Virus record (IMG/VR): IMGVR_UViG_3300023178_000006
Strand: one strand, 5' to 3'
DNA length: 64,000 nt
Source of the DNA: a virus
Taxonomy: Duplodnaviria > Caudoviricetes
The translations under genes and the position numbers were made by a program. How positions within the stretch are numbered: position 1 is the stretch's first letter; each line of letters starts with the position of its first letter. The notes under the pieces are model-generated. The model ran no database searches. It had not been told where the DNA came from and was given only the letters and a program-made list of their open reading frames with translations. Shown here one piece after another: positions 1-64,000 of this stretch.

Positions 1-497
1 GTAAGGGTGTAATTAAGAATGTTGTAAAACTTGCTTTCAACCCTAACAAAACACAAAGAGACCAATTATACTCTTCAGATGTTAACCCTGTAATGAGTCA
101 AGTAGGACAAGGAATTGTACTATTCGGTGATAAGACAGGTCTTGGTTTACCAAGTGCATTTGACAGAATCAATGTAAGAAGACTCTTTATTGCGGTTGAG
201 AAAGCAATTGCTAATGCAGCACAATCTTTCTTATTCGAACTTAACGATGAATTCTCACAGACTCAGTTCAAAAATATCGTTGAACCTTTCTTAAGAGAAA
301 TTCAAGGTAGACGTGGTATTATCGACTTTAGAGTAATTTCTGATACAACAGTAAATACTCCTGAAATCGTTGATGCTGGTAAGTTTAGAGCAAATATCTT
401 TATTAAACCTGCTAGAAGCATTAATGTTATTGAATTAACATTTGTTGCAACAAGAAGTGGTGTTGAATTTGAAGAAATTGTTGGCTCAATTGGTTAA
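1..497 (+). CDS. gp18: Tail sheath protein, C-terminal part (5' truncated by window edge)
   Basis: Frame is open from nt 3 (KGVIKNVVKLAFNP...RDQLY) and contains GIVLFGDKT, AFDRINVRRLF and IKPARSIN, typical of T4-like sheath; directly upstream of tail tube. Confidence 0.95.
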   Translation, partial: KGVIKNVVKLAFNPNKTQRDQLYSSDVNPVMSQVGQGIVLFGDKTGLGLPSAFDRINVRRLFIAVEKAIANAAQSFLFELNDEFSQTQFKNIVEPFLREIQGRRGIIDFRVISDTTVNTPEIVDAGKFRANIFIKPARSINVIELTFVATRSGVEFEEIVGSIG

Positions 498-528
498 TAA
501 ATAATTAGTAAAATAGGAGAACTAACAA

Positions 529-1062
529 ATGGCATTTAATATTAATGAGTTCAAATCCCAGCTAGTTGGTGGTGGTGCTCGACCTACGTTATTCCAATGT
601 CAAATCTTAAACCCTGTTGCTCCTGAAGCCGACTTTAAAGTTCCTTTCATGGTAAGAGCTGCGGGTATACCCGGCTCTTCCTTAGGTTCTTTCACAGCAC
701 CATACTTTGGTCGTCAGGTCAAGTATGCAGGTGATAGGGTATTTGAAGATTGGACAGTGACTGTTATTAACGATGAAGATTTCATTGTTAGAAACGGTTT
801 GGAAGCATGGTCAAATGCTATCAATACACATGATGGTAATTTACGCTCACTTCCATCTGATTACAAATCAAATGGTTTAATTACACAATATAGTAAAGAC
901 GGAGACGCAATTAGAACTTATGTGTTCGAAGGTATGTACCCAGTGACTATTGACCAAATCCAAATGGATTGGGGTACAACCGATACAATTGAAGAATTCT
1001 CAGTGACCTTCCAATATGACTTCTGGAGAGTCGAAGGTTCAACTGGAATTCCAACTACATAA
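529..1062 (+). CDS. gp19: Tail tube protein
   Basis: GGARPTLF, YFGRQVKYAGDRVFEDWTVTVINDEDF and IEEFSVTFQYDFW motifs; gp18-19-20 synteny. Confidence 0.95.
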   Translation: MAFNINEFKSQLVGGGARPTLFQCQILNPVAPEADFKVPFMVRAAGIPGSSLGSFTAPYFGRQVKYAGDRVFEDWTVTVINDEDFIVRNGLEAWSNAINTHDGNLRSLPSDYKSNGLITQYSKDGDAIRTYVFEGMYPVTIDQIQMDWGTTDTIEEFSVTFQYDFWRVEGSTGIPTT

Positions 1063-1079
1063 TAATAGGAATTTAAATA

Positions 1080-2609
1080 ATGAAGATTTTTGGCTTCGAA
1101 ATTAAGAGGCCTGAAGATGAGATAAAGAATGCTCCTATCTCATTTACAGAACCTCAAAATGATGATGGTGCGATTACCGTATCAGGTAACTCGCTAGGGG
1201 GCTTTTATAGTACTCTATTAGATATGGAAGGTTCAGCTAAGTCTGAATCCGAACTTATCACAAAGTATAGGAACATGGCCCTTCAGCCTGAGATTGCTCA
1301 GGCAGTTGATGATATAGTGAATGAAGCTATCTCGATTGAAATGGACGAAAGTGTCGTTAGCATAAGTTTAGGTGAAACTGATTTACCTGATAAAGTTAAA
1401 GACAAGATTGTAGAAGAATTTGATAACGTCGTATCTATGTTTGATATGTCAAACCAAGGATACGATATGTTCTATAAGTTTTATATCGACGGTCGATTGA
1501 ATTATCATATTATAATCGACCCCGATAACCTTAAAAGAGGTATTATAGAACTACGTTATTGTGACCCTCGAAAACTAAAACTAATTCGAGAGTTGGACAA
1601 GAAAAGTAAAGACAAGCACTCAGGTGCTCCAGTCAAAAAGATTAAGAATGAATACTATATGTATTCTGAAAATGGATTTGGAGCTACTAGTGCAAGCGGT
1701 TCAACTGTTGGTTTTAAAATTGCGAAGGACTCTATTGCTAGAGTAACTTCAGGATTGATGAATGAGAATAATAGTTTAGTATTATCTCACTTACATCCAG
1801 CAATTAAACCTTTAAATCAGTTGAGAATGCTAGAGGATGCTACAGTCATTTATACATTGACTAGAGCTCCTGAAAGAAGAATTTTTTATATTGATGTAGG
1901 TAATTTACCTAAGAATAAGGCGGAACAATATCTTAGAGATATGATGACTCGCCATAAGAATAAACTTCAATATAATTCGTCAACAGGTGAGATTACAGAT
2001 TCTCGTAAAATGTTGACAATGACTGAGGACTTTTGGTTCCCACGTCGTGGCGGTGAGCGTACCACAGAGGTTGATACATTAGCAGGTGGTAGTGCTCAAG
2101 GTTTAAGCAACGACGAAAACATGACGTATTTTCAACGTAAATTATATAAATCGTTGAAAGTACCTTTAACGCGTTTAGAGCCTGAAACAATGGCGAACTT
2201 TGGTAGAGTTTCAGAAATTACCAGAGACGAGTTAAAGTTTGGAAAGTTTATTAAACGTATTAGGTCACGTTTTTCTTGGATATTTAATATCGTATTAGAA
2301 AAACAACTAGTATTAAAGGGTATTCTTACTCCTGAAGAGTTTCAACAAATTCGAAACGATATTCGATATGAATTTGCAAAAGACAACTATTATGATGAGT
2401 TAAAACATGCAGAGATTCTTAAGGAAAGATTAGGAACCTTAAGAGATATTGAAGATTCGATTGGAAAATATTACTCGAAAGAATGGGTAATTAGAAACGT
2501 TCTTCAGATGAGTGAAGAGGAATTTAATGAAATGAATGACCAAATGGTCGCTGAAAAAGAAGCAGAACCTTCTGAAGACGGTGACGATATGGATTCAAAT
2601 CCTTTTTAA
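1080..2609 (+). CDS. gp20: Portal vertex protein
   Basis: FYIDGRL, LHPAIKPLNQLRMLEDA, RAPERRIFYIDVGNLPK and EDFWFPRRGG motifs. Confidence 0.97.
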   Translation: MKIFGFEIKRPEDEIKNAPISFTEPQNDDGAITVSGNSLGGFYSTLLDMEGSAKSESELITKYRNMALQPEIAQAVDDIVNEAISIEMDESVVSISLGETDLPDKVKDKIVEEFDNVVSMFDMSNQGYDMFYKFYIDGRLNYHIIIDPDNLKRGIIELRYCDPRKLKLIRELDKKSKDKHSGAPVKKIKNEYYMYSENGFGATSASGSTVGFKIAKDSIARVTSGLMNENNSLVLSHLHPAIKPLNQLRMLEDATVIYTLTRAPERRIFYIDVGNLPKNKAEQYLRDMMTRHKNKLQYNSSTGEITDSRKMLTMTEDFWFPRRGGERTTEVDTLAGGSAQGLSNDENMTYFQRKLYKSLKVPLTRLEPETMANFGRVSEITRDELKFGKFIKRIRSRFSWIFNIVLEKQLVLKGILTPEEFQQIRNDIRYEFAKDNYYDELKHAEILKERLGTLRDIEDSIGKYYSKEWVIRNVLQMSEEEFNEMNDQMVAEKEAEPSEDGDDMDSNPF

Positions 2610-2617
2610 TATAAATA
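2610..2617 (+). promoter_or_regulatory. T4-type late promoter TATAAATA
   Basis: Exact TATAAATA 35 nt upstream of ORF 2652. Confidence 0.7.
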
Positions 2618-2651
2618 AAATTAATATAGCAAAATAAATAGGGACTTAACA

Positions 2652-3563
2652 ATGAAAAACTTTAAAGATGTTCTCTCAGAAATCGCCCAACCAAAAAGTG
2701 GCGATGAGAAAAAGTTTAAAGACTTACATAAAATAGAATTAATCAAGCACCCAGTAGCACCTGATAATCAGTTTACTGGAGAGATTGATGGTGTGGAAAG
2801 GAAGGCAAGACCTGCTGACCAAGATGGCGATAAGAATTACGACCCACATCTCGATAAGAAAGATAAGCCATTTAAATTACCAAGAGATACAGGTGGTGGT
2901 GCATTAAGAAAAGAGAATACTGAAGTTTCTTTTAAAGATTTAATGAACAAAATCACATCAGAGGAAGACCTTCTTGAAAGTCCCCAAGAAGAAATTCCAA
3001 TGATGATGAAACAGCTTCATTATATTTGCTATGCTTGTGAAGACTTAATGGAATTCTTAGCAACTGACGAAATTGACCCAGAAGAATGGTGGCAAAATAA
3101 GTTGGCTCAAGTATTTGGTAACGTTAAATCATTACACGCTTATGCAAAAGGTAGTGAAAAAGCAGCTGAAGCAGAAAAAGACATTGACCTAGGTAGTGAT
3201 GATGTTGAAGAACAATATGAAAGTATTGATGAAGAAATAGCAGAACTTCTTCATGAAGAAAAATGTTCATGTTGTGGAAACGAAATTACTAAAGACGGAT
3301 GTGGATGCGATGAAGATTGCCCACACTGTGGTGGAAAGGGAAAAGTAGATGAAGCAGTCCAAGTTAAACCAATCAGGGCTGGGCAGTTGGTATTAGGTAA
3401 CAGAAAAAGAGTTTCTGTAAAACCTCAAGATGCAAAGTTATTAGACAAGATGTTTAAGACTTTAAGAGATAAAAAGAACAAGGAAGAAATGTACGAACTT
3501 TTAATGAGTAATGAAAGAGGGTACAACGAAATATTAGACTTTGCTAAAAAAGCAGGTATATAA
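2652..3563 (+). CDS. Probable head-internal/prohead-associated protein with Cys-rich segment
   Basis: Lies between gp20 and gp21; N-terminus MKNFKDVLSE; internal CSCCG...CGCDEDCPHCGG. Confidence 0.6.
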   Translation: MKNFKDVLSEIAQPKSGDEKKFKDLHKIELIKHPVAPDNQFTGEIDGVERKARPADQDGDKNYDPHLDKKDKPFKLPRDTGGGALRKENTEVSFKDLMNKITSEEDLLESPQEEIPMMMKQLHYICYACEDLMEFLATDEIDPEEWWQNKLAQVFGNVKSLHAYAKGSEKAAEAEKDIDLGSDDVEEQYESIDEEIAELLHEEKCSCCGNEITKDGCGCDEDCPHCGGKGKVDEAVQVKPIRAGQLVLGNRKRVSVKPQDAKLLDKMFKTLRDKKNKEEMYELLMSNERGYNEILDFAKKAGI

Positions 3564-3802
3564 TGGCATGGGTTTCAGTACCAGGTTCTAATGGAATTTG
3601 GGAATATGATAACGCAGCCACAGCATCAGATACTTATTCAGATGCTAATGGCACTACAACCGCAGGGGTAAGAACATATACTCCTCCGGGTGGAAATGCT
3701 CAATATATCTATGTAAAAGTTAGAAAAGTTGGGGAAACCGCAGAGCGGGGCGAATTATCAAAGAATTTCTACGATAATCGAAACGCAAACGGTATACCTT
3801 AA
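3563..3802 (+). CDS. Hypothetical protein in head gene cluster
   Basis: 79 aa, start overlaps the previous stop, upstream of gp21. Confidence 0.7.
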   Translation: MAWVSVPGSNGIWEYDNAATASDTYSDANGTTTAGVRTYTPPGGNAQYIYVKVRKVGETAERGELSKNFYDNRNANGIP

Positions 3803-3807
3803 ATGAA

Positions 3808-3815
3808 TATAAATA
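3808..3815 (+). promoter_or_regulatory. T4-type late promoter TATAAATA
   Basis: Exact motif upstream of gp21. Confidence 0.7.
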
Positions 3816-3841
3816 TTTAAAAGAATTATTAGGGTAGAAAC

Positions 3842-4525
3842 ATGAAATTAATTACTGAAGTTAACGAAACTTGCGAAGTATTAACCGAAGCTAAAGAGGA
3901 CGGAAAAAAGTCTTACTTTATCGAAGGTATCTTCATGCAAGGCGACATTAAAAATCGCAACGGAAGAATTTATCCATGCGACACTTTAGAGAATGAAATG
4001 AATCGTTATAACGAGCAATTCATTGAATCTAAAAGAGCGCTTGGTGAACTAGGACATCCTGACGGTCCTACGATTAACGGAGACCGTGTTTCTCATTTGA
4101 TAACTAATATGAAACGCGAAGGTAATGATTTTTACGGTAAAGCAAAAATCTTATCAACTCCAATGGGTGAGATTGTCAAAACTTTCATAGACGAGGGAGT
4201 TAAAATTGGCGTTTCAACAAGAGGTTTAGGCTCGGTAAAACAATTGAAGGATGGCGTTATGGAAGTTCAAAAAGATTTCCATTTAGCGACAGTGGACATT
4301 GTAACTGACCCTTCAGCTCCTAATGCTTTTGTAAATGGTATTATGGAGAATAGAGAGTATTACTACGACATCGCTTCTGCGTCTTGGAGAGCTCAGGAAG
4401 TAACTGAGGTAATCGAAGAGATTGTTGAAGAAGTTGAGAAAAAAATCAACCGAGTGGTACGTAAAATTGATGAAGAAACGGCAGCAAGAATGTTTAGTAC
4501 ATTCGTTCGTTCTTTGAGAAAATAA
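3842..4525 (+). CDS. gp21: Prohead protease
   Basis: IEGIFMQGDIKNRNGRIYP, ALGELGHP, GVSTRGLGS and DIVTDPSAPNAFV. Confidence 0.97.
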   Translation: MKLITEVNETCEVLTEAKEDGKKSYFIEGIFMQGDIKNRNGRIYPCDTLENEMNRYNEQFIESKRALGELGHPDGPTINGDRVSHLITNMKREGNDFYGKAKILSTPMGEIVKTFIDEGVKIGVSTRGLGSVKQLKDGVMEVQKDFHLATVDIVTDPSAPNAFVNGIMENREYYYDIASASWRAQEVTEVIEEIVEEVEKKINRVVRKIDEETAARMFSTFVRSLRK

Positions 4526-4592
4526 CTTTTTAATAAATAATTTGCAGTCAGATTTAATTTGTACTTAAACAATATTTAAAGGAGAAAACATT

Positions 4593-5585
4593 ATGGCAGA
4601 CGACAAAAATACATTCGTTGCTGACGACGGTATTTCAACTGTCCCACAACCGGCGAAGCCTGAGGGTGGTGAAGGTAATAGAAAGCCTAAAAAAGAAGAT
4701 AAGCCTAAAGAGGTAGGTGTAAAAACTCCTGGTCAAGAAAAAGCCGGTGAGAAAGTACCTACAGCTGAAGATGTCGAAGTAGAAGGAACTGAAACAATTG
4801 AAGAAACAGAAGAAACTGTGGAAGAAGTTGTAGTAGAATCTTCAATCGCTTCTATCATCGAAGGTGAAGAACTTTCTGAAGAATTCAAAAACAAAATTGA
4901 AGTTGTTTTTGAAGCAGCAGTTAACGAACAGGTCACAGCTCAAGTAGCAGCTATTAAAGAAGAGCTTGAAACTAAGCTCGAAAGCGAATTAGATGAATCA
5001 ATCGAAACTCGCATGAAAGACATCGTTGAAAACGTAGACAAGTATCTTGACTATGTAGTTGGCGAGTGGATGGAAGAGAACAAGATTGCAGTAGAAGCTG
5101 GCATTAAAGTAGAAATGGCAGAATCTCTCATGAATGGTCTTAAAGATTTATTCACTGAGCACAATGTATCTATCGACGAAGAAACTTTCGACGTAGTTGC
5201 AGAACTTGAAACACAAGTTTCTGATTTAGAAGAAAAATCAAATGCTTTAGTTAATGAGAATATCGAATTAGCTAAAACTATTTCTTCTATCAAAGCAGAA
5301 AAAGTTTTCGAAGAAATGACTGAAGGTCTTTCTGACAATCAGAAAGAAAGATTTAAAGTCCTTTCAGAAAAACTAGATGTTGAAGATTTAGAGTCTTATA
5401 CTGAAAATCTTCAAGTAATCAAGGAATCTTTCTTTAGTGAAGGCAAAGTTGCCACACCTAAAGTAGAAGAAGTCGAAGAAGACGAAATTATTCTAGAAGA
5501 ACAGGAAGTTAAAAAACCAGCTTCTGATTACGCTTCTGTAAATGCTCTTGTTGAAGCACTCGATGCGAGAAAAAAGAATAATTAA
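4593..5585 (+). CDS. gp22: Prohead core scaffolding protein
   Basis: Acidic coiled coil with LSEEFKNKIEVVFEAAV and VDKYLDYVVGEWMEEN; sits between gp21 and gp23. Confidence 0.93.
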   Translation: MADDKNTFVADDGISTVPQPAKPEGGEGNRKPKKEDKPKEVGVKTPGQEKAGEKVPTAEDVEVEGTETIEETEETVEEVVVESSIASIIEGEELSEEFKNKIEVVFEAAVNEQVTAQVAAIKEELETKLESELDESIETRMKDIVENVDKYLDYVVGEWMEENKIAVEAGIKVEMAESLMNGLKDLFTEHNVSIDEETFDVVAELETQVSDLEEKSNALVNENIELAKTISSIKAEKVFEEMTEGLSDNQKERFKVLSEKLDVEDLESYTENLQVIKESFFSEGKVATPKVEEVEEDEIILEEQEVKKPASDYASVNALVEALDARKKNN

Positions 5586-5602
5586 TTAAAAATTGGTTTT
5601 AT

Positions 5603-5610
5603 TATAAATA
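5603..5610 (+). promoter_or_regulatory. T4-type late promoter TATAAATA
   Basis: Exact motif upstream of gp23. Confidence 0.75.
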
Positions 5611-5643
5611 AAATTTACGTTAATTAAAAATAGGAGAGACATT

Positions 5644-6972
5644 ATGTCAAACTATCAACAACTCGTGGAAAAGTGGGAGCCAATTTTAGAGCACGACTCT
5701 TTTTCACCAATTAGCGATCAACATAGGAAAGCAGTAACAGCTACTATCCTAGAGAACACAGAAAGAGCACTTTCTGAAACAGGTGACTTGTCTGCAAACA
5801 TGACAAGCCTTCTTTCAGAAGCACCTACCAACGATGCTGGTACAGGTGGTTTCTCTGCAAGTGTATCTCCAGGAAATGCAGCAGCTGGTCCAACAGCTGG
5901 TTATGACCCTATCTTGATTTCATTAGTACGTAGAGCTATTCCTAACCTAATCGCTTACGATATCTGTGGTGTTCAGCCAATGACTGGCCCAACAGGTTTA
6001 ATCTTCGCGATGAGAGCACGTTACGGTTCTCAAGGTGGTGCGGAAGCTTTATATGCTGAAGCCGATACCGACTTTGGTGGTACTGGTACACACGCAAATA
6101 CTTTGCCAAACGCTAATACAACGCTTATTACAACTGGTACAGGTATGGACACAGCAGCGGCTGAAGCTTTAGGCGACGGTCAAGGTACAAACTTCGCAGA
6201 AATGGCATTCTCTATTGAGAAAGTTACTGTTGCTGCTAAGACACGTGCTTTAAAAGCTGAATACACAACTGAACTTGCTCAAGACTTAAGAGCAGTCCAC
6301 GGCCTAGACGCTGAAACAGAATTGGCTAACATTCTTCAATCTGAAATCTTAACAGAAATCAACCGTGAAGTTGTTAGAACAATCTACAAAACAGCTGAAG
6401 TAGGTGGTGACAATACTGCTGCTTCTGGAGTATTCGACTTAGACGTTGATGCAAACGGAAGATGGTCAGTTGAGAAGTTCAAAGGCTTAATGTTCCAAAT
6501 CGAACAAGAAGCTAACGCTATCGCAAAAGGAACTCGTAGAGGGAAAGGTAACATCGTTATTTGTTCTTCAGACGTAGCTTCTGCATTGCAAATGGCTGGT
6601 GTATTGGATTACGCTCCTGCCTTAAACTCTAACTCTTTAGAAGTTGATGACACAGGTAATACTTTTGCTGGTGTTCTTAACGGAAGATTCAGAGTATACG
6701 TTGACCCATTCGCAGGCGGCAACTACTTAGTAGTTGGTTATAAGGGTTCATCTGCATTTGATGCAGGTTTATTCTACTGCCCATACGTTCCTTTACAAAT
6801 GGTTCGTGCGGTTGGTGAGAACAGCTTCCAACCAAAAATTGGATTCAAGACTCGTTACGGAATGGTTGCAAACCCATTCGCTGAAGGTGACGTTTCTAAC
6901 CAAGGTTTGGGTGCTCTTACTCAAGACGTCAACAAGTACTACAGAAAAATTAGAGTCACAAACTTATTCTAA
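5644..6972 (+). CDS. gp23: Major capsid protein
   Basis: DPILISLVRR, GVQPMTGPTGLIFAMR, KTRALKAEYT and FQPKIGFKTRYG. Confidence 0.98.
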   Translation: MSNYQQLVEKWEPILEHDSFSPISDQHRKAVTATILENTERALSETGDLSANMTSLLSEAPTNDAGTGGFSASVSPGNAAAGPTAGYDPILISLVRRAIPNLIAYDICGVQPMTGPTGLIFAMRARYGSQGGAEALYAEADTDFGGTGTHANTLPNANTTLITTGTGMDTAAAEALGDGQGTNFAEMAFSIEKVTVAAKTRALKAEYTTELAQDLRAVHGLDAETELANILQSEILTEINREVVRTIYKTAEVGGDNTAASGVFDLDVDANGRWSVEKFKGLMFQIEQEANAIAKGTRRGKGNIVICSSDVASALQMAGVLDYAPALNSNSLEVDDTGNTFAGVLNGRFRVYVDPFAGGNYLVVGYKGSSAFDAGLFYCPYVPLQMVRAVGENSFQPKIGFKTRYGMVANPFAEGDVSNQGLGALTQDVNKYYRKIRVTNLF

Positions 6973-7020
6973 TTTTAAGTACTCCATAAAAATAAGAGTA
7001 GCATTCAGCTACCGAATTTT

Positions 7021-7050
7021 AAAGGGTCTCTTTCAGGGACCCTTTTTTTT
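7021..7050 (+). terminator. Rho-independent terminator after gp23, probably bidirectional
   Basis: AAAGGGTCTC-TTTCA-GGGACCCTTT hairpin followed by a T-run; convergent ORF ends here. Confidence 0.85.
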
Positions 7051-7282
7051 ACTTTGTTTTATGCTTATCGAAATACGAACGAATCAGGAAGATTCGTGTA
7101 TAAGCTACGACTGTCATTACACAAGTCACTAGCGTTCCCAGCGTGAGTGGGTCTGTGATTCCAAACTTATCAATAAAGATATACAATAAAGACAAGTTCA
7201 ATGGATAGTTGATAAGAAGACCGGTTGCAACTTGAGTGCCGGTTTCTTTATGAATTCGTTTTGTTCTTGTAGATAATTTCAT
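7049..7282 (-). CDS. Small membrane protein
   Basis: MKLSTR...QVATGLLINYPLNL...VVAYTRIFLIR with two hydrophobic segments; the track start at 7324 lies inside the tRNA, so the start was moved to 7282. Confidence 0.65.
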   Translation of the reverse strand: MKLSTRTKRIHKETGTQVATGLLINYPLNLSLLYIFIDKFGITDPLTLGTLVTCVMTVVAYTRIFLIRSYFDKHKTK

Positions 7283-7289
7283 AATAAAT

Positions 7290-7364
7290 TGGTAGCCCGT
7301 AGGAGAATCGAACTCCTGTTGCATGGATGAAAACCATGTGTCCTAACCACTAGACGAACGGGCC
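7290..7364 (-). tRNA. tRNA-Glu (anticodon TTC) with encoded CCA
   Basis: GGCCCGT/ACGGGCT acceptor stem, D-arm TAGTGGTTAGGA, anticodon arm CATGG-TTTTCAT-CCATG, T-loop GTTCGATTC, 3' ACCA. Confidence 0.95.
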
Positions 7365-7368
7365 GGAT

Positions 7369-7422
7369 AAAAAAACGGCAATCCTTCCATATACGCCTAT
7401 CAAAGGTATGTCAAGGATTGCC
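7369..7422 (-). terminator. Terminator-like hairpin between the large ncRNA and tRNA-Glu
   Basis: GGCAATCCTT...AAGGATTGCC 10-bp stem followed by 7 T on the - strand. Confidence 0.6.
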
Positions 7423-8140
7423 TAGGTATTGAATTTCAGTGTCACAATCGTCATTTGGTCTTACTGCCGGACTACCGGGCCCGTCGACTAAACGGGGATT
7501 TCAAACTACCTTAAAATCAAAATTTGGGGGGATGGATTTGTGTTAACGTAATTCGTTAAATAGTGTAGAATTGTTAATCGTAAATCCTGTCCCTACCCCG
7601 AGCTCGAAGCCCCTATTATTGAAACTGGTATAAAATCGCAGGTACGTCTCTCAGACTAACATGGTACTCGTTAATCCCAGTCTCGGTTGGTACCTAAGTA
7701 CCATCTCTGCCTAAAGGGAATAAAGCCTGGACCGCCGTCCTGTGTCCCTCGGTTTCCTTGCGGGGAATTTGAGGTTCTTCCTTTTCCATTGCGGACCTTC
7801 CGAGGGTCTAGTACTTCATCTTGTGTTTCCGCACCTCTTTGGTCTCTACAGTATCGAGCGTTTCTTCATACATGGAGACGCTTTCCCACCTGCTCTAATG
7901 ATTTTGTTGTCACCCGTATAATTACGTACTTTCCAGTACTGGCCTTCTCATTACTCTAACCTATCCTAGCTTGCAATCTTTGGACTCGGTTAGTTTCAGC
8001 TGCCAGTCGGGCGACTTTACTTCCTACACTTAAGACCTTCACGTTTGGTAAGAACGTCCATCAATCTAATTCTCTTCGCCGAATGTGACCACTATTTCAG
8101 ACACTTTCCCTTTCCGGCGGGGAGTATTCCGTCATTATGT
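7370..8140 (-). ncRNA. Candidate large structured ncRNA (ROOL/GOLLD-like)
   Basis: No credible ORF; GC elevated (93/180 counted in 7681-7860); several tetraloop hairpins; bounded by a sigma70 promoter and a terminator-like hairpin; adjacent to a tRNA. Confidence 0.7.
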
Positions 8141-8145
8141 TAGAT

Positions 8146-8205
8146 ATTATACCACAGCTTTTTGAAATTGTCAACTGTTTTTTGCAAAAAAGTTGCACTT
8201 TTTTT
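8146..8205 (-). promoter_or_regulatory. Sigma70-type promoter with upstream A6-GTTGCAC-T7 inverted repeat
   Basis: TTGACA (8174-8169), 17-nt spacer, TATAAT (8151-8146) preceded by TGG; inverted repeat at 8186-8205. Confidence 0.9.
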
Positions 8206-8212
8206 CAAGAGC

Positions 8213-8428
8213 TTATTTTGAGTTTACGAACTCATTCAGTTCAGAAGCTACAGAAATGATATCCTGTGCTGAAACTGAGGTTGTAGGTAATGATTTCTTA
8301 TCATCAGGGTGATTGTCGTTATGATTATACGTAGCGTCAATCTTCCTTTGTAAGTTATCGTATAGTATGGATTGAGCCATACTGAGTAGGTCGGCACGTA
8401 TCTCGTACCCAGATTTTCCGTTTGACAT
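8213..8428 (-). CDS. Hypothetical protein
   Basis: MSNGKSGYEIRADLLSMAQ, with GGAGGA ribosome-binding site. Confidence 0.8.
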   Translation of the reverse strand: MSNGKSGYEIRADLLSMAQSILYDNLQRKIDATYNHNDNHPDDKKSLPTTSVSAQDIISVASELNEFVNSK

Positions 8429-8465
8429 AATTTCCTCCTTGTGTGTATGTGTGTTTATGTCTTTA

Positions 8466-8774
8466 TTAAACTGTTAGGTATTCGTTAATTCTCCTAACAG
8501 TGTCTATTTCAGTTTGTGGATTATTCCACATCCTGTTTCTTGGACTTGGATGCGGTATCTTTAAATGAGACACCTCATTCTTATCCAACCAAGTAGAAGC
8601 GATATTTCCTAAAGCAATAACTTTATCATATCGTTTTACTAAGTTAATGTCATCGTATGAGCGGTTAGTCCAATCAAATTGCCTACCTACCCACTTGATA
8701 ACTCTGTTCTTTGTTGGTGATTTTTCTGGTGTTGTTTTACCAGGCGCTTCACCTACTATAATCAAAGATTCCAT
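8466..8774 (-). CDS. Minimal uracil-DNA glycosylase superfamily-like protein
   Basis: IIVGEAPG (motif A-like), VIALG and IPHPSPRN (motif B-like) within 102 aa. Confidence 0.65.
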   Translation of the reverse strand: MESLIIVGEAPGKTTPEKSPTKNRVIKWVGRQFDWTNRSYDDINLVKRYDKVIALGNIASTWLDKNEVSHLKIPHPSPRNRMWNNPQTEIDTVRRINEYLTV

Positions 8775-8938
8775 TATATACTTATACGTTCCATTGCAGT
8801 TCTATAACCATTTTTACGAACTCCACTTTCAAACATAATTGCTTCTTTCATGAATGTGAATACGTATTCCGCTTTGAGTACGTCATCAGCATCTTTAACG
8901 ATTACTTTAAATGCATTTTCTTTCTTATTCTTCTTCAT
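8774..8938 (-). CDS. Small hypothetical protein
   Basis: MKKNKKENAFKVIVKD; start moved to 8938 to remove a long overlap with the methyltransferase. Confidence 0.55.
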   Translation of the reverse strand: MKKNKKENAFKVIVKDADDVLKAEYVFTFMKEAIMFESGVRKNGYRTAMERISI

Positions 8939-9668
8939 TATCTTTCCTCGTGATGTATAACAACCAATAAGAATGACTTGGTCTAGCATTCTTGAGTAGA
9001 TGGTCTTGCCACATGAACAATCCATCAACCTCTCCAAACTGACTTCGTGTACGTACCTCGTGACGAGGTGAATCAACGAAGTGATTCAAAAAGTTATCTC
9101 TAAAATGAAAGAAGTCCTTTAAACCACCAGGTGTTGCTTGAGTATGAACTTCAACCACCATGTGCTTAACATTGTTGAGCATATAATCAAGGTTCTCTTC
9201 TGTAAATACATCGTATTCAGCACCTTCAATATCTGCTTTAAGGTAGTCAATATAATCTATATCATACCTTTCAACGAGTTGTTTAAAAGAAATCTTATCG
9301 ATATCTTCATTAGTTGTTTCATCATGAATAGTTTTGTATACACCATCAGCAGAACCAATAATTGCATTAATAGGAAATACAATAGGGTCTGGTTCGTTCA
9401 TCATAAACTCAGATACATTATCAATAGCGCATTTGAGTAGGTGTCTGTTACCTTCAACCATGTAAACTTTAGATGCACCACCATCACATGCTAGTGCTGA
9501 GAACATACCAACACAAGCACCAAGGTCAACTACTACATCACCAGGTTGTACTTTATACCACCATTCATATTCTTTTTCTTGAAAGAATTCAGTATAAAAA
9601 ACTGATATCATCTCAGATACCAGTCCGCCCATATTCATAACTTGATTGAGCGCCTTTTTTCTAATCAT
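8925..9668 (-). CDS. FkbM-family SAM-dependent methyltransferase
   Basis: GDVVVDLGACVGMFS and IDYLKADIEGAEY. Confidence 0.85.
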   Translation of the reverse strand: MIRKKALNQVMNMGGLVSEMISVFYTEFFQEKEYEWWYKVQPGDVVVDLGACVGMFSALACDGGASKVYMVEGNRHLLKCAIDNVSEFMMNEPDPIVFPINAIIGSADGVYKTIHDETTNEDIDKISFKQLVERYDIDYIDYLKADIEGAEYDVFTEENLDYMLNNVKHMVVEVHTQATPGGLKDFFHFRDNFLNHFVDSPRHEVRTRSQFGEVDGLFMWQDHLLKNARPSHSYWLLYITRKDNEEE

Positions 9669-9671
9669 AAC

Positions 9672-9854
9672 CTAAAGCTCGTTATATTTTACGATTTCCT
9701 GGTCGTCACCAAACCCTTTAGTTTTTAGATAACCATCAGCAATAAGCGAATCAATCACTAATGTGACCATACGCTTTCGGTTTGCTTGTAAACCCCAAAT
9801 ATATCCAATAACAGTAAATACAATCGCTGTAAACCAGAATTGTTCCATTGACAT
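9672..9854 (-). CDS. Small membrane protein
   Basis: N-terminal hydrophobic helix; tight operon spacing. Confidence 0.65.
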   Translation of the reverse strand: MSMEQFWFTAIVFTVIGYIWGLQANRKRMVTLVIDSLIADGYLKTKGFGDDQEIVKYNEL

Positions 9855-9857
9855 ACT

Positions 9858-10097
9858 TTAATCTCCGTGTCGTTGCAAAACTTTTTCGATAATGCGTTGA
9901 GTAGCATCGAGTTTTTCGAATTCTTTATCTTCTTTATCTTCATTAACAGCAATGAATCCTTCTTGAATTGCCATTTCATAAAGCGCATCTCTATTCTCTA
10001 CAAACAAAGTTTCAACAACTTTACGTAAGAATAAATCCTTACTTATTTTGCCTTCGTTTACTTCGGACAATAATTCTTCGACCAAATTATCGAGCAT
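9858..10097 (-). CDS. Hypothetical protein
   Basis: 79 aa, GGAG ribosome-binding site, operon packing. Confidence 0.7.
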   Translation of the reverse strand: MLDNLVEELLSEVNEGKISKDLFLRKVVETLFVENRDALYEMAIQEGFIAVNEDKEDKEFEKLDATQRIIEKVLQRHGD

Positions 10098-10136
10098 AGG
10101 TTTCTCCTTGATTTAGTTATAGTATAATTATAAAAG

Positions 10137-10703
10137 TTACGCACTCGCACCTTGATAACCTTGCCACCAATCAGGAGCTGGTCTACGCCATTCCCATTTA
10201 GCAAAAGGTTTGGATGCATGATAGTAATTCCTATAAGCTTCCACAGCATTTCCCTCAACTTTACATTCAGGAAAATGATTCATCGCCTGAGCGAATTCTG
10301 TTAGTCCTATGTCTGGTATATTCTTTGGTGGTTTAGATAATAGTACACCAAGTTTTAACCAGGTTGCGTGAGCTTTCCCACGTCGATATTCAAATTCGTT
10401 GGCCAACCCACGAAAATGTTCGTAGTGCCATTCATAGTTTGTCTTACTTTCTTTTGTCCAAGTTGTGCATGGGTGAAATTTATGTACAGCCAAATAGTAC
10501 ATGTCATCACGCTCATCACCGAATGAATAATATTGTTGTATTGTTTTACCAGACTTAGAAGGTCGTCTTTCAGGTGTACCATCAAGGAGTCGGTGAACCG
10601 TTGACAACATTTGAGCAGACTCAATAATCATTTTAGGAACGTGTCTGTCACAACACATTTGAGCTGCTGTTATAGGATTCTCATCTAGTACAAATATATT
10701 CAT
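10137..10703 (-). CDS. Pyrimidine-dimer DNA glycosylase (DenV-related) family protein
   Basis: MNIFVLD...CDRHVPKMIIESAQMLST, HPCTTW and AVEAYRNYY motifs. Confidence 0.75.
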   Translation of the reverse strand: MNIFVLDENPITAAQMCCDRHVPKMIIESAQMLSTVHRLLDGTPERRPSKSGKTIQQYYSFGDERDDMYYLAVHKFHPCTTWTKESKTNYEWHYEHFRGLANEFEYRRGKAHATWLKLGVLLSKPPKNIPDIGLTEFAQAMNHFPECKVEGNAVEAYRNYYHASKPFAKWEWRRPAPDWWQGYQGASA

Positions 10704-10918
10704 TCTTCAATATTGGCTAAGTGTTCATGCAATTCGTTAAGTTCAATAGAGAGCTTACGAATCTTTTCTTTATCTTGGTAGTATGCTTGTCCATCAGCAT
10801 ACGGTAAAAACTCATTTAGAGTTTCAATTTTATTTTGTCGCCAAGCAATTGCTTCTTCGATAGATTTTTTCGATACAATTTCATCGGCATCTACAACTGG
10901 TGCTAAAACGCGGTGCAT
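10700..10918 (-). CDS. Hypothetical protein
   Basis: GGAG ribosome-binding site; stop overlaps the next start. Confidence 0.7.
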   Translation of the reverse strand: MHRVLAPVVDADEIVSKKSIEEAIAWRQNKIETLNEFLPYADGQAYYQDKEKIRKLSIELNELHEHLANIEE

Positions 10919-10929
10919 TTGATTTCTCC

Positions 10930-11442
10930 TTATGCAGCTTCACAAAAATATTGTTTCAATTCGTCAGAAGATAGAATAAGTCCATCTTTCATAGTGAAAG
11001 AAGAAGAATAGAACTTCCTCTCGTTGTTTGGTAGCATAGTCCAAGTTTCAAATTTAGACTTAATCTCAGACCTCATATAACCAAACTCTTCGTTTGGAGT
11101 TTTCTTAGTGGCAATAAGACCATACTCAGCTGGAGTTATCATGATGGGAGTTTCCCAACCCTCGAAGTGGTCTTCCATTTTGAAGTCACACTCATCGAAC
11201 AACTCCATAGAAAGGATATACTCCTTCGAAGCATCGTTAGAATAACACACGTGGTCTTCCAGCATTTGCCAGAAATCTTTTGATTGCGCCTGTTCTAGGT
11301 TACAATCAACCACATACCCAGTACCACCCTTGTACTTCCAGTAGGCATCATCACCTGTACCAAGGTTGCCCTCAGCATCCCAAGCGTAGTTTTCCATGTA
11401 TTGTGTTTGAATAACGATTTTCATAATATTTCCTTTTCCCAT
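10930..11442 (-). CDS. Hypothetical early protein
   Basis: MKIVIQTQYMENY...YWKYKGG; directly downstream of a sigma70 promoter. Confidence 0.75.
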   Translation of the reverse strand: MGKGNIMKIVIQTQYMENYAWDAEGNLGTGDDAYWKYKGGTGYVVDCNLEQAQSKDFWQMLEDHVCYSNDASKEYILSMELFDECDFKMEDHFEGWETPIMITPAEYGLIATKKTPNEEFGYMRSEIKSKFETWTMLPNNERKFYSSSFTMKDGLILSSDELKQYFCEAA

Positions 11443-11453
11443 TTACGTTGACC

Positions 11454-11482
11454 ATTATACCACAGGTAATTGTAATTGTCAA
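11454..11482 (-). promoter_or_regulatory. Sigma70-type early promoter
   Basis: TTGACA-N17-TATAAT with TGG extension. Confidence 0.85.
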
Positions 11483-11511
11483 CTATTTTTTTAAACTTTT
11501 TTGTTATAAGG

Positions 11512-11829
11512 TTATTCCCAAACAAAGTTTTCCCAAGGTTCATAACAACCAGCAACTCCAATTGCTGAATTATCACAACCTCTGTTATCATCAAAAATCT
11601 CTAACTTGATTTTGTCAAACATATCTTTTGTCAGTTTGACCATGTTGACATTTTCCATAAAGATACATGATTCATAATCAATAGACATAGGCTTTACGTC
11701 GATATGATTTTCGCCAAACTCTTTAATCATTCCAACATATCTCTTACCATTCAGTAAAAACTGACACTGTTCGAAAGTATCACCAAATGTTTCTTCACCA
11801 AGTTTGGTCCATTTTTCAAATAATTTCAT
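11512..11829 (-). CDS. Hypothetical protein
   Basis: 105 aa ORF coupled to the upstream gene. Confidence 0.7.
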   Translation of the reverse strand: MKLFEKWTKLGEETFGDTFEQCQFLLNGKRYVGMIKEFGENHIDVKPMSIDYESCIFMENVNMVKLTKDMFDKIKLEIFDDNRGCDNSAIGVAGCYEPWENFVWE

Positions 11830-12128
11830 TAAGCAACCTCTCTATAACCAGCAGCTTTACCATAAAAGCCAAGTTTTTCTAATTTTAAAACAATTTCGTT
11901 AAAAGCCGCACCTTCAGAATCTTGCGGATAGATACCCACTGTCATTGGGTCATCAATGAATAATTGACATTGTTCCCAAGTTGGGTTTTGATTGATATAA
12001 TCGTTGATGATTTTCTTTCCTTTTTCAAAAAGATTCTCATCTCTAGTTCTGACCTCAAAGTCAGTGATTTCATAACCGTCCATAGTCAAAGATGGTTCCG
12101 GTTGGTTTCCTAATATTCTTATTTCCAT
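11829..12128 (-). CDS. Hypothetical early protein
   Basis: AAGGAG ribosome-binding site, directly downstream of a promoter. Confidence 0.75.
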   Translation of the reverse strand: MEIRILGNQPEPSLTMDGYEITDFEVRTRDENLFEKGKKIINDYINQNPTWEQCQLFIDDPMTVGIYPQDSEGAAFNEIVLKLEKLGFYGKAAGYREVA

Positions 12129-12158
12129 TTTTACTCCTTTTCCTTAATTTATATGTAT

Positions 12159-12218
12159 ATTATACCAAATCAAAGTGAATTTGTCAACTGTTTTTGTGAA
12201 AAAAGTGCAACTTTTTTT
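12159..12218 (-). promoter_or_regulatory. Sigma70-type promoter with inverted repeat in flipped orientation
   Basis: TTGACA-N17-TATAAT at 12187-12159; AAAAAAGTGCAACTTTTTTT at 12199-12218. Confidence 0.88.
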
Positions 12219-12345
12219 CAATTCCTTCATAGAAGCCTTTTAAAAAATGGAAGGTATTCTATATGGCTTGAGAATTATGTTCTATCTTGATGGTCTGAGG
12301 GCTTCGTATGATGCTATTATATTATCACTATGGTTCTTTAGTTAT

Positions 12346-12353
12346 TATAAATA
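12346..12353 (+). promoter_or_regulatory. T4-type late promoter upstream of the curli/cyclase island
   Basis: Exact TATAAATA 46 nt before ORF 12399. Confidence 0.65.
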
Positions 12354-12398
12354 GAACATGTATAACCCAGTAGGGCTAATACAAATAACAGGGATTAT

Positions 12399-12695
12399 AT
12401 GGAATCAGTACTACAATTAATATCCGAGCTAGGTTTACCTATTGCTGGTGCATTAATTATGGGATTCTTCATCTTCATTATTATTAAACAAATTTTTGAA
12501 GGAATCATTGATAGCATTAATACTTTAAATATGTTCTGTGAAAGCCTAGAGAATAGAGCGAGAACTATGTCTAATGAGGTAGTTAAAATCGATTTGCTCG
12601 TGTCTAGCGCACTTGGATTAAATCCCGACATCGAGCGTATAGCTCGGGCAGAAAATTTTATTGAAGACGGAAAACTCGACGTAAGGAGAGACTAA
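12399..12695 (+). CDS. Small membrane protein (N-terminal TM helix plus coiled coil)
   Basis: LISELGLPIAGALIMGFFIFIII; resembles ORF 12897. Confidence 0.8.
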   Translation: MESVLQLISELGLPIAGALIMGFFIFIIIKQIFEGIIDSINTLNMFCESLENRARTMSNEVVKIDLLVSSALGLNPDIERIARAENFIEDGKLDVRRD

Positions 12696-12910
12696 TGCTA
12701 TTTTGTGGTTATCACTTCAGTTTAAGTGCTGGAGGGGATTTACTGATTTTTGACGAAGGTGACGGAGAGTTAACCTTAGAAAAGTTTGAGTGGAAACCTG
12801 GTGATGAATTCATCGCTTCTCAAACTGAAAATGGTGCTGTAACACTTAGAAGAAAAGCAGACAGAATATATAATCCAAAACAACTGGATTTATTCGATGG
12901 AAGAATTTGA
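12695..12910 (+). CDS. Small hypothetical protein, possibly AbrB/MazE-like
   Basis: LEKFEWKPGDEF...GAVTLRR pattern resembles swapped-hairpin proteins. Confidence 0.45.
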   Translation: MLFCGYHFSLSAGGDLLIFDEGDGELTLEKFEWKPGDEFIASQTENGAVTLRRKADRIYNPKQLDLFDGRI

Positions 12911-13181
12911 TATTATAACACTCGTTAGTGAGTACGGGTTTCCTACAATTATGGTGATTGGGTTAGGATATTTCGTGTACTTTGTTTATAACTTTATACA
13001 AGAGAATATTTTACCAACAATCGATAAAATGCATTTTCAATTAATCAAAGTGATTGATAGAATGAGAATGCTAGACCAGGATTTAATTAGACTGCAAGAG
13101 AAGGTAGACGTAGTTTTAAAATATAAAGAAAATGAGAAACTGAGAGAGGCAGGTGAAAAACATGATAAAAAAGATAATTGA
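12897..13181 (+). CDS. Small membrane protein (N-terminal TM helix plus coiled coil)
   Basis: LVSEYGFPTIMVIGLGYFVYFVY; resembles ORF 12399. Confidence 0.8.
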   Translation: MEEFDIITLVSEYGFPTIMVIGLGYFVYFVYNFIQENILPTIDKMHFQLIKVIDRMRMLDQDLIRLQEKVDVVLKYKENEKLREAGEKHDKKDN

Positions 13182-13668
13182 TGTAATTTTATTATCCGTT
13201 CTAACAATTGGTATTGCAAATGCTGAGCCTATTGTTCACAAATTCAAAAATCCTAGTTTCAGTGGTGTTGGAACAGGTGCTCATTATCTCACTATTGAGA
13301 ATCAAGAACATTCACGTAAGAAAGCAATCAAAGATGCATTAGATGCAGCCGAGAGAGCAGCACAACGAGAAATTGATAATTCAACATTATCAAAATTTAT
13401 ACGAAATTTAGAGAGTAGGATTTACGCTCAGTTAGCAAAACAATTAGTAGACAATATGTTTTCTAACGACGACCCTGTAAGATTTGGGTCCTTTGTTTTA
13501 GAAGGGTCAACAGTTACATATGAAGTTATTACAAACGCTGACGGAACAGAATTTATTAAAATGACAATTGTAGATGAAGATGGTACTACAACTGTTATTG
13601 AAATACCAATTGGTTCAGGTAACTTTGGAAGTGATGGAGATACTGGTGGGGATGGTGACGGTGGCTAA
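13162..13668 (+). CDS. csgF: Curli assembly protein CsgF homologue
   Basis: Signal peptide followed by EPIVHKFKNPSFSG (CsgF-type FxNPxFGG motif) and FIRNLESRIYAQLAKQL; adjacent to csgG. Confidence 0.85.
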   Translation: MIKKIIDVILLSVLTIGIANAEPIVHKFKNPSFSGVGTGAHYLTIENQEHSRKKAIKDALDAAERAAQREIDNSTLSKFIRNLESRIYAQLAKQLVDNMFSNDDPVRFGSFVLEGSTVTYEVITNADGTEFIKMTIVDEDGTTTVIEIPIGSGNFGSDGDTGGDGDGG

Positions 13669-14629
13669 ACTTTTATCCGCTGTATTTTTATCACTATTAT
13701 TAGCAAGTTGTGCACAGATGCCACAATGGTCTGAAGGACCAGCATATTGTGAGTATGGTGAAGGAAGATATGCACAAGGATTTAATACCGATTTTGATAA
13801 TGATGGTATTATAAATGATGATGCTTTAAGTGTTGGAAAACAACTATATACTGGTACTCGTAAGTATATTGAAACAAAACAAATATGTGTTGAGGCACCA
13901 CAAGTTGTAAGGTTACCATCATATATTGATTTGCTTAATTTACCACCTGCTAAAAATAAGCCTGTGGTTGCTGTATATCAATTCCAAGATAAAACAGGAC
14001 AACGTAAAGATTCAGTTACAGGGCAAAGTTTCTCCACTGCGGTAACACAAGGTGGAACAGAATTATTAATTGACGCACTCAAAACCGCAGGTGATGGTAC
14101 ATGGTTTAGAGTAGTAGAAAGACAAGGTATTGATGCTTTAGTAAGAGAACGACAAATTATTCGTTCGGGCAGAGATGAAGCTGCAAAAGCATTAGATGTT
14201 GAACCACAAAAATTAGGACCACTTTTATTTGCAGGTATGATAATCGAAGGTGGTATTATTGGATATGATAGTAATATACAAACTGGTGGACGAGGAGCAA
14301 GAACTCTTGGGATTGGATTTAGTAAATCATACAGACAAGACCAAGTCACTGTTTCTTTAAGAGCAGTATCTGTTCTCACTGGTGAAGTACTATTAAATGT
14401 TCAAACTAAAAAGACAATTTTAAGTTATGGTTCCGGAGGAGATGTATTTAGATTCATAGAGCAAGGAACGCAATTGATAGAATATGAAGACGGTGTAGGA
14501 AATAATGAAAGTGTGACATACGCAGTACGAACAGCAATTGAAGCTGCCGTATTGGAAATGGTTTATCAAGGTAATCGTCGTGGATACTGGGAGATAGACT
14601 GGAATAAAAATGAAGAGGAAAAAGAATGA
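13652..14629 (+). CDS. csgG: Curli secretion channel CsgG homologue (outer-membrane lipoprotein)
   Basis: Lipobox LAS-C; PVVAVYQFQDKTGQ, FSTAVTQGG, WFRVVER, ERQIIRS and EGGIIGYDSN. Confidence 0.93.
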   Translation: MVTVAKLLSAVFLSLLLASCAQMPQWSEGPAYCEYGEGRYAQGFNTDFDNDGIINDDALSVGKQLYTGTRKYIETKQICVEAPQVVRLPSYIDLLNLPPAKNKPVVAVYQFQDKTGQRKDSVTGQSFSTAVTQGGTELLIDALKTAGDGTWFRVVERQGIDALVRERQIIRSGRDEAAKALDVEPQKLGPLLFAGMIIEGGIIGYDSNIQTGGRGARTLGIGFSKSYRQDQVTVSLRAVSVLTGEVLLNVQTKKTILSYGSGGDVFRFIEQGTQLIEYEDGVGNNESVTYAVRTAIEAAVLEMVYQGNRRGYWEIDWNKNEEEKE

Positions 14630-15360
14630 ATAAAAAACTTTTAGGCCTAAGTTTAGCTTTTATTATGATTCCATTTTTAACATTTGCTCAAGCAACTGAT
14701 GATAACGAAATCAACATCGAACAGGATGGTGATACTCTTACTTTGTATATCGACCAATACGGTTACGGTAACAAAATTGGAGCTGATGATTTTAGTTCAT
14801 CTTCAAGTGCTATGGTTATAACTGGTTCATCTGTAAATATGAACATTGACCAAATTGGTAACTCAAACTTATTATTTGGTCCATTAATTGCAGATAGCTA
14901 TGTTCTGAATCTATTATTTACTGGTGACAGTAACTCTTGGGATTGGGATATCGGTTATGTTGGTTCTTCAGATAGTTCTACAATGGATGTAGATATTACT
15001 GGTGATTCTAACACTATGGATTTTGACCAAGGATACAATGCAAGTGCGGAAAGATTGGATTTTGATTTAACAGTTATTGGAGACAGTAACATTTTTGATG
15101 TTGACATTGACGTTGACGACGCAGTTTGGAATTTCGATATTACTGGTGGAAGCAACAATATCAATACATTACAAAAGGACGGAGCGGAGCATGAGATTAA
15201 CTTGACTCACGTAGGTTCTTCTGCTGATATTGATATTAACCAAATCAGTGGTACATGTCCTACAGGTGTTTCTACTTGTAATGGCATAATTACGTTGGAT
15301 GTCGATAGTGAAAATGCAACAATTCAGATTAATCAAAAAGATTCATCTAACGATTCTTAG
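14626..15360 (+). CDS. Curlin-repeat (CsgA/CsgB-like) secreted protein 1
   Basis: Signal peptide and recurring Q/T-x-G-x-x-N repeats (QYGYGN, QIGNSN, TGDSN twice, IGDSN, TGGSN); follows csgG. Confidence 0.7.
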   Translation: MNKKLLGLSLAFIMIPFLTFAQATDDNEINIEQDGDTLTLYIDQYGYGNKIGADDFSSSSSAMVITGSSVNMNIDQIGNSNLLFGPLIADSYVLNLLFTGDSNSWDWDIGYVGSSDSSTMDVDITGDSNTMDFDQGYNASAERLDFDLTVIGDSNIFDVDIDVDDAVWNFDITGGSNNINTLQKDGAEHEINLTHVGSSADIDINQISGTCPTGVSTCNGIITLDVDSENATIQINQKDSSNDS

Positions 15361-16468
15361 CGCATTTCTTTTATTACTACCATTGGGTCTGTCTGCAGCA
15401 GACTCAATCGGTAGTATAATTGAACACAAGGGAAGTGCTTCACTTACTCGTGAACAGGGTGAAGAGCTTGTCGTGAGTGGTTCATTTATACCAGAAGTTG
15501 AAATGAACGACACGGCCGAAACAGAAAACGGTCGAATGCTTATCGAATTCTTAGATAAAGCAGAACTCAGTCTTACAGAAAACACAAAAGTATACATTGA
15601 TAGAGTATACTACGACCCAGACCCAAGCAAATCAAAAATGGCAATGAGAATGGCAATGGGAACTGCAAGGTTCGCATCAGGTCGTTTGGGTATGGTCAAC
15701 AAAAATAATATAGACATACAAACACCCACAGCTACCATATCAGTTCGTGGAACAGATTTTACAACAACCATAGATGAATTAGGAAGGTCACTGGTGATAC
15801 TTTTACCAGACCAATATGGTAATCCATCTGGCACAATAGAAGTTTCAAATTTAGGTGGTACGATTGTCTTAGAAGAGGCTTACGCGGCCACTATGGTATC
15901 TACATTAGATAGTCCACCGACTCCTAAAGTACAAATAACTAATATAACACCAGCGATGATTGATAACATGTTTATCGTTTCTCCTCCACCTGAAGTGAAA
16001 GAAGCAATTGACGAAGAAATGCAAGATGACGCAAATGAAGACCAAGGATTACTTGACATCGACTTTTTAGAATTCAATGAATTAGAAAAAGATTATCTTG
16101 AAGATGACGCATTAGAATTTACTGAACTAGACATTGATTTTCTTGATGTTGATTTCTTAACAGACGTTTTAGATGTCGTTGAAGAATTAATTAAAACAAC
16201 TGCAGCACTTGATGATAGAGCTATCTCAGGTACATCTTTAGGAGCTCAACTTAAAGGTGCAGCATTTGGACTTAATGCTGATTCTCAATATAATATTTAC
16301 GAAGACAGTGGTAAGATTATATTTTATAGAAACGTAGAAGGTACGATACAACTCGCATTTGCGGTAGATGCTTCAGTTAAAATCGATACTGAAGTGGACG
16401 GATATTCTGGTATCATTGACTTGAACCAAGGTCAAGATTCTGTAATAGTAATTAAACAAGGTGGATAA
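15314..16468 (+). CDS. FecR-domain periplasmic protein
   Basis: Signal/TM segment; D.AETENGRMLIEFLD and IQTPTATISVRGTDF; acidic C-terminal region. Confidence 0.85.
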   Translation: MQQFRLIKKIHLTILSAFLLLLPLGLSAADSIGSIIEHKGSASLTREQGEELVVSGSFIPEVEMNDTAETENGRMLIEFLDKAELSLTENTKVYIDRVYYDPDPSKSKMAMRMAMGTARFASGRLGMVNKNNIDIQTPTATISVRGTDFTTTIDELGRSLVILLPDQYGNPSGTIEVSNLGGTIVLEEAYAATMVSTLDSPPTPKVQITNITPAMIDNMFIVSPPPEVKEAIDEEMQDDANEDQGLLDIDFLEFNELEKDYLEDDALEFTELDIDFLDVDFLTDVLDVVEELIKTTAALDDRAISGTSLGAQLKGAAFGLNADSQYNIYEDSGKIIFYRNVEGTIQLAFAVDASVKIDTEVDGYSGIIDLNQGQDSVIVIKQGG

Positions 16469-16476
16469 ATAATAAA

Positions 16477-16701
16477 ATGGAAAAAGAAATACTTAAAATA
16501 ATTGCAAATCGATGTGATTGCTCTTTAGAAGAAGTCACAAACGAAAAACATATCGTAGATGATTTAAACGCGGATTCATTAAGTGTAGTAGAAATCATTA
16601 TGGACTTAGAAGCCGAATTTAATATTCAAATTACTGATGAAGAAGCCGAAGAATTATTAACAGTAAAACAGATTAAAGAATATGTCGAGGTGAATACCTA
16701 A
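16477..16701 (+). CDS. acpP: Acyl carrier protein
   Basis: DDLNADSLSVVEIIMDLEAEFNIQITDEEAE with the phosphopantetheine Ser in DSL. Confidence 0.9.
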   Translation: MEKEILKIIANRCDCSLEEVTNEKHIVDDLNADSLSVVEIIMDLEAEFNIQITDEEAEELLTVKQIKEYVEVNT

Positions 16702-17075
16702 TGGCAAGTATACATTATCTCAAAAGAACAGCTGGTGAAGCGGTCGTAAAGATTTACGAAACAAGTAGCAGCGGCGATACAATAGAATTAGATATTGCTA
16801 ATTTAATTTCAGATGGTCAAACATTTGATGCTAATTCAGCTAACGTCACAATTAAAGAAATCTTTTGGGGTGTAAAACATAACCACTATATTGACGTATC
16901 TCGTAAAGAACGAGGTGGTTCTAATGTTCATGGTCATTATTATTTAGTCAATGCAGGTTCATATGATTACGATGGATTTGTAGATGATGTATATTCAGAA
17001 AGAAACATACAAGTATTACTTGATGGACCTGGTCATGTCATACTTAAATTAAATAAAACAGCTGGTTATAGTTGA
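16701..17075 (+). CDS. Hypothetical protein, possibly virion-associated
   Basis: 124 aa beta-rich ORF, coupled to acpP by TAATG overlap. Confidence 0.65.
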   Translation: MASIHYLKRTAGEAVVKIYETSSSGDTIELDIANLISDGQTFDANSANVTIKEIFWGVKHNHYIDVSRKERGGSNVHGHYYLVNAGSYDYDGFVDDVYSERNIQVLLDGPGHVILKLNKTAGYS

Positions 17076-17812
17076 TGGACGAATTTGATAGAAAATTAGA
17101 TAAATGGTTATTAGGTTTCAGTTGGTGCCTATTGGGAATGTATTTTCTTTTGGCAACTGGTAAAGCTTATGCAGATAATGTTATAACCATTGAACAAACT
17201 GGTGATAATTTAAATTTAGAGATTCAGCAATATGGTGCTGATAACGAAATTAAAATGTTAGACCAATATTCGTATATTAACGCGTCATCGTTAGATTTAT
17301 TAGTTGTTCAATATAATACTGCAGGTAATGATAACACAATAGTATTTGATGAAATCAGTGGAACAGGTAACGAATTTAAATTGGGTCAAGGTGTTGCTTT
17401 TGATAACACCACACAAGGTTGGAACTATGATGGTGCCGAAGGCGGTGGTCATTATATGGAAATAGATTTATATGGTAATGATAACTTTGTTGAATGGCAT
17501 CAAACAAATCAAAGTGATGCAACTGACGGACATGATTTTAACTTACATGTTGCTGGGTCTGATAATTGGATAGATGGAAGACAACAATCTTCAGGCGCAA
17601 AAGAAGCAAACATTACACTTTATAATTCAGACAACGTTTTAACATTTAGACAGAAAGGAGCTAACGCAACTCACTCAGCAAATATTACCTTAGATGGTAT
17701 TTACGGAACGACAGCAACTATTAGACAAAATAGCACAACCAATCAAACATACAATTTATCAGTGGATTGTTATACAGTTGGTGGTTGCTCAGTGAATGTG
17801 CTACAAGAATAA
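17072..17812 (+). CDS. Curlin-repeat secreted protein 2
   Basis: Mature N-terminus DNVITIEQTGDNLNLEIQQYG matches protein 1 (DNEINIEQDGDTLTLYIDQYG); G-x-x-N repeats; C-terminal Cys pair. Confidence 0.7.
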   Translation: MMDEFDRKLDKWLLGFSWCLLGMYFLLATGKAYADNVITIEQTGDNLNLEIQQYGADNEIKMLDQYSYINASSLDLLVVQYNTAGNDNTIVFDEISGTGNEFKLGQGVAFDNTTQGWNYDGAEGGGHYMEIDLYGNDNFVEWHQTNQSDATDGHDFNLHVAGSDNWIDGRQQSSGAKEANITLYNSDNVLTFRQKGANATHSANITLDGIYGTTATIRQNSTTNQTYNLSVDCYTVGGCSVNVLQE

Positions 17813-18126
17813 TGCAAGAGTTAGATGATTTTGGAAATCCAGTAGGAACATTATATCCGGGTGATGAAGGTTGCCCTCAAGATATGATTTGTTTAACCGA
17901 AGAAGGATTTAACCAAATGCTTTCTGAAGCTGATATGTATTATAATACAGAAACATTCCAAGTTGAGCCGATGGGCGATGCTGAAGCAATTATAGATTTC
18001 ACAACGGATTTATTGTTCTTGGATATTTGGACTATTTTAAATATGGCAGTACCATTAACAATTTTCGCAGTATATGGTTTAACATTATATGCAGCAGTAA
18101 AGTATATCCAAAAGAAGTTTAGTTAA
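17812..18126 (+). CDS. Membrane protein
   Basis: Start by TAATG overlap at 17812; C-terminal TM helix. Confidence 0.65.
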   Translation: MQELDDFGNPVGTLYPGDEGCPQDMICLTEEGFNQMLSEADMYYNTETFQVEPMGDAEAIIDFTTDLLFLDIWTILNMAVPLTIFAVYGLTLYAAVKYIQKKFS

Positions 18127-18127
18127 A

Positions 18128-20170
18128 ATGAAATGGTTAACAAAGTGGTGGACGGTATTATTCACCATTGCTGGTTTTTCAGCGTTACAAATATCAAACC
18201 CAAATTTTATTCAAAGTATAGAGTATTCTTATTATGACTATCTCCATTCAAAAAAGGAAAAAATTGCGTCGGAGGATATCGTCCTCGTCAACATTGACGA
18301 AAGAGCTATCAGAGCACAAGGCCAATATCCTTGGCCTAGGGGGAACATTGCTGATTTCATTAATGCTGGTCCTGCTGATTCTCTTTATGTCTTAAACATA
18401 ATATATTCTGAAGAAGATAGATTTGGTGAAGATAACGAACTTGCAGAAGCACTGGCCAATAGAGCTGTTGTATTATCATCAGCACCCACACAACAAACAT
18501 CTGGTGGAATAGGAACCTTTGTAGGTGTTGCCACTTTTGGAGAACAAGATGAAAATTGGTTGTATGAATTTCCAGGCCTTTTGTACCCTATTGAATCTCT
18601 TTCTAATTGGGTTTTTGGTGTTGGGGCCACCGTTGCTATTCCTGATGAACCAACAGGTGTCGTGCGAAGAGCACCCCTCGTTGTTAAAGCAGCCGGGAAT
18701 CCTTATCCATCTCTCGCCCTTGACACACTACGAGTGTACACCGGAGAACCAAGCTATCAAATGAAAGTAGGCACCAATGGTGTCGAATGGATTCGCATGG
18801 GTCGACAAGACCCAATCACTACAAACTCCTTCGCAGAAGTCCCTATAGCTTTCTGGAATGAATTCGAACAAGTCAGTATATTAGACCCATTACCCGAAGG
18901 TAAAGTTTTAATCTTTGGTATTACAGCTGAAGGATATGCTAATCCAGTTGCAACCCCATTGGGTGCAGTGTATCCCCACGAAGTTCAAGGTCATTTAATT
19001 CAGACCGTTCTTTCAGGAGTCGAAATACAGATTCCCGACTGGAAGCCAATAGCCGAGCTCGGTCTTCTGGTGTTATTGAGTCTAGGTATCCTTGGAGCGG
19101 TCTATATCTTGCCCATAACTCTTGGGGTGATAAAGAGTCTAATTCTGATTTGCGGTTCTTATGGAGTATCATTGTATCTCTGGAATGATGCTTTAATCTT
19201 TGTTGACGCGACCTTAAGTTCATTTGCTTCCTTAGTAGTTTTTGCCCAATCAAGTTTTAACAAGTATTTTATCACATTTTTAGAGAAACGTCAACTAGCA
19301 AAACAGTTCGCTGGTTATGCTTCTCCTACAGTCGTTCGTTTACTCCAAGAGAATCCTTCTCTCGTTAAAGAGGGAATGAAAAAAGAAATTAGTATTTGTT
19401 TTTCTGATTTAAGAGGATTTACACCACTGGGTGAAAGCTTCGGAGATGACGTACAAGGATTAACGAAGTTAATGAATGGGTATATGGATTCAATCACTGA
19501 GCCTGTCCTTAACGCTGATGGAATGATTATAAAGTATATAGGCGATGCTTCGATGCACATACACAATGCGCCTATTGACGACCCTGAACATCCTAAAACT
19601 GCAGTACAAACTGGAATCAATATGCTAAGGAGTGTAGAAAAATTCAATGAAAAGATTACAGCAGAAGGTCGACCACCAATTGGCATGGGGGCTGGGATTA
19701 ACACTGGTCTTGGTTATCTTGGTGAGATGGGTTCTACAGAACGACACAGTTATGATGTACTTGGTGACAGCGTTTCAACTGCTGCACGAATTGAGTCAAA
19801 ATGTAAAGAATATGGTTGCTTATTATTAGTTGGCGAAGAAACAGTTAAACGATGTTCTCCTAATGATTTCTTTTTCCTTAAAGTAGACGACCTTGCAGTA
19901 AAAGGAAAAACAGTAGGAATTGGAATATACACAGTATTAGACCTTGATAAGAATAAATATATTAAACCGGCCGAGATGCATGAAGCAATGCATCAGAATT
20001 ACCGTAAACAAAACTTCGATAAAGCTATTAAAATATGTAACGACCTTATGGAATGTTTTGAAGGTCAGATGGAAGGTTACTACAAGATGTGGATTGAGCG
20101 TTGCGAATATATGAAAACGCAAGATTTACCGAAGGATTGGAACGGTGTCTTTATTGCTACGACTAAATAA
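18128..20170 (+). CDS. CHASE2-domain class III adenylate cyclase
   Basis: CHASE2 motifs DIVLVNIDE, GQYPWPR and YPSLAL; three TM helices; cyclase motifs FSDLRGFT, IKYIGDA, GINTG and DVLGDSVSTAARIES. Confidence 0.93.
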   Translation: MKWLTKWWTVLFTIAGFSALQISNPNFIQSIEYSYYDYLHSKKEKIASEDIVLVNIDERAIRAQGQYPWPRGNIADFINAGPADSLYVLNIIYSEEDRFGEDNELAEALANRAVVLSSAPTQQTSGGIGTFVGVATFGEQDENWLYEFPGLLYPIESLSNWVFGVGATVAIPDEPTGVVRRAPLVVKAAGNPYPSLALDTLRVYTGEPSYQMKVGTNGVEWIRMGRQDPITTNSFAEVPIAFWNEFEQVSILDPLPEGKVLIFGITAEGYANPVATPLGAVYPHEVQGHLIQTVLSGVEIQIPDWKPIAELGLLVLLSLGILGAVYILPITLGVIKSLILICGSYGVSLYLWNDALIFVDATLSSFASLVVFAQSSFNKYFITFLEKRQLAKQFAGYASPTVVRLLQENPSLVKEGMKKEISICFSDLRGFTPLGESFGDDVQGLTKLMNGYMDSITEPVLNADGMIIKYIGDASMHIHNAPIDDPEHPKTAVQTGINMLRSVEKFNEKITAEGRPPIGMGAGINTGLGYLGEMGSTERHSYDVLGDSVSTAARIESKCKEYGCLLLVGEETVKRCSPNDFFFLKVDDLAVKGKTVGIGIYTVLDLDKNKYIKPAEMHEAMHQNYRKQNFDKAIKICNDLMECFEGQMEGYYKMWIERCEYMKTQDLPKDWNGVFIATTK

Positions 20171-20816
20171 GTTATTAATTGGAGTTCTTTTATTAGCACT
20201 TCCAGCTGAAGCTTACATACCAAAACAAAAATTTTATCCAACTTACGTTGACCCTGCAATGATTGCAAAATTCAAAGCAGGTCATACCGCACCTTATGAT
20301 GACGCATATGTTCGTCGAGTTGTTGTAGGTAAAGCTCGAATAATGGAAAACGGTGCTATTATTACTTTACCACACGGACCAGAACTTGTTCCTCCTCTAA
20401 AAGATTTAATGCATCACCCAAAGTTTAAGGAAAAGAAACCAACCCCACAATTCTCAGAAAATAGTATAAATTTAAATCTTGACATGTCCTCTCCAGAATT
20501 TTATTGGAATGAAAGAGAAAAAAGATGGATTGATTTATTCTTTTGGACCACACAGATACTCGATGTATATTCAACTTATAAAGGTATGAAGTATTCTTGT
20601 TTAACTGAAGCGAATCCTTTATTACCTGAAGTTCCAGAAGTACATGAAATGGTCGGTTTAAAGTTAGGTGTTATTGGTGGAATAAAATTTGTTTTAGATG
20701 GTGATGATACCTTTTGGTATGATTGGAAATTAGGTGCAGGCGTTTCAACTGGACTTGTTGTAGCAAATAATTTTAGATTAATTAATAAAGCCGAGAGACA
20801 GTGCGAAAAAAGATAA
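20145..20816 (+). CDS. Hypothetical protein with C-terminal membrane domain (EANP motif)
   Basis: LDVYSTYKGM...EANPLL followed by hydrophobic helices; start uncertain. Confidence 0.6.
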   Translation: MSLLLRLNKLLIGVLLLALPAEAYIPKQKFYPTYVDPAMIAKFKAGHTAPYDDAYVRRVVVGKARIMENGAIITLPHGPELVPPLKDLMHHPKFKEKKPTPQFSENSINLNLDMSSPEFYWNEREKRWIDLFFWTTQILDVYSTYKGMKYSCLTEANPLLPEVPEVHEMVGLKLGVIGGIKFVLDGDDTFWYDWKLGAGVSTGLVVANNFRLINKAERQCEKR

Positions 20817-20836
20817 GGGAGCCTTTCGACTCCCTT
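20815..20836. terminator. Hairpin between convergent transcription units
   Basis: AAGGGAG-CCTTTCGA-CTCCCTT. Confidence 0.65.
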
Positions 20837-20860
20837 GTGTTCTGTGATTGCAGATAAAGT

Positions 20861-20977
20861 TTAGACAATGGTACTTATGCTATAAACCATCATTCCTAAA
20901 AAGATTGTGGTTAATAAGCACTCAACACAAAGCTCCCCATTTACACGCAACCACACTTTTTGTGCCATTGCTTTCAT
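20861..20977 (-). CDS. 38-aa single-TM peptide
   Basis: MKAMAQKVWLRVNGELCVECLLTTIFLGMMVYSISTIV with AAGGGA ribosome-binding site. Confidence 0.6.
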   Translation of the reverse strand: MKAMAQKVWLRVNGELCVECLLTTIFLGMMVYSISTIV

Positions 20978-20987
20978 AACAGTTCCC

Positions 20988-21116
20988 TTATTTGTTGTGT
21001 TTTTGTTTTTGAACTTCAGAGAGGTAGTTAGCAACTCTGATATCCCACATTGGAGCATACTTTAAAAAAAGGTATGATATAAACAGACCGAAAGGTATAA
21101 TAAAAAATAGTTCCAT
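20988..21116 (-). CDS. 42-aa single-TM peptide (not in ORF track)
   Basis: MELFFIIPFGLFISYLFLKYAPMWDIRVANYLSEVQKQKHNK; TAATG coupling to the upstream ORF. Confidence 0.55.
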   Translation of the reverse strand: MELFFIIPFGLFISYLFLKYAPMWDIRVANYLSEVQKQKHNK

Positions 21117-21205
21117 TATCTACCCGGATGCCATGGTTGTACCCAATATTTAAAGAACGTTCTAGTCCAACCACGGGTGAAGAACCTTTTTAACGCTTTA
21201 AACAT
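21116..21205 (-). CDS. 29-aa basic aromatic peptide (not in ORF track)
   Basis: MFKALKRFFTRGWTRTFFKYWVQPWHPGR; GGAG upstream; overlaps both neighbours. Confidence 0.5.
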   Translation of the reverse strand: MFKALKRFFTRGWTRTFFKYWVQPWHPGR

Positions 21206-21287
21206 TGGGATTTACTCCCATTAATGAAATGCAAAAAATACCAACGAGAACAAACAGTTCAACTCGTTCTTGCATCTTTTCTTTCAT
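21198..21287 (-). CDS. 29-aa single-TM peptide (not in ORF track)
   Basis: MKEKMQERVELFVLVGIFCISLMGVNPNV; AAGGAG ribosome-binding site and TAATG coupling. Confidence 0.6.
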   Translation of the reverse strand: MKEKMQERVELFVLVGIFCISLMGVNPNV

Positions 21288-21541
21288 TATTCTCCTTTAG
21301 GACAATTACTTCTAAAGATATACTGAGATGCTATTCTAGCTTCCTTTTTATCTAAATAAGAATCCTTGTTCTTATCGGCTGCTTTAAATAATCCATTCTT
21401 AACGGTACATCCCGCAGCTTTGAGTTCGGCTTTGCTGATTAGTTTGTCACCATCCAAATCGAATCGTTCCATCCTCCAGTCAGCATACGCTGGAGCAGCA
21501 ATAAAGCATGCTGCTATCGCTATCATAATTTTCTTATTCAT
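21287..21541 (-). CDS. Secreted EF-hand-pair protein
   Basis: Signal peptide (AYA-D); DLDGDKLISKAEL and DKNKDSYLDKKE loops. Confidence 0.8.
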   Translation of the reverse strand: MNKKIMIAIAACFIAAPAYADWRMERFDLDGDKLISKAELKAAGCTVKNGLFKAADKNKDSYLDKKEARIASQYIFRSNCPKGE

Positions 21542-21562
21542 TATATTCCAAGGTTGTGGATG

Positions 21563-21745
21563 TTATACTATGAAGTATTGAATCAGCGCCATACTACCTA
21601 GCATAAAACCAAGTACTAATACTTGGATAATCGATGCATAAGCAACTTGTTTCATTGGGTGGATTTCAACTAATTTTTCTACGACACTCTCACCAGGTGA
21701 AAGATTCGCGATTTTTAGTGCTGTTTCTTTTTTCAATTCGAACAT
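21563..21745 (-). CDS. 60-aa protein with C-terminal TM helix
   Basis: Hydrophobic C-terminus; first gene of the micropeptide chain. Confidence 0.65.
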   Translation of the reverse strand: MFELKKETALKIANLSPGESVVEKLVEIHPMKQVAYASIIQVLVLGFMLGSMALIQYFIV

Positions 21746-21857
21746 CCGTTGTTTCTAGTACAACTTCCCCATCGTTGTACGATACTATATATACATAGAA
21801 TTTATAATATATTATAAAAATTTAAAATAATTGCAATTATTTACAGAATTGTTACAA

Positions 21858-22139
21858 TTACTCGAACAAATCAGTTTGCAATGGCTCTGGAAACTGAGTT
21901 GAATTTCGATATTCCTCATTTTCCATTTGCACTTCATAATATTTTTTCAATTCATCATATGCATTTCTGATTTGAACTGGCATTACGCCACCGCTTTGAA
22001 TTACCCACTCAATTTCGTTTGCTAACTTTCTTGAGAGTTGTAGTTCAACAGCAGTTCCTCTACTATGAGATTCTGTTGAATCAGAATCATAAAGCACTTC
22101 ATCTTCTCCGCCAAACGGGTTTGGTGCTACTTTTTTCAT
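21858..22139 (-). CDS. Hypothetical protein
   Basis: 93 aa, directly after guaC. Confidence 0.7.
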   Translation of the reverse strand: MKKVAPNPFGGEDEVLYDSDSTESHSRGTAVELQLSRKLANEIEWVIQSGGVMPVQIRNAYDELKKYYEVQMENEEYRNSTQFPEPLQTDLFE

Positions 22140-22140
22140 A

Positions 22141-23298
22141 CTATACTCCTATTGTAGATGATTCATAAACTGAGTTATGTGTTTGAGTACAACGAACAAA
22201 CGTTGCACACTTATTTAAATGTTTAAGCTTTGCGGCCCCTGCATATGTACATGCACTACGTAAGCCACCTAAAATATCATTAATAGTATTTTGTACAGCA
22301 CCTCTATAAGGAACTCTTACTGTACGACCTTCACTCGCTCTATACTCTTTTAATCCACCAAAGTGTTTATCATTAGCAGATTTAGAACTCATACCATAAA
22401 ACTCTACAAATTGTTTCTCAATACGTTTACCAATCCCCGCGGACGTAGCGGGCGCCTGCACGTTTGAAATAATAGATTCAGTAATTACATTACCACCACC
22501 TTCATCATGTCCTGCGAGCATTCCACCCAACATTACAAAATCTGCTCCTGCGGCAAATGCTTTACATACATCACCAGGATTAGTACACCCACCGTCAGCA
22601 ATGATATGTCCTCCAAGACCATGCGCCGCGTCAGCACACTCGATGACCGCAGAGAGTTGAGGGTAACCCACCCCAGTCTGAATACGAGTAGTACATACAC
22701 TCCCAGGACCAATGCCGACTTTAACGATATCTGCTCCACTTAAAATTAACTCCTCTGTCATTTCTTTTGTTACTACGTTACCAGCAATAATGACGATGTT
22801 TGGTGCCTTTTCTCTGAGGGTTGCGATGAAATCTCTAAATCTACTACTATATCCATTTGCAACATCTACACAGACATACTTAATCGACTCTCTATTGTAT
22901 GTGTAAACCTTAATGAATTTAGTTAAATCTTCATCACTAATGCCCATGCTATATGCTACAAATTCAGTACGAAGAATTTGGTCGTCATTATAGAATGCAA
23001 TCAATTCATCTTCACTATATGTTTTCACTAGAGTGGTAAACAATCCTTGTTTCGAAAGAGTGTCAGCCATTTCCATCGTTCCTACTCCGTCCATATTGGC
23101 AGCCATAATAGGAATACCATAATAGTGCGGAGTTTCTCCAGACGCGCGGATAGATTCTATCGACATTTCTGGTGGTTCATAATTACGAAAAGTAAATCCA
23201 CGATATAAATCTACTTCTTTACGACTTCCAAGTGTTGACCGTTTTGGTTGAATTAAAACATCCTTATAGTCAAGCTTTATTTCGTTATCAATTCTCAA
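22141..23298 (-). CDS. guaC: GMP reductase
   Basis: [47 protein letters not shown] and YRASEGR. Confidence 0.93.
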
Positions 23299-23462
23299 CG
23301 AGACTCTCCTTAATCTCTCATAAATTCTTCAAGCAGTTCATCACCGTAGTTTTGAACAAACTCAGTTCCTTTGGCAATATACTTAATAGCATAATACCAA
23401 ACTGTCCACAATACAACAGGCACAATTACTAGTGCCACCTTTCCCCAGTACTTATAGTTCAT

Positions 23463-23669
23463 TTATGTGTTGTCTCCATCAGTGTATTTAACTTCACTCT
23501 TATCAAAAACTTTATGAAAAGTTTTATTTAAGAATCCGCCTTCTTCCCATGCGAGAGGAAGGTATTTTTTCTGTCTTTTTTCTTCGACAACATGATTAGA
23601 CATGTATGCGAAAATGAACATGAAAAACATTATTCCAATCACAAAGAGGGTTTCAAGAACTTCATACAT
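23463..23669 (-). CDS. Small membrane protein
   Basis: N-terminal TM helix; ATGA overlap with the upstream gene. Confidence 0.65.
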   Translation of the reverse strand: MYEVLETLFVIGIMFFMFIFAYMSNHVVEEKRQKKYLPLAWEEGGFLNKTFHKVFDKSEVKYTDGDNT

Positions 23670-23973
23670 TTTCAGCCTCCTTTAGATGTTTGCAAGTACC
23701 TCTGAACGTGAATCCAGGGCATGTACACTTGCCATTATTAATACTATAATAGTTTCCTTTTGAACCTTTCACTAAGATTGCAGTTGGTGCGACTGTCTCT
23801 GGTCTTTCACCAATCTTTTTAAACTTACGTCTTGTTTTTGAAAAGCCTTTAAGTGGATTTTTAAAGACTGTGTCGTTGTGCTGAACGAGTTGTCCAGCAC
23901 TATTAACATGGTATATTCCATTGGCAACTGGGGCATCACCCCAGTCAGTAATCTCCTGTAGAATCTCAATCAT
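23662..23973 (-). CDS. SWIM zinc-finger protein
   Basis: CTCPGFTFRGTCKHL. Confidence 0.8.
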   Translation of the reverse strand: MIEILQEITDWGDAPVANGIYHVNSAGQLVQHNDTVFKNPLKGFSKTRRKFKKIGERPETVAPTAILVKGSKGNYYSINNGKCTCPGFTFRGTCKHLKEAENV

Positions 23974-23982
23974 GAGAACCTC

Positions 23983-24264
23983 CTAGTCGATTAGAGTAAG
24001 AAGAGATGGAGATACTTTCCAACTACCTTTAGTTGTTTCAACAGCGATTGACTTCCTGTTGACTTTCGATACTGTACCAGTAATCACTTCGCCAGTCCTA
24101 GAGGTGAATTGAACAAGATTGCCCTTTTGAAACTGAGCAGCTTGATTTGCTGACTTCATGTTTTGAGCGTTCTTCCAGATTTGGATAAGAATTTTAGAAT
24201 CTTCAGTATCCATTTTGTTTACGATGTTAGTGAACTTCGTAATTTCAGCTTTTGTTAATGTCAT
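23983..24264 (-). CDS. Hypothetical early protein (SH3/KOW-like C-terminus)
   Basis: FQKGNLVQF...GTVSKVNRKSIAV...WKVSPSLL; promoter and ribosome-binding cassette upstream. Confidence 0.7.
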   Translation of the reverse strand: MTLTKAEITKFTNIVNKMDTEDSKILIQIWKNAQNMKSANQAAQFQKGNLVQFTSRTGEVITGTVSKVNRKSIAVETTKGSWKVSPSLLTLID

Positions 24265-24294
24265 AATTTACTCCTTTTCCCAATTAACTGTACC

Positions 24295-24323
24295 ATTATA
24301 CCAAATCAAAGTGAATTTGTCAA
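24295..24323 (-). promoter_or_regulatory. Sigma70-type early promoter
   Basis: TTGACA-N17-TATAAT, core identical to the 12159 promoter. Confidence 0.88.
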
Positions 24324-24344
24324 CTGTTTTTTTCACTTTTTTTA

Positions 24345-24452
24345 CTATTCGTCTTCTTCTTTTTGACGAATAGCTTCTACGAGGTCCATAAGAGACTGAA
24401 CTTCTTCAGCATCTCTTACGGTATCAAGTTCGATTTCTATTTTAATTTTCAT
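24345..24452 (-). CDS. 35-aa hypothetical peptide
   Basis: MKIKIEIELDTVRDAEEVQSLMDLVEAIRQKEEDE; start moved to remove overlap. Confidence 0.5.
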   Translation of the reverse strand: MKIKIEIELDTVRDAEEVQSLMDLVEAIRQKEEDE

Positions 24453-24783
24453 AGTAATAATTCCAATTCCTATGGATGTATAAATCCACTGCCCTAGCAT
24501 TAGCAATTCCACCAATGACGTCACCGCCCCAAGTGTAACCATTCAATCTGCCAGTTCTCCTATTGAGTACTTTATTGATTGGTTGTCTTGCTTTTAAATC
24601 AACTCTGTATCTAAGAGGTCTGCCTCTTTTACAAGTAGCGCCTGAAGCTTTCAAGTCTTTATTAAAGTTTTTTACTAGAGTTCTAATACTCTCAACTTCC
24701 ATCATATCACCAGCGCATTCAGTTGAGAATGTACCAACATAAGCTTCAGTTCTAGTTTTTCCTTTGTTATCAAATTTAATCAT
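24442..24783 (-). CDS. Hypothetical protein
   Basis: Start MIKFDNK with AAGGA ribosome-binding site. Confidence 0.7.
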   Translation of the reverse strand: MIKFDNKGKTRTEAYVGTFSTECAGDMMEVESIRTLVKNFNKDLKASGATCKRGRPLRYRVDLKARQPINKVLNRRTGRLNGYTWGGDVIGGIANARAVDLYIHRNWNYYYEN

Positions 24784-24820
24784 AATATTCCTTTTCCAAA
24801 AATAAAAAAATGGAAGCTGC

Positions 24821-25777
24821 TTACGCAGCCTCCGCCATTTCAACCGCAAGGTCAAGTGCATCGAGTTTTCTCTTTGCGTTAACACCATACCATGCTGAAG
24901 TAGCCCTTGCATCAGCAGTTCTACCTAATTCATGGTCAGTCATGTAAGTGACTGCGTTATAAGCATTCCACCATGAACCTGGCTTGAAGTGAGCACCTGG
25001 TTGAGTGTCTACAATTTCAAAAGCCCTTTCAGCTGTTCTACTTAAAACTTTATTGTCTTGCGAGGAAGTACCAAAAACTTTTCCAAGGAAAGTTTGGAAA
25101 GCTTCGTCTCCATATCTTTTTGAACCAAGGAACTCAGCAGCTTCTTTGAACTGTTGTACCCTTGTATGTGAAATACCAAGAAGTTCTTTAACCTTTTCAG
25201 CATCAAATTCGTTTCTGTGAGAAACTCTGATAGCAGGTTGACCTTTTTCAGTAAGTGCCATACTCAAAGTGTTGTTACATACAACCCTTGTCATAATGAA
25301 CTTAACGTCAATAGACCTTCCATAAACGTGAGGATTTGAGAAGAGAAGATAACCTTTCACTTCGTCACCGTTAAAGAGAGTGAATCCATCTTTAACATCA
25401 GCAGCGGCAAAGACGATTTGACCATCTTTTAAAGAGCCCGCAGTATCCATTACCATATCACCAGCATTTACGAACTCATTAAAGAATTCAAATGCTTGAG
25501 AGTTTTGGCAAGGATTCCACTTACCACCTACGTTTGTAAGAATTTTATTATCAGTCTTTCTTACAAGTGACTGTTGTCCAGTAGGGACGTTCTCACCATC
25601 AATATTGACGAAAGAATCTTTCAACTCAACTTCCCAATCAAGGTTAGCTGCTTTCATCATTTCGATGGGTGTCATATCATCATCAACTGGAACACCAAGG
25701 CCGTGCCAAGGTACACCTTTTGAGATTCTATAGGCCATTGAGGCTTGGCCGTTTACCATTTCTAATTCATGTGCCAT
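24821..25777 (-). CDS. DUF932-like phage/plasmid protein
   Basis: VPWHGLG...MMKAANLDWEV, TAGSLKDGQIVF, RVVCNNTL and GSWWNAYNAVTYMTDH. Confidence 0.85.
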   Translation of the reverse strand: MAHELEMVNGQASMAYRISKGVPWHGLGVPVDDDMTPIEMMKAANLDWEVELKDSFVNIDGENVPTGQQSLVRKTDNKILTNVGGKWNPCQNSQAFEFFNEFVNAGDMVMDTAGSLKDGQIVFAAADVKDGFTLFNGDEVKGYLLFSNPHVYGRSIDVKFIMTRVVCNNTLSMALTEKGQPAIRVSHRNEFDAEKVKELLGISHTRVQQFKEAAEFLGSKRYGDEAFQTFLGKVFGTSSQDNKVLSRTAERAFEIVDTQPGAHFKPGSWWNAYNAVTYMTDHELGRTADARATSAWYGVNAKRKLDALDLAVEMAEAA

Positions 25778-25820
25778 AATTTACTCCTTTCAATATGAAT
25801 TAATTTAATTTATGGGTACT

Positions 25821-25849
25821 ATTATACACCATTTCAAAGCGTTTGTCAA
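25821..25849 (-). promoter_or_regulatory. Sigma70-type early promoter
   Basis: TTGACA-N17-TATAAT. Confidence 0.85.
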
Positions 25850-26055
25850 CTGTTTTGTGCAATTAATTTCAATTTATTTTGATACTGAATCTCATAGAGG
25901 TCAACCTTGAGTTCAGAAAGCATTGCAAAAACTTCCTTACCGATTGACTCATTTCCTAGATGAGAATTAATTGCAGAACATGCTGCTTGCGCTGTTCCAA
26001 TAGAAGCGATTTTCGCTTCGATGTTTTTTACTTCAACGATTTCTTCGTTATACAT
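25846..26055 (-). CDS. Hypothetical protein
   Basis: 69 aa, operon packing. Confidence 0.65.
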   Translation of the reverse strand: MYNEEIVEVKNIEAKIASIGTAQAACSAINSHLGNESIGKEVFAMLSELKVDLYEIQYQNKLKLIAQNS

Positions 26056-26254
26056 TTTTGAACTTCTCCGTCCATGCTGTGAAAATTTCGAAAGCTTCTG
26101 CTTTCGTTAAACCAAACTCTTGTTGTAAAACTGAAGGTGCACCAAACATATTAATCGAGCCACCTTCGCGAAGAGCATCTAAAAAATCAAAATATTCTTG
26201 TAACTTCATTACTGTACCCATACGTGATTGTATTTTGAAGGATAGTTTTCGCAA
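26048..26254 (-). CDS. Small hypothetical protein
   Basis: YFDFLDALREGGSINMFGAPSVLQQEFGL; true start probably at MKLQEY. Confidence 0.7.
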   Translation of the reverse strand: MRKLSFKIQSRMGTVMKLQEYFDFLDALREGGSINMFGAPSVLQQEFGLTKAEAFEIFTAWTEKFKNV

Positions 26255-26409
26255 GTATAATCAAAACGCTCATCGTAATTAATTACCTTTACGCACTCTC
26301 CTGTCGTGTTTGAAATATGTACATCGGGCATATTTACTAAGCTAAGTGTACCCATGTAGAATCCAAAACCAAGTAGTGATGTAAAAAGAATTCCTGGAAG
26401 ATATTTCAT
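26209..26409 (-). CDS. Small membrane/secreted protein
   Basis: N-terminal hydrophobic helix and Cys pair. Confidence 0.65.
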   Translation of the reverse strand: MKYLPGILFTSLLGFGFYMGTLSLVNMPDVHISNTTGECVKVINYDERFDYTCENYPSKYNHVWVQ

Positions 26410-26762
26410 TATGCTACCTTATCAAATCCAAAGTCTGCACAGATGAAAGTCTCACCAGTGTCGTTATCGACAACTAAGTCACCAACTGATGTGCTGTGAC
26501 CTACGTTTAAAGTATGAACTAAATCTGGTTCGTCCCAGAGATTAGTGATTCTGAAAACATGTTCTAAGTCTTGAGCTTGAACTTCAAAGACTGGAGTGAA
26601 GTGCTCCAACATGTTTGATTCGAAAAGATTAGAATCCATTTGAAGGTCTAGTTTAACCTTCCACTTTGGGCATTTTTCCATAGCACCATTCCAACCTAGT
26701 TCGTTTGGAAGCTCACTTTCTGATTCAGTGAACTTGATTTGTTTAACTGTAAAATTCTTCAT
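26409..26762 (-). CDS. Hypothetical early protein
   Basis: HSTSVGDLVV...ICADFGF; cassette promoter upstream. Confidence 0.75.
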   Translation of the reverse strand: MKNFTVKQIKFTESESELPNELGWNGAMEKCPKWKVKLDLQMDSNLFESNMLEHFTPVFEVQAQDLEHVFRITNLWDEPDLVHTLNVGHSTSVGDLVVDNDTGETFICADFGFDKVA

Positions 26763-26790
26763 TTTGACTCCTTTTCCTATTTACTGTACC

Positions 26791-26849
26791 ATTATACCAA
26801 ATCAAAGCGAATTTGTCAACTGTTTTTTGCAAAAAAGTTGCACTTTTTT
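26791..26849 (-). promoter_or_regulatory. Sigma70-type promoter with A6-GTTGCAC-T6 inverted repeat
   Basis: TTGACA-N17-TATAAT; inverted repeat at 26831-26849. Confidence 0.9.
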
Positions 26850-26854
26850 CACTT

Positions 26855-27208
26855 TTAAAGTAAATCCATAGACTTAGCAGCTCGTTGGACATGCTTATCC
26901 ATAAGAGCGTCAGCTTTAGAAGAGATAGTATCCCAATCAGGATTATTGAAATTACGTCCACGAAGATGTTGCATTACACCTGGGAAGAATTTTGAAACTT
27001 TACGAGTATCGTTATTACCTCCACCATTGTTGAAGATGTCGTAGTATGCGTTGACAACTTGACGAAATGTGTCAAGAGGCTTATTGATTCCTGAAGTATC
27101 ATCATCAGGTATGTTGTAACAAGGACCAGATACTGGAACCATGTTTTGCATTTTATCGGCGAGGTCTTGAAACTTTCCTGTTCCACCCCAGTAAGAATAA
27201 TCAGCCAT
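26855..27208 (-). CDS. Hypothetical early protein
   Basis: YWGGTGKFQ...AYYDIFNNGGGN; cassette promoter upstream. Confidence 0.75.
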   Translation of the reverse strand: MADYSYWGGTGKFQDLADKMQNMVPVSGPCYNIPDDDTSGINKPLDTFRQVVNAYYDIFNNGGGNNDTRKVSKFFPGVMQHLRGRNFNNPDWDTISSKADALMDKHVQRAAKSMDLL

Positions 27209-27241
27209 AATTTAACTCCTTTTCCAATTGATTATGATACC

Positions 27242-27300
27242 ATTCTATACCATTTCAAAGCAAATGTCAACTGTTTTTTGCAAAAAAGTTGCACTTTTTT
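27242..27300 (-). promoter_or_regulatory. Sigma70-type promoter with A6-GTTGCAC-T6 inverted repeat
   Basis: TTGACA-N17-TAGAAT; inverted repeat at 27282-27300. Confidence 0.87.
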
Positions 27301-27343
27301 TATATCAATTTGTTATAAGGAACCAAAAATATGGCTAATTATG

Positions 27344-27877
27344 TTATTTAGAAGGCTCCCAAGCATCTGAGAGGATGGTTTGAGCTCTATCTAATAGTAT
27401 TGGGTCAGCCTTAGTCAATACTTTCAAGAGATACTGTTTCTCATGCTTGTAAGCTTTATGAAAGAATTTTTGGTCGTGAGGAATGATAGTTTCACTATTG
27501 TGTATCAAATCCGCAACCTTAATCGTTTGAGTCTCAGCTGGACCTAGCGCAAAATGGTCCGCATCCATTTTCTTACGAAATGCACGGTTTCCATCTTCCT
27601 TTTCTGAGACGTTCGTACAGTAGTGTACGTATTCAGCAACTGTTGAGCCGAACTTTTCTTTTACATCTTGGAAAGTTACAGGTGTATCTTCTACTACATC
27701 ATGTAATAGAGCTGCAACTATCATTTCATCAGTGTGCTCAACTGAGTCTTCAAGGATTTTCGCGACACCAACTGGGTGAACGATGTAAGGTTCACCTGTG
27801 TATTTTCTTCGTTGGTCTCCATGCGCTTTTACCGCAAACATAAGAGCTTCACTAATTAATTTTTTGTCTTTTGCCAT
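27344..27877 (-). CDS. Stand-alone HD-domain hydrolase of the RelA/SpoT (small alarmone hydrolase/Mesh1-like) type
   Basis: AHGDQRRKYTGEPYIVHP, AALLHDVVEDT and IKVADLIHN. Confidence 0.85.
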   Translation of the reverse strand: MAKDKKLISEALMFAVKAHGDQRRKYTGEPYIVHPVGVAKILEDSVEHTDEMIVAALLHDVVEDTPVTFQDVKEKFGSTVAEYVHYCTNVSEKEDGNRAFRKKMDADHFALGPAETQTIKVADLIHNSETIIPHDQKFFHKAYKHEKQYLLKVLTKADPILLDRAQTILSDAWEPSK

Positions 27878-27879
27878 CT

Positions 27880-28602
27880 TTATTTCTTTGTAAAATATAT
27901 CATAAACTCAGCGGGTAAATCTTCAGTATAGATTTTTTCATCTATCATCTTGTCGTTCCAAATAAACTCTCCATATTGGGGATGTTGGTAACGAACTTGT
28001 CCGCCTCGTTCTAGATATGGTTTTAAAAAATCATCTCTAAACTTTTTAAAATCCTTTGCACCACTTGGTCCATGTCGTCTATGAACTTCGAGTGCTATAT
28101 GATTTACATTATCGCAAATCCATTCAAAATTTTCTTTTGTGAGAATATCATATTCTCCACCTTCACAATCAATCTTTAAAAAATCTATATTATCTATTTT
28201 ATAAAAATCAATAAATTGGTCGAAACTAAATTTCAACCAACTACCAGAAGTATCTTCATTATAAATGTGTTGTACATGGTTATCATCTGAAAGAATCGCT
28301 GCATGTACTGGTACAACCTTTGATTCTGTCTCATTAATAACATAATCAGCAGTGTTTTTAATAGCAGTCATTAAAAGGTCTTTATTTGGTTCAATCATAT
28401 AAACCTTATCAGCACCTTTGTCTAATGCCATACATGAGAACATACCAACGCAAGCTCCCACATCAACAACTACATCACCAGTTTTAGGAGGGTTCCACCA
28501 TTCATAATCATTATGAACAAAGAACTCTTTATGCATGTTTGCAACGTGGTCCATATCCAAGTTGCCCATATCCATATTCTTATTCAAAGCTTCATGATTC
28601 AT
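27880..28602 (-). CDS. FkbM-family methyltransferase (paralogue of 8925-9668)
   Basis: GDVVVDVGACVGMFS and IDFLKIDCEGGEY. Confidence 0.85.
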   Translation of the reverse strand: MNHEALNKNMDMGNLDMDHVANMHKEFFVHNDYEWWNPPKTGDVVVDVGACVGMFSCMALDKGADKVYMIEPNKDLLMTAIKNTADYVINETESKVVPVHAAILSDDNHVQHIYNEDTSGSWLKFSFDQFIDFYKIDNIDFLKIDCEGGEYDILTKENFEWICDNVNHIALEVHRRHGPSGAKDFKKFRDDFLKPYLERGGQVRYQHPQYGEFIWNDKMIDEKIYTEDLPAEFMIYFTKK

Positions 28603-28629
28603 TTGTTAATTCACCTTCTTCAAAATCGT

Positions 28630-28658
28630 ATTATACCACAGCTTTTTGAAAATGTCAA
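28630..28658 (-). promoter_or_regulatory. Sigma70-type early promoter
   Basis: TTGACA-N17-TATAAT, nearly identical to the 8146 promoter. Confidence 0.87.
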
Positions 28659-28661
28659 CTG

Positions 28662-29021
28662 TTAATGAACAGTTTGATTTCCAGTTTCAAACATAACGTC
28701 AAGCATATCGTGACAGTGTTCTGTATAACCTGCCTTAATTATATCTACTACATGAGGAAATTCAGTATCTGTATCCACTTCAGCTACGAGTAAATCTCGT
28801 TTCTTTCCCGCGTGGAACATATCTTTTATATAGAAGTTTGCTGCCTTATCAGATTTGAAAGAACATGCGGTTGTCAATCCGAAAGGATTGTTAGCAGCAA
28901 AACACGCATAAATTCTATTATCATCTTCTCTTCCTAGTTCACGCCCATCGTAAGTGCCTAGGAATACACCCATGTCTTTATCAATTATTATGTACCTTTT
29001 CTTTTTCATAGAGGTTGGCAT
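28662..29021 (-). CDS. Hypothetical protein
   Basis: 119 aa ORF in operon. Confidence 0.7.
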   Translation of the reverse strand: MPTSMKKKRYIIIDKDMGVFLGTYDGRELGREDDNRIYACFAANNPFGLTTACSFKSDKAANFYIKDMFHAGKKRDLLVAEVDTDTEFPHVVDIIKAGYTEHCHDMLDVMFETGNQTVH

Positions 29022-29670
29022 ATGTCTCCCTAACCGCTTTGAAGTGTTCTATATAATCGTCTGGGTTGATAAAGAATTCTTGTGGTTCAGCGTCATCTAC
29101 CCCGATTAAAACTACTCCTTGTTCTACTTTTTGTCCTGTTCTTTCTTCAAATGCTTTCGCATAAAAAGACACTTGCATAAAATAGTTTTGTATTTGGTCA
29201 ACTGATTTTAATCTTCGAGAAGTTTTAAAATCAATAACCGAAAGTTTACCATCATATTCAGCGATACAATCTACTTGGCCCGCAGTTTGCAATTCGTCAG
29301 AATATAGAAAAGCTTCCTGGAACCATATATTATTTATCTTATTGTCAAGTAGTGGTTTCATAGTGTTAAACATAAAAAGATTAGCAGGTTGTACACCTTC
29401 TTTATAATCTTCTTTATTGTCTAAGTAGTTTTCACAGAGTTTATGAACTGCAGTACCTCGTCTAGCAGCTTGAGAAGAAATACGATTCGCTTCTTCTTCA
29501 CCTACACGTTTCCGCCAGGCCATTAATGAAGCTTTTCCTAGAATACCTAACACAGTTGTGACTGATGGGTATGCTTCACCTGTTGGTGTGAAGTATCTTC
29601 TTCCTTGTTCTGTTGTTTTTCTTGTTATGGGAGGTAAATCAATCCCGTGGTTGTGGTGTTCAAATAACAT
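28981..29670 (-). CDS. PD-(D/E)XK exonuclease
   Basis: YPSVTTVL, RGTAVHKLCE and AGQVDCIAEYDGKLSVIDFKTS. Confidence 0.88.
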   Translation of the reverse strand: MLFEHHNHGIDLPPITRKTTEQGRRYFTPTGEAYPSVTTVLGILGKASLMAWRKRVGEEEANRISSQAARRGTAVHKLCENYLDNKEDYKEGVQPANLFMFNTMKPLLDNKINNIWFQEAFLYSDELQTAGQVDCIAEYDGKLSVIDFKTSRRLKSVDQIQNYFMQVSFYAKAFEERTGQKVEQGVVLIGVDDAEPQEFFINPDDYIEHFKAVRETYANLYEKEKVHNN

Positions 29671-29688
29671 AATATAATATCCTTGAGC

Positions 29689-29991
29689 TTATGTGATGTC
29701 TACAGTTCTAGAATCTCCTATTTTCCATTGAGCTCTAAATTGTTCTGCAATATGAGGACTTTCAAAAAAGAAAGTATATTGTTGGTCTTCTGGGTTGAAT
29801 GAGTGAGACCAGACTTTTTCATCAAGTACTGATGTACACCATGCTAGGCATTCAGCACCTGAATCTTTAAGATTTTTTGGTAACTTAACTCGGTATGAGT
29901 TTTTAGTTAACCATTGTAATTTGTAATTGTCTACTGTTTCCTGTATCATAATTCTATTCTCTAAAAAGAATGGCGAGGTTGCCCTCGCCAC
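29689..29991 (-). CDS. Hypothetical protein
   Basis: ORF in operon; likely start at MIQETVD. Confidence 0.6.
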   Translation of the reverse strand: MARATSPFFLENRIMIQETVDNYKLQWLTKNSYRVKLPKNLKDSGAECLAWCTSVLDEKVWSHSFNPEDQQYTFFFESPHIAEQFRAQWKIGDSRTVDIT

Positions 29992-30002
29992 CTCGTCAAA
30001 AT

Positions 30003-30770
30003 TTAAGCCACCGCAAATTGGGGCGAAAACTTAGTGTTAATTGTCTCCTTTGCTATTATATATTCTTTAACTAAACCGCTTCTTACGATGTCATTTACAT
30101 TGAACTCAATTGTTCTGAAAGATTTATGCATCTTATTAATAACACTCATAAAGCCGTCTAATCCCGATACGTCGTTTCGATTTCTCGAATTCAACAAGTC
30201 ATCTTGTTTAGTATCTCCACAGAATATGATTCGTGAAGATTCACCTACTCTTGTGATGATACTATCAAGTTCATGATATGTCATTGATTGACATTCATCT
30301 ACTACAATAATAGAATTATCAAACGTCAATCCTCGTACAAAAGAAGAAGTCATAAATTTGACCTGGCGTTTTTGTTTGAGAATTTCCCAAGCATCGCCTC
30401 TCCCAAATAAATCACATGTGATGTCTGCATAAGGTGTAGAATAAACAGCTTCTTTTTGTGCCTGAGTACCTGGCATGAATCCTTGTTCCCGTGTTTGTAC
30501 AGCCGACCTTACGATAATTAATTGTTCGTATTGGTCTGATTCGAGAATGGATTTTAATCCTAAGTACATGGCGCACATAGTTTTTCCAGTCCCTGCTGTA
30601 CCGATTGCTGCTATATTATATCCCGCACGATATGAGTCAAACATATCTTCCTGTGTGATTGTAATGGGTTTTATCGGTCTCATACTGAATTTGGAATTTA
30701 GCGTTCCGGTCTTCAATTCACGTTCTAATCTTCGTCTCTCCTTTTGAGAAATACGACGTTGTTTCGACAT
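30003..30770 (-). CDS. phoH: PhoH-family ATPase
   Basis: GTAGTGKT, FVRGLTFDNSIIVVDECQ and FCGDTKQDDL. Confidence 0.93.
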   Translation of the reverse strand: MSKQRRISQKERRRLERELKTGTLNSKFSMRPIKPITITQEDMFDSYRAGYNIAAIGTAGTGKTMCAMYLGLKSILESDQYEQLIIVRSAVQTREQGFMPGTQAQKEAVYSTPYADITCDLFGRGDAWEILKQKRQVKFMTSSFVRGLTFDNSIIVVDECQSMTYHELDSIITRVGESSRIIFCGDTKQDDLLNSRNRNDVSGLDGFMSVINKMHKSFRTIEFNVNDIVRSGLVKEYIIAKETINTKFSPQFAVA

Positions 30771-30814
30771 ATATAACCTCCTTATGGCAAATCAACATCA
30801 TAATGTAAAGGTTA

Positions 30815-31057
30815 TTATTTCCAATCGTTGATTTTGTTTCCTGTGTAACTTTTATTGTTTTTCATCGACGAAAGCAAATCACGAAATCCTTGGTCGGGTT
30901 TCATTCGACCAAGACGCGCAGACTCAATCACGGTTTGTCCGCTAATAATTTGTTTAAGGTTGGGATTATCTTTGAGGAAGGCTTCCCTTTCCGAGATTTT
31001 GAGAATTTTCTCGAAGGTTTCACCTGTTTCTTTATCTTGAAATTCGTATGTTGGCAT
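30815..31057 (-). CDS. FmdB-like small protein (Cys ligands absent)
   Basis: MPTYEFQDKETGETFE N-terminus. Confidence 0.7.
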   Translation of the reverse strand: MPTYEFQDKETGETFEKILKISEREAFLKDNPNLKQIISGQTVIESARLGRMKPDQGFRDLLSSMKNNKSYTGNKINDWK

Positions 31058-31088
31058 TAAATAGTAATCCAGACTTTCATAAATTTAT

Positions 31089-31715
31089 TTATACGATATG
31101 TTCGTACAGTTCTTTCCAATTTTTAACTTTTGGAAAATTATCTGATTGGTAGTCTTTATTATGAGTGTGTTCAATCAGGAAGGGTCTCAGACCTAATTCA
31201 TGCCCTAGTTCTGCATTGACAGGTTTATCCTCCACCCAAATACATCCTGTGTTTCTGTATGGTTCCAGTGCATCGTCTTTATCAGCGCCACAAGGTAGGC
31301 AAACTACTTCTTCAAATATATTTTTACCAAATAGCTTTTCGAGGTTTCTTACTCTCAGTTTTTTAGCATAAGGGTCTGTGCTTAGAGAAGTAATACAATG
31401 GAATACGTATCCATGTTCTTCATGTAATTTTCTTACATACTTAACTGCATCTCTAAGAGAATGAAGGAAACCAATCTGTGCACTTTCATTAAATTGAATG
31501 ATTAATGATTTACCTTCAGCGTATGGTATACCAAAGCTTTCATTAATCTTATAATGACCAGGTTCTTTTACTTCATACCCTCTATTAATCATAAACTGAT
31601 AGAAGCTATATTCCCAATCAAGAAGAACACCATCACAATCGACAAGAATCACCTTGTCGCTTATATCCATTTCTCTAAACACGTTAGTGTTACTACCGTA
31701 AATTTTCATAATCAA
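31089..31715 (-). CDS. HAD-family 5'(3')-deoxyribonucleotidase-like protein
   Basis: ILVDCDGVLLDW and IWVEDKPVN. Confidence 0.8.
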   Translation of the reverse strand: MIMKIYGSNTNVFREMDISDKVILVDCDGVLLDWEYSFYQFMINRGYEVKEPGHYKINESFGIPYAEGKSLIIQFNESAQIGFLHSLRDAVKYVRKLHEEHGYVFHCITSLSTDPYAKKLRVRNLEKLFGKNIFEEVVCLPCGADKDDALEPYRNTGCIWVEDKPVNAELGHELGLRPFLIEHTHNKDYQSDNFPKVKNWKELYEHIV

Positions 31716-31720
31716 GTTGT

Positions 31721-31749
31721 ATTATAACACAGTTTTTTGCATTTGTCAA
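31721..31749 (-). promoter_or_regulatory. Sigma70-type promoter
   Basis: TTGACA-N17-TATAAT. Confidence 0.85.
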
Positions 31750-31957
31750 CTGTTGTCTGACCAATCTTTAAAATTTTTGAATTTTTCTGACCTGCGTTGA
31801 CGTCGAGTGTCACGTCTTTGTTTCTTCTTACGTTCAGACTTTCTATCTTCTCGTCTGTTATATTCGTTCCACTCTTCTTTATTTTTATCACGAAAGCTTC
31901 TAAAGCCTTTCCGAGACATCGAATCATTATCCTTAGGTCATATAGACCAAATCTAAT

Positions 31958-32395
31958 TTAGACTCTAATAGGGTCTGTGAAAATTGTTGGGAAAGCAGTT
32001 TCAACTGTTTTCTTAGTAAGTCCTTTCACTGCAGTGTGACTAATCATATTTTTTGCCAATAAGTCAGCGTCACCATTTTCAATATCTTCTAATAAAGAAA
32101 TGAATAGTGATTCTCTTTTGACTTGTGGTAAATCGTCATAGCCTCCTCCTTTAAAGAAAATACGCAGTCTACGAGCTTCTCTATAAAGTAGAGTTGTCGC
32201 ATCTGGAAAATTATTTTTCTTCCAAGGTGGTGGAGTGTCTGGTACTAAGAATTCGATATCTTCATCATAGATAAGTCTTAGTACAGTTCTTACTGGAACA
32301 GCATCATTTTGTTGAAGCCATTCTGCTTTTTCTTTTACTGATTTAAACTCTTTGCACTTATTCAGTACTTCAGAGATTGATAGTTTGATAGCCAT
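31958..32395 (-). CDS. Hypothetical protein
   Basis: ISEVL...LYREARRLRIFFKGG...KRESLFISLLE. Confidence 0.8.
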   Translation of the reverse strand: MAIKLSISEVLNKCKEFKSVKEKAEWLQQNDAVPVRTVLRLIYDEDIEFLVPDTPPPWKKNNFPDATTLLYREARRLRIFFKGGGYDDLPQVKRESLFISLLEDIENGDADLLAKNMISHTAVKGLTKKTVETAFPTIFTDPIRV

Positions 32396-32398
32396 AAT

Positions 32399-33259
32399 TT
32401 AAAAATCCTGTATATCTGTTATTAAGTTTTTTAATTTTTTCTTAACAAAGAAATTAAAGAGATGTTCTCTACCCACATTCTTTTCAGTGTGGTATGCTTC
32501 GAGAATTGTATCTTTATATTCTTGTGGAATTTCAGATAAGTCAATCATCTTCTTATTTCGATTGTATCGAAGTTTTGTTTCTTCGTCCATACATTCTGGT
32601 TCAGTTGTAAACGCAGTAATCTTTTTCTTAGTCATTGGTCTTTGACGTTCACCAATGGCGAGACAATTATCAGCACTAAGAATATTAGGAATACCGTCGC
32701 CTACATCACCTTTCAATATGTGTTCTGAAAGGTATTTATTTGGATTGTCATTCCTTACCCAACGCTTAAGAGTTGGATTGTACTGGTCTACATTCGCATA
32801 CTTATGTAATTGAATAAAGTCCTTATCACCAGAAAGAATTAAAAACCTTTCGCCACCAGTATTCAGTTCAGTACCTTCTTCGTGAATAATGGTTGCAATA
32901 ATATCGTCAGCTTCACACCTTTCGATATAGAGTACCTTATAAGGAAAGTACTCAGTAATTTCTTCTCTTATTTGATGAATAGCTTCGAAGAGCTTGTTCC
33001 AATCCATGTCGGATTCATCTCTACTCTTTTTCCTATTCGCTTTATAATAAGGGAAGTAGTCACGCCTCCATACGTCTTTATTATCGACACATAGGATAAT
33101 TTCACCATAATCTTCGTGAAACTTTTTCCTATTGAAGCGTAACGAGTTTAAGAACATATGCCTTAATAAGTTTTCATCAAGGTCAATGTCCGTATGATTA
33201 CCAATCTGTGCAAACAAAGATGAGAGCATCATTTGGTTATAATCTACTAAAATAGCCAT
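32399..33259 (-). CDS. rnh: T4-type RNase H (5'-3' exonuclease)
   Basis: ILVDYNQ, WRRDYFPYYKANRKK, EADDII, SGDKDFIQL and ILKGDVGDGIPN. Confidence 0.95.
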   Translation of the reverse strand: MAILVDYNQMMLSSLFAQIGNHTDIDLDENLLRHMFLNSLRFNRKKFHEDYGEIILCVDNKDVWRRDYFPYYKANRKKSRDESDMDWNKLFEAIHQIREEITEYFPYKVLYIERCEADDIIATIIHEEGTELNTGGERFLILSGDKDFIQLHKYANVDQYNPTLKRWVRNDNPNKYLSEHILKGDVGDGIPNILSADNCLAIGERQRPMTKKKITAFTTEPECMDEETKLRYNRNKKMIDLSEIPQEYKDTILEAYHTEKNVGREHLFNFFVKKKLKNLITDIQDF

Positions 33260-33292
33260 AATATAATTCCAATTTAATTTAATTCAGTGTAT

Positions 33293-33321
33293 ATTTTAAT
33301 CTATTTCTTCATCATTGTCAA
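33293..33321 (-). promoter_or_regulatory. Sigma70-type promoter upstream of rnh
   Basis: TTGACA-N17-TAAAAT. Confidence 0.7.
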
Positions 33322-33691
33322 CTGTTTTTTGCAAATCTTTTTTCAGACCGCCTACAGTTTGAGCTTCACCACTCTCCATTATAACTACATTTTCCTCTGC
33401 AAACCTTTGAAGAGGGTGGTCTAAGCCCATAGTTAATGAATGTAATGATTTGATGGATTCAAAAATTAAAATCATACTTGGAAAGTATTTGTCAATCTGT
33501 GAATCAAAATCACACCCTGCTCTGGTCATTTCACCCAGAACGTTTTCCCATAATATTTCTGCTAATTCTGTAGAATAGCTTTCTTTATATCTTAATAATC
33601 TGTCACTAACATCACTCGCACTAAGTGGAGGGTTGTCTATGTGTATGTTTGGAAATTGAACAACATTATCCGGCTTCTTGTTCTTTGCCAT
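33296..33691 (-). CDS. Hypothetical protein
   Basis: 131 aa, DNVVQFP N-terminus. Confidence 0.75.
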   Translation of the reverse strand: MAKNKKPDNVVQFPNIHIDNPPLSASDVSDRLLRYKESYSTELAEILWENVLGEMTRAGCDFDSQIDKYFPSMILIFESIKSLHSLTMGLDHPLQRFAEENVVIMESGEAQTVGGLKKDLQKTVDNDEEID

Positions 33692-34637
33692 GTATAATAT
33701 TCCTTAGAAGCGTTTCCCACATAACTTTAAATGAAGCGATATTATTTCGAGCTAAGTTGAAACGGTCCGAATAAGTGAAACCGTGGAAATAGTTAGAGTC
33801 TTGTTTCATACTCTGTAATACTTGTTTTGTCACTGCATAACAATAGTTTGCATGTGCCTGATTCACTTCATTAAAATCATACATGATTGTAGCGTTTGAA
33901 GCAGTCTCTGGTAATGCACCGTAATTTGGGTGAATACAAATCATCTGACTCTTAATTGCTTCAATCAACGCAATACAAGAAGTTTCTTTCCACACGTTGG
34001 GATACATGAAAATATGCGATTTGTCTAATGCTTCTAGTACTTCTTCATTCGAAACATTTCCATGGTAAGTCATATTGTCATGCGACTCTATAGTTTTAAA
34101 CAATCCTTGGTAAGGCTCATCTCTTTGTGGCCAACCGTAAATATCGAATGAACTATAAACATCCAAATGTATATTATCGAAATCATTACACAAAGCATCA
34201 AAGATTGGAACGACAAGTTCTAATCCACGATGAGGTGTTGTATGATAAACGAAACGGATTGTTTCCATATCTTTTTCTTTTGGTGAGTATTCTTTCTCAA
34301 CAGCATTATGAATAACTGAACACTTAGAATATGGAATACCAAATCTTAAGACATATTGGTCTCTTTGCCATGCTGATACAAAAACGAAATGGTCAAATTT
34401 TTTCCAACCATCGTCTAATAAGATTTTATTCTCTGGGTCTTCAGCTAAATCATGGCACCATAAAACATTAGGTACATCTTCATACATCTCTCTTGGTCTT
34501 GATAAATGTACTGCAACTTTCTCTAAAATACTTTTATCAACGTTATCAACGAAACGTTGACGCATCATTTCAGTTCCACCCTTTGAATTTTTGGATAGTT
34601 CTGAATCGATTACTTGACCTTTATATACTACACTCAC
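33666..34637 (-). CDS. Glycosyltransferase, GT-B/GT4-like
   Basis: FVYHTTPHRGLE, YPNVWKETSCIALIEA and YGALPET. Confidence 0.85.
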   Translation of the reverse strand: MSVVYKGQVIDSELSKNSKGGTEMMRQRFVDNVDKSILEKVAVHLSRPREMYEDVPNVLWCHDLAEDPENKILLDDGWKKFDHFVFVSAWQRDQYVLRFGIPYSKCSVIHNAVEKEYSPKEKDMETIRFVYHTTPHRGLELVVPIFDALCNDFDNIHLDVYSSFDIYGWPQRDEPYQGLFKTIESHDNMTYHGNVSNEEVLEALDKSHIFMYPNVWKETSCIALIEAIKSQMICIHPNYGALPETASNATIMYDFNEVNQAHANYCYAVTKQVLQSMKQDSNYFHGFTYSDRFNLARNNIASFKVMWETLLRNIIHGKEQEAG

Positions 34638-34819
34638 TTTACATACTCCTGAACATTAACAGTTTCATTATCGATTTCTTTTTCTAGTTGTTCTGCTCTA
34701 TTTTCCAATACACTAATTGTAGTATAGAAATGACCTTTTGCTTGACCACCTAGTTCACGTTTAAATTCTTCTACTAATTCCCAAATTGCTTTGAGTTTAT
34801 TTACTTTACTTAATCTCAT
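34634..34819 (-). CDS. Small hypothetical protein
   Basis: GHFYTTISVLENRAEQLE; overlaps both neighbours by 4 nt. Confidence 0.65.
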   Translation of the reverse strand: MRLSKVNKLKAIWELVEEFKRELGGQAKGHFYTTISVLENRAEQLEKEIDNETVNVQEYVK

Positions 34820-35592
34820 AATTTTGCATCTCCAAATATGTCATCTAATGATTTTTGACTTCCTTTCTTGTCCCACCAATCTGTTAAGTATTCATAAGAA
34901 TAAATCGCTGACGGCGTTTGTTCGTTATAACAATATATATTCTTCGAACGGAAGTCAGTGACGTTATGATTAAACAATGGGAATGTAATCACATCTCCAA
35001 ATCCGCATAATACATTATTTTCAAATGCGTTAGCGGAACCGAGTGGCATTCTAAAATGAAGTTTGCCTGGGAAAGCACCAAAATAATAGTCGAGTAATAC
35101 TTCAGCATACTTTCTTTTCAGTACATAAACTTGTAATCCGTGGTCCCATTCCGTACGCCTACGCGGGAACATGGGAGGATATTCATGCCAAACATCATAA
35201 GGATACTCAAATACTAATCCTAGTTGTAGAGCACCCCAATCATAATCATTACACCTTTCAATGTATTCACTTAACGTAAAATTCCAATGTTCTAAAGGTG
35301 TGAAGTCAACATCATCTTCTAAGAAAATACCATACTCTTCGTCAGTATTTTCGTACCACCACTTAATAGTTAAAAGGTGAGATGATGTAACACCTTTGGT
35401 ACATTTGCTAATTAAATCAGGGTCACCTTCAAAAGGAATACTGACTCCTTCTTCATATCTATCATAAACGTGTATCTTATAGTTGTCAACACCTAAGCGT
35501 TTGAATTCGCTTTCTGTTAACTCTTTTCTATCAGTACACTCTTTTAAGTTTATGACGTTAAGCGTCGGTAGGTTCTTCAGTCGATAAGTCAT
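34816..35592 (-). CDS. Glycosyltransferase family 25-like protein
   Basis: VINLKECTDRK, GVTSSHLLTIK and IFLEDDV. Confidence 0.8.
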   Translation of the reverse strand: MTYRLKNLPTLNVINLKECTDRKELTESEFKRLGVDNYKIHVYDRYEEGVSIPFEGDPDLISKCTKGVTSSHLLTIKWWYENTDEEYGIFLEDDVDFTPLEHWNFTLSEYIERCNDYDWGALQLGLVFEYPYDVWHEYPPMFPRRRTEWDHGLQVYVLKRKYAEVLLDYYFGAFPGKLHFRMPLGSANAFENNVLCGFGDVITFPLFNHNVTDFRSKNIYCYNEQTPSAIYSYEYLTDWWDKKGSQKSLDDIFGDAKL

Positions 35593-36211
35593 ATTGTAAT
35601 TTTAACTCACTATGTATGTCCATTAATGTATTGTGGAAATTTCTTAAAGAACCATTGTTATGAATTCGATATGTTTTAATATCGAACTTTTCATCTAAAA
35701 CAAAAGACTTTTCAATCGGTGTTTCATGACCAATTGTATATTCTTTAAAAAGTTTTCCGTCGAAGTATCTACGTGAATCAGTTGAGAAATCATGTCCCTC
35801 TCTTGTGATTTGAACAAGGACAATGTTTTCTTCACCTAATTTTTCGATTATTGGTTCTAACTCTTCGATGAATCCACCATCTGCAATAGCATAGCTTTTT
35901 CCATCTTCAATCTCTTCAGCAACCATGCGTCCAAAATAATCTTTTCCATTTTTTGGTTTGACTATATCTTCAGATACATGAATCATTGCTTCTCTACGAG
36001 ACATTTCTTTAAGAGCGAACTCTTTCTTTTCTTTTACTTCTCTATCGTCATAACCTTCCATAAACCAGTCTTTATCGACTTCGAAGTGATTAATTGTTTC
36101 TTTGAACAATTGGTATTTAAAACTCAGGTTACCGAAACCAAATACTTCTTTAAATAAAGAAGCAGCTTCGTCTTTACCTGAACCGGGCGGGCCATTGAAA
36201 ATTACTATCAT
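35558..36211 (-). CDS. Deoxynucleoside monophosphate kinase (gp1-like)
   Basis: FNGPPGSGKD P-loop, SRREAMIHVSE and DGGFIEE. Confidence 0.82.
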   Translation of the reverse strand: MIVIFNGPPGSGKDEAASLFKEVFGFGNLSFKYQLFKETINHFEVDKDWFMEGYDDREVKEKKEFALKEMSRREAMIHVSEDIVKPKNGKDYFGRMVAEEIEDGKSYAIADGGFIEELEPIIEKLGEENIVLVQITREGHDFSTDSRRYFDGKLFKEYTIGHETPIEKSFVLDEKFDIKTYRIHNNGSLRNFHNTLMDIHSELKLQYDLSTEEPTDA

Positions 36212-36774
36212 ACGTCTTTTTCCAAATTAAAAATCTGATGGAATCCAAATTTTGCCATATAGTATGAGTCGGCTATATCACTTATAGGATTCCACTGTTT
36301 GTTTATTATACCACATTTCTCGCGAATGTCAACCCCTGTTTCAGATTCAAAAGCTTCTATCATCATTTCTTTATTGCAATTCCCTTTGTCAGTGGCAAAT
36401 TTCTTTATCATTGTTGGTGCATAAATATCTACACCAATATGTTGTTCCCATAATTTATATTTTAGTAAGCCAGCATTCTCAGCAATTTGAAATACTCTTC
36501 CAACTGCACCAAATGCATAACCTTCTAGTGAAACTATATCTACACCTCGATTTAAACAAGTACTTATAGACCATTCTGCAAGTCTGTCAAATCTCTCCAT
36601 ATCTTCTCTATATTGAGGATATAGAGTTGGTAAGTATTGAGAGTCCTCTGTATTCAAAAACTTTTCTTTACTTACTAAATAGTAAAAAGTGCAATTCTTA
36701 TAATCCCACTCTTTACCTTCGTGAACACAAATAGCAGGGCTACTTAAACTGTAATCTATTCCTGCAATAACCAT
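36208..36774 (-). CDS. RuvC-like nuclease/resolvase
   Basis: IAGIDYS, LEGYAFG, IKKFATDKGN and DIADSY. Confidence 0.75.
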   Translation of the reverse strand: MVIAGIDYSLSSPAICVHEGKEWDYKNCTFYYLVSKEKFLNTEDSQYLPTLYPQYREDMERFDRLAEWSISTCLNRGVDIVSLEGYAFGAVGRVFQIAENAGLLKYKLWEQHIGVDIYAPTMIKKFATDKGNCNKEMMIEAFESETGVDIREKCGIINKQWNPISDIADSYYMAKFGFHQIFNLEKDV

Positions 36775-36812
36775 AACATATCTCTTGTTTCACTGTACAT
36801 AGAGATATTTAT

Positions 36813-37370
36813 TCATTCTTGACGGTAAAATATATGAGTTCCTATCGTTCCTACTTGTTGTAATGTAGGAGCCCAATAAGGACTTACCCATGTCGTGTGA
36901 TAATGTGTTGCACCTTCTGTTAATCCACGGTACTTATTATTTTTAATAACATGATAAGCGATGTTAAGTGATTCATTCCAAGAGTCAGTATCAAGTGGGT
37001 CATCACTCTTACCATCACAATACCAACTAAACTGACATGCATTCCTTATTGGTACGAGCCTCTCTGGGTCTTTCCAAGAAGGTTTGTGCTTCCCTTGGTA
37101 TATTACACCACATATATCATTAGGGTACCTGTCGTCTCTTACTCTATTTAAAACAACATCAGCAACTGCATATTTACCTGCTAAGTTTTCTGAACGTGAT
37201 TCGTGATAAATGTTTAATGCTAGACAATGTTCTTCTTTTGATACTACCCAATCGTAATCAATACCAGGCTCAGCTTTCACTTCACTTGACCATAATATAA
37301 AAATCATGAATATAAGGGTCACGTATAGAGGACTCATATTTAAATGAAAGTTTTTATCGAATTTGCTCAT
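36813..37370 (-). CDS. SleB-like cell wall hydrolase
   Basis: CLALNIYHESRSE, AVADVVLNRV, CQFSWYCDG and GATHYH. Confidence 0.9.
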   Translation of the reverse strand: MSKFDKNFHLNMSPLYVTLIFMIFILWSSEVKAEPGIDYDWVVSKEEHCLALNIYHESRSENLAGKYAVADVVLNRVRDDRYPNDICGVIYQGKHKPSWKDPERLVPIRNACQFSWYCDGKSDDPLDTDSWNESLNIAYHVIKNNKYRGLTEGATHYHTTWVSPYWAPTLQQVGTIGTHIFYRQE

Positions 37371-37666
37371 GCTAATAATGCTTGAGTTTGAGAAGGCGTT
37401 ACCTTTCTTTGGTAATCGTCAATAAGTGCATCACCATCAAGCTTCTCACCAAATGTATGAATCACCTTTCCGTTTTTCTCTCTCACGATTAAACCACTAT
37501 TATACGTAGTATCAGTTACATACTGATTGTCTGCCGTATCTTCTGGTCTATCATCATACCACATACTATTTAAAGAATGTACGTGTATACCTTCTACTCC
37601 TTTTGCCCATTTCTCAGCGGCAATGAGTAGTCTTTGTCTTTCGACTTTATCGTTATATTGCGTCAT
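37367..37666 (-). CDS. Hypothetical protein
   Basis: HSLNSMWYDDRP; operon packing. Confidence 0.7.
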   Translation of the reverse strand: MTQYNDKVERQRLLIAAEKWAKGVEGIHVHSLNSMWYDDRPEDTADNQYVTDTTYNSGLIVREKNGKVIHTFGEKLDGDALIDDYQRKVTPSQTQALLA

Positions 37667-37669
37667 ATA

Positions 37670-37873
37670 TTACTCCCAGCGTATTTGCTCTTCGATTGCA
37701 TGTTGTACACCTTGTAAAAAGTCTCTATCCTCTTCACTAAGCACACTCCAAAATTTTGTAATGTCTGTTGTAAAATCCATTGCTGCTTCCGCATGACCAA
37801 TGTGTTTATTTTCTTTCATTAACTTTTCAAGCTTATCCAATCTTTCTTGAATACGTGTTTCTAAATCACTCAT
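37670..37873 (-). CDS. Hypothetical protein
   Basis: KFWSVLSEEDRDF; ATGA coupling. Confidence 0.7.
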   Translation of the reverse strand: MSDLETRIQERLDKLEKLMKENKHIGHAEAAMDFTTDITKFWSVLSEEDRDFLQGVQHAIEEQIRWE

Positions 37874-38037
37874 CTCTCAGGTCCTCTGTGTACGGCATGA
37901 CCTTTCAAACTACATTCAGGTCCGCAATACACTTGAGAATGATAACCATTCTTTTCTACTTTATAATATACTAGGTTTGTAAACGCTTTCCCACATATGT
38001 CGCAGGAAAATTTATGAATAGGATAGTCAATTTTCAT
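37870..38037 (-). CDS. 55-aa zinc-finger protein (not in ORF track)
   Basis: MKIDYPIHKFSCDICGKAF...YCGPECSLKGH; ATGA overlaps at both ends. Confidence 0.7.
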   Translation of the reverse strand: MKIDYPIHKFSCDICGKAFTNLVYYKVEKNGYHSQVYCGPECSLKGHAVHRGPER

Positions 38038-38453
38038 CGTGCCATCCTGCTGATATCTTCAGCTTCTTTTTGATTAATAACTGGAACTGCATTGGATTTA
38101 TGCATTGTTGCAATACCCTTTACAAGAGTCCCAGTATATTTAGGTGAATCTTTAGCAGTACCACGTCCATCAGACTCAGTTAAAGGTGCTGATGGATAGA
38201 GTTCACGATGATTGTCAACTCGCCATGTTGTAGTTGGTGTGTAAGGTTTGAATTCTGTTTGGATTTTTGTACGACCATAACAATAATCGATGTATTGTTG
38301 AAGTGTGTCATATCTTAAATCGTGCATACCTTTACGTTTCATATCACGATTATGTTGTCTCCACTGAAGTTCAAGTTCAGCGTATTTTGCTTTTGTGATT
38401 TTTAGTTTACGCTTACGAGTGTTAAGCGTAGACAATCCTCTAGCTAATCCCAT
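38034..38453 (-). CDS. Hypothetical protein
   Basis: KYTGTLVKGIATMHKSNAVPV. Confidence 0.75.
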   Translation of the reverse strand: MGLARGLSTLNTRKRKLKITKAKYAELELQWRQHNRDMKRKGMHDLRYDTLQQYIDYCYGRTKIQTEFKPYTPTTTWRVDNHRELYPSAPLTESDGRGTAKDSPKYTGTLVKGIATMHKSNAVPVINQKEAEDISRMAR

Positions 38454-38471
38454 AATATAAATCTCAATTAA

Positions 38472-38768
38472 TTAATATCTTCTAAAGCCTCTTGGCAAAT
38501 TACTCATTGCCATCTCTTTGGCACGAGCTTTTTGATGCCTTTTAATACCTTCAGCTTTTTTTCTATTTCTTTTAATTGAAGGTTTTTCATAGAACTCTCT
38601 TTTCTTGAGTTCTTTAAGAATCCCAGCCTTTTCAACCGCTTTCTTAAACTTTCTCATCGCTACATCAAATGGCATAGCTTGAGGTGGTCTTTTATCTCTA
38701 GGATGTCTTTTTCGTGGTGCCAAAATAACGGTAGTACCACTTACCGCATTATCAAATCTTTTTCTCAT
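38472..38768 (-). CDS. rpsU: Ribosomal protein bS21 with N-terminal extension
   Basis: [32 protein letters not shown] matches the bS21 core. Confidence 0.9.
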
Positions 38769-38775
38769 ACTGTAT

Positions 38776-38804
38776 AATATACCACAGTTTGACGGAATTG
38801 TCAA
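38776..38804 (-). promoter_or_regulatory. Sigma70-type promoter ending 7 nt before the rpsU ATG
   Basis: TTGACA-N17-TATATT with TGG extension. Confidence 0.8.
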
Positions 38805-38848
38805 CTGTTTTTTTCATTTTTTTCGCAAATATTTCCATTTACTTGACT

Positions 38849-38877
38849 ATTATAACAGGTTTTATTGCATTTGTCAA
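38849..38877 (-). promoter_or_regulatory. Second tandem sigma70-type promoter upstream of rpsU
   Basis: TTGACA-N17-TATAAT. Confidence 0.82.
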
Positions 38878-38880
38878 CTG

Positions 38881-39687
38881 TTATTTGAAATAACTTTCGA
38901 TATCCCAGGTGTCTACCTGTTCGTTGATGACGTCCATATCGAGTTCAGATTCCCAAGTAATCTCTCTATTATATGGTTTATATTTTTCTTTTTGAAAATA
39001 ATCTTCATAGCAAACGAGTTCACCAGGAAATTCTTTCCACATTCTACCCATTACTTTATAATTGTAGACGAGTTGCCAAACCATACGAGTAAGATTTAAA
39101 TCGTGACCTTGACCGTGGTTGACTCCTTTCGAGGGATTGATGGATGCTTTATAAGGTTCTTCTTTATCTCCAAATACACCTCTATGAATACCGTGCATTC
39201 TCTTGACGTATATTTCTTCAACGTGCATCCAAGACTCGCGCCAAGATTTTCCGTCAGTATTTTCTGGGTATGCTTTAAACCCAGTTTCTGCCCAAGAACC
39301 AGTAAGACGTGCTGCAACCCAACTTTCGATTTGTTTCATAAAATCTCTTCGATAGAGATAGTAGACTTTATCGGCTTGACCAATAACTGTACGAAGTTGA
39401 AGGTGTTCTTTATCATCACCGAAATGATTCGGCATAATTTTATAACAAGCAGGGTGACCATTACGCAATTGTTGGAAAAAGTTCCAACGACTTAAAGCTT
39501 GTCTCCCTACTTTAGGATTAGAAAAAATGAATGCATCTCTCTTAATACTTTCAAGTTCACCTAAACCAAAAGGTATTTCGTGAGAAAACAATTCACCTTT
39601 ATAAGGTAACTGATGTTCTTCAGATTTTTCTAGTGTGAATGATGTACTTCCGGTACGAAAGTTTGTTAAGACACAAACATTTTCCAT
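38881..39687 (-). CDS. Sulfotransferase-like protein
   Basis: N-terminal LTNFRTGSTSF (5'-PAPS-binding-like), YLYRRDF...SW and VCYED. Confidence 0.6.
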   Translation of the reverse strand: MENVCVLTNFRTGSTSFTLEKSEEHQLPYKGELFSHEIPFGLGELESIKRDAFIFSNPKVGRQALSRWNFFQQLRNGHPACYKIMPNHFGDDKEHLQLRTVIGQADKVYYLYRRDFMKQIESWVAARLTGSWAETGFKAYPENTDGKSWRESWMHVEEIYVKRMHGIHRGVFGDKEEPYKASINPSKGVNHGQGHDLNLTRMVWQLVYNYKVMGRMWKEFPGELVCYEDYFQKEKYKPYNREITWESELDMDVINEQVDTWDIESYFK

Positions 39688-39703
39688 AATATAAAAAGGA
39701 CCT

Positions 39704-40174
39704 TTAGTTATTAATTAATTTTTCGTATTTTGCTCTATCAACAACACCTTCTTTTAATAACTTATCTCTATTCTTTAAGTGTTGTTCTTCGACATCATCT
39801 TTACTTCCACCAGTGTAAGGTACACCATGTCCTTCGTGGAACATAATTTCTGTAACTAAACACCAACGGTCTTGTTCTGGATAATAGACATTAAAGTCAC
39901 CAAGGATTCTACCAAATTTACCTTTAGCATCTTCTCCACCACGACCTTTAAATGTTTTTAGAATGATATCCTTTGTTAATAATTCTTTTAATCTTTTCTT
40001 TGCAGCGAGGCCAAATAATTTTTCAATCTTATTCCTAGTTCTGGACTCTGGTGTATCAATTCCCATAATACGAACACGCTCATTACGCATCCAAATACCA
40101 AACCCCAAATCAATATCGACATCTACGGTATCTCCGTCTACTACTTTAATTAATTTTGCTTTATACTCATACAT
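39704..40174 (-). CDS. Thermonuclease (SNase-like)
   Basis: KVVDGDTVDV, RVRIMGIDTPES and GKFGRILG. Confidence 0.88.
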   Translation of the reverse strand: MYEYKAKLIKVVDGDTVDVDIDLGFGIWMRNERVRIMGIDTPESRTRNKIEKLFGLAAKKRLKELLTKDIILKTFKGRGGEDAKGKFGRILGDFNVYYPEQDRWCLVTEIMFHEGHGVPYTGGSKDDVEEQHLKNRDKLLKEGVVDRAKYEKLINN

Positions 40175-40176
40175 CT

Positions 40177-40623
40177 TTAATCTTCCTTTATGGTCATCTT
40201 TTCTAACCATGTTTCATTGCGACCTGCTTTCTTTTCTTCCCAATCTTGGATAGCACGTTTGATTGAATCTTCGGCCAACACTGAACAATGAATTTTGATT
40301 GGAGGTAATTCTAAAGCATCCGCAATTTCTTTATCTTTAATATTCTTCGCTTCTTCAATGGTTTTACCAATTAACATTTCAACGAACATACTGCTTGAAG
40401 CGATAGCAGAACCACATCCATAAGTTTTAAATTTAACATCTTCGATGACCTCAGTTTCTGGATTTAATTTTAAATCCAATTTCATAACATCACCACATGC
40501 AGGTGCACCCGTAAGTCCCGTTGCAACGTTTGGGTCATTAGGGTCAAACCTTCCGACACCATGTGCAGCAGGGTTATTGGTCACTGCTTCGAATCTTTCT
40601 ATAACTTTCTTTGAGTATGGCAT
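40177..40623 (-). CDS. iscU: Fe-S cluster scaffold IscU
   Basis: GAPACGDVMKL, FKTYGCGSAIASSS and PPIKIHCSVLAED (three Cys plus His). Confidence 0.93.
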   Translation of the reverse strand: MPYSKKVIERFEAVTNNPAAHGVGRFDPNDPNVATGLTGAPACGDVMKLDLKLNPETEVIEDVKFKTYGCGSAIASSSMFVEMLIGKTIEEAKNIKDKEIADALELPPIKIHCSVLAEDSIKRAIQDWEEKKAGRNETWLEKMTIKED

Positions 40624-40711
40624 GGATAGTATTTATCTTCGTTTACACCATACACGTACCCACCATTTAAAATATCTTCTTCCTTCACCATAAGCTGCTG
40701 AAGCTAATCGA

Positions 40712-41305
40712 TTATAAATCATAAAATTTTATTTTACTCTTATAGAATTGCTTAATATCATTTCTTTCTTTTACCCAGATTTCTCTTGGTGTAGAATTTT
40801 CATATCCCTCAGTTTGTTGATAAACATTCTGAGCTCCTATACCATCGAATCCAAGTAAATGGATTTCATTAAATCCTAATTCACATGCTAATAATAATGC
40901 TCTTGAACCAGAGCTGATTGGAATTTCAAGTAATTTTTGTACTGAATCTTCTTCTTCAGTCCAAGTTACATACGTGAAATTTTCTGTACCGTTAACAACA
41001 CAACTCATTCTATTATCTCTATCATTTGAAATAACAGGTTTACCTAATTGTTTTGCTAAGTTATAACCTTCATCACCGGGAAGAGTTTCCCATTCAGAAA
41101 AGTAACAAAGGTTGTCTTTGCAATATCCGGTTTTATAAATCAGATGTTGCATATAAACATCTGTACATATTAAAAAATCTGGAGATTCTCTATACGCTCC
41201 ATTACAACCGAACACAGTCGCATTTGGAAACTTTTCTCTGTAGTTGTATCCTAAACGAGATTCTCCGTTTCCTAATATGATTGCTTGTTTATTTTCCTTG
41301 ACCAC
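40712..41305 (-). CDS. Sialyltransferase/MAF-like Rossmann-fold protein
   Basis: AIILGNGES, FGCNG and IHLLGFD pattern. Confidence 0.55.
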   Translation of the reverse strand: MVKENKQAIILGNGESRLGYNYREKFPNATVFGCNGAYRESPDFLICTDVYMQHLIYKTGYCKDNLCYFSEWETLPGDEGYNLAKQLGKPVISNDRDNRMSCVVNGTENFTYVTWTEEEDSVQKLLEIPISSGSRALLLACELGFNEIHLLGFDGIGAQNVYQQTEGYENSTPREIWVKERNDIKQFYKSKIKFYDL

Positions 41306-41415
41306 GATATTTTTTAAATGACCGTTTTTTAGACTTGTTCATTGTAGCACGACTCTTTGGATTCTTTCCAATAGATGTGCCTTTTTTAATACCATTGTGG
41401 GTACTCGCGTAAGCT

Positions 41416-41622
41416 TTACTTTTCGTCGCCATCTTTCTCCTCTATATCACTTTCATAAATTGGAAGACCGTGATAGGTGTATCCAATTATTTTTTTATCA
41501 TCTTCAAACAACGAATATACAGCTGAACCAATTAACACTGTCCACAATATAACACCACTCCAAAGAAGAAGTATAGTTGCTTTATACGCTAACTTATCTA
41601 AATACGACTCTTGCTTTTCCAA
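41416..41622 (-). CDS. Small membrane protein
   Basis: Single TM helix. Confidence 0.6.
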   Translation of the reverse strand: MEKQESYLDKLAYKATILLLWSGVILWTVLIGSAVYSLFEDDKKIIGYTYHGLPIYESDIEEKDGDEK

Positions 41623-41809
41623 CTTTATTTCGTCTCACTAATTCGTTTTTAATTTTTTGTTTTTTCTTAGGGATTGTTCCTGAAGCATTGTACATATCAA
41701 TCAATTCACCGTTTGATTTTGTTTTTATATATTCATGTGTATATTCGAAACTTGGTCTACTCGCTCCTCTTACAACTTTCCTTACTGATTTTCCTATCTT
41801 TACTGGCAT
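41594..41809 (-). CDS. Small basic hypothetical protein
   Basis: KKKQKIKNELVRR. Confidence 0.65.
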   Translation of the reverse strand: MPVKIGKSVRKVVRGASRPSFEYTHEYIKTKSNGELIDMYNASGTIPKKKQKIKNELVRRNKVGKARVVFR

Positions 41810-42189
41810 TATAACCTCTTTACCATTTCTACAATCCTGTCCACATCAGGGTCGTTTAGATAACCATAAATGCCTTCATCGGCTTTATGATAGTCATCTA
41901 ATATATTTTCCATTCTATCCGCAGGTGGGTCTACGAATGTTTTTAAATCTTTATCTATAATAGCAAGTTCCCACTTATTTTCTTTATATCCATAAGAACC
42001 CGTAAATTTTACAGCCGAAATGATGTATCCATTATCCAAGTTCCATTCTATTCTCTCACCATCGTGCCATGGTGTTCTTTTAGGCCATTTTGCCATTATG
42101 TCATTCTCCCAATAATAAATCCTAACCAAAATACAAAGATGTCTATAACGAAATGTAATGCAAAACTCAAAGCAAAGATTTCTTTCCAA
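41809..42189 (-). CDS. Hypothetical protein
   Basis: GSYGYKENKWELAI; start probably at MAKWPK. Confidence 0.6.
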   Translation of the reverse strand: MERNLCFEFCITFRYRHLCILVRIYYWENDIMAKWPKRTPWHDGERIEWNLDNGYIISAVKFTGSYGYKENKWELAIIDKDLKTFVDPPADRMENILDDYHKADEGIYGYLNDPDVDRIVEMVKRL

Positions 42190-42204
42190 TGAATCTTACA
42201 AATA

Positions 42205-42459
42205 TTAAACCATTCTATTATCTTGTCTTTTAGCATTTTGTTCCCAAATATATTCTTTCAGACTATTATAACATCCTATGTAGTGTTTGTCAACTGTTAT
42301 GTGTGGTATTTTTGTCATATCAACACCGAGTTGTTCGCATTCTATATAATGCTGTCTGAAACTTACGTCTTTATACCTGAATGTAAGGTTATTTTTTCGA
42401 CATAAATTAATTGCATTAATGCAAGCACCGCAAGATGCGGTTCCATAAATTGTTATCAT
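42205..42459 (-). CDS. Glutaredoxin-like protein
   Basis: ITIYGTASCGAC, KIPHI and YIGCY. Confidence 0.75.
   Translation of the reverse strand: MITIYGTASCGACINAINLCRKNNLTFRYKDVSFRQHYIECEQLGVDMTKIPHITVDKHYIGCYNSLKEYIWEQNAKRQDNRMV
42265..42293 (-). promoter_or_regulatory. Intragenic sigma70-type promoter
   Basis: AACAGTTGACA-N17-TATAAT. Confidence 0.7.
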
Positions 42460-42776
42460 TCTTTAATTATTTTCTTTAAATGAGGATATCTTGTGTAAGC
42501 TGGGTGAGCATACTTACTCATAACGTCTGCTGCATCATCAACAGCTGAAGGTGGTGAAGGTTCAAAAGGTCTTTCTAAAGGATTGTCAGATTCGTAATTC
42601 AAATCTTTTTTCTCTTTATTAAAAATCCTGTCCCATTCAGAATCAAATTTTTTCATGTCTTTTATAGGACGAGGTTTACTACCTTTTCCACCATGCCACT
42701 TACTCATCTGCTTTCTTCTTCCCTTTAGCAATTGGGTCTTCCCAGTCATTAATCCAATCAACGACTTGAGCGTCAC
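42456..42776 (-). CDS. Hypothetical protein
   Basis: MSKWHGGKGSKPRP is the likely true start. Confidence 0.6.
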   Translation of the reverse strand: MTLKSLIGLMTGKTQLLKGRRKQMSKWHGGKGSKPRPIKDMKKFDSEWDRIFNKEKKDLNYESDNPLERPFEPSPPSAVDDAADVMSKYAHPAYTRYPHLKKIIKE

Positions 42777-43047
42777 TCATTTCTTTTGAATAATCTGGGT
42801 TTTGTTTTCGAAACTGTTTGATTGCTTGTTCAGTATTGATTATACTTTTATCAAATACATTTTCACCAATCCATTGTTGTGCGAGTTCTTTTATTTCCTC
42901 ACACATAACACTTTCTTCTGCCCACTGTAATGCGAGCTCATCAGTCAACTGAACTTTCGTATTCATTTCCTGTAATGCTTCATACGGAATTACGTATGTT
43001 TGTCTAAACGACGATATCAATTCCACTTTCACGAACTTATCTGCCAT
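42700..43047 (-). CDS. Hypothetical protein
   Basis: GGAG ribosome-binding site, 115 aa. Confidence 0.7.
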   Translation of the reverse strand: MADKFVKVELISSFRQTYVIPYEALQEMNTKVQLTDELALQWAEESVMCEEIKELAQQWIGENVFDKSIINTEQAIKQFRKQNPDYSKEMSDAQVVDWINDWEDPIAKGKKKADE

Positions 43048-43173
43048 AATAAATCACTCCACTTATATAAAAATCAAAATACCTAAAACTAATCCTATAT
43101 TAAATCCTATCGAACATACAAATACAAAATCTCTTGCAAAGCTTTTTCTTTGATATTCTATTACTCTCAAGTA

Positions 43174-43362
43174 TTAATCTTGTTCCATGCTCCAAGTTTT
43201 GCTCTGGTTACGAGCCGACTCGAATTCGTTAGAACTCTCCTTTTCAACTCCATTGTTGTATGGTCTTTTAGTTTCAACTAAAACTCTCTCAGTATATGGC
43301 GCACCAAATGGTCTTCTATATACTGTTTTTCCTCTATCAGGACTCTCAAAAATGTCTGTCAT
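43174..43362 (-). CDS. Small hypothetical protein
   Basis: IFESPDRGKTVYRRPFG. Confidence 0.7.
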   Translation of the reverse strand: MTDIFESPDRGKTVYRRPFGAPYTERVLVETKRPYNNGVEKESSNEFESARNQSKTWSMEQD

Positions 43363-43567
43363 TATATAATCTCCTTAAGATTTTTTGTATGATATAGTCT
43401 GCTTCTGGATATTCTCCTTCCATCATATCGACTATTGCATCAATCTGGTCTAAAGTTTCCAATTCATCAGCAATTTTATGTGCATAATGCATTCTATGTA
43501 ATGCTTGATAAAACTGGTGCGGTGTCATCTTAGGAAGCTTATCTGGTTCTCTAAAATTTTCCGACAT
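43346..43567 (-). CDS. Hypothetical protein
   Basis: GGAG ribosome-binding site; YPEADYII. Confidence 0.65.
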   Translation of the reverse strand: MSENFREPDKLPKMTPHQFYQALHRMHYAHKIADELETLDQIDAIVDMMEGEYPEADYIIQKILRRLYNDRHF

Positions 43568-43577
43568 ACTATTCTCC

Positions 43578-43994
43578 TTACTTGAATAGACCTATTTTCT
43601 TTCCTTCTTTCACACGTTGGTCGTACTCTTCTGGACTAGAAGGATATTGCCAACCCCACCATGCACCGAGTGCCATAAAGGTACCAGAATACATAACTGC
43701 TTTCCAATTACCTGTTGTGACAATCATTAAGATTAAAGCAATTGCCATAAATCCTAACATTCCATATTTTGCTTTTAATGGAAATACTTTCTTTGTTTCC
43801 CAGTTTGTTAAAAATGGTCCAAAGATTTTATGGTTGTATAACCACTTGTGCATTCTATCTGAACTTCTTGCAAAGCAATAAGCAGCAAATACTGCGGGGA
43901 TTGAGAAAGGAATACCTGGCATAACTACCCCTATGTATGCGATTCCTAGTAATATTAGTCCTGCGACGAACCATAGACTTCTTTTTATATTCAT
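43578..43994 (-). CDS. ybaN: YbaN/DUF454 inner-membrane protein
   Basis: GVVMPGIP, AAYCFARSSDRMHKWLYNHKIFGPFL.NW and LKAK. Confidence 0.85.
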   Translation of the reverse strand: MNIKRSLWFVAGLILLGIAYIGVVMPGIPFSIPAVFAAYCFARSSDRMHKWLYNHKIFGPFLTNWETKKVFPLKAKYGMLGFMAIALILMIVTTGNWKAVMYSGTFMALGAWWGWQYPSSPEEYDQRVKEGKKIGLFK

Positions 43995-43995
43995 A

Positions 43996-44874
43996 TTATA
44001 TTGGTCTTCTATTTAATGTTGTACTTAATCCACCTGAGTCTTGAGACTTAGATGGTGTTTTCTTTGGAGCACGGTCCCAGTCAATTTCATCTGACTGTTT
44101 CTTTTTATCCATTCTATGAATTTGTTCTTCATCTACGAGTGGATTCATTTGCTCTCTATCTCTCTTGAACGCTGCGGTTGATACAATCAACAACATAATT
44201 GCAAGAGGGTCAAATACAAATATGATTGTGAGTATTACCCAACGGACTGCATTGTCGTAGAACGACTCCGCATCTTCTCCGTAAATCATATCTGCAATAT
44301 ATTTTACTGGACCTAATTCAGCTTCTTGTTCAAGTTGAAGTTTTTGAATAGGCATTTTTTGTTCATTCAATTCTACGATGTCGGCGACTAAGTTATCAAT
44401 ATCTAAATTGATTTCATTACGTTCTTCTGTTTGTACTCTGTTAACGTAATTTCTATCTTCTGGTCTACTTGTTTGTAGTACATAATCCAAGTTTTCTAAA
44501 CGACCAGTTAAGTTGTCTAGTTGAAGTTGTTTACCTTCTAATCTTTTATCCACTATGCTTGCTTCAAGTGAATAACTGTCTGATGTAATTGAACTATCAA
44601 TATGAGCCTTGGAAAGGAATCCAAAAATACCCATTGAAGTTATTAACATCAATACCACGACTGCTGTCGTGAAATATGCACGTACTAAATTATTAATACG
44701 TTCCCATTCGTAGTGTAGCCAAGCAGCACTCACAATTTTTCCAAATTCTAATACTGAAGCCATAACTAAAATGCTCAACGCTGCACCACTGAAAATAGTC
44801 ATCAATCCTATGATGCTAAAATACGCTGCAGTTGATGCTAGCGTTAGTGATGTAAATAGTGTTAACCATTTCAT
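43996..44874 (-). CDS. Membrane protein with coiled-coil domain
   Basis: Three N-terminal TM helices, coiled coil, GPVKYIA and [10 protein letters not shown]. Confidence 0.75.
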
Positions 44875-46070
44875 AATTCTTTAAACGTCTCCTTCAATGC
44901 AGATACGAGGTCTTCCATCATACCATTGGTGTGTAATGGTGTTGGTGTAATTCTAAGTCGTTCAGTACCAACATCGACTGTTGGATAATTAATTGGTTGA
45001 ATATAAATTCCATACTCGTTTAATAACCTATCTGACATTGCTTTAGTTCTTTTTGCATCTCTTACCATCACTGGAAGAATATGCGTTGTAGATGCTTCAT
45101 GCACCTCTATATTATTATCTATAAAAAGTTCACGTAGCGTTTGAGCTCGTTCTTGATGTTGTTCTCTAAGTTCGTTGTGTTCTTTTAACCATCTTATTGA
45201 AGCAATAGCACCTGCACACATAACAGGACTTAACGATGTGGTGAATATAAATCCACTGGCGACACTTCTAATGGCATCTAAGACAATATCTTCTCCAACA
45301 ATATAACCACCATGGCCACCAAAAGCCTTGCCTAGAGTGCCATTTATGATATCGACTCTATCAGATAGACCTAATTTTTCACAATATCCAGCACCTGTAT
45401 TACCATATAAACCAACTGCATGTACTTCGTCAATATATGTAATTGCATTATACTTATCTGCTAAATCGCATATTTCTTTAATCGGCGCAACATCACCGTC
45501 CATACTATACACTGATTCAAAAACAATACAAGGAACTTGATTGCTCATTTGAGCTGTCTGTAATGCCAACTCTAATTCGTCCATGTTATTATGTTCCCAG
45601 ATAATTTTTTCAGCACGACTATGTTTAATACCCATAATCAATGATGCGTGATTTTTATTATCTGATACGAAACAAATATTTGGAATGATTCGTGATAGTG
45701 CAATCATCGTCCATTCATTAGCAACATAAGCTGATGTGAACAATAATCCTTTTTCTTTTTTATGGAGTTTTGCTAGTGTTCTTTCGAGAGTAACGTGATA
45801 GTGAGATGTTCCACCAATATTTCTTGTACCACCACTTCCCGAACCTGTCTTGTCGAGCGCGGTTTGCATAGCATCAATAACATATTTGTTTTGACCCATG
45901 CACAAGTAATCGTTGGAACACCAGTTAACTATTGTTTTTGGAGAATATTTAGAATACCAGGTTGCCTTAGGAAAGTTGCCTCTTTCACGCACTATGTCGT
46001 TAAAGACTCTATATTTTCCTTCGTCTTTTAATGTATCAATAACATTCTGAAAATATGCTTTTTCAATCAT
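44871..46070 (-). CDS. hemA: 5-aminolevulinate synthase (PLP-dependent, C4 pathway)
   Basis: [42 protein letters not shown] and FIFTTSL. Confidence 0.92.
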
Positions 46071-46081
46071 CGCTCACCTTT

Positions 46082-47287
46082 TTAGGCGTAAGCTTCGTCC
46101 CAGTTCCCTTGTAATCCAGCAACTTCATATTCAGTTACACGATTTTCAAAGAAGTTTGTATGGTCAGCACCATTCAATACCCATTCTAACCAAGGAAGAG
46201 GATTATCCTTTACCTTAAAGTTAGTCTTCATACCAAGTTGAAGCAGCCTTCTGTCTGTAATATATCTTATATATTCTTTTACTTCAGATTTCTGGAGACC
46301 ATCGATTTCTCCCATTTCATAAGCTAAATCAATAAACTTATCTTCAAGGTCAACGATATCTTTTGACATCTCATAGATTTCTTTCTTAAACGAATCATCA
46401 ACTACACGACTGTGTTCTTTACAAAATGTTTTGAATAGTTTTGAGTTACCTTCAACATGAATACTTTCATCACGAATACTCCACTCTACAACTTTACCCA
46501 TACCTTTCATCTTTCCAAATCTTTGGAAATTCAACAGCATTACGAAAGATGCGAATAGAGCAACTCCCTCGTTGAATACAGATTTAGCAAGAGATAAACC
46601 AAGACCTCTTAATGTATTAACATCTGCTTTTCTCATGTACTCAATTTTGTCAGCCATTTCAGAATACTCTAGGAATGCGTGATATTCACTGTCTGGTAAA
46701 CCTAGTGTTTCATTTAATAAAGCATAAGCACGTTGGTGAATACCTTCACGAGCTGCAAAGGAACCTAACATATTACGTACTTCGTTATTCTTAAACTTAG
46801 GAATAAATTGGTCATAATAGTTTTGACCAACTGCAACATCAGATTGAGTAAACAATCTTAAGATGTTTGTAATATATTCTTTTTCAGTAGGTGTAATCTT
46901 ACCACCTTTCCAATCAGATACATCTTCAGACAAGTCAAGTTCATCTTCAATCCAATGTGCTTTTTCGTGTCTTGTTGTAATTTGGACTGCCCAAGGATAA
47001 TGGAATGGCTTATATGTTTCAGAGAATTCTAATAATCCACCTTGCTTCTTAATCAGTGTATCACTTACTTCCATAAGGTCGTTGTAAGTTCCAATATGTT
47101 TATCATCAATAAAAATTTGTGGTACTGAGTTTACAGTTTTACCATTTGAGAATTTTTGATAAAAAGCTAATCTTTGTTCTTCATCATCTAAGATGATTTG
47201 AGTATAGCTCATACCATGTTGAGTAAACCAAGCTTTTGCCTTTTCGCAAAAAGGGCAGTTTGATTTAGTATAAATTGTTATATCCAT
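46082..47287 (-). CDS. nrdB: Ribonucleotide reductase class Ia beta subunit with N-terminal glutaredoxin fusion
   Basis: CPFC glutaredoxin with SVPQIFID, followed by HWIEDE, EGIHQRAY and SIRDESIH di-iron motifs. Confidence 0.95.
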   Translation of the reverse strand: MDITIYTKSNCPFCEKAKAWFTQHGMSYTQIILDDEEQRLAFYQKFSNGKTVNSVPQIFIDDKHIGTYNDLMEVSDTLIKKQGGLLEFSETYKPFHYPWAVQITTRHEKAHWIEDELDLSEDVSDWKGGKITPTEKEYITNILRLFTQSDVAVGQNYYDQFIPKFKNNEVRNMLGSFAAREGIHQRAYALLNETLGLPDSEYHAFLEYSEMADKIEYMRKADVNTLRGLGLSLAKSVFNEGVALFASFVMLLNFQRFGKMKGMGKVVEWSIRDESIHVEGNSKLFKTFCKEHSRVVDDSFKKEIYEMSKDIVDLEDKFIDLAYEMGEIDGLQKSEVKEYIRYITDRRLLQLGMKTNFKVKDNPLPWLEWVLNGADHTNFFENRVTEYEVAGLQGNWDEAYA

Positions 47288-47291
47288 TTTT

Positions 47292-49082
47292 CTATCCTTG
47301 ACAAGCAACGCACTCATCTTGACTCTCCTCTGAACCGTTGTTGAATTTTACTGCGTCTGGGTTAATAATATCATCTAACTTTTCTCTTTCAATTTTCTGT
47401 GCTACATTCTCTGCTCTGTTAGATGTTTCTGTTCTTAAATAATATAATCCTTTACATCCTTGTTTCCACGCTTGATAGTGGACTTGATGTAAAGTTTTCT
47501 TATCACACCCTGCAGGGAAGAAGATGTTTAGTGATTGACCTTGACATAGGTACTTTTGTCTTTCACCTGCTAATCTGATAAGTGCTAATTGATTTAATTC
47601 AATTGCTGTTAAAAATACTTCTTTCACGTGGTCATGTAAAAAATCAAGATGTTGTACACTACCACCGTTTGTAATAATTGAAGACCAAACCTCTTCGTTA
47701 TTCTTTCCAATCTTTTCAAGCTCGGCTTCGAGGTATGGATTTTTATTTAGGTGAGAACCTACTCTTGTACGAGAAGTAAATGCATTTGCTTTCCAAGGTT
47801 CAATACTTGGAGATGTATTTACAATCATAGAAGAGTTTGCATTTGGAGCAATAGCTAACATATGTGCATTACGTCTTCCAGTACCTTTCATATCTGGAGC
47901 CTCACCTCGACGTTTACCCATTTCTAATGTTGCTGCTAATGCTTCATCTTTAATGTGTTTAAATATTCTTTCATTCAATCCTGATGCGTACTCGCAATCA
48001 AATGGTACTGAATGTTTTTGTAGATACGAATGGAAACCCATCGCACCTAAACCTAATGACCTTTCTTGTTGAGCGGAATATCTTGCTTTACTAATTTCAT
48101 CACCAGCATTGTCAATAAAGAATTGAAGAACATTATCTAAAAATACAGTTAAGTCTTTTACCATAGGTGTACTTACCCATTCATCAAACTTTTCAAGATT
48201 AACTGATGATAAACAACAAACTGCTGTGCGTTCTTCGTTGGTCACAAGGTGAATCTCATTACACAGATTAGACCCCTTAATTTTTAAACCCATTGCTTTC
48301 TGTGCGTCAGGTAAAGCACGGTTTGCAGTATCAATAAAGTTTAAGTAAGGTTCACCTGTTCTATATCTTGTTTCTAAAATATGTTCCCAAAGTTTACGTG
48401 CTGGCATAGTATCACGTACTGATTTATCATTAGGGTCTAATAATTCCCATTCAGCACCTGCTTCAACTGCTTCCATAAACTTGTCTGTAATATTAACTGC
48501 ATGGTGTAAGTTTAAATTCTTTCGATTCACATCACCAGTTGGAATACGCATATTAATAAACTCAACGATATCTGGGTGGTCAACATCCATGTATGCCGCG
48601 TACGAACCCTTACGTGTACGTCCCTGTCTATATGCAACCATGTCAGCATCAACTGTATGAAGGAAAGGCATAGGACCTGGTGCTTTCTTTGAAACAGCAC
48701 GAATGTCGTTCCAATGTCCACCAACACCTCCACCTTTTACAGACAACCAACGAAGTTCTGCTGTGTGGTCTATAAGACCATCTAATGTATCTGGTACATA
48801 AGTAAGGAAACAACTAATAGGTAATGCTTTAACCTCTTCTCCCTTGATTGGTGCATTCGAAAGAACAGGACTTGCATACATAAACCAACCTTTAGAAACG
48901 TAATCATATATTCTCTGTGCGAGTTTTAGATTACCACCACAAAAAGCGACAGCTGCTCGTGCATATGCCATCTGAGGAGATTTCTCGTCCTCCCTACAAT
49001 AATAGTCTTTTAGTAATTTAAAAGACTGTTCAGAGAGAATCTTATCTCTTTTACTGTCGATTTCTATGCCCAAATGTTGCAT
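47292..49082 (-). CDS. nrdA: Ribonucleotide reductase class Ia alpha subunit (short, no ATP cone seen)
   Basis: ASPVLSN, ISCF, GSNLCNEI, IAPNANSS and C-terminal CVAC. Confidence 0.95.
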   Translation of the reverse strand: MQHLGIEIDSKRDKILSEQSFKLLKDYYCREDEKSPQMAYARAAVAFCGGNLKLAQRIYDYVSKGWFMYASPVLSNAPIKGEEVKALPISCFLTYVPDTLDGLIDHTAELRWLSVKGGGVGGHWNDIRAVSKKAPGPMPFLHTVDADMVAYRQGRTRKGSYAAYMDVDHPDIVEFINMRIPTGDVNRKNLNLHHAVNITDKFMEAVEAGAEWELLDPNDKSVRDTMPARKLWEHILETRYRTGEPYLNFIDTANRALPDAQKAMGLKIKGSNLCNEIHLVTNEERTAVCCLSSVNLEKFDEWVSTPMVKDLTVFLDNVLQFFIDNAGDEISKARYSAQQERSLGLGAMGFHSYLQKHSVPFDCEYASGLNERIFKHIKDEALAATLEMGKRRGEAPDMKGTGRRNAHMLAIAPNANSSMIVNTSPSIEPWKANAFTSRTRVGSHLNKNPYLEAELEKIGKNNEEVWSSIITNGGSVQHLDFLHDHVKEVFLTAIELNQLALIRLAGERQKYLCQGQSLNIFFPAGCDKKTLHQVHYQAWKQGCKGLYYLRTETSNRAENVAQKIEREKLDDIINPDAVKFNNGSEESQDECVACQG

Positions 49083-49094
49083 TTGTTTCTCCTG

Positions 49095-49790
49095 TTAGTG
49101 TACGTAATTAGCGGCCATAGGAAAGATTCTTGTAATTACACAAGCGATTTCCCTTGCCAATTCGATATGTTCTTTTTGAGTTCCATTCCCACTTCGTAAT
49201 TCGATGAAATGTATCCAAGAACGTAATGTTCCGTTTACATATAATCTCGAAACTGTGAGACCTTCTGGTAGTACTGCACGTGCTTGTTCTTTTGCAATAC
49301 CTTGTTCAATTGCCCAATTATATAATTCTTTTGATTGTCGGATAAAAGCCTTTTGTTTCATTCGAAAATTCTCATTGATTCGTCTGTGTGTTTCATCATT
49401 CGAATCTATATCTATACTATTTTGTCTGTTGGTTTTATCCTGTAGTCTTGCATCCCTCGTTACGAATTCTAAATCTTCTGTAGGGTCTGCATATCTTTGA
49501 CTAAATTCTTGAAACGAAAAAGACCTATGACGTAATAATTGACGTGCGATGTCTCTTGTTGTTTCGACTTCGATACAAGCACTAGTCATCTCGAAAGGTG
49601 ACCAATGTTTGTGTTTAGCTAAGTAGTTAAGAAGCTTTTCACTTGTTTCAGTGTTAAGCTGATTTGAGGGATTTGATACTCTAGCACAAAACGCGATTAA
49701 GTCTTGTACATTATGTAATCCTTCTTTGAGGACCTCTTCCGAGGGTTGCGAATAACTAACCAATTTAGCATGCATTAAAGTTTTCTCCAT
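49095..49790 (-). CDS. thyX: Flavin-dependent thymidylate synthase
   Basis: HWSPFE and RHRSFSFQEFSQRY. Confidence 0.95.
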   Translation of the reverse strand: MEKTLMHAKLVSYSQPSEEVLKEGLHNVQDLIAFCARVSNPSNQLNTETSEKLLNYLAKHKHWSPFEMTSACIEVETTRDIARQLLRHRSFSFQEFSQRYADPTEDLEFVTRDARLQDKTNRQNSIDIDSNDETHRRINENFRMKQKAFIRQSKELYNWAIEQGIAKEQARAVLPEGLTVSRLYVNGTLRSWIHFIELRSGNGTQKEHIELAREIACVITRIFPMAANYVH

Positions 49791-50788
49791 TCAGTGAATT
49801 TCAGTTTAGCTTCTAAGCCTTTATAGATGTTGTCGATAATAAAATCTTCAACATTTGTAAGACCATTAAGAAACATTTCATTGATGTCCTTACCAGGAAC
49901 ATCGTTGGGCCATATACAAATCTTATAGCCCTGTTCTATAATTTTTTCCATGCGTTTATGAATCTCTTTATTTCGAGGTTCCGCATCGAAAACGAATATC
50001 GCATTCTCTTTTGCATGTTTGAGCGCAGATGTATTTCCTTCCGCTCCTGCCATCGCAACAGAATTTCTGAGGAACATGCTGTCTAAAGCACCTTCCGTGA
50101 CCATGTATGGTCGTTTAAAGTCAACCTTATCTAATCCGAAGATTTTAGGTCTATCTTCAAACATAATTGTGATGTACCTGATACCATCGGGGTCAAACCC
50201 TCTGGCTGATACACCAAATATTTTTTTGTGTTCATCTAAAAAAGGAATCACTAATCGAGGTTCGTCTTTATCTATATTCGAGAACTTATCTGGTATAATA
50301 CCATTAATCCATGCCTTAAATTTCGGCGCATAATAAAGACGATAATGATGATTCGAAGGAATCTTCCTCTTATCTATATAGGTTTTTACTGGGTGATTAT
50401 GAGATAATTGTGATACTTTTTTAATCTTTTTTAGTGTTGAGTTGCTAGCAAAAGTGGGTTGTTCAAACTTCATTCCCTCTAATACAGGCATCTCCTTCTT
50501 TTTGTGTTTATTAATAAATTTTTCAGATGTGTAATCTTTGAACGCAAGAGGGTCGACTGTCTTGAGAAAGTAGGAAAAGGATTGACTTGCTCCGCAATTA
50601 TGACAATAGTAGAACAAGTTATTGTCTTTCTCAAGGAGCCAACCCCTTGCTTTTGTTTTTGATTTTTGTGAGTCACCACAAAGTGGACATCTGAAATTAA
50701 TCTTATATGGATTAGTGGACCTAATACGAAACCTGTCTAGGCGGCCACCTAATGTCTGTGCATATTGTATATCAACAAAATCAATCAT
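49775..50788 (-). CDS. gp61: DNA primase
   Basis: RCPLCGDS and YYCHNCG zinc ribbon; EGALDSMF; FDAEPRNKEI. Confidence 0.95.
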   Translation of the reverse strand: MIDFVDIQYAQTLGGRLDRFRIRSTNPYKINFRCPLCGDSQKSKTKARGWLLEKDNNLFYYCHNCGASQSFSYFLKTVDPLAFKDYTSEKFINKHKKKEMPVLEGMKFEQPTFASNSTLKKIKKVSQLSHNHPVKTYIDKRKIPSNHHYRLYYAPKFKAWINGIIPDKFSNIDKDEPRLVIPFLDEHKKIFGVSARGFDPDGIRYITIMFEDRPKIFGLDKVDFKRPYMVTEGALDSMFLRNSVAMAGAEGNTSALKHAKENAIFVFDAEPRNKEIHKRMEKIIEQGYKICIWPNDVPGKDINEMFLNGLTNVEDFIIDNIYKGLEAKLKFTEWRKL

Positions 50789-50821
50789 ATTATAAATCTA
50801 TCTGTGGAATGAGTTGGGTAT

Positions 50822-50850
50822 ATTATACCACAAGGATACTGAAATGTCAA
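50822..50850 (-). promoter_or_regulatory. Sigma70-type promoter upstream of primase
   Basis: TTGACA-N17-TATAAT. Confidence 0.85.
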
Positions 50851-50853
50851 CCG

Positions 50854-51480
50854 TTATTTTACGGTTTTGACTCTACCCGTTTTAGGGTCTACTAGATATG
50901 CGAAATATTCGACTTCAGGAAATTCTTTCTTAAGGCTTAGAAGAGCTTTTAAGTTATCTAAATGGTCATCAAACAGACGTATTCTTCCATACTCTCCTGT
51001 CTTTAGATACTTTCGAAACACCACTTTCTTATTTTCAGCAGCGTTTCTTCCACCAAGATTACCAGCACGCTCAACATATACACCTTCTCTACGATTTCCT
51101 AAAGGTATTCCGTGAGCTTCAAACGTTTTCATAAAGAGATTCTTATCGTCCATGTCAGCACGTGCTGTAACAATAATAACTCTACTACCAGTTTTCGTGG
51201 CATTCTTTATGATAGCTTTTGCTTTTTGGATTATTTTTCCGATAGGTGTTGCGGTTTGATAGAATATTTTTGACGATTTAAATTCACCGTAGTCCCATTC
51301 CTCACCAGACTTTAATTTATAATCGTTATATTCTTTAGGAGTAAGAGATTTAACCTGTTTGGTTTTCTTATTAAGAACACGTACACGAGCTTTAGATACA
51401 AACATCGTATCATCGACGTCAAAGATTGTCAATCCTTTCGAACCTCTTTTCTCTATCAAATATTCTTCGAATCTTTTCAT
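50854..51480 (-). CDS. HAD-superfamily protein with capsid-targeting-like N-terminus
   Basis: MKRFEEYLIE, then IFDVDDT, IIVTAR and LFDD. Confidence 0.75.
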   Translation of the reverse strand: MKRFEEYLIEKRGSKGLTIFDVDDTMFVSKARVRVLNKKTKQVKSLTPKEYNDYKLKSGEEWDYGEFKSSKIFYQTATPIGKIIQKAKAIIKNATKTGSRVIIVTARADMDDKNLFMKTFEAHGIPLGNRREGVYVERAGNLGGRNAAENKKVVFRKYLKTGEYGRIRLFDDHLDNLKALLSLKKEFPEVEYFAYLVDPKTGRVKTVK

Positions 51481-51490
51481 ATCATGTACT

Positions 51491-51519
51491 ATTATATACT
51501 AGTTTTATTGAATTGTCAA
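51491..51519 (-). promoter_or_regulatory. Sigma70-type promoter
   Basis: TTGACA-N17-TATAAT. Confidence 0.82.
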
Positions 51520-52055
51520 CTGTTTAGATGAAACATTGATACGTCTAAGAATTGCACTATGAAAGTGATAACTGCTATAGCACCTATCAACCACCATTTT
51601 AAGTTCTCAATATTTCTTATTCTTTCTTCTTGTCCGTCAACTTTTTCGTTTAAATCTTTTGCAATATTTTCGATGAGTCGTATTGTTTCTCTATGTCTAT
51701 CTTCATGCCATTCACGACTACGTTCATTTACTTCTGCGTGTTTATTTCTTGCGTCTTCCATTGCTCTTACCATATCTGTTTTAAAATTCTGTTTATGGTC
51801 ATCTAGTTCTTCTTTCAGCGCAAATCGAGCTTCAACGTTAATACGAGCTTGAGTATCTATCTTTTCTTCTAGGTAATCGAGTTTCTGGTCAAATCTTTCT
51901 ATGATTTGTTGTTGCACAGCCATGCCTTTCGACAAGTCTGAAATCTCGTCTATAACTCCATCAACTTTATCAAAAAATCTTTCGATTTGTTTGAGGTCAT
52001 TTTTTATGAGGGCTATATCTGTTTTGATGTGGTTTACAGTATCGTCTGACACCAT
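51516..52055 (-). CDS. Coiled-coil protein with C-terminal TM helix (possible holin/lysis-associated)
   Basis: Heptad-rich body ending in LKWWLIGAIAVITFIVQF; next to spanins. Confidence 0.55.
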   Translation of the reverse strand: MVSDDTVNHIKTDIALIKNDLKQIERFFDKVDGVIDEISDLSKGMAVQQQIIERFDQKLDYLEEKIDTQARINVEARFALKEELDDHKQNFKTDMVRAMEDARNKHAEVNERSREWHEDRHRETIRLIENIAKDLNEKVDGQEERIRNIENLKWWLIGAIAVITFIVQFLDVSMFHLNS

Positions 52056-52152
52056 GCCTCCAAGTTTTATAAGTTAATTAAACAACTAGCGCATGATTTA
52101 CAATAGTATTTATCCACAGGATTTCCTACTGTCAACATTGGAGAGAAATTAA

Positions 52153-52689
52153 TTAATCTTTTTTCTGAAACTCAGCGCCGACTGCTTGTTCATCATTTAT
52201 GGTTACATTGCGGTAGTACACGACCACCTCTCCGAGTTCACGTATGTACCTACGAAGCTCTTGCATGTTTCCACTCATTAGTTCATAATCCTTTATAGTC
52301 GTTGCAACGAAGAGGGTGTCTCCTCCATTTGCCGCTTTGATGTCATCTATGAATTTATCAAAATAAGTGTAACCGACTGGCCAATCTGGGTTTTCTCTAT
52401 CTTCTAAAGAACATTCTTTGGGACGTTTTAATGTCTCTACACCTTCATCATTAAATCGAGGTGGGTCGAAAGGAATCGACCTCTTACATGGATTAACAAT
52501 TACCGCCTCAGAAACTACGTACCATTTAGGCTCTTCGAGTTCTATAGGTCTTGGTAATGTTGGTTGAATGATTTGAATTTGAACTGGTTTACTAACTATC
52601 TCGACTTCTTTAGTAAAGAAACCGCCTAATGTAGAACAACCACTAATTAGAAGGAGTGCCAGAGAGCTCGCTAATAGCTTTACTGTCAT
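52153..52689 (-). CDS. Probable o-spanin (lipoprotein)
   Basis: Lipobox ISG-C, Pro-rich segment; start overlaps the i-spanin 3' end. Confidence 0.7.
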   Translation of the reverse strand: MTVKLLASSLALLLISGCSTLGGFFTKEVEIVSKPVQIQIIQPTLPRPIELEEPKWYVVSEAVIVNPCKRSIPFDPPRFNDEGVETLKRPKECSLEDRENPDWPVGYTYFDKFIDDIKAANGGDTLFVATTIKDYELMSGNMQELRRYIRELGEVVVYYRNVTINDEQAVGAEFQKKD

Positions 52690-53026
52690 TTTCAATCTCC
52701 TCAAATACTGCTTTGGTTTCGTTATTCACTCGAGTCTCAATCAAGCCCGGCTTCATCAGCGCGAGCTTGTCGAGATTATGTCTTCTGAAAATATCGAGAT
52801 AACGGTCTTTTTCTGCCTCTATTTCGGCAGTCCTACGAGATAGGTCATTAAGAGCTTGACCTTGTTTCTCATAAGATTCTTTCATTGCGTTGAATGCAGC
52901 AGCTTGCTCTTCAATCGCACTTTCAAGTTTGACATTATTTTCTTTTAATGTCTGGTTCTCATTAAAAAGCCAATAACTCGTACCACCAAGTACGAGTATC
53001 AATGTTAAAAATATCTGGTTAAACAC
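52643..53026 (-). CDS. Probable i-spanin
   Basis: N-terminal TM helix, long coiled coil, KPGLIETRVN. Confidence 0.7.
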   Translation of the reverse strand: MFNQIFLTLILVLGGTSYWLFNENQTLKENNVKLESAIEEQAAAFNAMKESYEKQGQALNDLSRRTAEIEAEKDRYLDIFRRHNLDKLALMKPGLIETRVNNETKAVFEEIENDSKAISELSGTPSN

Positions 53027-53029
53027 AGA

Positions 53030-53557
53030 TTATTCTTCGTCCTTGACTTCGTATCCTGCAGCCTTTGCTAACTTAGGATGTATATCAGCTGCTTCTTCTT
53101 CATCATTATGATAATGATTTACAGCAAACTTCCATAAGTCTTTTGCATCACCAGATACATCGGCAGTGTCGTCACCGGTCTTCTTAATTTTAATTCTATA
53201 TTTCTTTTCGGCGTCAGCTTTATGTTTGTCATCACCAATATAGTCGATATCGATTACTTCTTCACTTAACACGTGAGACCAATCAATCGTTATTGTGTGC
53301 TCGCTAACTTTTTTTTTAGCTTTAGACTCTTCTTCGTCAGACTCGTCTTCGTCCTCATCTTCCTCTTCGTCAGATTCGTCCTCGTCCTCGTCTTCCTCAT
53401 CTTCGTCTTCGTCTTCTTTGACTTTGCCTTCAGTCATTTCTTTGTACTTTTCTTCTAAAGAAGCGCGAATTCTAGAATTCATTTCCTCTTCAAAAGCCTC
53501 TTTCATTTTAAGAGGATTGTTATCAATTGCTTCCGCAATTATTTTTTCAATAGACAT
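53030..53557 (-). CDS. Probable prohead core/internal protein with acidic tract
   Basis: AIDNNPLKMKEAFEEEM N-terminus shared with 53572-54435; poly-D/E tract. Confidence 0.6.
   Translation of the reverse strand: MSIEKIIAEAIDNNPLKMKEAFEEEMNSRIRASLEEKYKEMTEGKVKEDEDEDEEDEDEDESDEEEDEDEDESDEEESKAKKKVSEHTITIDWSHVLSEEVIDIDYIGDDKHKADAEKKYRIKIKKTGDDTADVSGDAKDLWKFAVNHYHNDEEEAADIHPKLAKAAGYEVKDEE
53330..53415. repeat. Imperfect ~33-bp tandem duplication encoding an acidic tract
   Basis: EDEDEDESDEE occurs twice in the protein. Confidence 0.7.
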
Positions 53558-53571
53558 TACTATTCTCCTAT

Positions 53572-54435
53572 TTAAATTAACTTAGCTCTGTATGTAAAAC
53601 CCGAACCACCTGGTTGAATTATATCTTCTAATAAAGCGTTATAGTATAACACATCGTAACCAATGTTTTTATCATCGTCATCATCTGGACTCCAGTTGGT
53701 AACGTTTCCACCAGTCTTTATATGTGCACTTATACGTTTCGAAGTATAATCTGATAATTTAGTTCGGTAATCACATCTTTGTTGAATTTCTCTTAATCCG
53801 TCTTCATTTTCGAATGAACTAGGATATACAACTGTATCACCACCCTTATATTCTGGGTCTTCATCACCAGGGTCAAATCCTAGCATTTCATCTAAAGGTA
53901 CTTCACCTTCTTCATTCATAGCTTCCACTATCTTCTTAAGGTTTACTGCACCTGCAACTTGGATTGCAACTTGTTTCATGTCCTCTGGGTCTGGACCATC
54001 GTAATCATCAGAATCATCAGAACCAGAGTCATCAGCTGGTGATGCTTTGTCAGAATCAGGTGTTTCACCTTCATCATCATCTTTAGAATCAACATCAGAG
54101 AAAACCCTTGGGTGTTTCTTTTTTGCTTCTTCTTCATCACCATAATGTTTTGCTAAAAAGTCAGCAACCTTTTTATGGTCACCAGTTACAGCGGACTTTC
54201 CATCTTTGTTCGGGGCGCCAATCTTGATTCCATATTTTTCTGAATCAGATTCACGCTGCTTGTCACTACCTTTATATTCGATTTCCACTTTATCAGTGTC
54301 GACTGCTTCATTAATCCCGTTGTATGCTTCTTCTAAAGCAACACGAAGACGTGAAGTCATTTCGTCTTCAAAGGCTTCTTTCATCTTCAACGGATTGTTG
54401 TCAATCGCGTGTTGAATAATTTTATGTAATGACAT
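53572..54435 (-). CDS. Probable prohead core/internal protein, paralogue of 53030-53557
   Basis: AIDNNPLKMKEAFEDEM and a shared second domain ending HY...EEEA...HP. Confidence 0.6.
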   Translation of the reverse strand: MSLHKIIQHAIDNNPLKMKEAFEDEMTSRLRVALEEAYNGINEAVDTDKVEIEYKGSDKQRESDSEKYGIKIGAPNKDGKSAVTGDHKKVADFLAKHYGDEEEAKKKHPRVFSDVDSKDDDEGETPDSDKASPADDSGSDDSDDYDGPDPEDMKQVAIQVAGAVNLKKIVEAMNEEGEVPLDEMLGFDPGDEDPEYKGGDTVVYPSSFENEDGLREIQQRCDYRTKLSDYTSKRISAHIKTGGNVTNWSPDDDDDKNIGYDVLYYNALLEDIIQPGGSGFTYRAKLI

Positions 54436-54469
54436 TTTTATTCCTATAAATGCTTGTTTTGTTTATTTA

Positions 54470-54925
54470 TTAAACTTCTTCCATCCGTGACATGAGGCGC
54501 TCTGCTCTGTTTGTCACTTGACGATACCATTTGGAATCTCTACCTTCAACTGCGGCAGTTTTCCAATCACCTTCTAATAATGCAGCATTAAATTTTTTGA
54601 ATCCACTCAAACGAGTACGACCCATGTTAAACATCATGTTAACCAAGATTTGCTGGACTTCGCCGGGAAAGTCTCCAAAGTTCCCTTCTCCGTATAGAGC
54701 GTGACATTCTCCGAGGGCAATGTCAAAATCTCTGTCGAAACACGTCCTAACTCTTTCCTCACTAACTTCTGTACCAACTGGTTTTCCAAATTCCTCGTCA
54801 CTGTCGAGGATAAGATGACCGACTCCAAAAGTGGGATACCCGAGGTGGTCGTTATAGATGGCATAGACAACTCCTTCGTCGATTTTTAGTTGTTCGAATA
54901 CTGCTTCTTTATCTTCAATTTTCAT
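54470..54925 (-). CDS. Endolysin, GH24 T4-lysozyme-like
   Basis: LKIDEG...DHLGYPTFGVGHL, NMMFNMG and SKWYRQVTNRA. Confidence 0.9.
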   Translation of the reverse strand: MKIEDKEAVFEQLKIDEGVVYAIYNDHLGYPTFGVGHLILDSDEEFGKPVGTEVSEERVRTCFDRDFDIALGECHALYGEGNFGDFPGEVQQILVNMMFNMGRTRLSGFKKFNAALLEGDWKTAAVEGRDSKWYRQVTNRAERLMSRMEEV

Positions 54926-55607
54926 TTTCTGACATCCTTGACATAAAGTCAATAAAATTTTTCTTTTTATATTTACCTTGAGCTTTCTTAGACACGCCAG
55001 GTTCACCTGACGCACCTACACCCAAACCTGCAATAGCACCGCCACCGACTCCGGTGACTTCTTCAACATCGTCCATATATCCTTTTTCATTAAGCCATTT
55101 CTCAACTGCTTGTCTTATATCATAAGAAGATGAGTTTGCTGTTTTTAAATCGAGTAATAATTTACGAAGTTCTCCTTTATCATCTTTAGAAACTTTTTTC
55201 TTAGCTTCATCTAATTTGATTTCTTGTTCTTCGATAATGTCTGCATATTCCTCGACGAATCGATTCATAGCATTCTCAATATACTCTTCATCTATTTCAG
55301 CACTTTCAAAAAGAGTACCAGTTTTATTTTGGTATTCTTCAGATTCTTTAATTAACCAAAGTGCTGCAGCATAACTCGCTAACCTTGTTTGGCCGCCTGG
55401 TAATTTAGCTAGTAGTTTTTTAAGATTTAAAATAAGTTGGTCAAATATACCAAATGCTTTCCTTTGAGATGCTTTCGTAAAGTCACGTCGACGCACAAGT
55501 ATATTACCTTTTGCATCGATAATTCCTTCTTTAAAAGCAGCCCATTTATTAAAAGGCGTAACTAGCCTCTTAATAAAACTAAAAACTAAAAATAAATCAA
55601 CTACCAT
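54915..55607 (-). CDS. Hypothetical protein
   Basis: FIKRLVTPFNKWAAFKEGIIDAKG...YAAALWLIKE. Confidence 0.75.
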   Translation of the reverse strand: MVVDLFLVFSFIKRLVTPFNKWAAFKEGIIDAKGNILVRRRDFTKASQRKAFGIFDQLILNLKKLLAKLPGGQTRLASYAAALWLIKESEEYQNKTGTLFESAEIDEEYIENAMNRFVEEYADIIEEQEIKLDEAKKKVSKDDKGELRKLLLDLKTANSSSYDIRQAVEKWLNEKGYMDDVEEVTGVGGGAIAGLGVGASGEPGVSKKAQGKYKKKNFIDFMSRMSENEN

Positions 55608-55982
55608 TTAAATTCCTTTTAACCTCTCCATAATAAGCTCATCACTTATTATACTGTCAGCGTTGATACTAATATCATCGTATCCTATGACTGGTGGCAT
55701 AAAGTTTAAGTATTCAACAAAAGGTTTTAAATACTCGTGATACTCATGCAACCTCATAAACAACATATTAGTAGCAATTGGTCCAAACACATTGAATATT
55801 ACAATGAGATGGTTTAAAATCAACCTTTCTTTCAGTTCACCTTCTGCTCTGTATCGACTGAATAATTTTCTGAGGTATTGGAACCTCTTCATATCTTCTT
55901 CAAACTCTGACATCTCAGTACACTGAGGATTGTCATAATGCTTCATTGCATATAGCAGAAAGGTTGATTCTGTTAACTTCAT
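55608..55982 (-). CDS. Hypothetical protein
   Basis: FLLYAMKHYDNPQC...LKERLILNH. Confidence 0.8.
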   Translation of the reverse strand: MKLTESTFLLYAMKHYDNPQCTEMSEFEEDMKRFQYLRKLFSRYRAEGELKERLILNHLIVIFNVFGPIATNMLFMRLHEYHEYLKPFVEYLNFMPPVIGYDDISINADSIISDELIMERLKGI

Positions 55983-56012
55983 AATGAAAAAAGGTTTATG
56001 TTGTTGCTAATA

Positions 56013-56330
56013 TTAGCTGTCAGCTACGATTGTGTCTTCAACCGCTGTATTTCCTGTAACACCTAAGTCACCAGCATCAGATTGAGATACCTTCATTACT
56101 ACGATGTTTTCAGCTTTGTGACGCGTATTTCCATTTTGGTCTGTGTATGTGTTATACAAGTTCCAACCTGGAGTCTTAAGACCTTTTGCTCTGTTAGATG
56201 CAACACCTGCCTCTGTCAAGTCAACGAATACTGCGTTGTCTTTGTCGTGAGACTTATTAGTGTTATTTACATCGTCTTCGAGCCACTTAGGTATGCTGCC
56301 AGCAGCGTCTGTTTTTCCCCATAGTGCCAT
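56013..56330 (-). CDS. Probable structural protein
   Basis: MALWGKTD N-terminus; TPGW; RHKAE. Confidence 0.65.
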   Translation of the reverse strand: MALWGKTDAAGSIPKWLEDDVNNTNKSHDKDNAVFVDLTEAGVASNRAKGLKTPGWNLYNTYTDQNGNTRHKAENIVVMKVSQSDAGDLGVTGNTAVEDTIVADS

Positions 56331-56372
56331 TGTTATTCTCCTGTTTAATTTAACGTTAAATTATAACAAAAA

Positions 56373-56639
56373 TTACTTCAATGCTTCTTTTGAAGCTTTA
56401 TAAACTGTATCTACTAATTCAGCTTTTTTCTTTCTTTTATCAAGTTCGATACCGAGGACTCTACCTTCTTCCTCAAGCTGAGCTTTAGTTAATTTATTTA
56501 ATTTAGCTTTAGTAAAAGCGGGTGCCTTTTTAGGTGCAACCTTCTTCACAACTGGTTTCACAACCGGTTTTTCAACTTTCTTGTTTAAACCAAAAAAGTC
56601 TTTTAGCCATTCAATTAGTGCTTTCATAATATCTCCCAT
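56373..56639 (-). CDS. Small basic protein with Rho-N/HeH-like C-terminus
   Basis: LNKLTKAQLEEEGRVLGIELDKRKKKAELV. Confidence 0.65.
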   Translation of the reverse strand: MGDIMKALIEWLKDFFGLNKKVEKPVVKPVVKKVAPKKAPAFTKAKLNKLTKAQLEEEGRVLGIELDKRKKKAELVDTVYKASKEALK

Positions 56640-56670
56640 ATTTTTATTACTAATTAATTATATATTAAGA

Positions 56671-57411
56671 TTATCTTGGTGTCGGTTGACTCAAGATTCT
56701 ATCTTTTTCTGAATCAGAAATCTCTTTAGCTTTATCTCTATATCTTTCACCCTCGCCATAAGACATTCTGTCGTATCGAGCTTGACCACCAGCTAATGCA
56801 ATTGCAATTCTGTGATAATCATGAGAAGAATAGCCGTCTTTGCCTTTTTCTAATCCACCTTTGATGTGTTCATCAACTTTTTTTTTCACTTTAGCTTTTG
56901 CAGCTGATTTAAGATAATTAGCGTTTAAAGAATCGCATCCACCTTCTTTAACTTCTTCGCCGTCATCATCTTTACCTTCTTTATCTTTTGCGATGGCTTT
57001 CTTAATTGCTTTACGCTTCTTGTGTAGGTACTCATCTGAATCATCTACATCACCATCATTGTCGATATCTGCATCTGCTTGACCGACTGGGTCCATTTTC
57101 TTAGCTTCATCCTTTTGGTTTTTATATAATATAATACCTGCTTGAGGATGATAAACATCGTCTTTAACATCGTTAACTGTTTCAGCGTCCTCGTCTGCAC
57201 CTAAGTATTTTTTAGCATAAGAAACGATAGCTTTCTCATCACCTTGTAAAATTACTACGGCGCCAGGATTAGAACTCCCAATCTTTTTCATAGTAAAACC
57301 TTTCTTATCTGCGATTTTACCAGTGAAGTGGCTAACTTTTAAATTAGCTTCAACTAATGGTTTACGGACGGATGCTTCCATAAACATATCAATTTTATCT
57401 TTAAATGACAT
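56671..57411 (-). CDS. Probable head-internal modular protein
   Basis: MSFKDKIDMFME; KMDPVGQADADIDNDGDVDDSDEYL module. Confidence 0.6.
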   Translation of the reverse strand: MSFKDKIDMFMEASVRKPLVEANLKVSHFTGKIADKKGFTMKKIGSSNPGAVVILQGDEKAIVSYAKKYLGADEDAETVNDVKDDVYHPQAGIILYKNQKDEAKKMDPVGQADADIDNDGDVDDSDEYLHKKRKAIKKAIAKDKEGKDDDGEEVKEGGCDSLNANYLKSAAKAKVKKKVDEHIKGGLEKGKDGYSSHDYHRIAIALAGGQARYDRMSYGEGERYRDKAKEISDSEKDRILSQPTPR

Positions 57412-57439
57412 TTCAGTCTCCCTTATAAAATATTTTAAA

Positions 57440-57697
57440 CTATTTATCTTTTGGAGTTATCTTAATTATTAAATTATTAACTCCCTTTATTATTCTGTGG
57501 TACTCGTTTTCCTTAATCGTAAACTTCATACCAGGTTTTAATAACCAAGGTAATGCACCTTCCCATTGAAATTGCCAACCATCTCCTTCGAGAATTTCAA
57601 TTTCACGCGTTTCATTATCTCTATGCCAAACGAACTCTTCGTCTGGTTTATCAACAAAAAACACCCGACGGTCTTGCACGTCAAGGTAAGGATTCAT
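57440..57697 (-). CDS. Cupin-like small protein
   Basis: EFVWHRD...EILEG.GWQFQ...YHRIIKG. Confidence 0.7.
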   Translation of the reverse strand: MNPYLDVQDRRVFFVDKPDEEFVWHRDNETREIEILEGDGWQFQWEGALPWLLKPGMKFTIKENEYHRIIKGVNNLIIKITPKDK

Positions 57698-57708
57698 TCT
57701 TTGTTCCT

Positions 57709-57927
57709 CTATTTAATTAAACCAGCAATTAGCTTAACACCATCAATAATTTTCTGTGCTAAGATTTTGTTTTCTTCTAATTCTAAATCTGCATCTATCT
57801 TAGAAAGGTCAACTAAATCTTCTACTAATTCTTCGTATTCTGACTGATTTAAATCTCCGTCTTCTAAAAGACTTTTGTACTCAAGAACTTTTTGTTCTAT
57901 TTCAACTTGCCATACTTCTAAGCTCAT
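57709..57927 (-). CDS. Small acidic hypothetical protein
   Basis: 72 aa, coupled to the upstream lipoprotein. Confidence 0.7.
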   Translation of the reverse strand: MSLEVWQVEIEQKVLEYKSLLEDGDLNQSEYEELVEDLVDLSKIDADLELEENKILAQKIIDGVKLIAGLIK

Positions 57928-58310
57928 TTCCTATCTCCAAATGTTTCCAATGCTGTAGATGTTATATCATGTATGTTTGTTCTTTTAATCTTACAATATG
58001 CTTCGCTTGGTTCATCACGCTCTACTAACTCAGATGTTAATCCGTGAATACCAGCGTATATATCTACAATATTAGAATTTAATCTGTGTTCTGCATAAGT
58101 ATGCAAGTACATAGCTCTATAATTCATTTGACTTAATGTAGATTTAGTACACCAACTTGATTGAGGCATAATAGAAATCACATTTAATTCTACTAATTTG
58201 CCATATTCAACGTTATCAAATTCGCTAGGTAAATATTTACCTACGTTAGCACAACTACTTAATAATAATGCTAATGTTCCTATTAAAAAATATTTCATAG
58301 TGTTTACCAA
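57924..58310 (-). CDS. Lipoprotein
   Basis: Lipobox LSS-C after a hydrophobic signal. Confidence 0.75.
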   Translation of the reverse strand: MVNTMKYFLIGTLALLLSSCANVGKYLPSEFDNVEYGKLVELNVISIMPQSSWCTKSTLSQMNYRAMYLHTYAEHRLNSNIVDIYAGIHGLTSELVERDEPSEAYCKIKRTNIHDITSTALETFGDRK

Positions 58311-58684
58311 AAATATGAGCCGCCACCTTTAAGTCCTAATGATTTTGCGTATTTAGGCAATCTACATGCCCAATAACCAGGACTTAATTTATCTGTTTTT
58401 GTATCACAATTATGTCGAGCAGCGAATGACCTTGCAGCGTCTCTATCATTAATTTTAGAGGTCAACCCACCTTTCTCGTCACCGAATTGAATCTTCTTAA
58501 CATTACCTGTTTGAGGATTGCGTACATATACAACATACTTTTTATCACCAGAACTTCGCTTCGGTTTGTTTAGTTCTGGTTCTTTTTCTTCCTCAAACTC
58601 AATCATTGGTTGTTCTAAAGGAACTGTAACTCCTTCATACAAACCAAAGTTTGATTCATTTAAAAAATCATGAAATCCTTTCAT
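58304..58684 (-). CDS. Hypothetical protein with capsid-targeting-like N-terminus
   Basis: MKGFHDFLNE; KKYVVYV...FAARHNC...GYWAC. Confidence 0.75.
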   Translation of the reverse strand: MKGFHDFLNESNFGLYEGVTVPLEQPMIEFEEEKEPELNKPKRSSGDKKYVVYVRNPQTGNVKKIQFGDEKGGLTSKINDRDAARSFAARHNCDTKTDKLSPGYWACRLPKYAKSLGLKGGGSYFW

Positions 58685-60432
58685 TAGACTTTAATGCTCG
58701 CTCTCTTCAGAGATGCTAAGACGTTCTTAAATACTTTTTTGTCCATGTGAAGAACATCAGCCATACCTGTAATTGGAGCACCTTCTAAATTTTTTGGAAT
58801 AGAATTACCAGATGCAGTCATTGCTCCACCCTTTGATACTTTTCTATCCATTACGATAGCAACATCATTTCCGCTAACACATACTTTAAACTCAGGTGAT
58901 GCGAATACACACTTAAGATTAGAATCTGTGAGGCTGAAATTTTCTTCTAAATCTACACTTTCATCAACGCCAGCAGCCTTTTTAATCTGACTAATTTCGT
59001 CTCTTAATCTGTCAGCTAAAATTTCATGGTCTTTAATTTTCTGTCTCAGTTTACCAACTTTATCCTTGTCGGCATCACTTAATTTGGCGTTACCATATTT
59101 GTCTGTTAGCTTTTCTTCTAAACTTTCAGGTAGGGAAACTTTCTTAGCGCGTTTTCTCATTTTATCGAGTAAGTTACGTGCCATAGTTTTCATTCTACCT
59201 AATAAAGCTTTTTCTTCAAGTTCTTCCCAACCTTCGATTTGTGCTTCTTCTCTATAATCTTTACGAATATGTTGAATTGCTCTCCACAATTCTTCACGAG
59301 TCATTGTATCACCAGCACCAACATTAGAATATCTTGTCATGCTGAACATCTTTTCCATTTCGTTGTAAATAGCTTCGTTGTCTAATTTACTCTTTGCATA
59401 TTTTCTTAATTCGCGGTTTGCTTCAGCATTGAGCTTTGCATTTTCTCTTTCACTGTCTCCAATAAAAGCAAAGTAATAATCACCGTCATAGACTGGGTAT
59501 GATAGAGATAACCAAGACTTCTTCAACGCACTATTGTTATGATACTTTTTAAATGAATCTTCGTTATCAATAATCCATTGTTGTTCTTGCTTATTAACAC
59601 CTACTGCTCTTGCGTAATCTTCAATGGATTGTGGTTTTGACATTGCTGCTTCATTAATTGTTTCTTCATTTGTACCACAATATTGTGCATATAGTTCGTT
59701 GAATTTAGCTTCACTACAACCATATTTTTCTTTTATCTTTTCATACATTTCATGTTTAGCACAACCTGATGCATGAAGTTTTTGCATTTCTTTAACACAA
59801 GAACCTTCGTTATATTCTTGTAAACCTTTAATCTTTGGTAAACCATACCAATCGTAAGTAGCGAATCGAGCGATACTCTCTGCGGATTCTTTAATCTTTT
59901 CGTTATAAGCATAACCTTTTAAAGGCTCATCTGCTTTAACTCCAGCTGGTTTCTTTTTCTTTTTACCAACAGAAATATCATCAACTTCTACTTCAACTGT
60001 ATCTTTTTCTGACTCTTTTGTATTCTTTTTTAATACATTAGGACTTACTTCGTGAGTTTCATCACCGATACCAATTTTAACATAGTCTTTTCCATTTCCT
60101 AGTACCGTTGCTTTCTTCCCTTTGTATGTAACAGTTGAACGCTCAGGAAATTCAGAGGCAATCCTAGCGATATCTGATTTTAAACTTTCATCGATACATT
60201 GTTGTAATTCTTCTTTTGATTCAAATGGTACTTCTTTATAACCTTGACTCTTAAGGTCAGCAATCTTCTTCTCATTACCTTTACGCTTCATTGAAGCACG
60301 ATGATGTCCACTTGCATCGTCTTTAGCTAACTTAATATACAGGTGTCTATCCTTTTTAGGTGTAGACCATTTCTTGACTAAGTCGTCTCGGCCATAGAAT
60401 GAGCCTTCAGTATGTTGTTTGAAACTTTTCAT
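58684..60432 (-). CDS. Large modular probable head-internal protein
   Basis: Start MKSFKQHTE with GGAG-like site; modules bounded by IDE/INE/LEE. Confidence 0.7.
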   Translation of the reverse strand: MKSFKQHTEGSFYGRDDLVKKWSTPKKDRHLYIKLAKDDASGHHRASMKRKGNEKKIADLKSQGYKEVPFESKEELQQCIDESLKSDIARIASEFPERSTVTYKGKKATVLGNGKDYVKIGIGDETHEVSPNVLKKNTKESEKDTVEVEVDDISVGKKKKKPAGVKADEPLKGYAYNEKIKESAESIARFATYDWYGLPKIKGLQEYNEGSCVKEMQKLHASGCAKHEMYEKIKEKYGCSEAKFNELYAQYCGTNEETINEAAMSKPQSIEDYARAVGVNKQEQQWIIDNEDSFKKYHNNSALKKSWLSLSYPVYDGDYYFAFIGDSERENAKLNAEANRELRKYAKSKLDNEAIYNEMEKMFSMTRYSNVGAGDTMTREELWRAIQHIRKDYREEAQIEGWEELEEKALLGRMKTMARNLLDKMRKRAKKVSLPESLEEKLTDKYGNAKLSDADKDKVGKLRQKIKDHEILADRLRDEISQIKKAAGVDESVDLEENFSLTDSNLKCVFASPEFKVCVSGNDVAIVMDRKVSKGGAMTASGNSIPKNLEGAPITGMADVLHMDKKVFKNVLASLKRASIKV

Positions 60433-60439
60433 TTCCGTT

Positions 60440-61111
60440 CTATCCTCCGAATTCGTGTCCTGCAACACGTTTCATTTGTTTGTTAAATTCTTCTTGTGAA
60501 GGTTTGTCTTTATATAACTTAATTGTGAGGTGAGCTTTTTCTTTGCCCTTAATTCTCCAATTATAACCTTTCTCTTTATGTTCTGGTTTGGTTGTTTTTA
60601 CAACTCGTCTTTTATAACCTGCTTCCCAAGTTTCTGATTTCTTTTCTTCAAGCTCATTCTCTTCATTCTTTAATCGAGCATGACCTTTACGTTTAAAATC
60701 AGTTTCTACTTTTTTCTTAATTAAACTAGCAACCACATTAACATCGTGTAGTTTACCTTTTTGTAAATCGTCATTTAACTTACGACTTATTAATTTAAGT
60801 AAACTCGCAACGATTGCAGAATTTGATGCTGCTAAAGTTGCTTCATCTAAATCCTCACCCATAACCAGTGTCTGTAATTGAGAAATCATAGTGTTCAATA
60901 CTGGCAATGGAAGTGTTTGAAGAACCTGAGCCTGTTTAGACGTTAATCCTTTAATCTTACTTATTGCCTTCTTAATATCTATACGTTTTTCATCAAGGGT
61001 TTCTTCTGGTACACAATTAGGAACCATTTTCTTCCCTTTCTTTTTCATACCGACTTGTTTATAACCGTCCCAACAAGTCTTTTCGTATTGATATTCCAGA
61101 AAGCTTTTCAC
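60440..61111 (-). CDS. Modular probable head-internal protein
   Basis: MKSFLEYQYE; CWDGYKQVGMKKKGKKMVPNCVP module; LDE/LEE junctions. Confidence 0.7.
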   Translation of the reverse strand: MKSFLEYQYEKTCWDGYKQVGMKKKGKKMVPNCVPEETLDEKRIDIKKAISKIKGLTSKQAQVLQTLPLPVLNTMISQLQTLVMGEDLDEATLAASNSAIVASLLKLISRKLNDDLQKGKLHDVNVVASLIKKKVETDFKRKGHARLKNEENELEEKKSETWEAGYKRRVVKTTKPEHKEKGYNWRIKGKEKAHLTIKLYKDKPSQEEFNKQMKRVAGHEFGG

Positions 61112-63376
61112 TTATTTCTTTCCTTTTAAATCTCTTATTTGGTCTCTTATATCTTGGATTTTCATCATTTGCTTCTGTGCCAGTTCTTCTTGCTCATCAG
61201 CACGTCTTTCATTAGCTTCAACACCTGAGTGACCTTTTTTCCTTCCTTCCGAAGCAGCTTTTCTGTATTTACGTTCTGCCTCGTCGTGAACAGCTTGTTG
61301 ATTATAATGAAATTCTAATTTCTTTTTCAATCTTTCAAGTTCTGGTTCTTGTTTTGGTTTTGAGACTACTCTTGGTCCTTGGTTTCCATCGTTACTGTTA
61401 TCTCTATAACCAAAGTGCATACCACGAAGTCCCTCAAAGATTTTTTGTAACTTCATATACTCTCTGTCAATAACAAAATCTCTATCTACAGGAACAGTTC
61501 TCTTACCACCATTATATGTAAATGTAATTTTCTTATCGTCAGTTTCTGGTCTTATGATTTTTCCACCATTGCTTCGTATTTGTTTTTCTACTGTAGAAAC
61601 TGCAACTGCACCTTCCATTATTTCTTCATCGATAGCAAGGTCTTCATCAAATAAACCAGCATCTCTCATTTGTTTTTGAGCATCTCTTTTCGCTCTTGCA
61701 TCCCATTTAGCACTTGCCTTCTGTCTCTTTTCAGCGGCTTTCTTAATCATTAAATAACGTTTTGCTTTTTGGTCTGCAGTCATTGCTTCAGGTAATACGT
61801 CGAAATCGAAGTTTTCAGTAATACCATCATTGATATGTCTTCCTGCTTGGAGATTAGAGATTTGTCTTTGATACTTTTGAATATCTTTCTTTTTCTCTTG
61901 TGCCTTTTGTCTCCATTCATTACCTGTATGAGCACCGAACTTTTCATTACCTTGTGCTGCACTAGCTAATTTCTCGAATTTTCTAGCACGTTCTTGAGCG
62001 CGTTGGATTTTTTCTTTAATCTCTGCGATTTTTTCCATTGCTCTACCTCTATCACCAGAAGCATCTCTACGTCCTTCAGGAGTTTTAGCAAATCTTCTCT
62101 CATAAGATGATAGTGAACCTCTGTAGTATCCATCTTCTTCCATAAGAGCATCTACGATGTCACACTGATGTTCTTCATTCGCTCGTCTTAAAGCATCTGC
62201 AACTCGAGGATGTTTTTGTAAACCTTTTTTCAATCTTGAGATTTTTTGATAAGCTGCACTATAATTACCCTGCTTATATCTTGGGTCATTAGCAATACCT
62301 ATTGCCATTTTAATATCTTTAGATGTAATAGGACTATCGAAATCGTCTCTTTCTTTTTTCTTATCGAGTTTTGCTTGCGCAGTATTGACACCAGAAATTC
62401 TTTTATTTAACCTTGAGGCAGCGTCAGGATTGCCCTTCGTCATGTCGCCGGACGCTTTACCTGCGTCACTTGTTGCCTTCGCCACATATTTTCTTAGTTT
62501 ATCCTGTGAGATTTCATCTAAATTAGACTCTGGTAAAGACATAATAAATTTAGATACCTTTTGCTTAGGTCCTTCTACGGATATATCTAAACCGCCACTT
62601 CTTGATTTTTTACTGTGTGGTTGTAGCCCAGCTTTCTTAGCGAGTTGAACTGCGACTCTTGCTGTGTCTGCGTCCATATCCACTAACTGAAATTTTTCAT
62701 GACCTTCTTCTAATTCTTCACCAATACCAGCACCGCGGTATTTACTATGGAAACTACTACCAGGTTTTGCATAACTTCTTGCGAGTTGAATCTTATCTTT
62801 TTGGTCTTGTTTTGCAGTACTACCTAATCGAATATGTCTTGCGGCTGCTTGCATACAAGATTTTTCAGAACTGTAGATACCTAATTCTTTACCATCAACA
62901 GTACATTTCCATTTTCCACCTTGTGGAACTACTCTTACCTTTTTACCATCAATATTATACTCATTAGGTCTTATAGTTTTAGTTTGACTTGTTGGTTTTA
63001 ATTCTTCTTCTACTGGCTTTTCAGGTTGAGTTCTTTTAAGCCACTTTTGAATGTCTGTAAATTTACCAGAAATGTGGAGCAACCACATCTTATTACCTTT
63101 AACTTTTTCAGATTTTGCATCGAGATTCATTGCCATTGCTTTACGTTCAGCCTTTGCAGCATCTTGTAATGTTTCAAACTTAAATGATACTGTCATTTCT
63201 AATAGATTAATATTAGTATTGTCAGCTGCAATCTCTGATAAACCTTTCTTTTTCTTTAATGGTTGTTCAGCAGTTTTACCTTGACCAGGTGTGTCTGATG
63301 CAAGTTTATCTTTTGCTGAAGTGGTTCCCCAGAAACCTGCTCCATGCTCTTCGAATAAATTTTTAAATTTCTTCAT
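61112..63376 (-). CDS. 754-aa modular probable head-internal protein
   Basis: MKKFKNLFEE; basic modules separated by L/I-x-E linkers. Confidence 0.75.
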   Translation of the reverse strand: MKKFKNLFEEHGAGFWGTTSAKDKLASDTPGQGKTAEQPLKKKKGLSEIAADNTNINLLEMTVSFKFETLQDAAKAERKAMAMNLDAKSEKVKGNKMWLLHISGKFTDIQKWLKRTQPEKPVEEELKPTSQTKTIRPNEYNIDGKKVRVVPQGGKWKCTVDGKELGIYSSEKSCMQAAARHIRLGSTAKQDQKDKIQLARSYAKPGSSFHSKYRGAGIGEELEEGHEKFQLVDMDADTARVAVQLAKKAGLQPHSKKSRSGGLDISVEGPKQKVSKFIMSLPESNLDEISQDKLRKYVAKATSDAGKASGDMTKGNPDAASRLNKRISGVNTAQAKLDKKKERDDFDSPITSKDIKMAIGIANDPRYKQGNYSAAYQKISRLKKGLQKHPRVADALRRANEEHQCDIVDALMEEDGYYRGSLSSYERRFAKTPEGRRDASGDRGRAMEKIAEIKEKIQRAQERARKFEKLASAAQGNEKFGAHTGNEWRQKAQEKKKDIQKYQRQISNLQAGRHINDGITENFDFDVLPEAMTADQKAKRYLMIKKAAEKRQKASAKWDARAKRDAQKQMRDAGLFDEDLAIDEEIMEGAVAVSTVEKQIRSNGGKIIRPETDDKKITFTYNGGKRTVPVDRDFVIDREYMKLQKIFEGLRGMHFGYRDNSNDGNQGPRVVSKPKQEPELERLKKKLEFHYNQQAVHDEAERKYRKAASEGRKKGHSGVEANERRADEQEELAQKQMMKIQDIRDQIRDLKGKK

Positions 63377-64000
63377 TAGTCCTTACCTTTATGTTGTTTC
63401 CACAAATCCGCGTCTGTTGTTTTTTGTGTTTTACCCCCGGTGGCAAAACTATTAACTCTTGCCAATCCCCACTGAGTAGGAGTAGTTCCGGGTCTGTGAC
63501 CGGTTCTCCATGCAGCAACACCTCTATCGAATACTTTTTTAAGGATTCCATAAGGGATTCCAGTTTTTTCAGCCTTTTTCTTAAGAGATTTTTTAGGATT
63601 GCTTTCAAAGATGAAATCAAGTTCTTCCCCTATTTGCTCAAGTTCTTTAATTTTTGCACTACGTTCTGCTGCTATTTCTTCAGCTTTTTTATTAATTTTA
63701 AAACGTTTATCAACAACTACTGAACCATTACGTGCTAATAACATATGAGGTCTTTTCAAACCTGCTCTTTCGTAATTAGTTTCACCAAACATCTTTTTAA
63801 AATTTTTGGTGTGTTGACTTGGTTTTGTTTCTGCTGTAGCATCACCAGGTGCGGGTTGATATGCTTTAGGATTATCATCGTCCATCTTAGCTTGTTTCTT
63901 AAATTGAGCTTTACGTTTGTCAGCTGTTGACTTTGCTAACCCAGTGTGATATGTTGGGCCTTCATTCATGCGTTGTTCTAATGTATATTCTTTATATGAG
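63376..64000 (-). CDS. Probable head-associated protein, 5' truncated by window edge
   Basis: Frame is open to the edge (SYKEYTLEQR precedes the track Met); contains SLKKKAEKTGIPYGILKKVFDRGVAAW...QWGLARVNSF. Confidence 0.7.
   Translation of the reverse strand, partial: SYKEYTLEQRMNEGPTYHTGLAKSTADKRKAQFKKQAKMDDDNPKAYQPAPGDATAETKPSQHTKNFKKMFGETNYERAGLKRPHMLLARNGSVVVDKRFKINKKAEEIAAERSAKIKELEQIGEELDFIFESNPKKSLKKKAEKTGIPYGILKKVFDRGVAAWRTGHRPGTTPTQWGLARVNSFATGGKTQKTTDADLWKQHKGKD

Follow-up and report, generated by a model that had tools for sequence, protein, structure and literature searches.

On the minus strand of the window (the whole stretch of 64 kb that was analysed), ~770 nt between a promoter and a terminal hairpin (8139–7369) were found to be free of any credible ORF. 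The promoter, TTGACA-17-TG-TATAAT (8174–8146, minus strand), is of the sigma70 early type, with 12 of 12 consensus matches and a TG extension, and from its position the RNA is predicted to start at ~8140–8138. It was identical in all 14 of the homologues first aligned, and the same promoter-plus-upstream architecture was found again at five further minus-strand sites of the window. The interval ends in a terminator-like hairpin, GGCAAUCCUU/AAGGAUUGCC followed by U7 (7422–7369, minus strand), with a 10-bp stem and a conserved 26-nt loop (dG −20 kcal/mol, z −4.05); among relatives the loop stays conserved over a covarying stem. A TTGACA inside this loop (7414–7409) is present without an acceptable −10 element. 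A tRNA-Glu with anticodon UUC (7364–7290, minus strand) starts 4 nt 3′ of the hairpin-U7, and the last gene of the unit, on the same strand, encodes a 77-aa predicted membrane protein (7282–7049) with a weak match to DUF7220 and phrog_4276. A bidirectional terminator (7021–7045) is shared between this unit and gp23. The GC content was 51.7% in 7681–7860 and 45% over the whole RNA, compared to 36.0% for the window, and the sense strand of the RNA consists of 57% purines. The original prediction, made from the sequence alone, had named the consensus promoter, the gene-free interval, the segment of about 52% GC, the terminal hairpin with its U-run and the neighbouring tRNA-Glu, and each of these features was recovered. 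Folding of the whole interval gave a structure only modestly better than those of shuffled sequences (z −2.1).

The phage is T4-like, with tail, portal, prohead and gp23 genes lying upstream. The same prediction had placed it among T4-like phages of proteobacteria; the T4-like assignment stood, and the proteobacterial host proved to be a guess only, the best gp23 protein identity to an isolate being ~65% (Sinorhizobium and Stenotrophomonas phages). Partial nucleotide matches at 73% were found to Pelagibacter and Methylophilales phages, and by these comparisons the phage of the window appears to be without a close cultured relative. The RNA ends a minus-strand cassette of small early genes converging on gp23, and its position in this cassette is syntenic in at least 27 loci. 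Its neighbours in the window encode a 71-aa protein without an assigned role, a truncated UDG-like protein, an FkbM-type methyltransferase and a phrog_624 DNA-binding protein. Pfam and PHROG searches of the neighbouring genes revealed no reverse transcriptase, nuclease or Cas-like product. No protein gene tracks the RNA consistently, and the small ORFs commonly found upstream mostly occur without it.

The first relatives were reached via the neighbouring genes, which led to two IMG/VR contigs encoding a shorter homologue behind the same promoter; two conserved blocks from the first alignment were then used to bring in further loci. Among the sequences collected at that point, 13 of 14 had a 19-nt 5′ end in common, a motif on which none of the earlier searches had relied. 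Scanning for it returned 40 loci from IMG/VR and 66 from metagenomes, all of them marine, estuarine or from salt marshes. The resulting family (IMG/VR plus marine and estuarine metagenomes) comprises ~100 loci with 54 distinct variants in nine subfamilies, and the full RNA was found in 98 loci using nhmmer. The window belongs to subfamily A, with 83–89% identity over 584–587 nt; its first ~180 nt have diverged, its own 5′ 19-mer departs from the family consensus at several positions, and an exact 25-mer taken from it matched nothing in IMG/VR.

When the window RNA and two relatives were compared to 50,697 isolate phage records by blastn, the RNA was absent and only the tRNA-Glu gave matches. 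The 5′ motif likewise had no match in 185,579 prokaryote genomes, which thus offered no clue to a host or a prophage. A search via the neighbouring 71-aa gene returned 73 loci, nearly all without the RNA; as it is absent from most related phages sharing this gene, the RNA is dispensable. Its presence also varies among close relatives. tRNA genes were found within the locus sequence of 16 of 55 variants, and downstream of the core defined below in only 11 of the 55.

The original prediction had described a single RNA of ~750 nt, a description that did not hold. Since the core and the two 3′ modules are distributed separately among the relatives, the stretch is built from three separable parts. 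The core RNA (8139–7636, minus strand) has two domains, is backed by nhmmer and blastn homology and is present in every family member, with ~505 nt here and 410–489 nt in the relatives (410–505 nt overall). In four variants (L124, L142, L159 and L169) it is followed directly by a GC hairpin with U9 and then by a fresh promoter, and the core is therefore a complete transcription unit by itself. Some relatives thus have the core alone with its own terminator, and others, like the window, continue into modules ii and iii, the hairpin-U7 and the tRNA-Glu.

Module ii (7613–7526, minus strand) consists of an outer helix, GGGGUAGGGAcaGGA/UCCaUCCCCCC, around a 10-bp hairpin (7577–7568 with 7554–7543, minus strand) that presents a conserved 13-nt loop, UACACUAUUUAAC, at 7567–7555. 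In L085, L113, L175 and L182 the hairpin stem UUAAC-AAUUC/GAAUU-AC-GUUAA is wholly replaced by AUCUC-AAAGA/UCUUU-AA-GAGAU with the loop kept. The outer helix (GGGG.../...CCCC) is optional and covaries (GGGA/UCCC vs GCGG/CCGC), and the module occurs both with and without the core. Eight nucleotides of the module ii loop are complementary to the P2a-like loop of the window; this match was set aside as chance, as it is found in the window only and ~4–5 such matches are expected in 770 nt. Module iii (7512–7423, minus strand) comprises three hairpins within a closing stem and an invariant AAUGACGAUUGUGA; RNAalifold on 10 diverse copies found 12 of 17 pairs to be compensated. The module is present without the core in contigs L213, L221, L233, L209, L202 and L076–78, and in most loci that reach far enough a tRNA-Glu lies within ~10 nt 3′ of the module and its terminal hairpin. 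The L076–78 contigs, which are nearest to the window by their downstream ORF, carry modules ii and iii and the tRNA-Glu, and a 58-aa ORF replaces the core.

Within the core, ~18 helices were found at matching positions when each subfamily was folded separately and the results were overlaid. With plain MAFFT alignments as input, RNAalifold gave the fold only in part, and misalignments of 1–5 columns defeated a rigid column-based search for helices; for that reason, per-subfamily folds, a slip-tolerant cis/trans complementarity test and two covariance models were used. The 5′ domain is closed by P1 (8137–8132 with 7901–7896, minus strand), the two strands of which are ~240 nt, or ~260 alignment columns, apart; the pairing is UAUUGA/UCAAUA in relatives and UAAUGA/UCAUUA in the window alone, a compensated change. 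The 3′ domain is closed by P6, a long composite helix (7893–7875 with 7650–7638, minus strand), for which three unrelated complementary versions were found (GACUG/CAGUC, GCAGGUG/UACCUGC and GGUGGUACU/GGUACCACC). In the P5a hairpin, GUACU-GGAA-AGUAC (7939–7926, minus strand), the loop is of GNRA type and four of four pairs change on both sides, with 100% of the cells pairing; 13 stem variants were found. P7 has 11 stem variants and P12 five (UAUC/GAUA, UCUC/GAGA, UCCC/GGGA, CUCC/GGAG and CUUC/GAAG). The P9–P13 sub-domain (7787–7670, minus strand) includes the CC-GCAA-GG hairpin and GGUAC-UUAG-GUACC (7702–7689). GNRA loops (GGAA, GCAA, GAAA) and UUCG loops both occur. Conservation is high at the junctions and in several of the loops, whereas the helices change by compensation. 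The hairpins previously singled out at 7939–7926 and 7702–7689, together with CC-GCAA-GG and CCCGU...ACGGG, do exist and are kept in the homologues through compensatory changes.

For the whole core, RNAalifold predicted 40 pairs from 55 sequences, of which 23 were compensated, including P1 and the closing helix of the 3′ domain. The cis/trans test favoured pairing of the native strands over haplotype-swapped strands in every helix. The first covariance model, R1 (P4-P5-P5a), is narrow, having been built from 18 near-identical short forms with an effective number of 1.15, and matched 54 of 59 sources, the window not among them; the window keeps the three helices of the region (GCCCG/CGGGU, CUGGC/GCCAG and GUACU/AGUAC) and is 83–89% identical to members that R1 does match. 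The cells of R1 were paired at 97.7% compared to 76.9% after shuffling, and its covariation was 0.574 vs 0.178 (none of 500 shuffles reached the observed value), with slid controls at or below 0.111. The second model, R2 (P9–P13), matched all 59 sources once each, the window at 7670–7787 with 36.2 bits (E 1.2e-5), and 26 of the 29 pairs in this domain showed changes on both sides. Here 94.8% of the cells were paired vs 72.8% when shuffled, and the covariation was 0.515 vs 0.171 (0/500; slid controls ≤0.104). An alignment fitted to a model is biased in favour of that model's structure, and shuffle tests come out too strong when the sequences are related; even so, it is hard to account otherwise for the slid controls and for how many distinct pair types were seen.

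A long-range helix between GGUCUUA (8037–8031) and UAAGACC (7463–7457), which had been proposed to close about 580 nt, was rejected, the two segments being complementary in the window only. In relatives, its 5′ side forms the 3′ strand of P3 (AGAUU/GGUCU here, GAGUC/GGCUC elsewhere); L084 and L089 keep UAAGACC without a complement, and many members, core-only ones included, lack the 3′ side. The match is taken as a coincidence of sequence.

The loops of P2a carry differing GC-containing palindromes flanked by A's (UGCA, ACGU, CGCG, UCGCGA). Palindromes were present in five of eight loop types compared to 1.4 expected, and in six of six when the true P2a loops were identified by hand. Dimer sites that form kissing loops show this pattern, which gives a hint of self-association. 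Subfamily B does not show the signature, nor does the P2a-like hairpin of the window; the window palindromes UUGCAA (7976–7971) and AGUACU (7815–7810) sit in other loops.

With regard to coding potential, no conserved reading frame was found, with at least two stops in each of the six frames in 55 of 55 cores. Gap lengths did not come in threes, the counts for remainders 1, 0 and 2 on division by 3 being 526, 275 and 279, respectively. Some members do contain ORFs as long as 107 aa. Most of these are antisense, and the open antisense frames are explained by the purine-rich sense strand; a 90-aa antisense ORF of the window (7687–7959) had no match in Pfam or PHROG. The homologue collection from viral metagenomes and covariation analysis suggested at the outset thus yielded 54 variants in which base pairs, and not a reading frame, are conserved.

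Sequences from the stretch were also present in RNA libraries. Eight metatranscriptomic runs from different salt-marsh studies contained 57–68% of its sampled words, compared to 82–94% in 11 DNA runs. When assembled contigs were mapped over 6600–9000, the RNA run X12 gave a 495-nt contig on 7703–8197 and X16 a 429-nt contig on 7703–8131, and neither run had contigs on 8220–8381, 8463–9000 or 7005–7247. A third RNA run, X14, gave a 992-nt contig on 7647–8617 that spans the core plus two upstream ORFs; its adapter-tagged end at 7647 lies inside the 3′ strand of P6 and was for this reason not taken as a true RNA end. In all three runs depth fell steeply 3′ of ~7650, where the core ends, and was far lower over modules ii and iii, whereas a DNA run covered every bin of 6600–9000 evenly (~70–110 in most bins). 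The assembled contigs, which are blind to strand, ends and level, fit an abundant core-sized transcript.

A cmscan of the whole 64-kb window against the 4,227 models of Rfam 15 returned only tRNA at the gathering score, and with lax filters and E ≤ 10 the region 7250–8300 gave only tRNA and a chance miRNA match. Five other family members had no relevant match at E ≤ 10. No covariance-model match was thus obtained for ROOL, GOLLD, HEARO, OLE, raiA, group I and II introns, RNase P, tmRNA or 6S RNA, and four motif strings of the family were found in no paper by full-text literature search. By these searches, the family of large structured phage RNAs is apparently uncatalogued. Covariation analysis of IMG/VR has produced 8,495 candidate structured RNAs without names (Fremin et al. 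2023, PMC10690425), among which parts of the core RNA could be included; the text of that study mentions no large RNA next to tRNAs from marine T4-like phages.

We consider it very probable that the interval is a stand-alone gene for an uncatalogued large structured non-coding RNA of uncultured marine T4-like phages, here fused to two modules and a tRNA-Glu. The original prediction of a dedicated structured non-coding RNA gene with its own promoter beside tRNA-Glu in a T4-like phage is therefore supported, and of the two classifications that it had offered, a ROOL- or GOLLD-like RNA or a new class, the second is favoured, as no Rfam 15 family except tRNA matched at E ≤ 10. According to this model, the host polymerase would make the RNA early in infection, and in the window transcription could run on past the core through modules ii and iii to the hairpin-U7 and the tRNA-Glu. 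With no long conserved single strand suited to antisense pairing and no partner gene, function is suggested to reside in the shape of the RNA. There is in our estimate about an even chance that the core forms a stable compact particle acting in trans by its shape on some macromolecule of the host or the phage, for which something connected with tRNAs or translation is the most plausible candidate. To module iii we would give similarly balanced odds of being a leader or companion RNA of the tRNA-Glu, processed from a shared precursor.

Self-association of the RNA through its palindromic hairpin loops, as described for ROOL, GOLLD and OLE, is a speculative extension that we hold as somewhat unlikely. 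It is also rather improbable, in the fuller form of the idea, that the core represents a third independent self-assembling phage RNA, an RNA-only dimer or closed multimer that would be held by kissing loops and GNRA contacts and would have evolved separately in marine T4-like phages, with optional 3′ modules tethering or delivering the tRNA-Glu.

It is possible, if doubtful, that the RNA instead has a protein or ribosome partner. It could be the subunit, guide or decoy of a protein, either within an RNP of phage or host origin or as a sponge that takes up a host defence or RNA-binding factor. Its early promoter in a variable cassette of small genes, a typical seat of counter-defence genes, and its patchy presence among close relatives would suit such a role, for which OLE as an RNP and the reported ribosome binding by GOLLD (PMC12286853) are precedents. 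However, no protein gene co-occurs consistently with the RNA, the common upstream small ORFs are also found without it, and reverse transcriptase, nuclease and Cas-like genes are missing from its neighbourhood.

That the core is a ribozyme, processing itself or acting on other RNAs such as tRNA precursors, is unlikely. Two closed domains, GNRA and UUCG loops and the many invariant junction nucleotides make up an architecture like that of large ribozymes, and coverage in the RNA libraries declines close to where the core ends (~7650–7570). This drop in contig-based coverage may however be an assembly effect, core-only members obtain their 3′ end from an ordinary terminator, and no match to group I, group II, RNase P or small self-cleaving ribozymes was found.

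Still less probable is a reading in which the whole interval serves the tRNA-Glu operon as a long 5′ leader or precursor, acting in cis by processing or attenuation and giving no independent product. In the window, promoter, RNA, tRNA-Glu and small ORF do form one unit, with the hairpin-U7 just before the tRNA, and module iii travels with tRNA-Glu even in the absence of the core. Among the core variants, however, a downstream tRNA is the exception (the 11 of 55 noted above), several cores have a terminator of their own with a new promoter behind it, and the RNA-library contigs lie on the core, with far lower coverage of modules ii and iii. The leader reading plausibly suits module iii only.

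Kinship with ROOL or GOLLD, which the original prediction had put forward partly on a sequence likeness to ROOL, is highly improbable, and nothing was found in support of that likeness. A divergent ROOL or GOLLD RNA forming the same cage would share the kind of context seen here, namely a phage, a large ornate fold and an adjoining tRNA, but Rfam 15 gave no relevant match other than tRNA for the window at the gathering score or, even at E ≤ 10, for 7250–8300 and for five members, and the consensus helices and motifs, which were derived from scratch, matched nothing. The idea of a degenerate protein gene or the remains of a mobile element, with hairpins that arose by chance, can be practically dismissed, since the mostly antisense ORFs of some members (up to 107 aa) are set against stops in every frame of every member, indels that are not in threes, a lack of Pfam and PHROG matches, and change by base-pair compensation and not by codon position.

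Large non-coding RNAs with intricate folds are rare, and those that are understood are ribozymes, RNP cores or, as recently found, RNA-only cages. To these, the stand-alone RNA gene favoured here would add a well-populated class, with 54 distinct sequences, ~18 covarying helices and a presence in environmental RNA libraries, from a source, abundant uncultured marine T4-like phages, that differs from the Gram-positive and rumen settings in which ROOL is found. The modular architecture, with the core alone, with a conserved-loop hairpin or with a tRNA-Glu module, bears on the question of why large phage RNAs adjoin tRNA genes, and the core of 410–505 nt is short enough for direct structure work.

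In comparison with known systems, the RNA belongs to the same broad kind as ROOL and GOLLD but is unrelated to them by every test applied. ROOL forms an octameric and GOLLD a 14-mer RNA-only cage (Kretsch et al. 2025, PMC12286853); both are phage or prophage RNAs often found near tRNA islands, the first GOLLD members came from lake and marine metagenomes, and kissing loops hold the assemblies of ROOL, GOLLD and OLE together, OLE being an RNP and ribosome binding having been reported for GOLLD (PMC12286853). Similar to ROOL, it is phage-encoded, several hundred nucleotides in length and rich in covarying helices with conserved junctions, and it occurs near tRNA genes without a partner protein gene. 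Unlike ROOL, it matches no model, has other motifs and another helix layout, and is found in marine T4-like phages instead of phages and prophages of Firmicutes or the rumen. With GOLLD it shares the adjoining tRNAs, a modular composition of a conserved and a variable part, and some marine metagenome members; GOLLD again gave no match by its model, however, and it differs from the core, which is only about half as long, has the very 5′ end within its conserved part and carries its variable additions as 3′ modules.

The tRNA region of phage T4 also encodes stable non-tRNA RNAs, species 1 and 2 (rnaC/rnaD), of ~120–140 nt, which an early promoter expresses together with the tRNA genes as a common precursor, from which they are cut. 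The core, with 410–505 nt and usually without an adjoining tRNA, differs from these, whereas module iii with its tRNA-Glu finds in them, by description, its best analogue.

Module iii, the segment at 7423–7512 (− strand), is a small structured RNA of approximately 90–110 nt with a distribution separate from that of the large core RNA; viral contigs without the core also carry it. Further copies were found at L213:5218–5307, L221:2186–2277, L233:222–311, L209:4551–4642 and L202:4332–4421, the usual location being just 5′ of tRNA-Glu. Its three hairpins covary, AAUGACGAUUGUGA is invariant in it, and no match to module iii was found in Rfam.

The closest relatives of the window, as judged by the downstream 77-aa ORF, retain tRNA-Glu and modules ii and iii, module ii being the other segment 3′ of the core (L078:3250–3990, and likewise L076 and L077). 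In place of the window's ~500-nt core, these three loci encode a 58-aa ORF (3482–3658 in L078). From this arrangement, it looks like an RNA gene has been exchanged for a small protein gene in a cassette swap.

Within the core, the loop of hairpin P2a (columns 36–60 of the core alignment A2) contains GC-containing palindromes that differ between subfamilies (UGCA, ACGU, CGCG, UCGCGA); the window counterpart at 8103–8084 is absent or different. Such changing palindromes are a signature of putative intermolecular kissing-loop pairing. In the terminator-like terminal hairpin, the 26-nt loop (7412–7387) is conserved and the stem covaries. A TTGACA is found within this loop (7409–7414), with no good −10 element to accompany it. 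The conserved loop may act at the RNA level or may serve as a weak promoter for tRNA-Glu.

Promoter-plus-upstream matches to the family profile were found at five further window sites, all on the − strand (12222–12150, 26875–26788, 27305–27232, 25897–25817 and 11516–11450). Judged by these matches, a single predicted early-promoter architecture, an AT-rich tract followed by TTGACA, a 17-nt spacer and TATAAT, is used repeatedly by this phage.

In subfamily C of the core RNAs, a porphobilinogen deaminase gene (HemC; L058:4812–5651, + strand; PF01379, E 1.6e-56; same in L050) lies directly 3′ of the RNA's terminator, and is by annotation a predicted auxiliary metabolic gene; the cluster containing HemC is present in 22 of the 55 loci. 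The window itself encodes a 102-aa ORF (8466–8774, − strand) with a GEAPG motif near the N-terminus and an HPSPRN motif near the C-terminus. Its match to Pfam UDG (PF03167, E 1.3e-5) is confined to the C-terminal part (residues 49–96), and at 102 aa it does not reach the length of the 141-position profile; the product thus appears to be a truncated protein of the uracil-DNA-glycosylase type.

Follow-up and report, generated by a model that had tools for sequence, protein, structure and literature searches.

ROOL RNAs are large, multi-helix non-coding RNAs of phages and prophages which are often encoded near tRNA genes and for which no protein partner or function is known. GOLLD RNAs are likewise phage-encoded and often situated beside tRNAs; many are longer than 800 nt, and they are modular, with a conserved and a variable part. 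Part of the GOLLD members come from lake and marine metagenomes, including env-38, a marine sequence located downstream of a tRNA. Both ROOL and GOLLD RNAs self-assemble into RNA-only homo-oligomeric cages (the ROOL nanocage). Few classes of non-coding RNA from bacteria or phages are known to exceed about 400 nt (OLE, GOLLD, ROOL and HEARO/omega-RNA).

The RNA described here is encoded on the minus strand of the window, the whole stretch of 64,000 nucleotides that was analysed, and all features given below lie on that strand. It is a large multi-helix RNA without a conserved ORF, adjoining a tRNA gene in a T4-like phage, a setting which is like that of ROOL and is not proof of homology. With ROOL it shares a phage origin, the adjacent tRNA and a size class near that of its own core of 440-520 nt. 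ROOL is found mainly in Firmicutes, rumen samples and prophages, whereas the carriers of the new RNA are uncultured T4-like aquatic myophages, and its conserved blocks and two-domain layout are its own. The window transcript (approximately 770 nt) resembles GOLLD in that modules specific to its subtype accompany a universal core and a tRNA lies downstream; however, GOLLD is conserved in its 3' region, the new RNA in its 5' core, its 3' modules being optional. OLE (RF01071) is also an ornate RNA of approximately 600 nt with many conserved unpaired nucleotides, but it is chromosomal, belongs to extremophilic Firmicutes, acts with OLE-associated proteins, and its Rfam model has no match to the new RNA. 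The stable RNAs C and D (species 1 and 2) from the tRNA gene cluster of phage T4 are reportedly non-coding RNAs co-transcribed with, and processed from, tRNA precursors. They are similar in size and position to an 86-nt module located upstream of tRNA-Glu in the window; at about 120-140 nt, however, they are exceeded at least threefold by the new RNA's core, which is free of any tRNA in 21 of 30 representative homologues.

The RNA shows the features by which large ornate structured non-coding RNAs are described, namely a length above 400 nt, covarying helices, conserved unpaired blocks and no coding potential. Judged from these characters, it is a genuine structured RNA and belongs to a new family, similar to ROOL and GOLLD in genomic setting only; it looks like an addition to the very few large "ornate" RNAs known from phages.

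Promoter, predicted transcript and adjoining genes

A sigma70-type promoter was identified at positions 8174-8146, with a -35 element (TTGACA, 8174-8169), a 17-nt spacer ending in TG, and a -10 element (TATAAT, 8151-8146). It agrees with the consensus at 12 of 12 positions, has TG preceding the -10 element, and bears out the promoter call of the first-pass annotation. Among 30 non-redundant homologues the -35 sequence is TTGACA in 26 and TTGACT in four, while TATAAT and the 17-nt spacer are present in all; in all 30 the first helix (P1) begins 6-7 nt past the -10 element, where transcription would be expected to start. Promoters of this type suggest early transcription by the host RNA polymerase. 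Based on this geometry for the 5' end, and on the end of a U-run for the 3' end, the whole predicted transcript spans 8139-7369 (approximately 770 nt). On the sequence evidence, 8174-7369 is predicted to be a single transcription unit consisting of the promoter, the approximately 770-nt transcribed region and a long hairpin followed by U7.

The transcript strand is rich in purines (A 32%, G 25%). Its GC content reaches 51.7% in 7681-7860 compared with 36.0% over the whole window, in agreement with the GC-rich stretch of about 52% noted initially in this AT-rich DNA. The minimum free energy z-score of the window transcript by itself is unremarkable (-1.7). In the window the region contains only short, scattered ORFs, and no conserved ORF was found in 29 homologues, the longest frame varying in strand, frame and length (52-112 codons); the interval was thus correctly described as gene-free.

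Downstream, 4 nt past the U-run, lies a gene for tRNA-Glu (anticodon UUC, 7364-7290), recognised by Rfam and ARAGORN and the sole tRNA of the window. It is followed by a gene for a small membrane protein of 77 amino acids (7282-7049) with a weak match, under the Pfam cutoff, to DUF7220/phrog_4276; of the 72 RNA-bearing loci, 48 encode a relative of this protein on the downstream side. A tRNA promoter within the loop of the terminal hairpin (TTGACA..TATATG) was considered and rejected: its -10 element is without the invariant final T, its -35 element is unconserved (TTTTCA, TTAACA, TTGTCA), and it is absent from the promoter scan list.

Conserved core, 3' extension and distribution

Collection of homologues followed by covariation analysis yielded 72 loci from IMG/VR and metagenomes (30 distinct at 97% identity) and compensatory changes in 54 of 78 core pairs. 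The central proposal of the first-pass annotation, a large, structured, promoter-driven non-coding RNA adjoining a tRNA in a T4-like phage, is upheld by some 70 homologues and strong covariation. The conserved core of approximately 440-520 nt falls into two domains, and in each of them a long-range helix forms the closure. Many of its unpaired blocks are conserved, and at least 15 helices show extensive compensatory variation. About 90% of core cells pair, as against 73-76% in shuffles and 24-45% with slid partners; these pair counts lean towards the model structures because the alignments were fitted to them, and the shuffle control overstates significance because the sequences are related by descent. 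Plain MAFFT alignments of all subtypes gave little with RNAalifold, their stems being mis-registered.

Domain 1 (D1, 8144-7893) is closed by P1 (8137-8132 with 7901-7896), in which compensatory changes were found, and contains P2, P3, a P4 hairpin with the conserved loop YUUAYCAA, and a three-way element formed by P5, P6 and P7. Model R2, built from other subtypes only, matches the window over 8144-7893 (46.9 bits, E=5e-10). Pairing is 90.1% compared with 75.6% in shuffles. The covariation score of 0.341, against a shuffle value of 0.114, was reached by none of 500 shuffles, and slid partners gave at most 0.074. P5 occurs as CCCG/CGGG, CCCA/UGGG, CCCU/AGGG and ACCA/UGGU. P7 (GUACU-GGAA-AGUAC with a GNRA-type loop, 7939-7926), a hairpin already remarked on from the letters, shows at least 10 stem sequences across the 30 homologues, invariably capped by GGAA(N). 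Both P5 and P7 were assessed by a script on stem sequences, outside the model structure, and two D1 helices proposed by RNAalifold (helices 5 and 7), which compete with them, are probably artefacts.

Outside the model structure, one extra helix also covaries (UCC/GGA, UAU/GUA, CUC/GAG). Two further side observations involve loops that are pyrimidine- or purine-rich. An alternative CACC/GGUG pairing, weakly supported, overlaps and competes with P2. There is similarly weak support for a possible loop-loop contact between P4 (CUUAU) and P14 (AUAAG), which in the window type reads CUUAC/GUUAG.

Domain 2 (D2, 7893-7623) has a long irregular closing helix, P8 (7893-7888 with 7643-7638), and contains P9 with a conserved 13-nt loop (GWAGAAACRCUMG), a variable P10 insertion, P11, a P12 hairpin with a GGCR loop, and P13 (7703-7688). 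The RNAalifold consensus was derived from 13 short-type sequences, and model R1, built from short-type homologues only, matches the window at 7891-7623 with 76.5 bits (E=1e-16). Among 37 distinct sequences 91.0% of cells pair (72.6% in shuffles), both sides have changed in 33 of 44 pairs, and the covariation score is 0.454 compared with 0.166 in shuffles (0/500 reach 0.454) and at most 0.087 with slid partners. In both domains G-U pairs are tolerated on the RNA strand only, which, together with the compensatory changes, points to selection at the RNA level.

The 3' extension of the window type folds and covaries too, 22 of its 60 pairs being compensatory. It begins with a long hairpin, HP-A (7603-7515), which has a covarying outer stem and is followed by a U-rich tract. 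The apical region of HP-A is conserved (GAUUAACAAUUC..GAAUU.CGUUAAC), and in the L190 type its pairings AAUUC/GAAUU and UUAAC/GUUAA are replaced by AAAGA/UCUUU and AUCUC/GAGAU. The 86-nt module (7510-7425) is a four-way junction whose closing helix, GGUAGUUUGAA/UUCAAUACC, encloses HP-B (7496-7480), HP-C (7478-7467) and HP-D (7466-7437). Compensatory changes were found in all four helices, and neither ARAGORN nor Rfam recognised the module as a tRNA. Last comes HP-E, a terminator-like hairpin of 46 nt (7422-7377) followed by U7 (7375-7369); its apical part is invariant, while the outer stem shows GC/AU/UA/CG swaps in 10 sequences. The terminal hairpin and U-run predicted at the outset are accordingly present, and three further hairpins noted from the letters, GGTAC-TTAG-GTACC (7702-7689), CC-GCAA-GG (within 7768-7753) and CCCGT..ACGGG (7496-7480), all fall within covarying helices.

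A long-range helix between GGUCUUA (8037-8031) and UAAGACC (7463-7457), suggested to close about 580 nt, did not survive. Both 7-mers are present, but their pairing is at chance level (17 perfect 7-nt complements in the transcript compared with 16.4 +/- 5.4 in shuffles) and unconserved, being lost in L001 (GGCTCAA and AAAGAAC) and in L084 (GGCTCAA and TAAGACC). Each is used locally, the first as part of the P4 stem and the second inside a loop whose hairpin covaries (CAGT..ACTG / CTCA..TGAG); the true long-range helices are P1 and P8.

Extended forms measure approximately 770 nt and minimal forms approximately 440 nt. The latter (L124, L276 and L123) end straight after D2 with their own terminator, past which, at least in L124 and L276, a fresh promoter serves unrelated genes such as HSP20.

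The carriers are a subset of uncultured T4-like aquatic myophages. The cultured phages nearest to them in capsid sequence share just 62-65% identity, and their hosts are rhizobia, Stenotrophomonas, OM43, SAR11 and cyanobacteria. A blastn search ("distant" mode) of 50,697 sequenced phage records with three subtypes as queries found nothing, and the conserved 5'-end pattern gave six matches in 185,579 GTDB genomes, none of them homologous by nhmmer. Model R1 found nothing in the complete genomes of Melnitz and HTVC008M, nor in 58 IMG/VR loci fetched by gp23 and two gp23 regions of cultured phages, so that the RNA is patchy even inside this phage group.

Family identity and competing explanations

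Comparison of the whole window with Rfam 15 (cmscan, gathering score) identified the tRNA only. At E<=10 with relaxed filters, the search of three subtypes (window 7200-8400, L190 and L124) added chance miRNA and sRNA noise, and there was no match to 6S or SRP RNA in these subtypes. ARAGORN, scanning for tmRNA and tRNA, reported tRNA-Glu alone. The first-pass annotation had offered ROOL/GOLLD or a new class and had suggested a likeness to ROOL in one segment. The Rfam covariance models do not support that likeness or identity, the exact 29-mer taken from the segment has no match in IMG/VR, and the evidence favours the other half of the proposal, a new class. A reading of ACAGGACGGCAGUCC as a group-I-like P7 was also rejected, the sequence being a local covarying hairpin (GGAC/GUCC, GAAC/GUUC, GCUC/GAGC, UGAC/GUCA).

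The best explanation of the whole, to which we assign a probability of roughly 60%, is an uncatalogued non-coding RNA gene with early transcription, read-through to cargo genes and a trans-acting core. The RNA would be transcribed strongly and early by the host RNA polymerase, and most transcripts would stop at HP-A or HP-E. Read-through would reach the downstream gene, which is tRNA-Glu in the window and hemC or the small membrane protein elsewhere, so that the RNA gene would lend these its promoter; RNase P would free tRNA-Glu from the read-through transcript. The folded core would act in trans as a tertiary-structured RNA, whether scaffold, decoy or RNA-only assembly by analogy with ROOL and GOLLD, and not as a sensor for any single downstream gene. 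Minimal forms with their own terminator and the variety of downstream genes argue for such a stand-alone RNA gene.

It is unlikely that the RNA is instead a giant cis-acting leader or attenuator, riboswitch-like or T-box-like at a far larger scale, whose core responds to a tetrapyrrole intermediate, to the charging of tRNA-Glu or to a protein and so controls read-through at HP-A or HP-E into tRNA-Glu, hemC or the membrane protein gene. The case for it is made by hemC (Pfam PF01379, E=3e-58), which immediately follows the RNA in 26 of the 72 loci and which, in the phage loci examined, was seen only beside it. In the 10 of 30 representatives with hemC its start codon lies approximately 15 nt past the last hairpin and U-tract, with no promoter between; the hairpin is the equivalent of HP-A. 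In these loci the RNA forms a physical 5' leader, which would suit a cis-regulatory role too. The gene order in L090 is RNA, tRNA-Glu, hemC, and in the C5 pathway the substrate of HemC derives from Glu-tRNA. The P3 loop also carries an AGAGA-like motif, which may resemble the T-loop platforms that bind the tRNA elbow. However, the class of downstream gene is not constant: among the 30 representatives tRNA-Glu comes next in 9, hemC in 10, both in 1 and neither in 12. The minimal forms, moreover, are closed by a strong terminator and can be followed directly by a new promoter, as described above. Rfam riboswitch and T-box models gave no match, a non-exhaustive look for alternative terminator/antiterminator pairing found none, and we know of no precedent for a sensing domain of at least 440 nt.

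It also seems rather improbable that the RNA belongs to a ribonucleoprotein, as its subunit, its guide or a decoy, and functions only together with a protein of the phage or host, for example as an anti-defence decoy, a sponge for ribosomal or tRNA-binding proteins, or a scaffold for phage enzymes. Possible protein sites are provided by the conserved unpaired blocks (the 13-nt P9 loop, AGCUYGAGGAAG, UAGGUGGAC and UUAACGAGUA), some neighbours recur (an upstream ORF of 71 amino acids in 7 RNA loci and the DUF7220-like membrane protein), and OLE and HEARO are precedents, being large RNAs which were later found to work with proteins. No protein gene is invariably linked to the RNA, however; the immediate upstream gene varies between the 71-aa ORF, a TET-associated glycosyltransferase and others, and no partner of the nuclease, reverse transcriptase or transposase type was found near the RNA loci examined.

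That the RNA is a ribozyme or its relic (a group I or II intron that has diverged or degenerated, something akin to RNase P RNA, or an RNA that processes itself in connection with tRNA maturation) is very unlikely. Two domains, long-range closing helices, GNRA loops, highly conserved junction nucleotides and the adjoining tRNA would suit it, as would the strings ACAGAAC, AAGUCCG and GGCAGC, which we take to recall RNase P or intron motifs. Against this, the intron models (group I, group II and related ones, among them RF00028 and RF00029) and those of every RNase P type, tmRNA and small ribozymes gave no match at E<=10 in the three subtypes. The RNA has its own promoter at the extreme 5' end and splits neither an ORF nor a tRNA, the order of its motifs is unlike that of RNase P, and the AAGUCCG block is paired locally in P14/P8.

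There is very little chance that a highly divergent ROOL or GOLLD was missed by the Rfam models. The shared setting of phage, adjoining tRNA, 500-800 nt and high structure speaks for it, as does the marine GOLLD env-38 with its upstream tRNA, but neither model (RF03087, RF01998) matches at the gathering score or even at E<=10 with relaxed filters in three subtypes, and the conserved blocks are unmatched to any family. Finally, the notion that this is no RNA gene, but a protein-coding remnant or a DNA element (origin, packaging or recombination site), for which antisense-strand open frames of up to 94 codons in the window might be cited, is already largely refuted by frames unconserved in strand, frame and length, by indels which are not multiples of three and are located at hairpin tips, and by a consensus promoter fixed at the 5' edge.

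Implications for phage RNA biology

For a stand-alone, trans-acting RNA gene, the recurrence of tRNA-Glu and hemC as neighbours makes the tRNA-Glu, translation or tetrapyrrole axis the first candidate target. It is possible, although we propose it only tentatively, that the RNA represents a third class of large phage RNA adjoining tRNAs, independent of ROOL and GOLLD, with a self-folding and perhaps oligomerising core that would act early on host tRNA-Glu and translation, or on the tetrapyrrole axis (leading from Glu-tRNA to HemC), in abundant aquatic bacteria.

The known classes of large non-coding RNA have either revealed unexpected biology or are still an open puzzle. A further class would offer an independent handle on what large ornate RNAs do, with a compact two-domain core, an invariant strong promoter, minimal and extended forms, and the genes for tRNA-Glu, porphobilinogen deaminase and the small membrane protein as recurrent neighbours. 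It can be taken up at once as an experimental target, since the set of sequences and the structure model already suffice to transcribe it in vitro, probe it chemically and study it by cryo-EM. The family occurs in T4-like phages of aquatic communities, in which phage RNA biology is almost unexplored. If the RNA is indeed a third class, it would be a new RNA-based device of phage takeover and not a passive leader.

Transcription unit and homologues

The window is a portion of an uncultured T4-like myophage, with genes for portal, scaffold and major head proteins on the plus strand (1080-6972). Its nearest cultured capsid relatives (Sinorhizobium phiN3/phiM12, Stenotrophomonas DLP_6, OM43 phage Melnitz, Pelagibacter phage HTVC008M and cyanomyophages) show only 62-65% identity, and outside the capsid gene no nucleotide similarity to sequenced phages was found.

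The interval which the first-pass annotation had considered gene-free and assigned to a structured RNA is flanked by the convergent capsid gene and by a minus-strand gene block; an ORF check of the window revealed no credible ORF in it. The signals cited for that proposal were recovered: a sigma70 promoter (8174-8146, minus strand) matching 12 of 12 consensus positions and carrying TG before the -10 box, a GC-rich part (7681-7860; 51.7% GC vs 36.0% for the whole window), and a terminal 46-nt hairpin (7422-7377) with a downstream U7 run (7375-7369). The four individual hairpins were also all located where they had been placed. A tRNA-Glu(UUC) gene (7364-7290, minus strand), the sole tRNA gene in the window, follows four bases past the U-run.

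A search of the window sequence against 50,697 sequenced phages gave no match. IMG/VR loci retrieved via the capsid protein supplied four homologous intergenic regions, and alignment of the first homologues showed a common promoter and several conserved blocks. The set was enlarged by block-derived pattern scans of IMG/VR and metagenome contigs, each followed by nhmmer, to 72 loci (30 distinct sequences at 97% identity), a lower bound since the gathering was pattern-based. No true copy of the 5'-end pattern was detected in 185,579 prokaryotic genomes, and two further subtypes likewise had no match among sequenced phages. The model of domain D2, described below, had no hit in the genomes of Melnitz and HTVC008M, in 58 related gp23-fetched IMG/VR loci or in the two cultured-phage gp23 regions. 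Based on these absences, the RNA family is so far limited to some of the uncultured T4-like phages.

Among the 30 representatives the -35 box was TTGACA (26) or TTGACT (4), the 17-nt spacer and TATAAT preceded the RNA in every case, and the first conserved helix started 6-7 nt past the -10 box, at the expected start site. No reading frame was conserved across the homologues, the longest open frame shifting in strand, frame and length (52-112 codons).

A short A-run/U-run hairpin (AAAAAAAGUGCAACUUUUUU, 8180-8205, minus strand) separates an upstream 71-aa ORF from the -35 box; it probably terminates transcription of that upstream gene and/or acts on the RNA promoter as a UP-like element rich in A+T. 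Comparable A/T-rich tracts were observed ahead of the promoter in homologues. The genes upstream of the RNA are variable. In the window they include a 102-aa UDG-superfamily fragment-like ORF (8466-8774) and an FkbM-type methyltransferase gene (8925-9668), both on the minus strand, while in locus L001 a TET-associated glycosyltransferase gene (9335-10282, minus strand) is found just upstream. These genes hint at DNA hypermodification by these phages.

A two-domain core supported by covariation

Taken by itself, the window transcript had an MFE z-score of only -1.7, and the structural case for the RNA rests on comparison of the homologues. Consensus structures were derived from subsets lacking the window's subtype. 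The D2 structure, 44 pairs predicted by RNAalifold from 13 short-type sequences, was the basis of covariance model R1, which found 70 copies, including that of the window (7623-7891, 76.5 bits, E=1e-16). The corresponding D1 model, R2, found 73 copies, again including the window (7893-8144, 46.9 bits, E=5e-10); E-values of both models are rough. In alignments fitted to these models, and composed of sequences related by ancestry, 91.0% of D2 cells paired vs 72.6% in shuffles (37 distinct rows), with 33 of the 44 pairs changed on both sides and a covariation score of 0.454 vs 0.166 (0/500 shuffles). When the 3' partners were slid by 1-3 columns, 24-43% of cells still paired and the score did not exceed 0.087. 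For D1 the values were 90.1% vs 75.6% for pairing and 0.341 vs 0.114 for the score (0/500), which fell to 0.074 or less when slid.

Domain D1 (8138-7893, minus strand) is closed by P1 and holds P2, P3, P4 and a P5/P6/P7 three-way element. P1 is AUAUUGA/UCAAUAU in most members, UAAUGA/UCAUUA in the window and ACAUUG/CAAUGU in L123, which are compensatory swaps. The P3 loop has a conserved AGAGA-type motif and the P4 loop, YUUAYCAA, is almost invariant. P5 occurs as CCCG/CGGG (16), CCCA/UGGG (9), CCCU/AGGG (3) and ACCA/UGGU (2), and P6 as CGGC/GCCG, CCGC/GCGG and UGGU/AUCA with a conserved loop (AGCUYGAGGAAG), swapped in the window type for an inserted, covarying hairpin. P7 corresponds to the GGAA-capped hairpin at 7939-7926 of the first-pass annotation and has at least 10 stem variants. 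P2 shows no variation and overlaps an alternative CACC/GGUG pairing, which has one compensatory variant. Two RNAalifold helices of D1 (helices 5 and 7), competing with P5 and P7, are probably wrong.

Domain D2 (7893-7623, minus strand) has a long, irregular closing helix, P8, with the sequence GCAGGU/ACCUGC in the window, GUGGGUA/UACCUAC in L001, GCGGGU/ACCCGC in L128, GGUGGUAC/GUACCACC in L279, and GACU..GGC/GCC..AGUC in the short types (GAC/GUC in L270). P9 carries a 13-nt loop of invariant length (GWAGAAACRCUMG), P10 is a variable insertion, and P11 is surrounded by P11x (AGAU/AUCU). P12 is a GGCR-loop hairpin (GGAC/GUCC, GAAC/GUUC, GCUC/GAGC, UGAC/GUCA), and P13 is the previously listed hairpin at 7702-7689. 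An extra helix outside the model was independently detected (UCC/GGA, UAU/GUA, CUC/GAG). The P4 loop CUUAU (window ~8049-8041) complements the P14 loop AUAAG (~7660-7656), forming a candidate kissing contact that would join D1 and D2; in the window subtype the loops are CUUAC and GUUAG (one compensatory swap, one mismatch), and both are of low complexity.

Optional 3' modules and downstream genes

The minimal members (L124, L276 and L123) end directly after D2 at a canonical terminator, followed in L124 and L276 by a new promoter. Most other members possess HP-A (7603-7515 in the window), a long hairpin that is conserved in its apical part and has a U-rich tail. Window-type members also have an 86-nt four-way junction (7510-7425) and the terminal hairpin HP-E (7422-7377) with its seven U residues; across this 3' extension RNAalifold identified 60 pairs, 22 of them compensatory, in 10 window-type sequences.

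The junction, just upstream of HP-E and tRNA-Glu, comprises a closing helix and three hairpins, all with compensatory changes. It is tRNA-sized, went unrecognised by ARAGORN and the Rfam tRNA model, and may represent either a small stable RNA in its own right or a tRNA-like module that has degenerated. In HP-E the apical ~27 nt (CAUACCUUUGAUAGGCGUAUAUGGAAG) are nearly invariant in the window and homologues while the outer stem covaries freely, which suggests a sequence-specific role of the loop beyond termination. A promoter in this loop (TTGACA..TATATG) was considered and deemed unlikely.

The long-range helix proposed earlier (8037-8031 with 7463-7457) was rejected because homologues do not preserve GGUCUUA/UAAGACC complementarity. 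The two 7-mers are complementary in the window, but at chance level (17 perfect 7-nt complements in the transcript vs 16.4 +/- 5.4 in shuffles); the loop of hairpin HP-D (7466-7437; CAGU..ACUG / CUCA..UGAG) contains UAAGACC, and the P4 stem contains GGUCUUA.

The RNA is mostly found near the capsid gene, in differing orientation. In L027 (2385-2843, plus strand) and L123 (2100-3102, plus strand) it lies on the capsid-gene strand, as does the 71-aa ORF upstream of it in L123, whereas in the window the two are convergent; the module was therefore inverted or moved within a hyperplastic region. Its most constant protein neighbour is a small membrane protein (77 aa; window 7049-7282, minus strand; weak DUF7220 and phrog_4276 matches); in 48 of 72 loci a relative is encoded 3' of the RNA, the tRNA or hemC. 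The phage hemC gene (porphobilinogen deaminase; PF01379, E=3e-58, plus PF03900) is absent from the window and immediately follows the RNA in 26 of 72 loci, e.g. L190 (10889-11716) and L090 (1426-2268), both on the minus strand. Among the representatives, hemC is downstream in 10 and tRNA-Glu(UUC) in nine; L090 has both, in the order RNA, tRNA-Glu, hemC. Because tetrapyrroles are made from Glu-tRNA in the C5 pathway, the association of hemC with a lone tRNA-Glu may reflect function and not chance. Since hemC starts ~15 nt past the last hairpin and has no promoter of its own, its transcription would have to be by read-through.

Relation to known RNAs and proposed function

The promoter-less hemC and the biochemical connection of Glu-tRNA and HemC favor a giant cis-acting leader governing read-through. 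This main rival is considered improbable; it is weakened by the self-contained minimal forms and by the 12 of 30 representatives that have unrelated genes, neither tRNA-Glu nor hemC, downstream. The picture we favor, with a probability of about 0.6 as a whole, is one in which host polymerase would produce abundant RNA from the onset of infection. Most transcripts would stop at HP-A or HP-E, and read-through would deliver downstream cargo: tRNA-Glu (freed by RNase P), hemC or the membrane-protein gene. The core would work in trans via its tertiary fold. A role as RNP subunit or decoy is given the same low rank as the cis-acting leader, and a ribozyme or ribozyme relic is unlikely.

With Rfam 15 (4,227 models) the tRNA was the sole match at gathering score, and at E<=10 the window and two divergent homologues gave chance noise only. 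As far as Rfam models can see, this excludes membership in ROOL, GOLLD, OLE, HEARO, raiA and group I/II introns and, within the same reach, RNase P, tmRNA, 6S, riboswitches and T-box leaders. ROOL and GOLLD are phage-encoded RNAs of 600-800 nt and unknown function, located beside tRNAs and forming RNA-only cages. The label ROOL/GOLLD-like thus fails as family membership and holds as an analogy of genomic setting; sequence and architecture are not shared, and GOLLD is conserved in its 3' region whereas the new RNA is conserved in its 5' core. A highly divergent ROOL/GOLLD is very unlikely, and a non-RNA element is hardly credible.

Literature searches returned no account of such an RNA. The candidate structured RNA motifs reported by a large survey of IMG/VR average 67 nt, and could at most be fragments of it. 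The finding is real, with stronger support than was available to the earlier sequence-only reading: the RNA is conserved, promoter-coupled, non-coding and extensively base-paired, its two-domain core being universal and its 3' modules optional. It appears to represent a new class of large structured RNA in phages.

Follow-up and report, generated by a model that had tools for sequence, protein, structure and literature searches.

A divergent member of the pelagiphage curli secretion, FecR and adenylate cyclase module in a probable late operon of a T4-like myophage

Introduction

Gene modules that combine type VIII (curli) secretion (T8SS) with a FecR protein and an adenylate cyclase have been described from pelagiphages and methylophages, including HTVC008M, Melnitz and the HTVC023P-type podophages (PMC9599517; PMC7029224; PMC9004378). 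The set as published in full (Wittmers 2022, PMC9599517; see also PMC7029224, PMC9004378) comprises small membrane proteins, CsgF, CsgG, a CsgA/B-like protein, FecR, a second CsgA/B-like protein and the cyclase; its CsgA/B-like proteins, FecR and adenylate cyclase belong to the standard make-up of the pelagiphage T8SS module (PMC9599517). In bacteria, the Sinorhizobium meliloti cyclase CyaD1 adjoins the FecR-domain gene smc02177 (PMC5498481), and the CHASE2 cyclases of this species respond to an outside protein signal via the outer-membrane protein NsrA (PMC13001267). A Burkholderia operon termed "BiofilmReg" encodes a LysM-FecR protein together with a CHASE2 histidine kinase (PMC5192318). In the present work, we have analyzed a stretch of 64,000 nucleotides of viral DNA (IMG/VR record IMGVR_UViG_3300023178_000006; hereafter the window), in which an island of genes probably constitutes a divergent member of the pelagiphage-type T8SS, FecR and adenylate cyclase module, predicted to be carried as a late operon by a T4-like myophage.

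Results and Discussion

Layout of the island and its late-promoter signals

Positions 12346-20816 of the window hold a tightly packed run of 13 ORFs on the + strand, spanning 12399 to 20816, in which neighboring ORFs overlap by no more than 47 nt or are separated by no more than 8 nt and which is flanked on both sides by − strand genes. The run is preceded by an exact match to the T4-type late promoter motif TATAAATA at 12346..12353 (+), 53 nt 5' of the first gene, mp1. The original prediction of a contiguous and closely packed run, opposite in orientation to its flanks and headed by an exact late-promoter motif, is thus confirmed. On the − strand, a promoter with a perfect sigma-70 consensus (12187-12159) diverges from the late motif, and a GC-rich hairpin at 20815..20836, with a T-run on its − strand side only, closes the run at the converging − strand genes.

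The weight of the late-promoter motif rests on its placement and not on its frequency in the window, where TATAAATA is found five times versus 6.9 expected and is not enriched. Four of the five copies precede + strand ORF starts by 34-53 nt, including copies 34-42 nt 5' of three head-module ORFs (viz. the post-portal ORF, the prohead protease and the major capsid protein). The present analysis adds that the motif is conserved across relatives: in 49 of 67 related loci, the 120 nt that precede mp1 contain NATAAATA (about 0.02 expected), and the late motif is strongly enriched in relatives 5' of mp1, CsgF and the cyclase. A further motif, GATAAATA, overlaps the FecR stop codon at 16464..16471 (+) and is a possible internal late promoter; in loci L003 and L088-L092, the same motif is located 13 nt 5' of cur2. 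Contigs of four metatranscriptome runs map onto the island, with DNA carry-over as a possible source. Taken from its motif and layout, the island reads as a late operon.

Conservation of the module and its accessory genes

Eight genes form the conserved core of the module: mp1, mp2, CsgF, CsgG, cur1, cur2, the FecR-domain protein and the CHASE2 class III cyclase. The genes and their order are the same as in the published phage modules, and in HTVC008M and Melnitz the genes in this identical order are already annotated. In IMG/VR, 429 contigs encode a relative of the island cyclase, and in the 48 loci that extend at least 6.5 kb 5' of the cyclase, on which collinearity was counted, CsgF, CsgG, cur1 and FecR are found without exception (45 collinear, the block being inverted in the other 3), while the mp1/mp2 pair lies within 2.3 kb on either side in the compared loci. 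Hence, the earlier suggestion that csgF/csgG are extended here by amyloid subunits and by a FecR/cyclase signalling pair has to be withdrawn, since this is the published standard composition (PMC9599517), and the cluster is one already known from abundant marine phages, of which the present copy is a divergent new member.

The phage backbone is divergent as well, its major capsid protein being at most 62-65% identical to that of any isolate, and the carrier is a T4-like myophage of marine or estuarine origin. Unlike the published module, the island is not located downstream of the ssDNA-binding protein gene but between divergent − strand blocks. In comparison with the published modules, its clade adds an N-terminal extension of CsgG, tm104 and orf223, together with orf71, an acyl carrier protein (ACP) and orf124. 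The last three are inserted passengers and not core parts. The small cytoplasmic protein orf71 (12695..12910, +), a clade-specific accessory, is weakly AbrB/MazE-like (MazE_antitoxin 1e-4, sub-cut-off) and is found in 5 of 83 loci; the cytoplasmic protein orf124 (16701..17075, +), with no Pfam or PHROG match, is found in none of the 83 and, in this comparison, is confined to the window. The ACP (16477..16701, +) was correctly named (Pfam PP-binding 1.6e-10; phrog_5934; DSL serine present), but its inclusion as a component of the system is not borne out, because only 2 of the 83 related loci encode it and a single one (L086) has it inside the module. The other two additions are clade-specific envelope proteins, viz. 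tm104 (17812..18126, +), of 104 aa with a C-terminal membrane anchor and no family match (5/83 loci), and orf223 (20145..20816, +), an exported or membrane protein with a weak DUF5658 match only (11/83 loci).

Outer-membrane channel, curlin-repeat proteins and small membrane proteins

The CsgF homologue (13153..13668, +; start codon GTG 13153 or ATG 13162) carries a signal peptide and matches the full Pfam CsgF model (1.5e-16) and phrog_35372 (4.9e-39). Its N-terminal motif reads F-K-N-P-S-F-S-G, and its family profile gives a weak match to the N-terminal part of E. coli CsgF (PDB 6l7a_J, E 0.048). The adjoining gene (13652..14629, +) encodes the lipoprotein CsgG, the predicted outer-membrane channel (Pfam 4.5e-56), with a lipobox LLASC read from the sequence and followed by a clade-specific extension of roughly 65 aa. 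These matches bear out both identities as originally proposed. The phage CsgG aligns with E. coli CsgG (4uv3, 3.5e-50), including the constriction loop, at about 45% identity over the whole fold; however, of the E. coli constriction triad Tyr/Asn/Phe, the Phe alone is retained. Although the CsgF family is shared with bacterial curli systems (E. coli CsgBAC/DEFG; alphaproteobacterial CsgFG with curlins), CsgE, CsgC and CsgD are absent from the island, as they are from the published phage modules, and the phage module embeds a FecR protein and a cyclase, neither of which is present in the 8 alphaproteobacterial CsgG loci examined.

Two genes, cur1 (14626..15360, +) and cur2 (17072..17812, +), encode predicted secreted curlin-repeat proteins, cur1 being a CsgA/B-like putative beta-solenoid. 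In the window both score below the Pfam Curlin_rpt cut-off of 20.7 bits (18.8 bits for cur1 and 15.7 bits for cur2), and the curlin assignment is therefore based on family-level evidence, viz. orthologue matches, paralogy and fold, by which the original prediction of two curlin-repeat proteins is upheld even though their own scores fall short. Curlin_rpt matches are found in 27 of 37 cur1 orthologues (best 4.4e-7) and in 10 of 23 cur2 orthologues (best 3.4e-10), and comparison of the two family profiles by hhalign (99.8%, E 1.2e-29) identifies cur2 as a paralogue of cur1. The AF2 model of cur1 (pLDDT 80, all-beta) indicates a beta-solenoid, closest to a solved CsgA, that of Pontibacter (8c50; VIA Z 17.0, 20% identity, rmsd 8.9), a comparison in which CsgA does not outscore beta-solenoids of unrelated families and for which Foldseek found no significant CsgA match. 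Repeats of the Q-x-G-x-x-N type and the solenoid fold are common to bacterial curli subunits and the phage proteins, but the latter, at about 245 aa, are roughly twice as long as the CsgA chain of E. coli to which the fold search gave a match.

The first gene, mp1 (12399..12695, +), encodes a membrane protein of 98 aa (phrog_18771, 2.2e-23) that has a single membrane pass and a coiled-coil tail and comes from a family found in viruses only, and is module-linked in 70 of 83 loci. Its 94-aa paralogue mp2 (12897..13181, +; phrog_18771, 2.5e-26) always accompanies mp1 and among isolated phages is present in HTVC008M and Melnitz only. The published label of "histidine kinase" ("HK") for these small proteins is without Pfam support, no histidine-kinase domain being found in 46 mp1 family members.

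The constant linkage of two small single-pass membrane paralogues to the module fits a different proposal, in which the module is solely a lysis-timing pore (Buchholz 2022, PMC9004378). Here a gated CsgG/CsgF channel or pinholin-like pore would depolarise or permeabilise the envelope, the curlin-like proteins would be gates or periplasmic parts and not exported as fibres, mp1 and mp2 would be holin/antiholin-like, and cAMP would set the timing. The late-promoter motif on the module, the absence of CsgE, the altered constriction residues of CsgG and the lack of clumping in the infected cultures of that study are also in its favor. We nevertheless regard it as unlikely. Two signal-peptide curlin-repeat paralogues are retained in lineages whose cyclases are only about 50% identical, which is most simply explained if they are secretion substrates; CsgF keeps its N-terminal channel-binding motif region; no lysis enzyme adjoins the island in the window; and neither mp1 nor mp2 has a holin-family match.

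FecR-domain protein and CHASE2 cyclase

The FecR-domain periplasmic protein (15314..16468, +; phrog_37870 2.8e-68), which has more than 7,700 metagenomic homologues, consists of a signal peptide, a FecR/PupR-type beta domain, an acidic linker and a small C-terminal beta domain. Its AF2 model (pLDDT 74) matches the C-terminal signalling domain of PupR (6ovk; Foldseek 1.9e-4, VIA Z 15.3). Its identity (Pfam FecR 2.8e-9) stands as originally given, as does that of the CHASE2 cyclase (Pfam CHASE2 1.4e-28; class III Guanylate_cyc 2.6e-16). An uptake channel under iron regulation has been suggested (PMC7029224; PMC9599517), with the CsgG pore importing cofactors or siderophores and FecR acting as a ferric-citrate-type regulator, and the presence of a FecR domain is in its favor. 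However, the phage protein opens directly with its signal peptide and lacks the cytoplasmic anti-sigma part, and an iron-regulator role is therefore unlikely. Moreover, no island ORF has a Pfam match to a sigma-factor or TonB-dependent-receptor family, bacterial FecR relatives adjoin CHASE2 cyclases rather than iron loci, and CsgF and the two curlin paralogues are left unexplained, so that we consider this suggestion very improbable. A structural comparison was also made with LapA/MpIBP-type RTX adhesins, whose N-terminal retention domain (PDB 5ix9; bioRxiv 10.1101/198937) anchors them in their outer-membrane pore. Over residues 29-126, the phage model can be aligned with 5ix9 (74 of its 76 residues; Z 6.3, rmsd 2.5; Foldseek E 3.7e-3) at a fold score too low to be trusted by itself, but the phage protein is just 384 aa long and without repeats or an RTX signal.

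The predicted membrane CHASE2 class III adenylate cyclase (18128..20170, +) is 52% identical to that of Melnitz and 33% to that of HTVC008M. Residues D427, D473, K469, D543 and R554 are all present, and the enzyme carries ATP-type specificity residues. Bacterial relatives align with residues 1-680 at identities of about 30%, and the S. meliloti enzymes (CyaD1, CyaD2 and CyaK) share the CHASE2 plus class III architecture and the conserved C-terminal helical tail. The viral cyclases have a fixed Asp/Ser active-site pair where bacterial enzymes of the S. meliloti type have Ser/Thr and Asn. Ser550 replaces the transition-state Asn found in 80 of 80 bacterial relatives, and the activity or product of the cyclase is therefore uncertain. 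The S. meliloti output passes to the CRP-like regulator Clr, whereas a search of five related phage records for such a cNMP-binding protein gave none.

Origin of the module

The FecR protein and CHASE2 cyclase are encoded by an older pair of alphaproteobacterial genes. Of the 80 closest bacterial cyclases, 29 have a FecR-domain ORF within 10 kb and 10 have one as their immediate neighbor, and the bacterial FecR domain often heads giant adhesin-like proteins with cadherin/Ig repeats and an RTX-type C-terminus. The Burkholderia "BiofilmReg" operon, which is biofilm-linked, likewise places a periplasmic FecR-domain protein beside a CHASE2 membrane sensor, but it signals through a histidine kinase and response regulator in place of a cyclase, and it has no secretion channel or curlin. 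The phage module has the appearance of two fused alphaproteobacterial units, viz. a CsgFG/curlin unit and the FecR-domain/CHASE2-cyclase pair. That the closest cellular relatives are alphaproteobacterial (also PMC9599517) could suggest host DNA misassembled onto a phage contig, but this is refuted for practical purposes by the same block amid T4-like genes in the genomes of two isolated phages and in dozens of viral contigs independent of one another, the G+C content shared with the flanks, the phage late-promoter motif in front of the island, and twelve DNA runs from different studies that each hold at least half of the sampled words of the window.

Proposed function

In the late-operon module that we consider probable, the phage RNA polymerase would read the genes from TATAAATA late in infection, and ten products would go to the envelope, the three cytoplasmic passengers excepted. 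CsgG and CsgF would form an outer-membrane channel, and the two curlin-like proteins would cross the inner membrane by Sec and leave through this channel as a surface fibre, with export independent of CsgE as in alphaproteobacterial curli systems. The FecR-like protein would be the partner of the periplasmic CHASE2 domain. The roles named in the original prediction (aggregation, surface remodelling, sensing of superinfection, and lysis timing) are hypotheses that had already been published. The state of the envelope or surface would be conveyed as cytoplasmic cAMP to a host receptor, and the module may serve in aggregation, in the exclusion of other phages, or in lysis timing.

Genomic Context and Identity of the Island

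The window belongs to a T4-like myophage, whose portal, prohead protease, scaffold and major capsid genes are located at 1080-6972 on the + strand and whose - strand carries ribonucleotide reductase and numerous small ORFs. Its major capsid protein shows just 62-65% identity to that of any isolated phage, and its nearest capsid relatives are the phiM12-like rhizobiophages, Melnitz, HTVC008M and the cyanomyophages. The window also encodes a tRNA-Glu (anticodon TTC; 7290-7364, - strand) and an 84-aa protein with EF-hand calcium-binding motifs (21287-21541, - strand; Pfam EF-hand_1, 5.7e-8), the gene for which adjoins an IMP dehydrogenase/GMP reductase-family gene at 22141-23298. No lysis enzyme was found by Pfam among the small ORFs that flank the island.

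The island comprises 13 + strand ORFs (12399-20816) flanked by two - strand blocks. In order, these encode the small membrane protein mp1, orf71, the mp1 paralogue mp2, CsgF, CsgG, the curlin-repeat protein cur1, FecR, an acyl carrier protein-type product (ACP), orf124, the second curlin-repeat protein cur2, the envelope protein tm104, a CHASE2 cyclase and the envelope protein orf223. The junctions between successive ORFs range from a 47-nt overlap to an 8-nt gap, and the G+C content of the island is the same as that of its flanks; misassembly with host DNA was considered as its origin and rejected. By inspection, a signal peptide, a lipobox or membrane helices are present in 10 of the 13 products, and the three products lacking such features (viz. 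orf71, ACP, and orf124) are the very genes that are rarest in related phages. When the island was compared by megablast with 50,697 phage records, no match emerged at the nucleotide level, its relatives being detectable at the protein level only.

The presence of this island, and most of the gene annotation in the original prediction, were borne out by Pfam and PHROGs. The module that it forms belongs to a known and very common type of phage module, of which it is a new and divergent representative. The same gene order as in the window has been annotated in Pelagibacter phage HTVC008M and Methylophilales phage Melnitz, and the constituents of the pelagiphage T8SS-FecR-AC module, viz. CsgF, CsgG, a CsgA/B-like protein and FecR in this order and the second CsgA/B-like protein and cyclase that usually follow, are all present and phage-encoded, with the small genes mp1 and mp2 located where the published module has one or two "histidine kinase" genes. 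A "curli operon" of pelagimyophages was described earlier, for which "sibling capture" was proposed (Zaragoza-Solas, 2020; PMC7029224), and the full set of "HK", CsgF, CsgG, CsgA/B, FecR, second CsgA/B and adenylate cyclase has been reported from both podophage and myophage pelagiphages (Wittmers, 2022; PMC9599517). Hence the amyloid subunits and the FecR/cyclase pair, which had been taken as additions of this locus to csgF/csgG, are part of the standard published make-up (PMC9599517). The viral curli set has alphaproteobacterial affinity, an ocean-wide distribution and metatranscriptome expression, and the viral curli proteins and affiliated FecR were detected at 65 of the 65 ocean stations surveyed (PMC9599517). 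Metagenomic homologues of the phage FecR protein number more than 7,700. Published descriptions of the module make no mention of CHASE2, promoters or anti-sigma domains.

FecR, HK and AC are not found in bacterial curli operons (PMC9599517). In our tblastn searches, CsgG, CsgF and curlins were found near none of the 80 closest bacterial cyclases, and neither FecR nor a cyclase was found near alphaproteobacterial CsgG genes (0 of 8 loci, from 401 genomes sampled). These results suggest that the joining of a curli unit to a FecR/cyclase unit is, within the loci sampled, a feature of phages.

The Predicted Secretion Channel and Its Curlin-Repeat Proteins

The assignment of CsgG (PF03783) is strong (189.9 bits against a cut-off of 20.8; Pfam E 4.5e-56), and the protein also matches E. 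coli CsgG (4uv3) at 3.5e-50. Its lipobox, read from the sequence as L-A-S-C, occupies residues 17-20 of the ORF that begins at 13652, and in the clade of the window it is followed by an extension of about 65 aa. The constriction loop of E. coli CsgG is marked by a Tyr/Asn/Phe triad; in the 4uv3 alignment the phage protein keeps the Phe, has Ser at both the Tyr and the Asn places, and contains a one-residue insertion. CsgF (PF10614) scores 61.2 bits against a cut-off of 25.8 over model positions 4-132 of 132 (E 1.5e-16). An N-terminal peptide of the N-P-x-F-G-G type in CsgF inserts into the CsgG barrel, and the phage CsgF has F-K-N-P-S-F-S-G after its signal peptide, with F28, P31, F33, G35 and G37 invariant across 35 orthologues. 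The CsgF family profile matches E. coli CsgF weakly (E 0.048), and a phmmer search of CsgF against the PDB gave no match. Pfam revealed no member of the CsgE, CsgC or CsgD families among the island ORFs.

The two curlin-repeat proteins of the window score 18.8 and 15.7 bits against Curlin_rpt (PF07012), below the cut-off of 20.7. At the level of families, Curlin_rpt matches (E <= 0.01) are present in 27 of 37 orthologues of cur1 and in 10 of 23 orthologues of cur2, and comparison of the two families by hhalign (99.8%, E 1.2e-29) shows that they are paralogues. The cur1 alignment contains invariant Q, G and N columns in a repeated register, and its AF2 model (pLDDT 80) is an all-beta solenoid; a Sec signal is combined with a beta-solenoid fold bearing stacked Q/N-G repeats, as in a curlin subunit. 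On the basis of these family-level matches, paralogy, repeats and fold, cur1 and cur2 are therefore called curlin-repeat beta-solenoids, and they are candidate fibre subunits. In an exhaustive structural comparison, the Pontibacter CsgA (8c50) ranks second against cur1 (Z 17.0, rmsd 8.9) and has the top identity in the list (20%), and E. coli CsgA (8enq) gives Z 10.7; CsgA comes near the top with this exhaustive aligner only, and unrelated solenoids score like CsgA. Foldseek searches of the cur1 model against the PDB and the Swiss-Prot models gave nothing significant, nor did the cur1 family profile give a meaningful match in the PDB (best E 0.21).

Cellular Ancestry of the FecR/Cyclase Arm

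The FecR domain of the phage protein scores 37.7 bits against a cut-off of 24 (Pfam E 2.8e-9), and the fold of its N-terminal domain is that of the PupR/FecR signalling domain (PupR 6ovk; Foldseek 1.9e-4, Z 15.3). The protein opens with a signal peptide and lacks the cytoplasmic anti-sigma part. Its N-terminal domain is followed by a linker that is acidic and poorly ordered and then by a small beta domain at the C-terminus; an HMM of this last domain matched nothing in the bacterial loci examined. No ECF sigma factor or TonB-dependent transducer family is represented among the island ORFs, and the identification of this FecR as an iron regulator was rejected.

The closest bacterial relatives of the cyclase are alphaproteobacterial proteins of about 30% identity over the full length. 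Of the 80 closest bacterial cyclases, 29 have a FecR-domain ORF within 10 kb and 10 have one as a direct neighbour; control loci totalling 153 kb contain none. In Bradyrhizobium, Methylobacterium and a Pseudomonadota MAG, a protein of 1,200-1,700 aa is encoded directly upstream of the CHASE2 cyclase (L013:4790-9910, L041:6257-9937, and L020:6027-9707 in the bacterial loci compared). These giant proteins have a FecR domain at the N-terminus, cadherin/Ig repeats, and matches of the RTX/serralysin type at the C-terminus, an adhesin-like architecture. In the phage FecR model, residues 29-126 align weakly to the RTX-adhesin retention domain of PDB 5ix9 (74 of 76 residues, Z 6.3), a domain that was used in modelling how LapA is held in an outer-membrane pore (bioRxiv 10.1101/198937). 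Precedents for FecR/CHASE2 pairing are provided by CyaD1 and smc02177 of S. meliloti, where the outer-membrane protein NsrA is the entry point of the signal, and by the LysM-FecR/CHASE2 kinase operon of Burkholderia. Our comparisons show that the FecR/cyclase arm of the module descends from a cellular FecR-CHASE2 pair and not from iron regulation. A complex prediction for the CHASE2 periplasmic domain and the FecR protein scored 0.00, which speaks neither for nor against binding, and we give coupling of FecR to the CHASE2 domain roughly even odds.

In the cyclase of the window (18128-20170, + strand), both the CHASE2 domain (100.6 bits, 1.4e-28) and the cyclase domain (60.2 bits, 2.6e-16) score above their cut-offs. 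Class III cyclases depend upon two metal-binding Asp residues, a purine-specifying Lys plus Asp/Thr, and a transition-state Arg and Asn. Across 82 viral sequences, the metal-binding D427 and D473 as well as K469 and R554 are invariant, and D543 is nearly so. Because a Lys and Asp pair in these enzymes predicts ATP as the substrate, ATP is also the predicted substrate of the window's cyclase. The place of the transition-state Asn is occupied by Ser550 in this protein. Asp543 and Ser550 are found together in 80 of the 82 viral cyclases; the other two, which are HTVC008M-like, share Ser/Thr543 and Asn550 with all 80 bacterial relatives. The retention of Ser550 among sequences with an identity of only about 50% speaks against decay. 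No cNMP-binding domain or protein was found in five related phage records, and any receiver of cAMP is for this reason probably a host protein.

Core and Inserted Genes of the Module

A relative of the window's cyclase is encoded by 429 IMG/VR contigs. CsgF, CsgG, cur1 and FecR are present in all 48 loci that have at least 6.5 kb upstream of the cyclase, and the block that they form is collinear in 45 of these loci and inverted as a whole in 3. The mp1/mp2 pair is always near the module: in 23 loci it lies upstream on the same strand, and in 45 it follows shortly after the cyclase, with a median separation of 727 nt. Among isolated phages the pair is confined to the two that carry the module. 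A Pfam kinase domain is present in none of 46 members of this family (lengths 92-126 aa), and the "histidine kinase" identity of mp1 and mp2, which Pfam does not support, was set aside.

The ACP is a genuine family member (PP-binding, 41.5 bits against a cut-off of 20.8, 1.6e-10), with its attachment serine read from the sequence in D33-S34-L35. It was rejected as a part of the system, since it occurs in 2 of 83 loci and just one of these copies is inside the module. Similarly uncommon are orf124 (0 of 83 loci), orf71 (5 of 83), tm104 (5 of 83) and orf223 (11 of 83). The window's copy shows that the core of the module consists of eight envelope-targeted genes under a putative late promoter and that ACP and similar genes are inserts.

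In one related phage (L003), tm104 and the cyclase are separated by an inserted uroporphyrinogen decarboxylase gene, with a gene for porphobilinogen deaminase nearby, these tetrapyrrole-pathway auxiliary genes being located at L003:12364-13299 and L003:2723-3565. This indicates that the module tolerates inserted auxiliary genes, of which ACP is one. Another viral locus (L094:5187-8855) retains cur2, the cyclase and mp1/mp2, with CsgF, CsgG, cur1 and FecR absent in the 5.2 kb upstream, and may represent a reduced form of the module.

Promoters and Transcription

The T4-type late promoter motif TATAAATA, which is the established late promoter of T4, is located at 12346-12353 (+ strand) in the intergenic spacer 5' of the first island gene; it is common to the structural genes and is kept in relatives. 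The motif is not over-represented window-wide (5 observed vs 6.9 expected). Four of the 5 copies lie 34-53 nt 5' of + strand ORF starts, three of these ORFs being those of the head module, and by a rough estimate such placement has a chance of less than one in ten thousand. In related viral loci, the 120 nt before mp1 contain NATAAATA in 49 of 67 cases; for csgF the count is 19 of 53, and for the cyclase it is 29 of 76. The chance expectation is about 0.02 per 120 nt, and the motif is nearly absent before the internal genes of the module. We infer that TATAAATA would be used as a late promoter in the window's phage.

At 12187-12159, the - strand carries a sigma-70 promoter that matches the consensus perfectly (TTGACA, 17 nt, TG-extended -10 TATAAT) and diverges from the late motif. 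It likely serves the leftward genes as an early promoter; this arrangement fits an early leftward unit that diverges from a late rightward one. A further motif, GATAAATA, at 16464-16471 overlaps the FecR stop codon and is also found 13 nt before cur2 in six relatives. In the window, the ACP gene is inserted immediately behind this motif.

Four metatranscriptome runs, of salt marsh and seawater, contain contigs that map to the island, several without mismatch, in agreement with the published expression data; such contigs are blind to transcript ends, strand and timing, and DNA carry-over is possible. Separately, the stretch 7626-8617, beside the tRNA-Glu gene, is matched by exact contigs of 992 and 669 nt in two salt-marsh metatranscriptome runs at a depth of 168-194, compared with 0-8 across the rest of 8000-24000. 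It contains no ORF of at least 110 aa, and its G+C is 0.42-0.43. The stretch could represent either a non-coding RNA of high abundance or a small early gene that is highly expressed, a candidate for the latter being a 71-aa ORF at 8213-8428 (- strand). An Rfam search of 7300-8700 found the tRNA alone.

Functional Interpretation and Significance

The best-supported reading, and the one that we prefer, is that the module encodes a late-expressed envelope machine, in which a CsgG/CsgF channel would act together with two exported curlin-like subunits and a cAMP-writing FecR-CHASE2 sensing arm. Fibre export, a component of this reading, has in our judgement a roughly even chance of occurring. The main rival holds that the module forms only a pore that times lysis, and a pinholin- or secretin-like pore of this kind has been proposed (Buchholz, 2022; PMC9004378); it is favored by the pair of small membrane proteins that is always linked to the module and by the Melnitz cultures, which grew without clumping (PMC9004378).

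An extension of the envelope-machine reading, which we consider unlikely, is that the FecR-like protein would report a surface structure from the periplasmic side, and that the alphaproteobacterial adhesin/cyclase pairs would be cAMP-writing contact or surface sensors which phages re-plugged onto a curli channel and fibre. The infected cell could then measure fibre assembly, cell-cell contact or the attack of other phages and adjust late infection (e.g. lysis timing) via cAMP, and Asp543/Ser550 would mark changed catalysis. An iron-uptake reading of the module is rejected.

As a discovery, the window's module is not new. It belongs to one of the commonest multi-gene auxiliary cassettes of ocean phages, and each independent lineage helps in distinguishing core from passenger genes. 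The division into core and inserts and the cellular FecR-CHASE2 ancestry narrow the range of worthwhile experiments on a module that would give hosts without any curli genes a new envelope machine.
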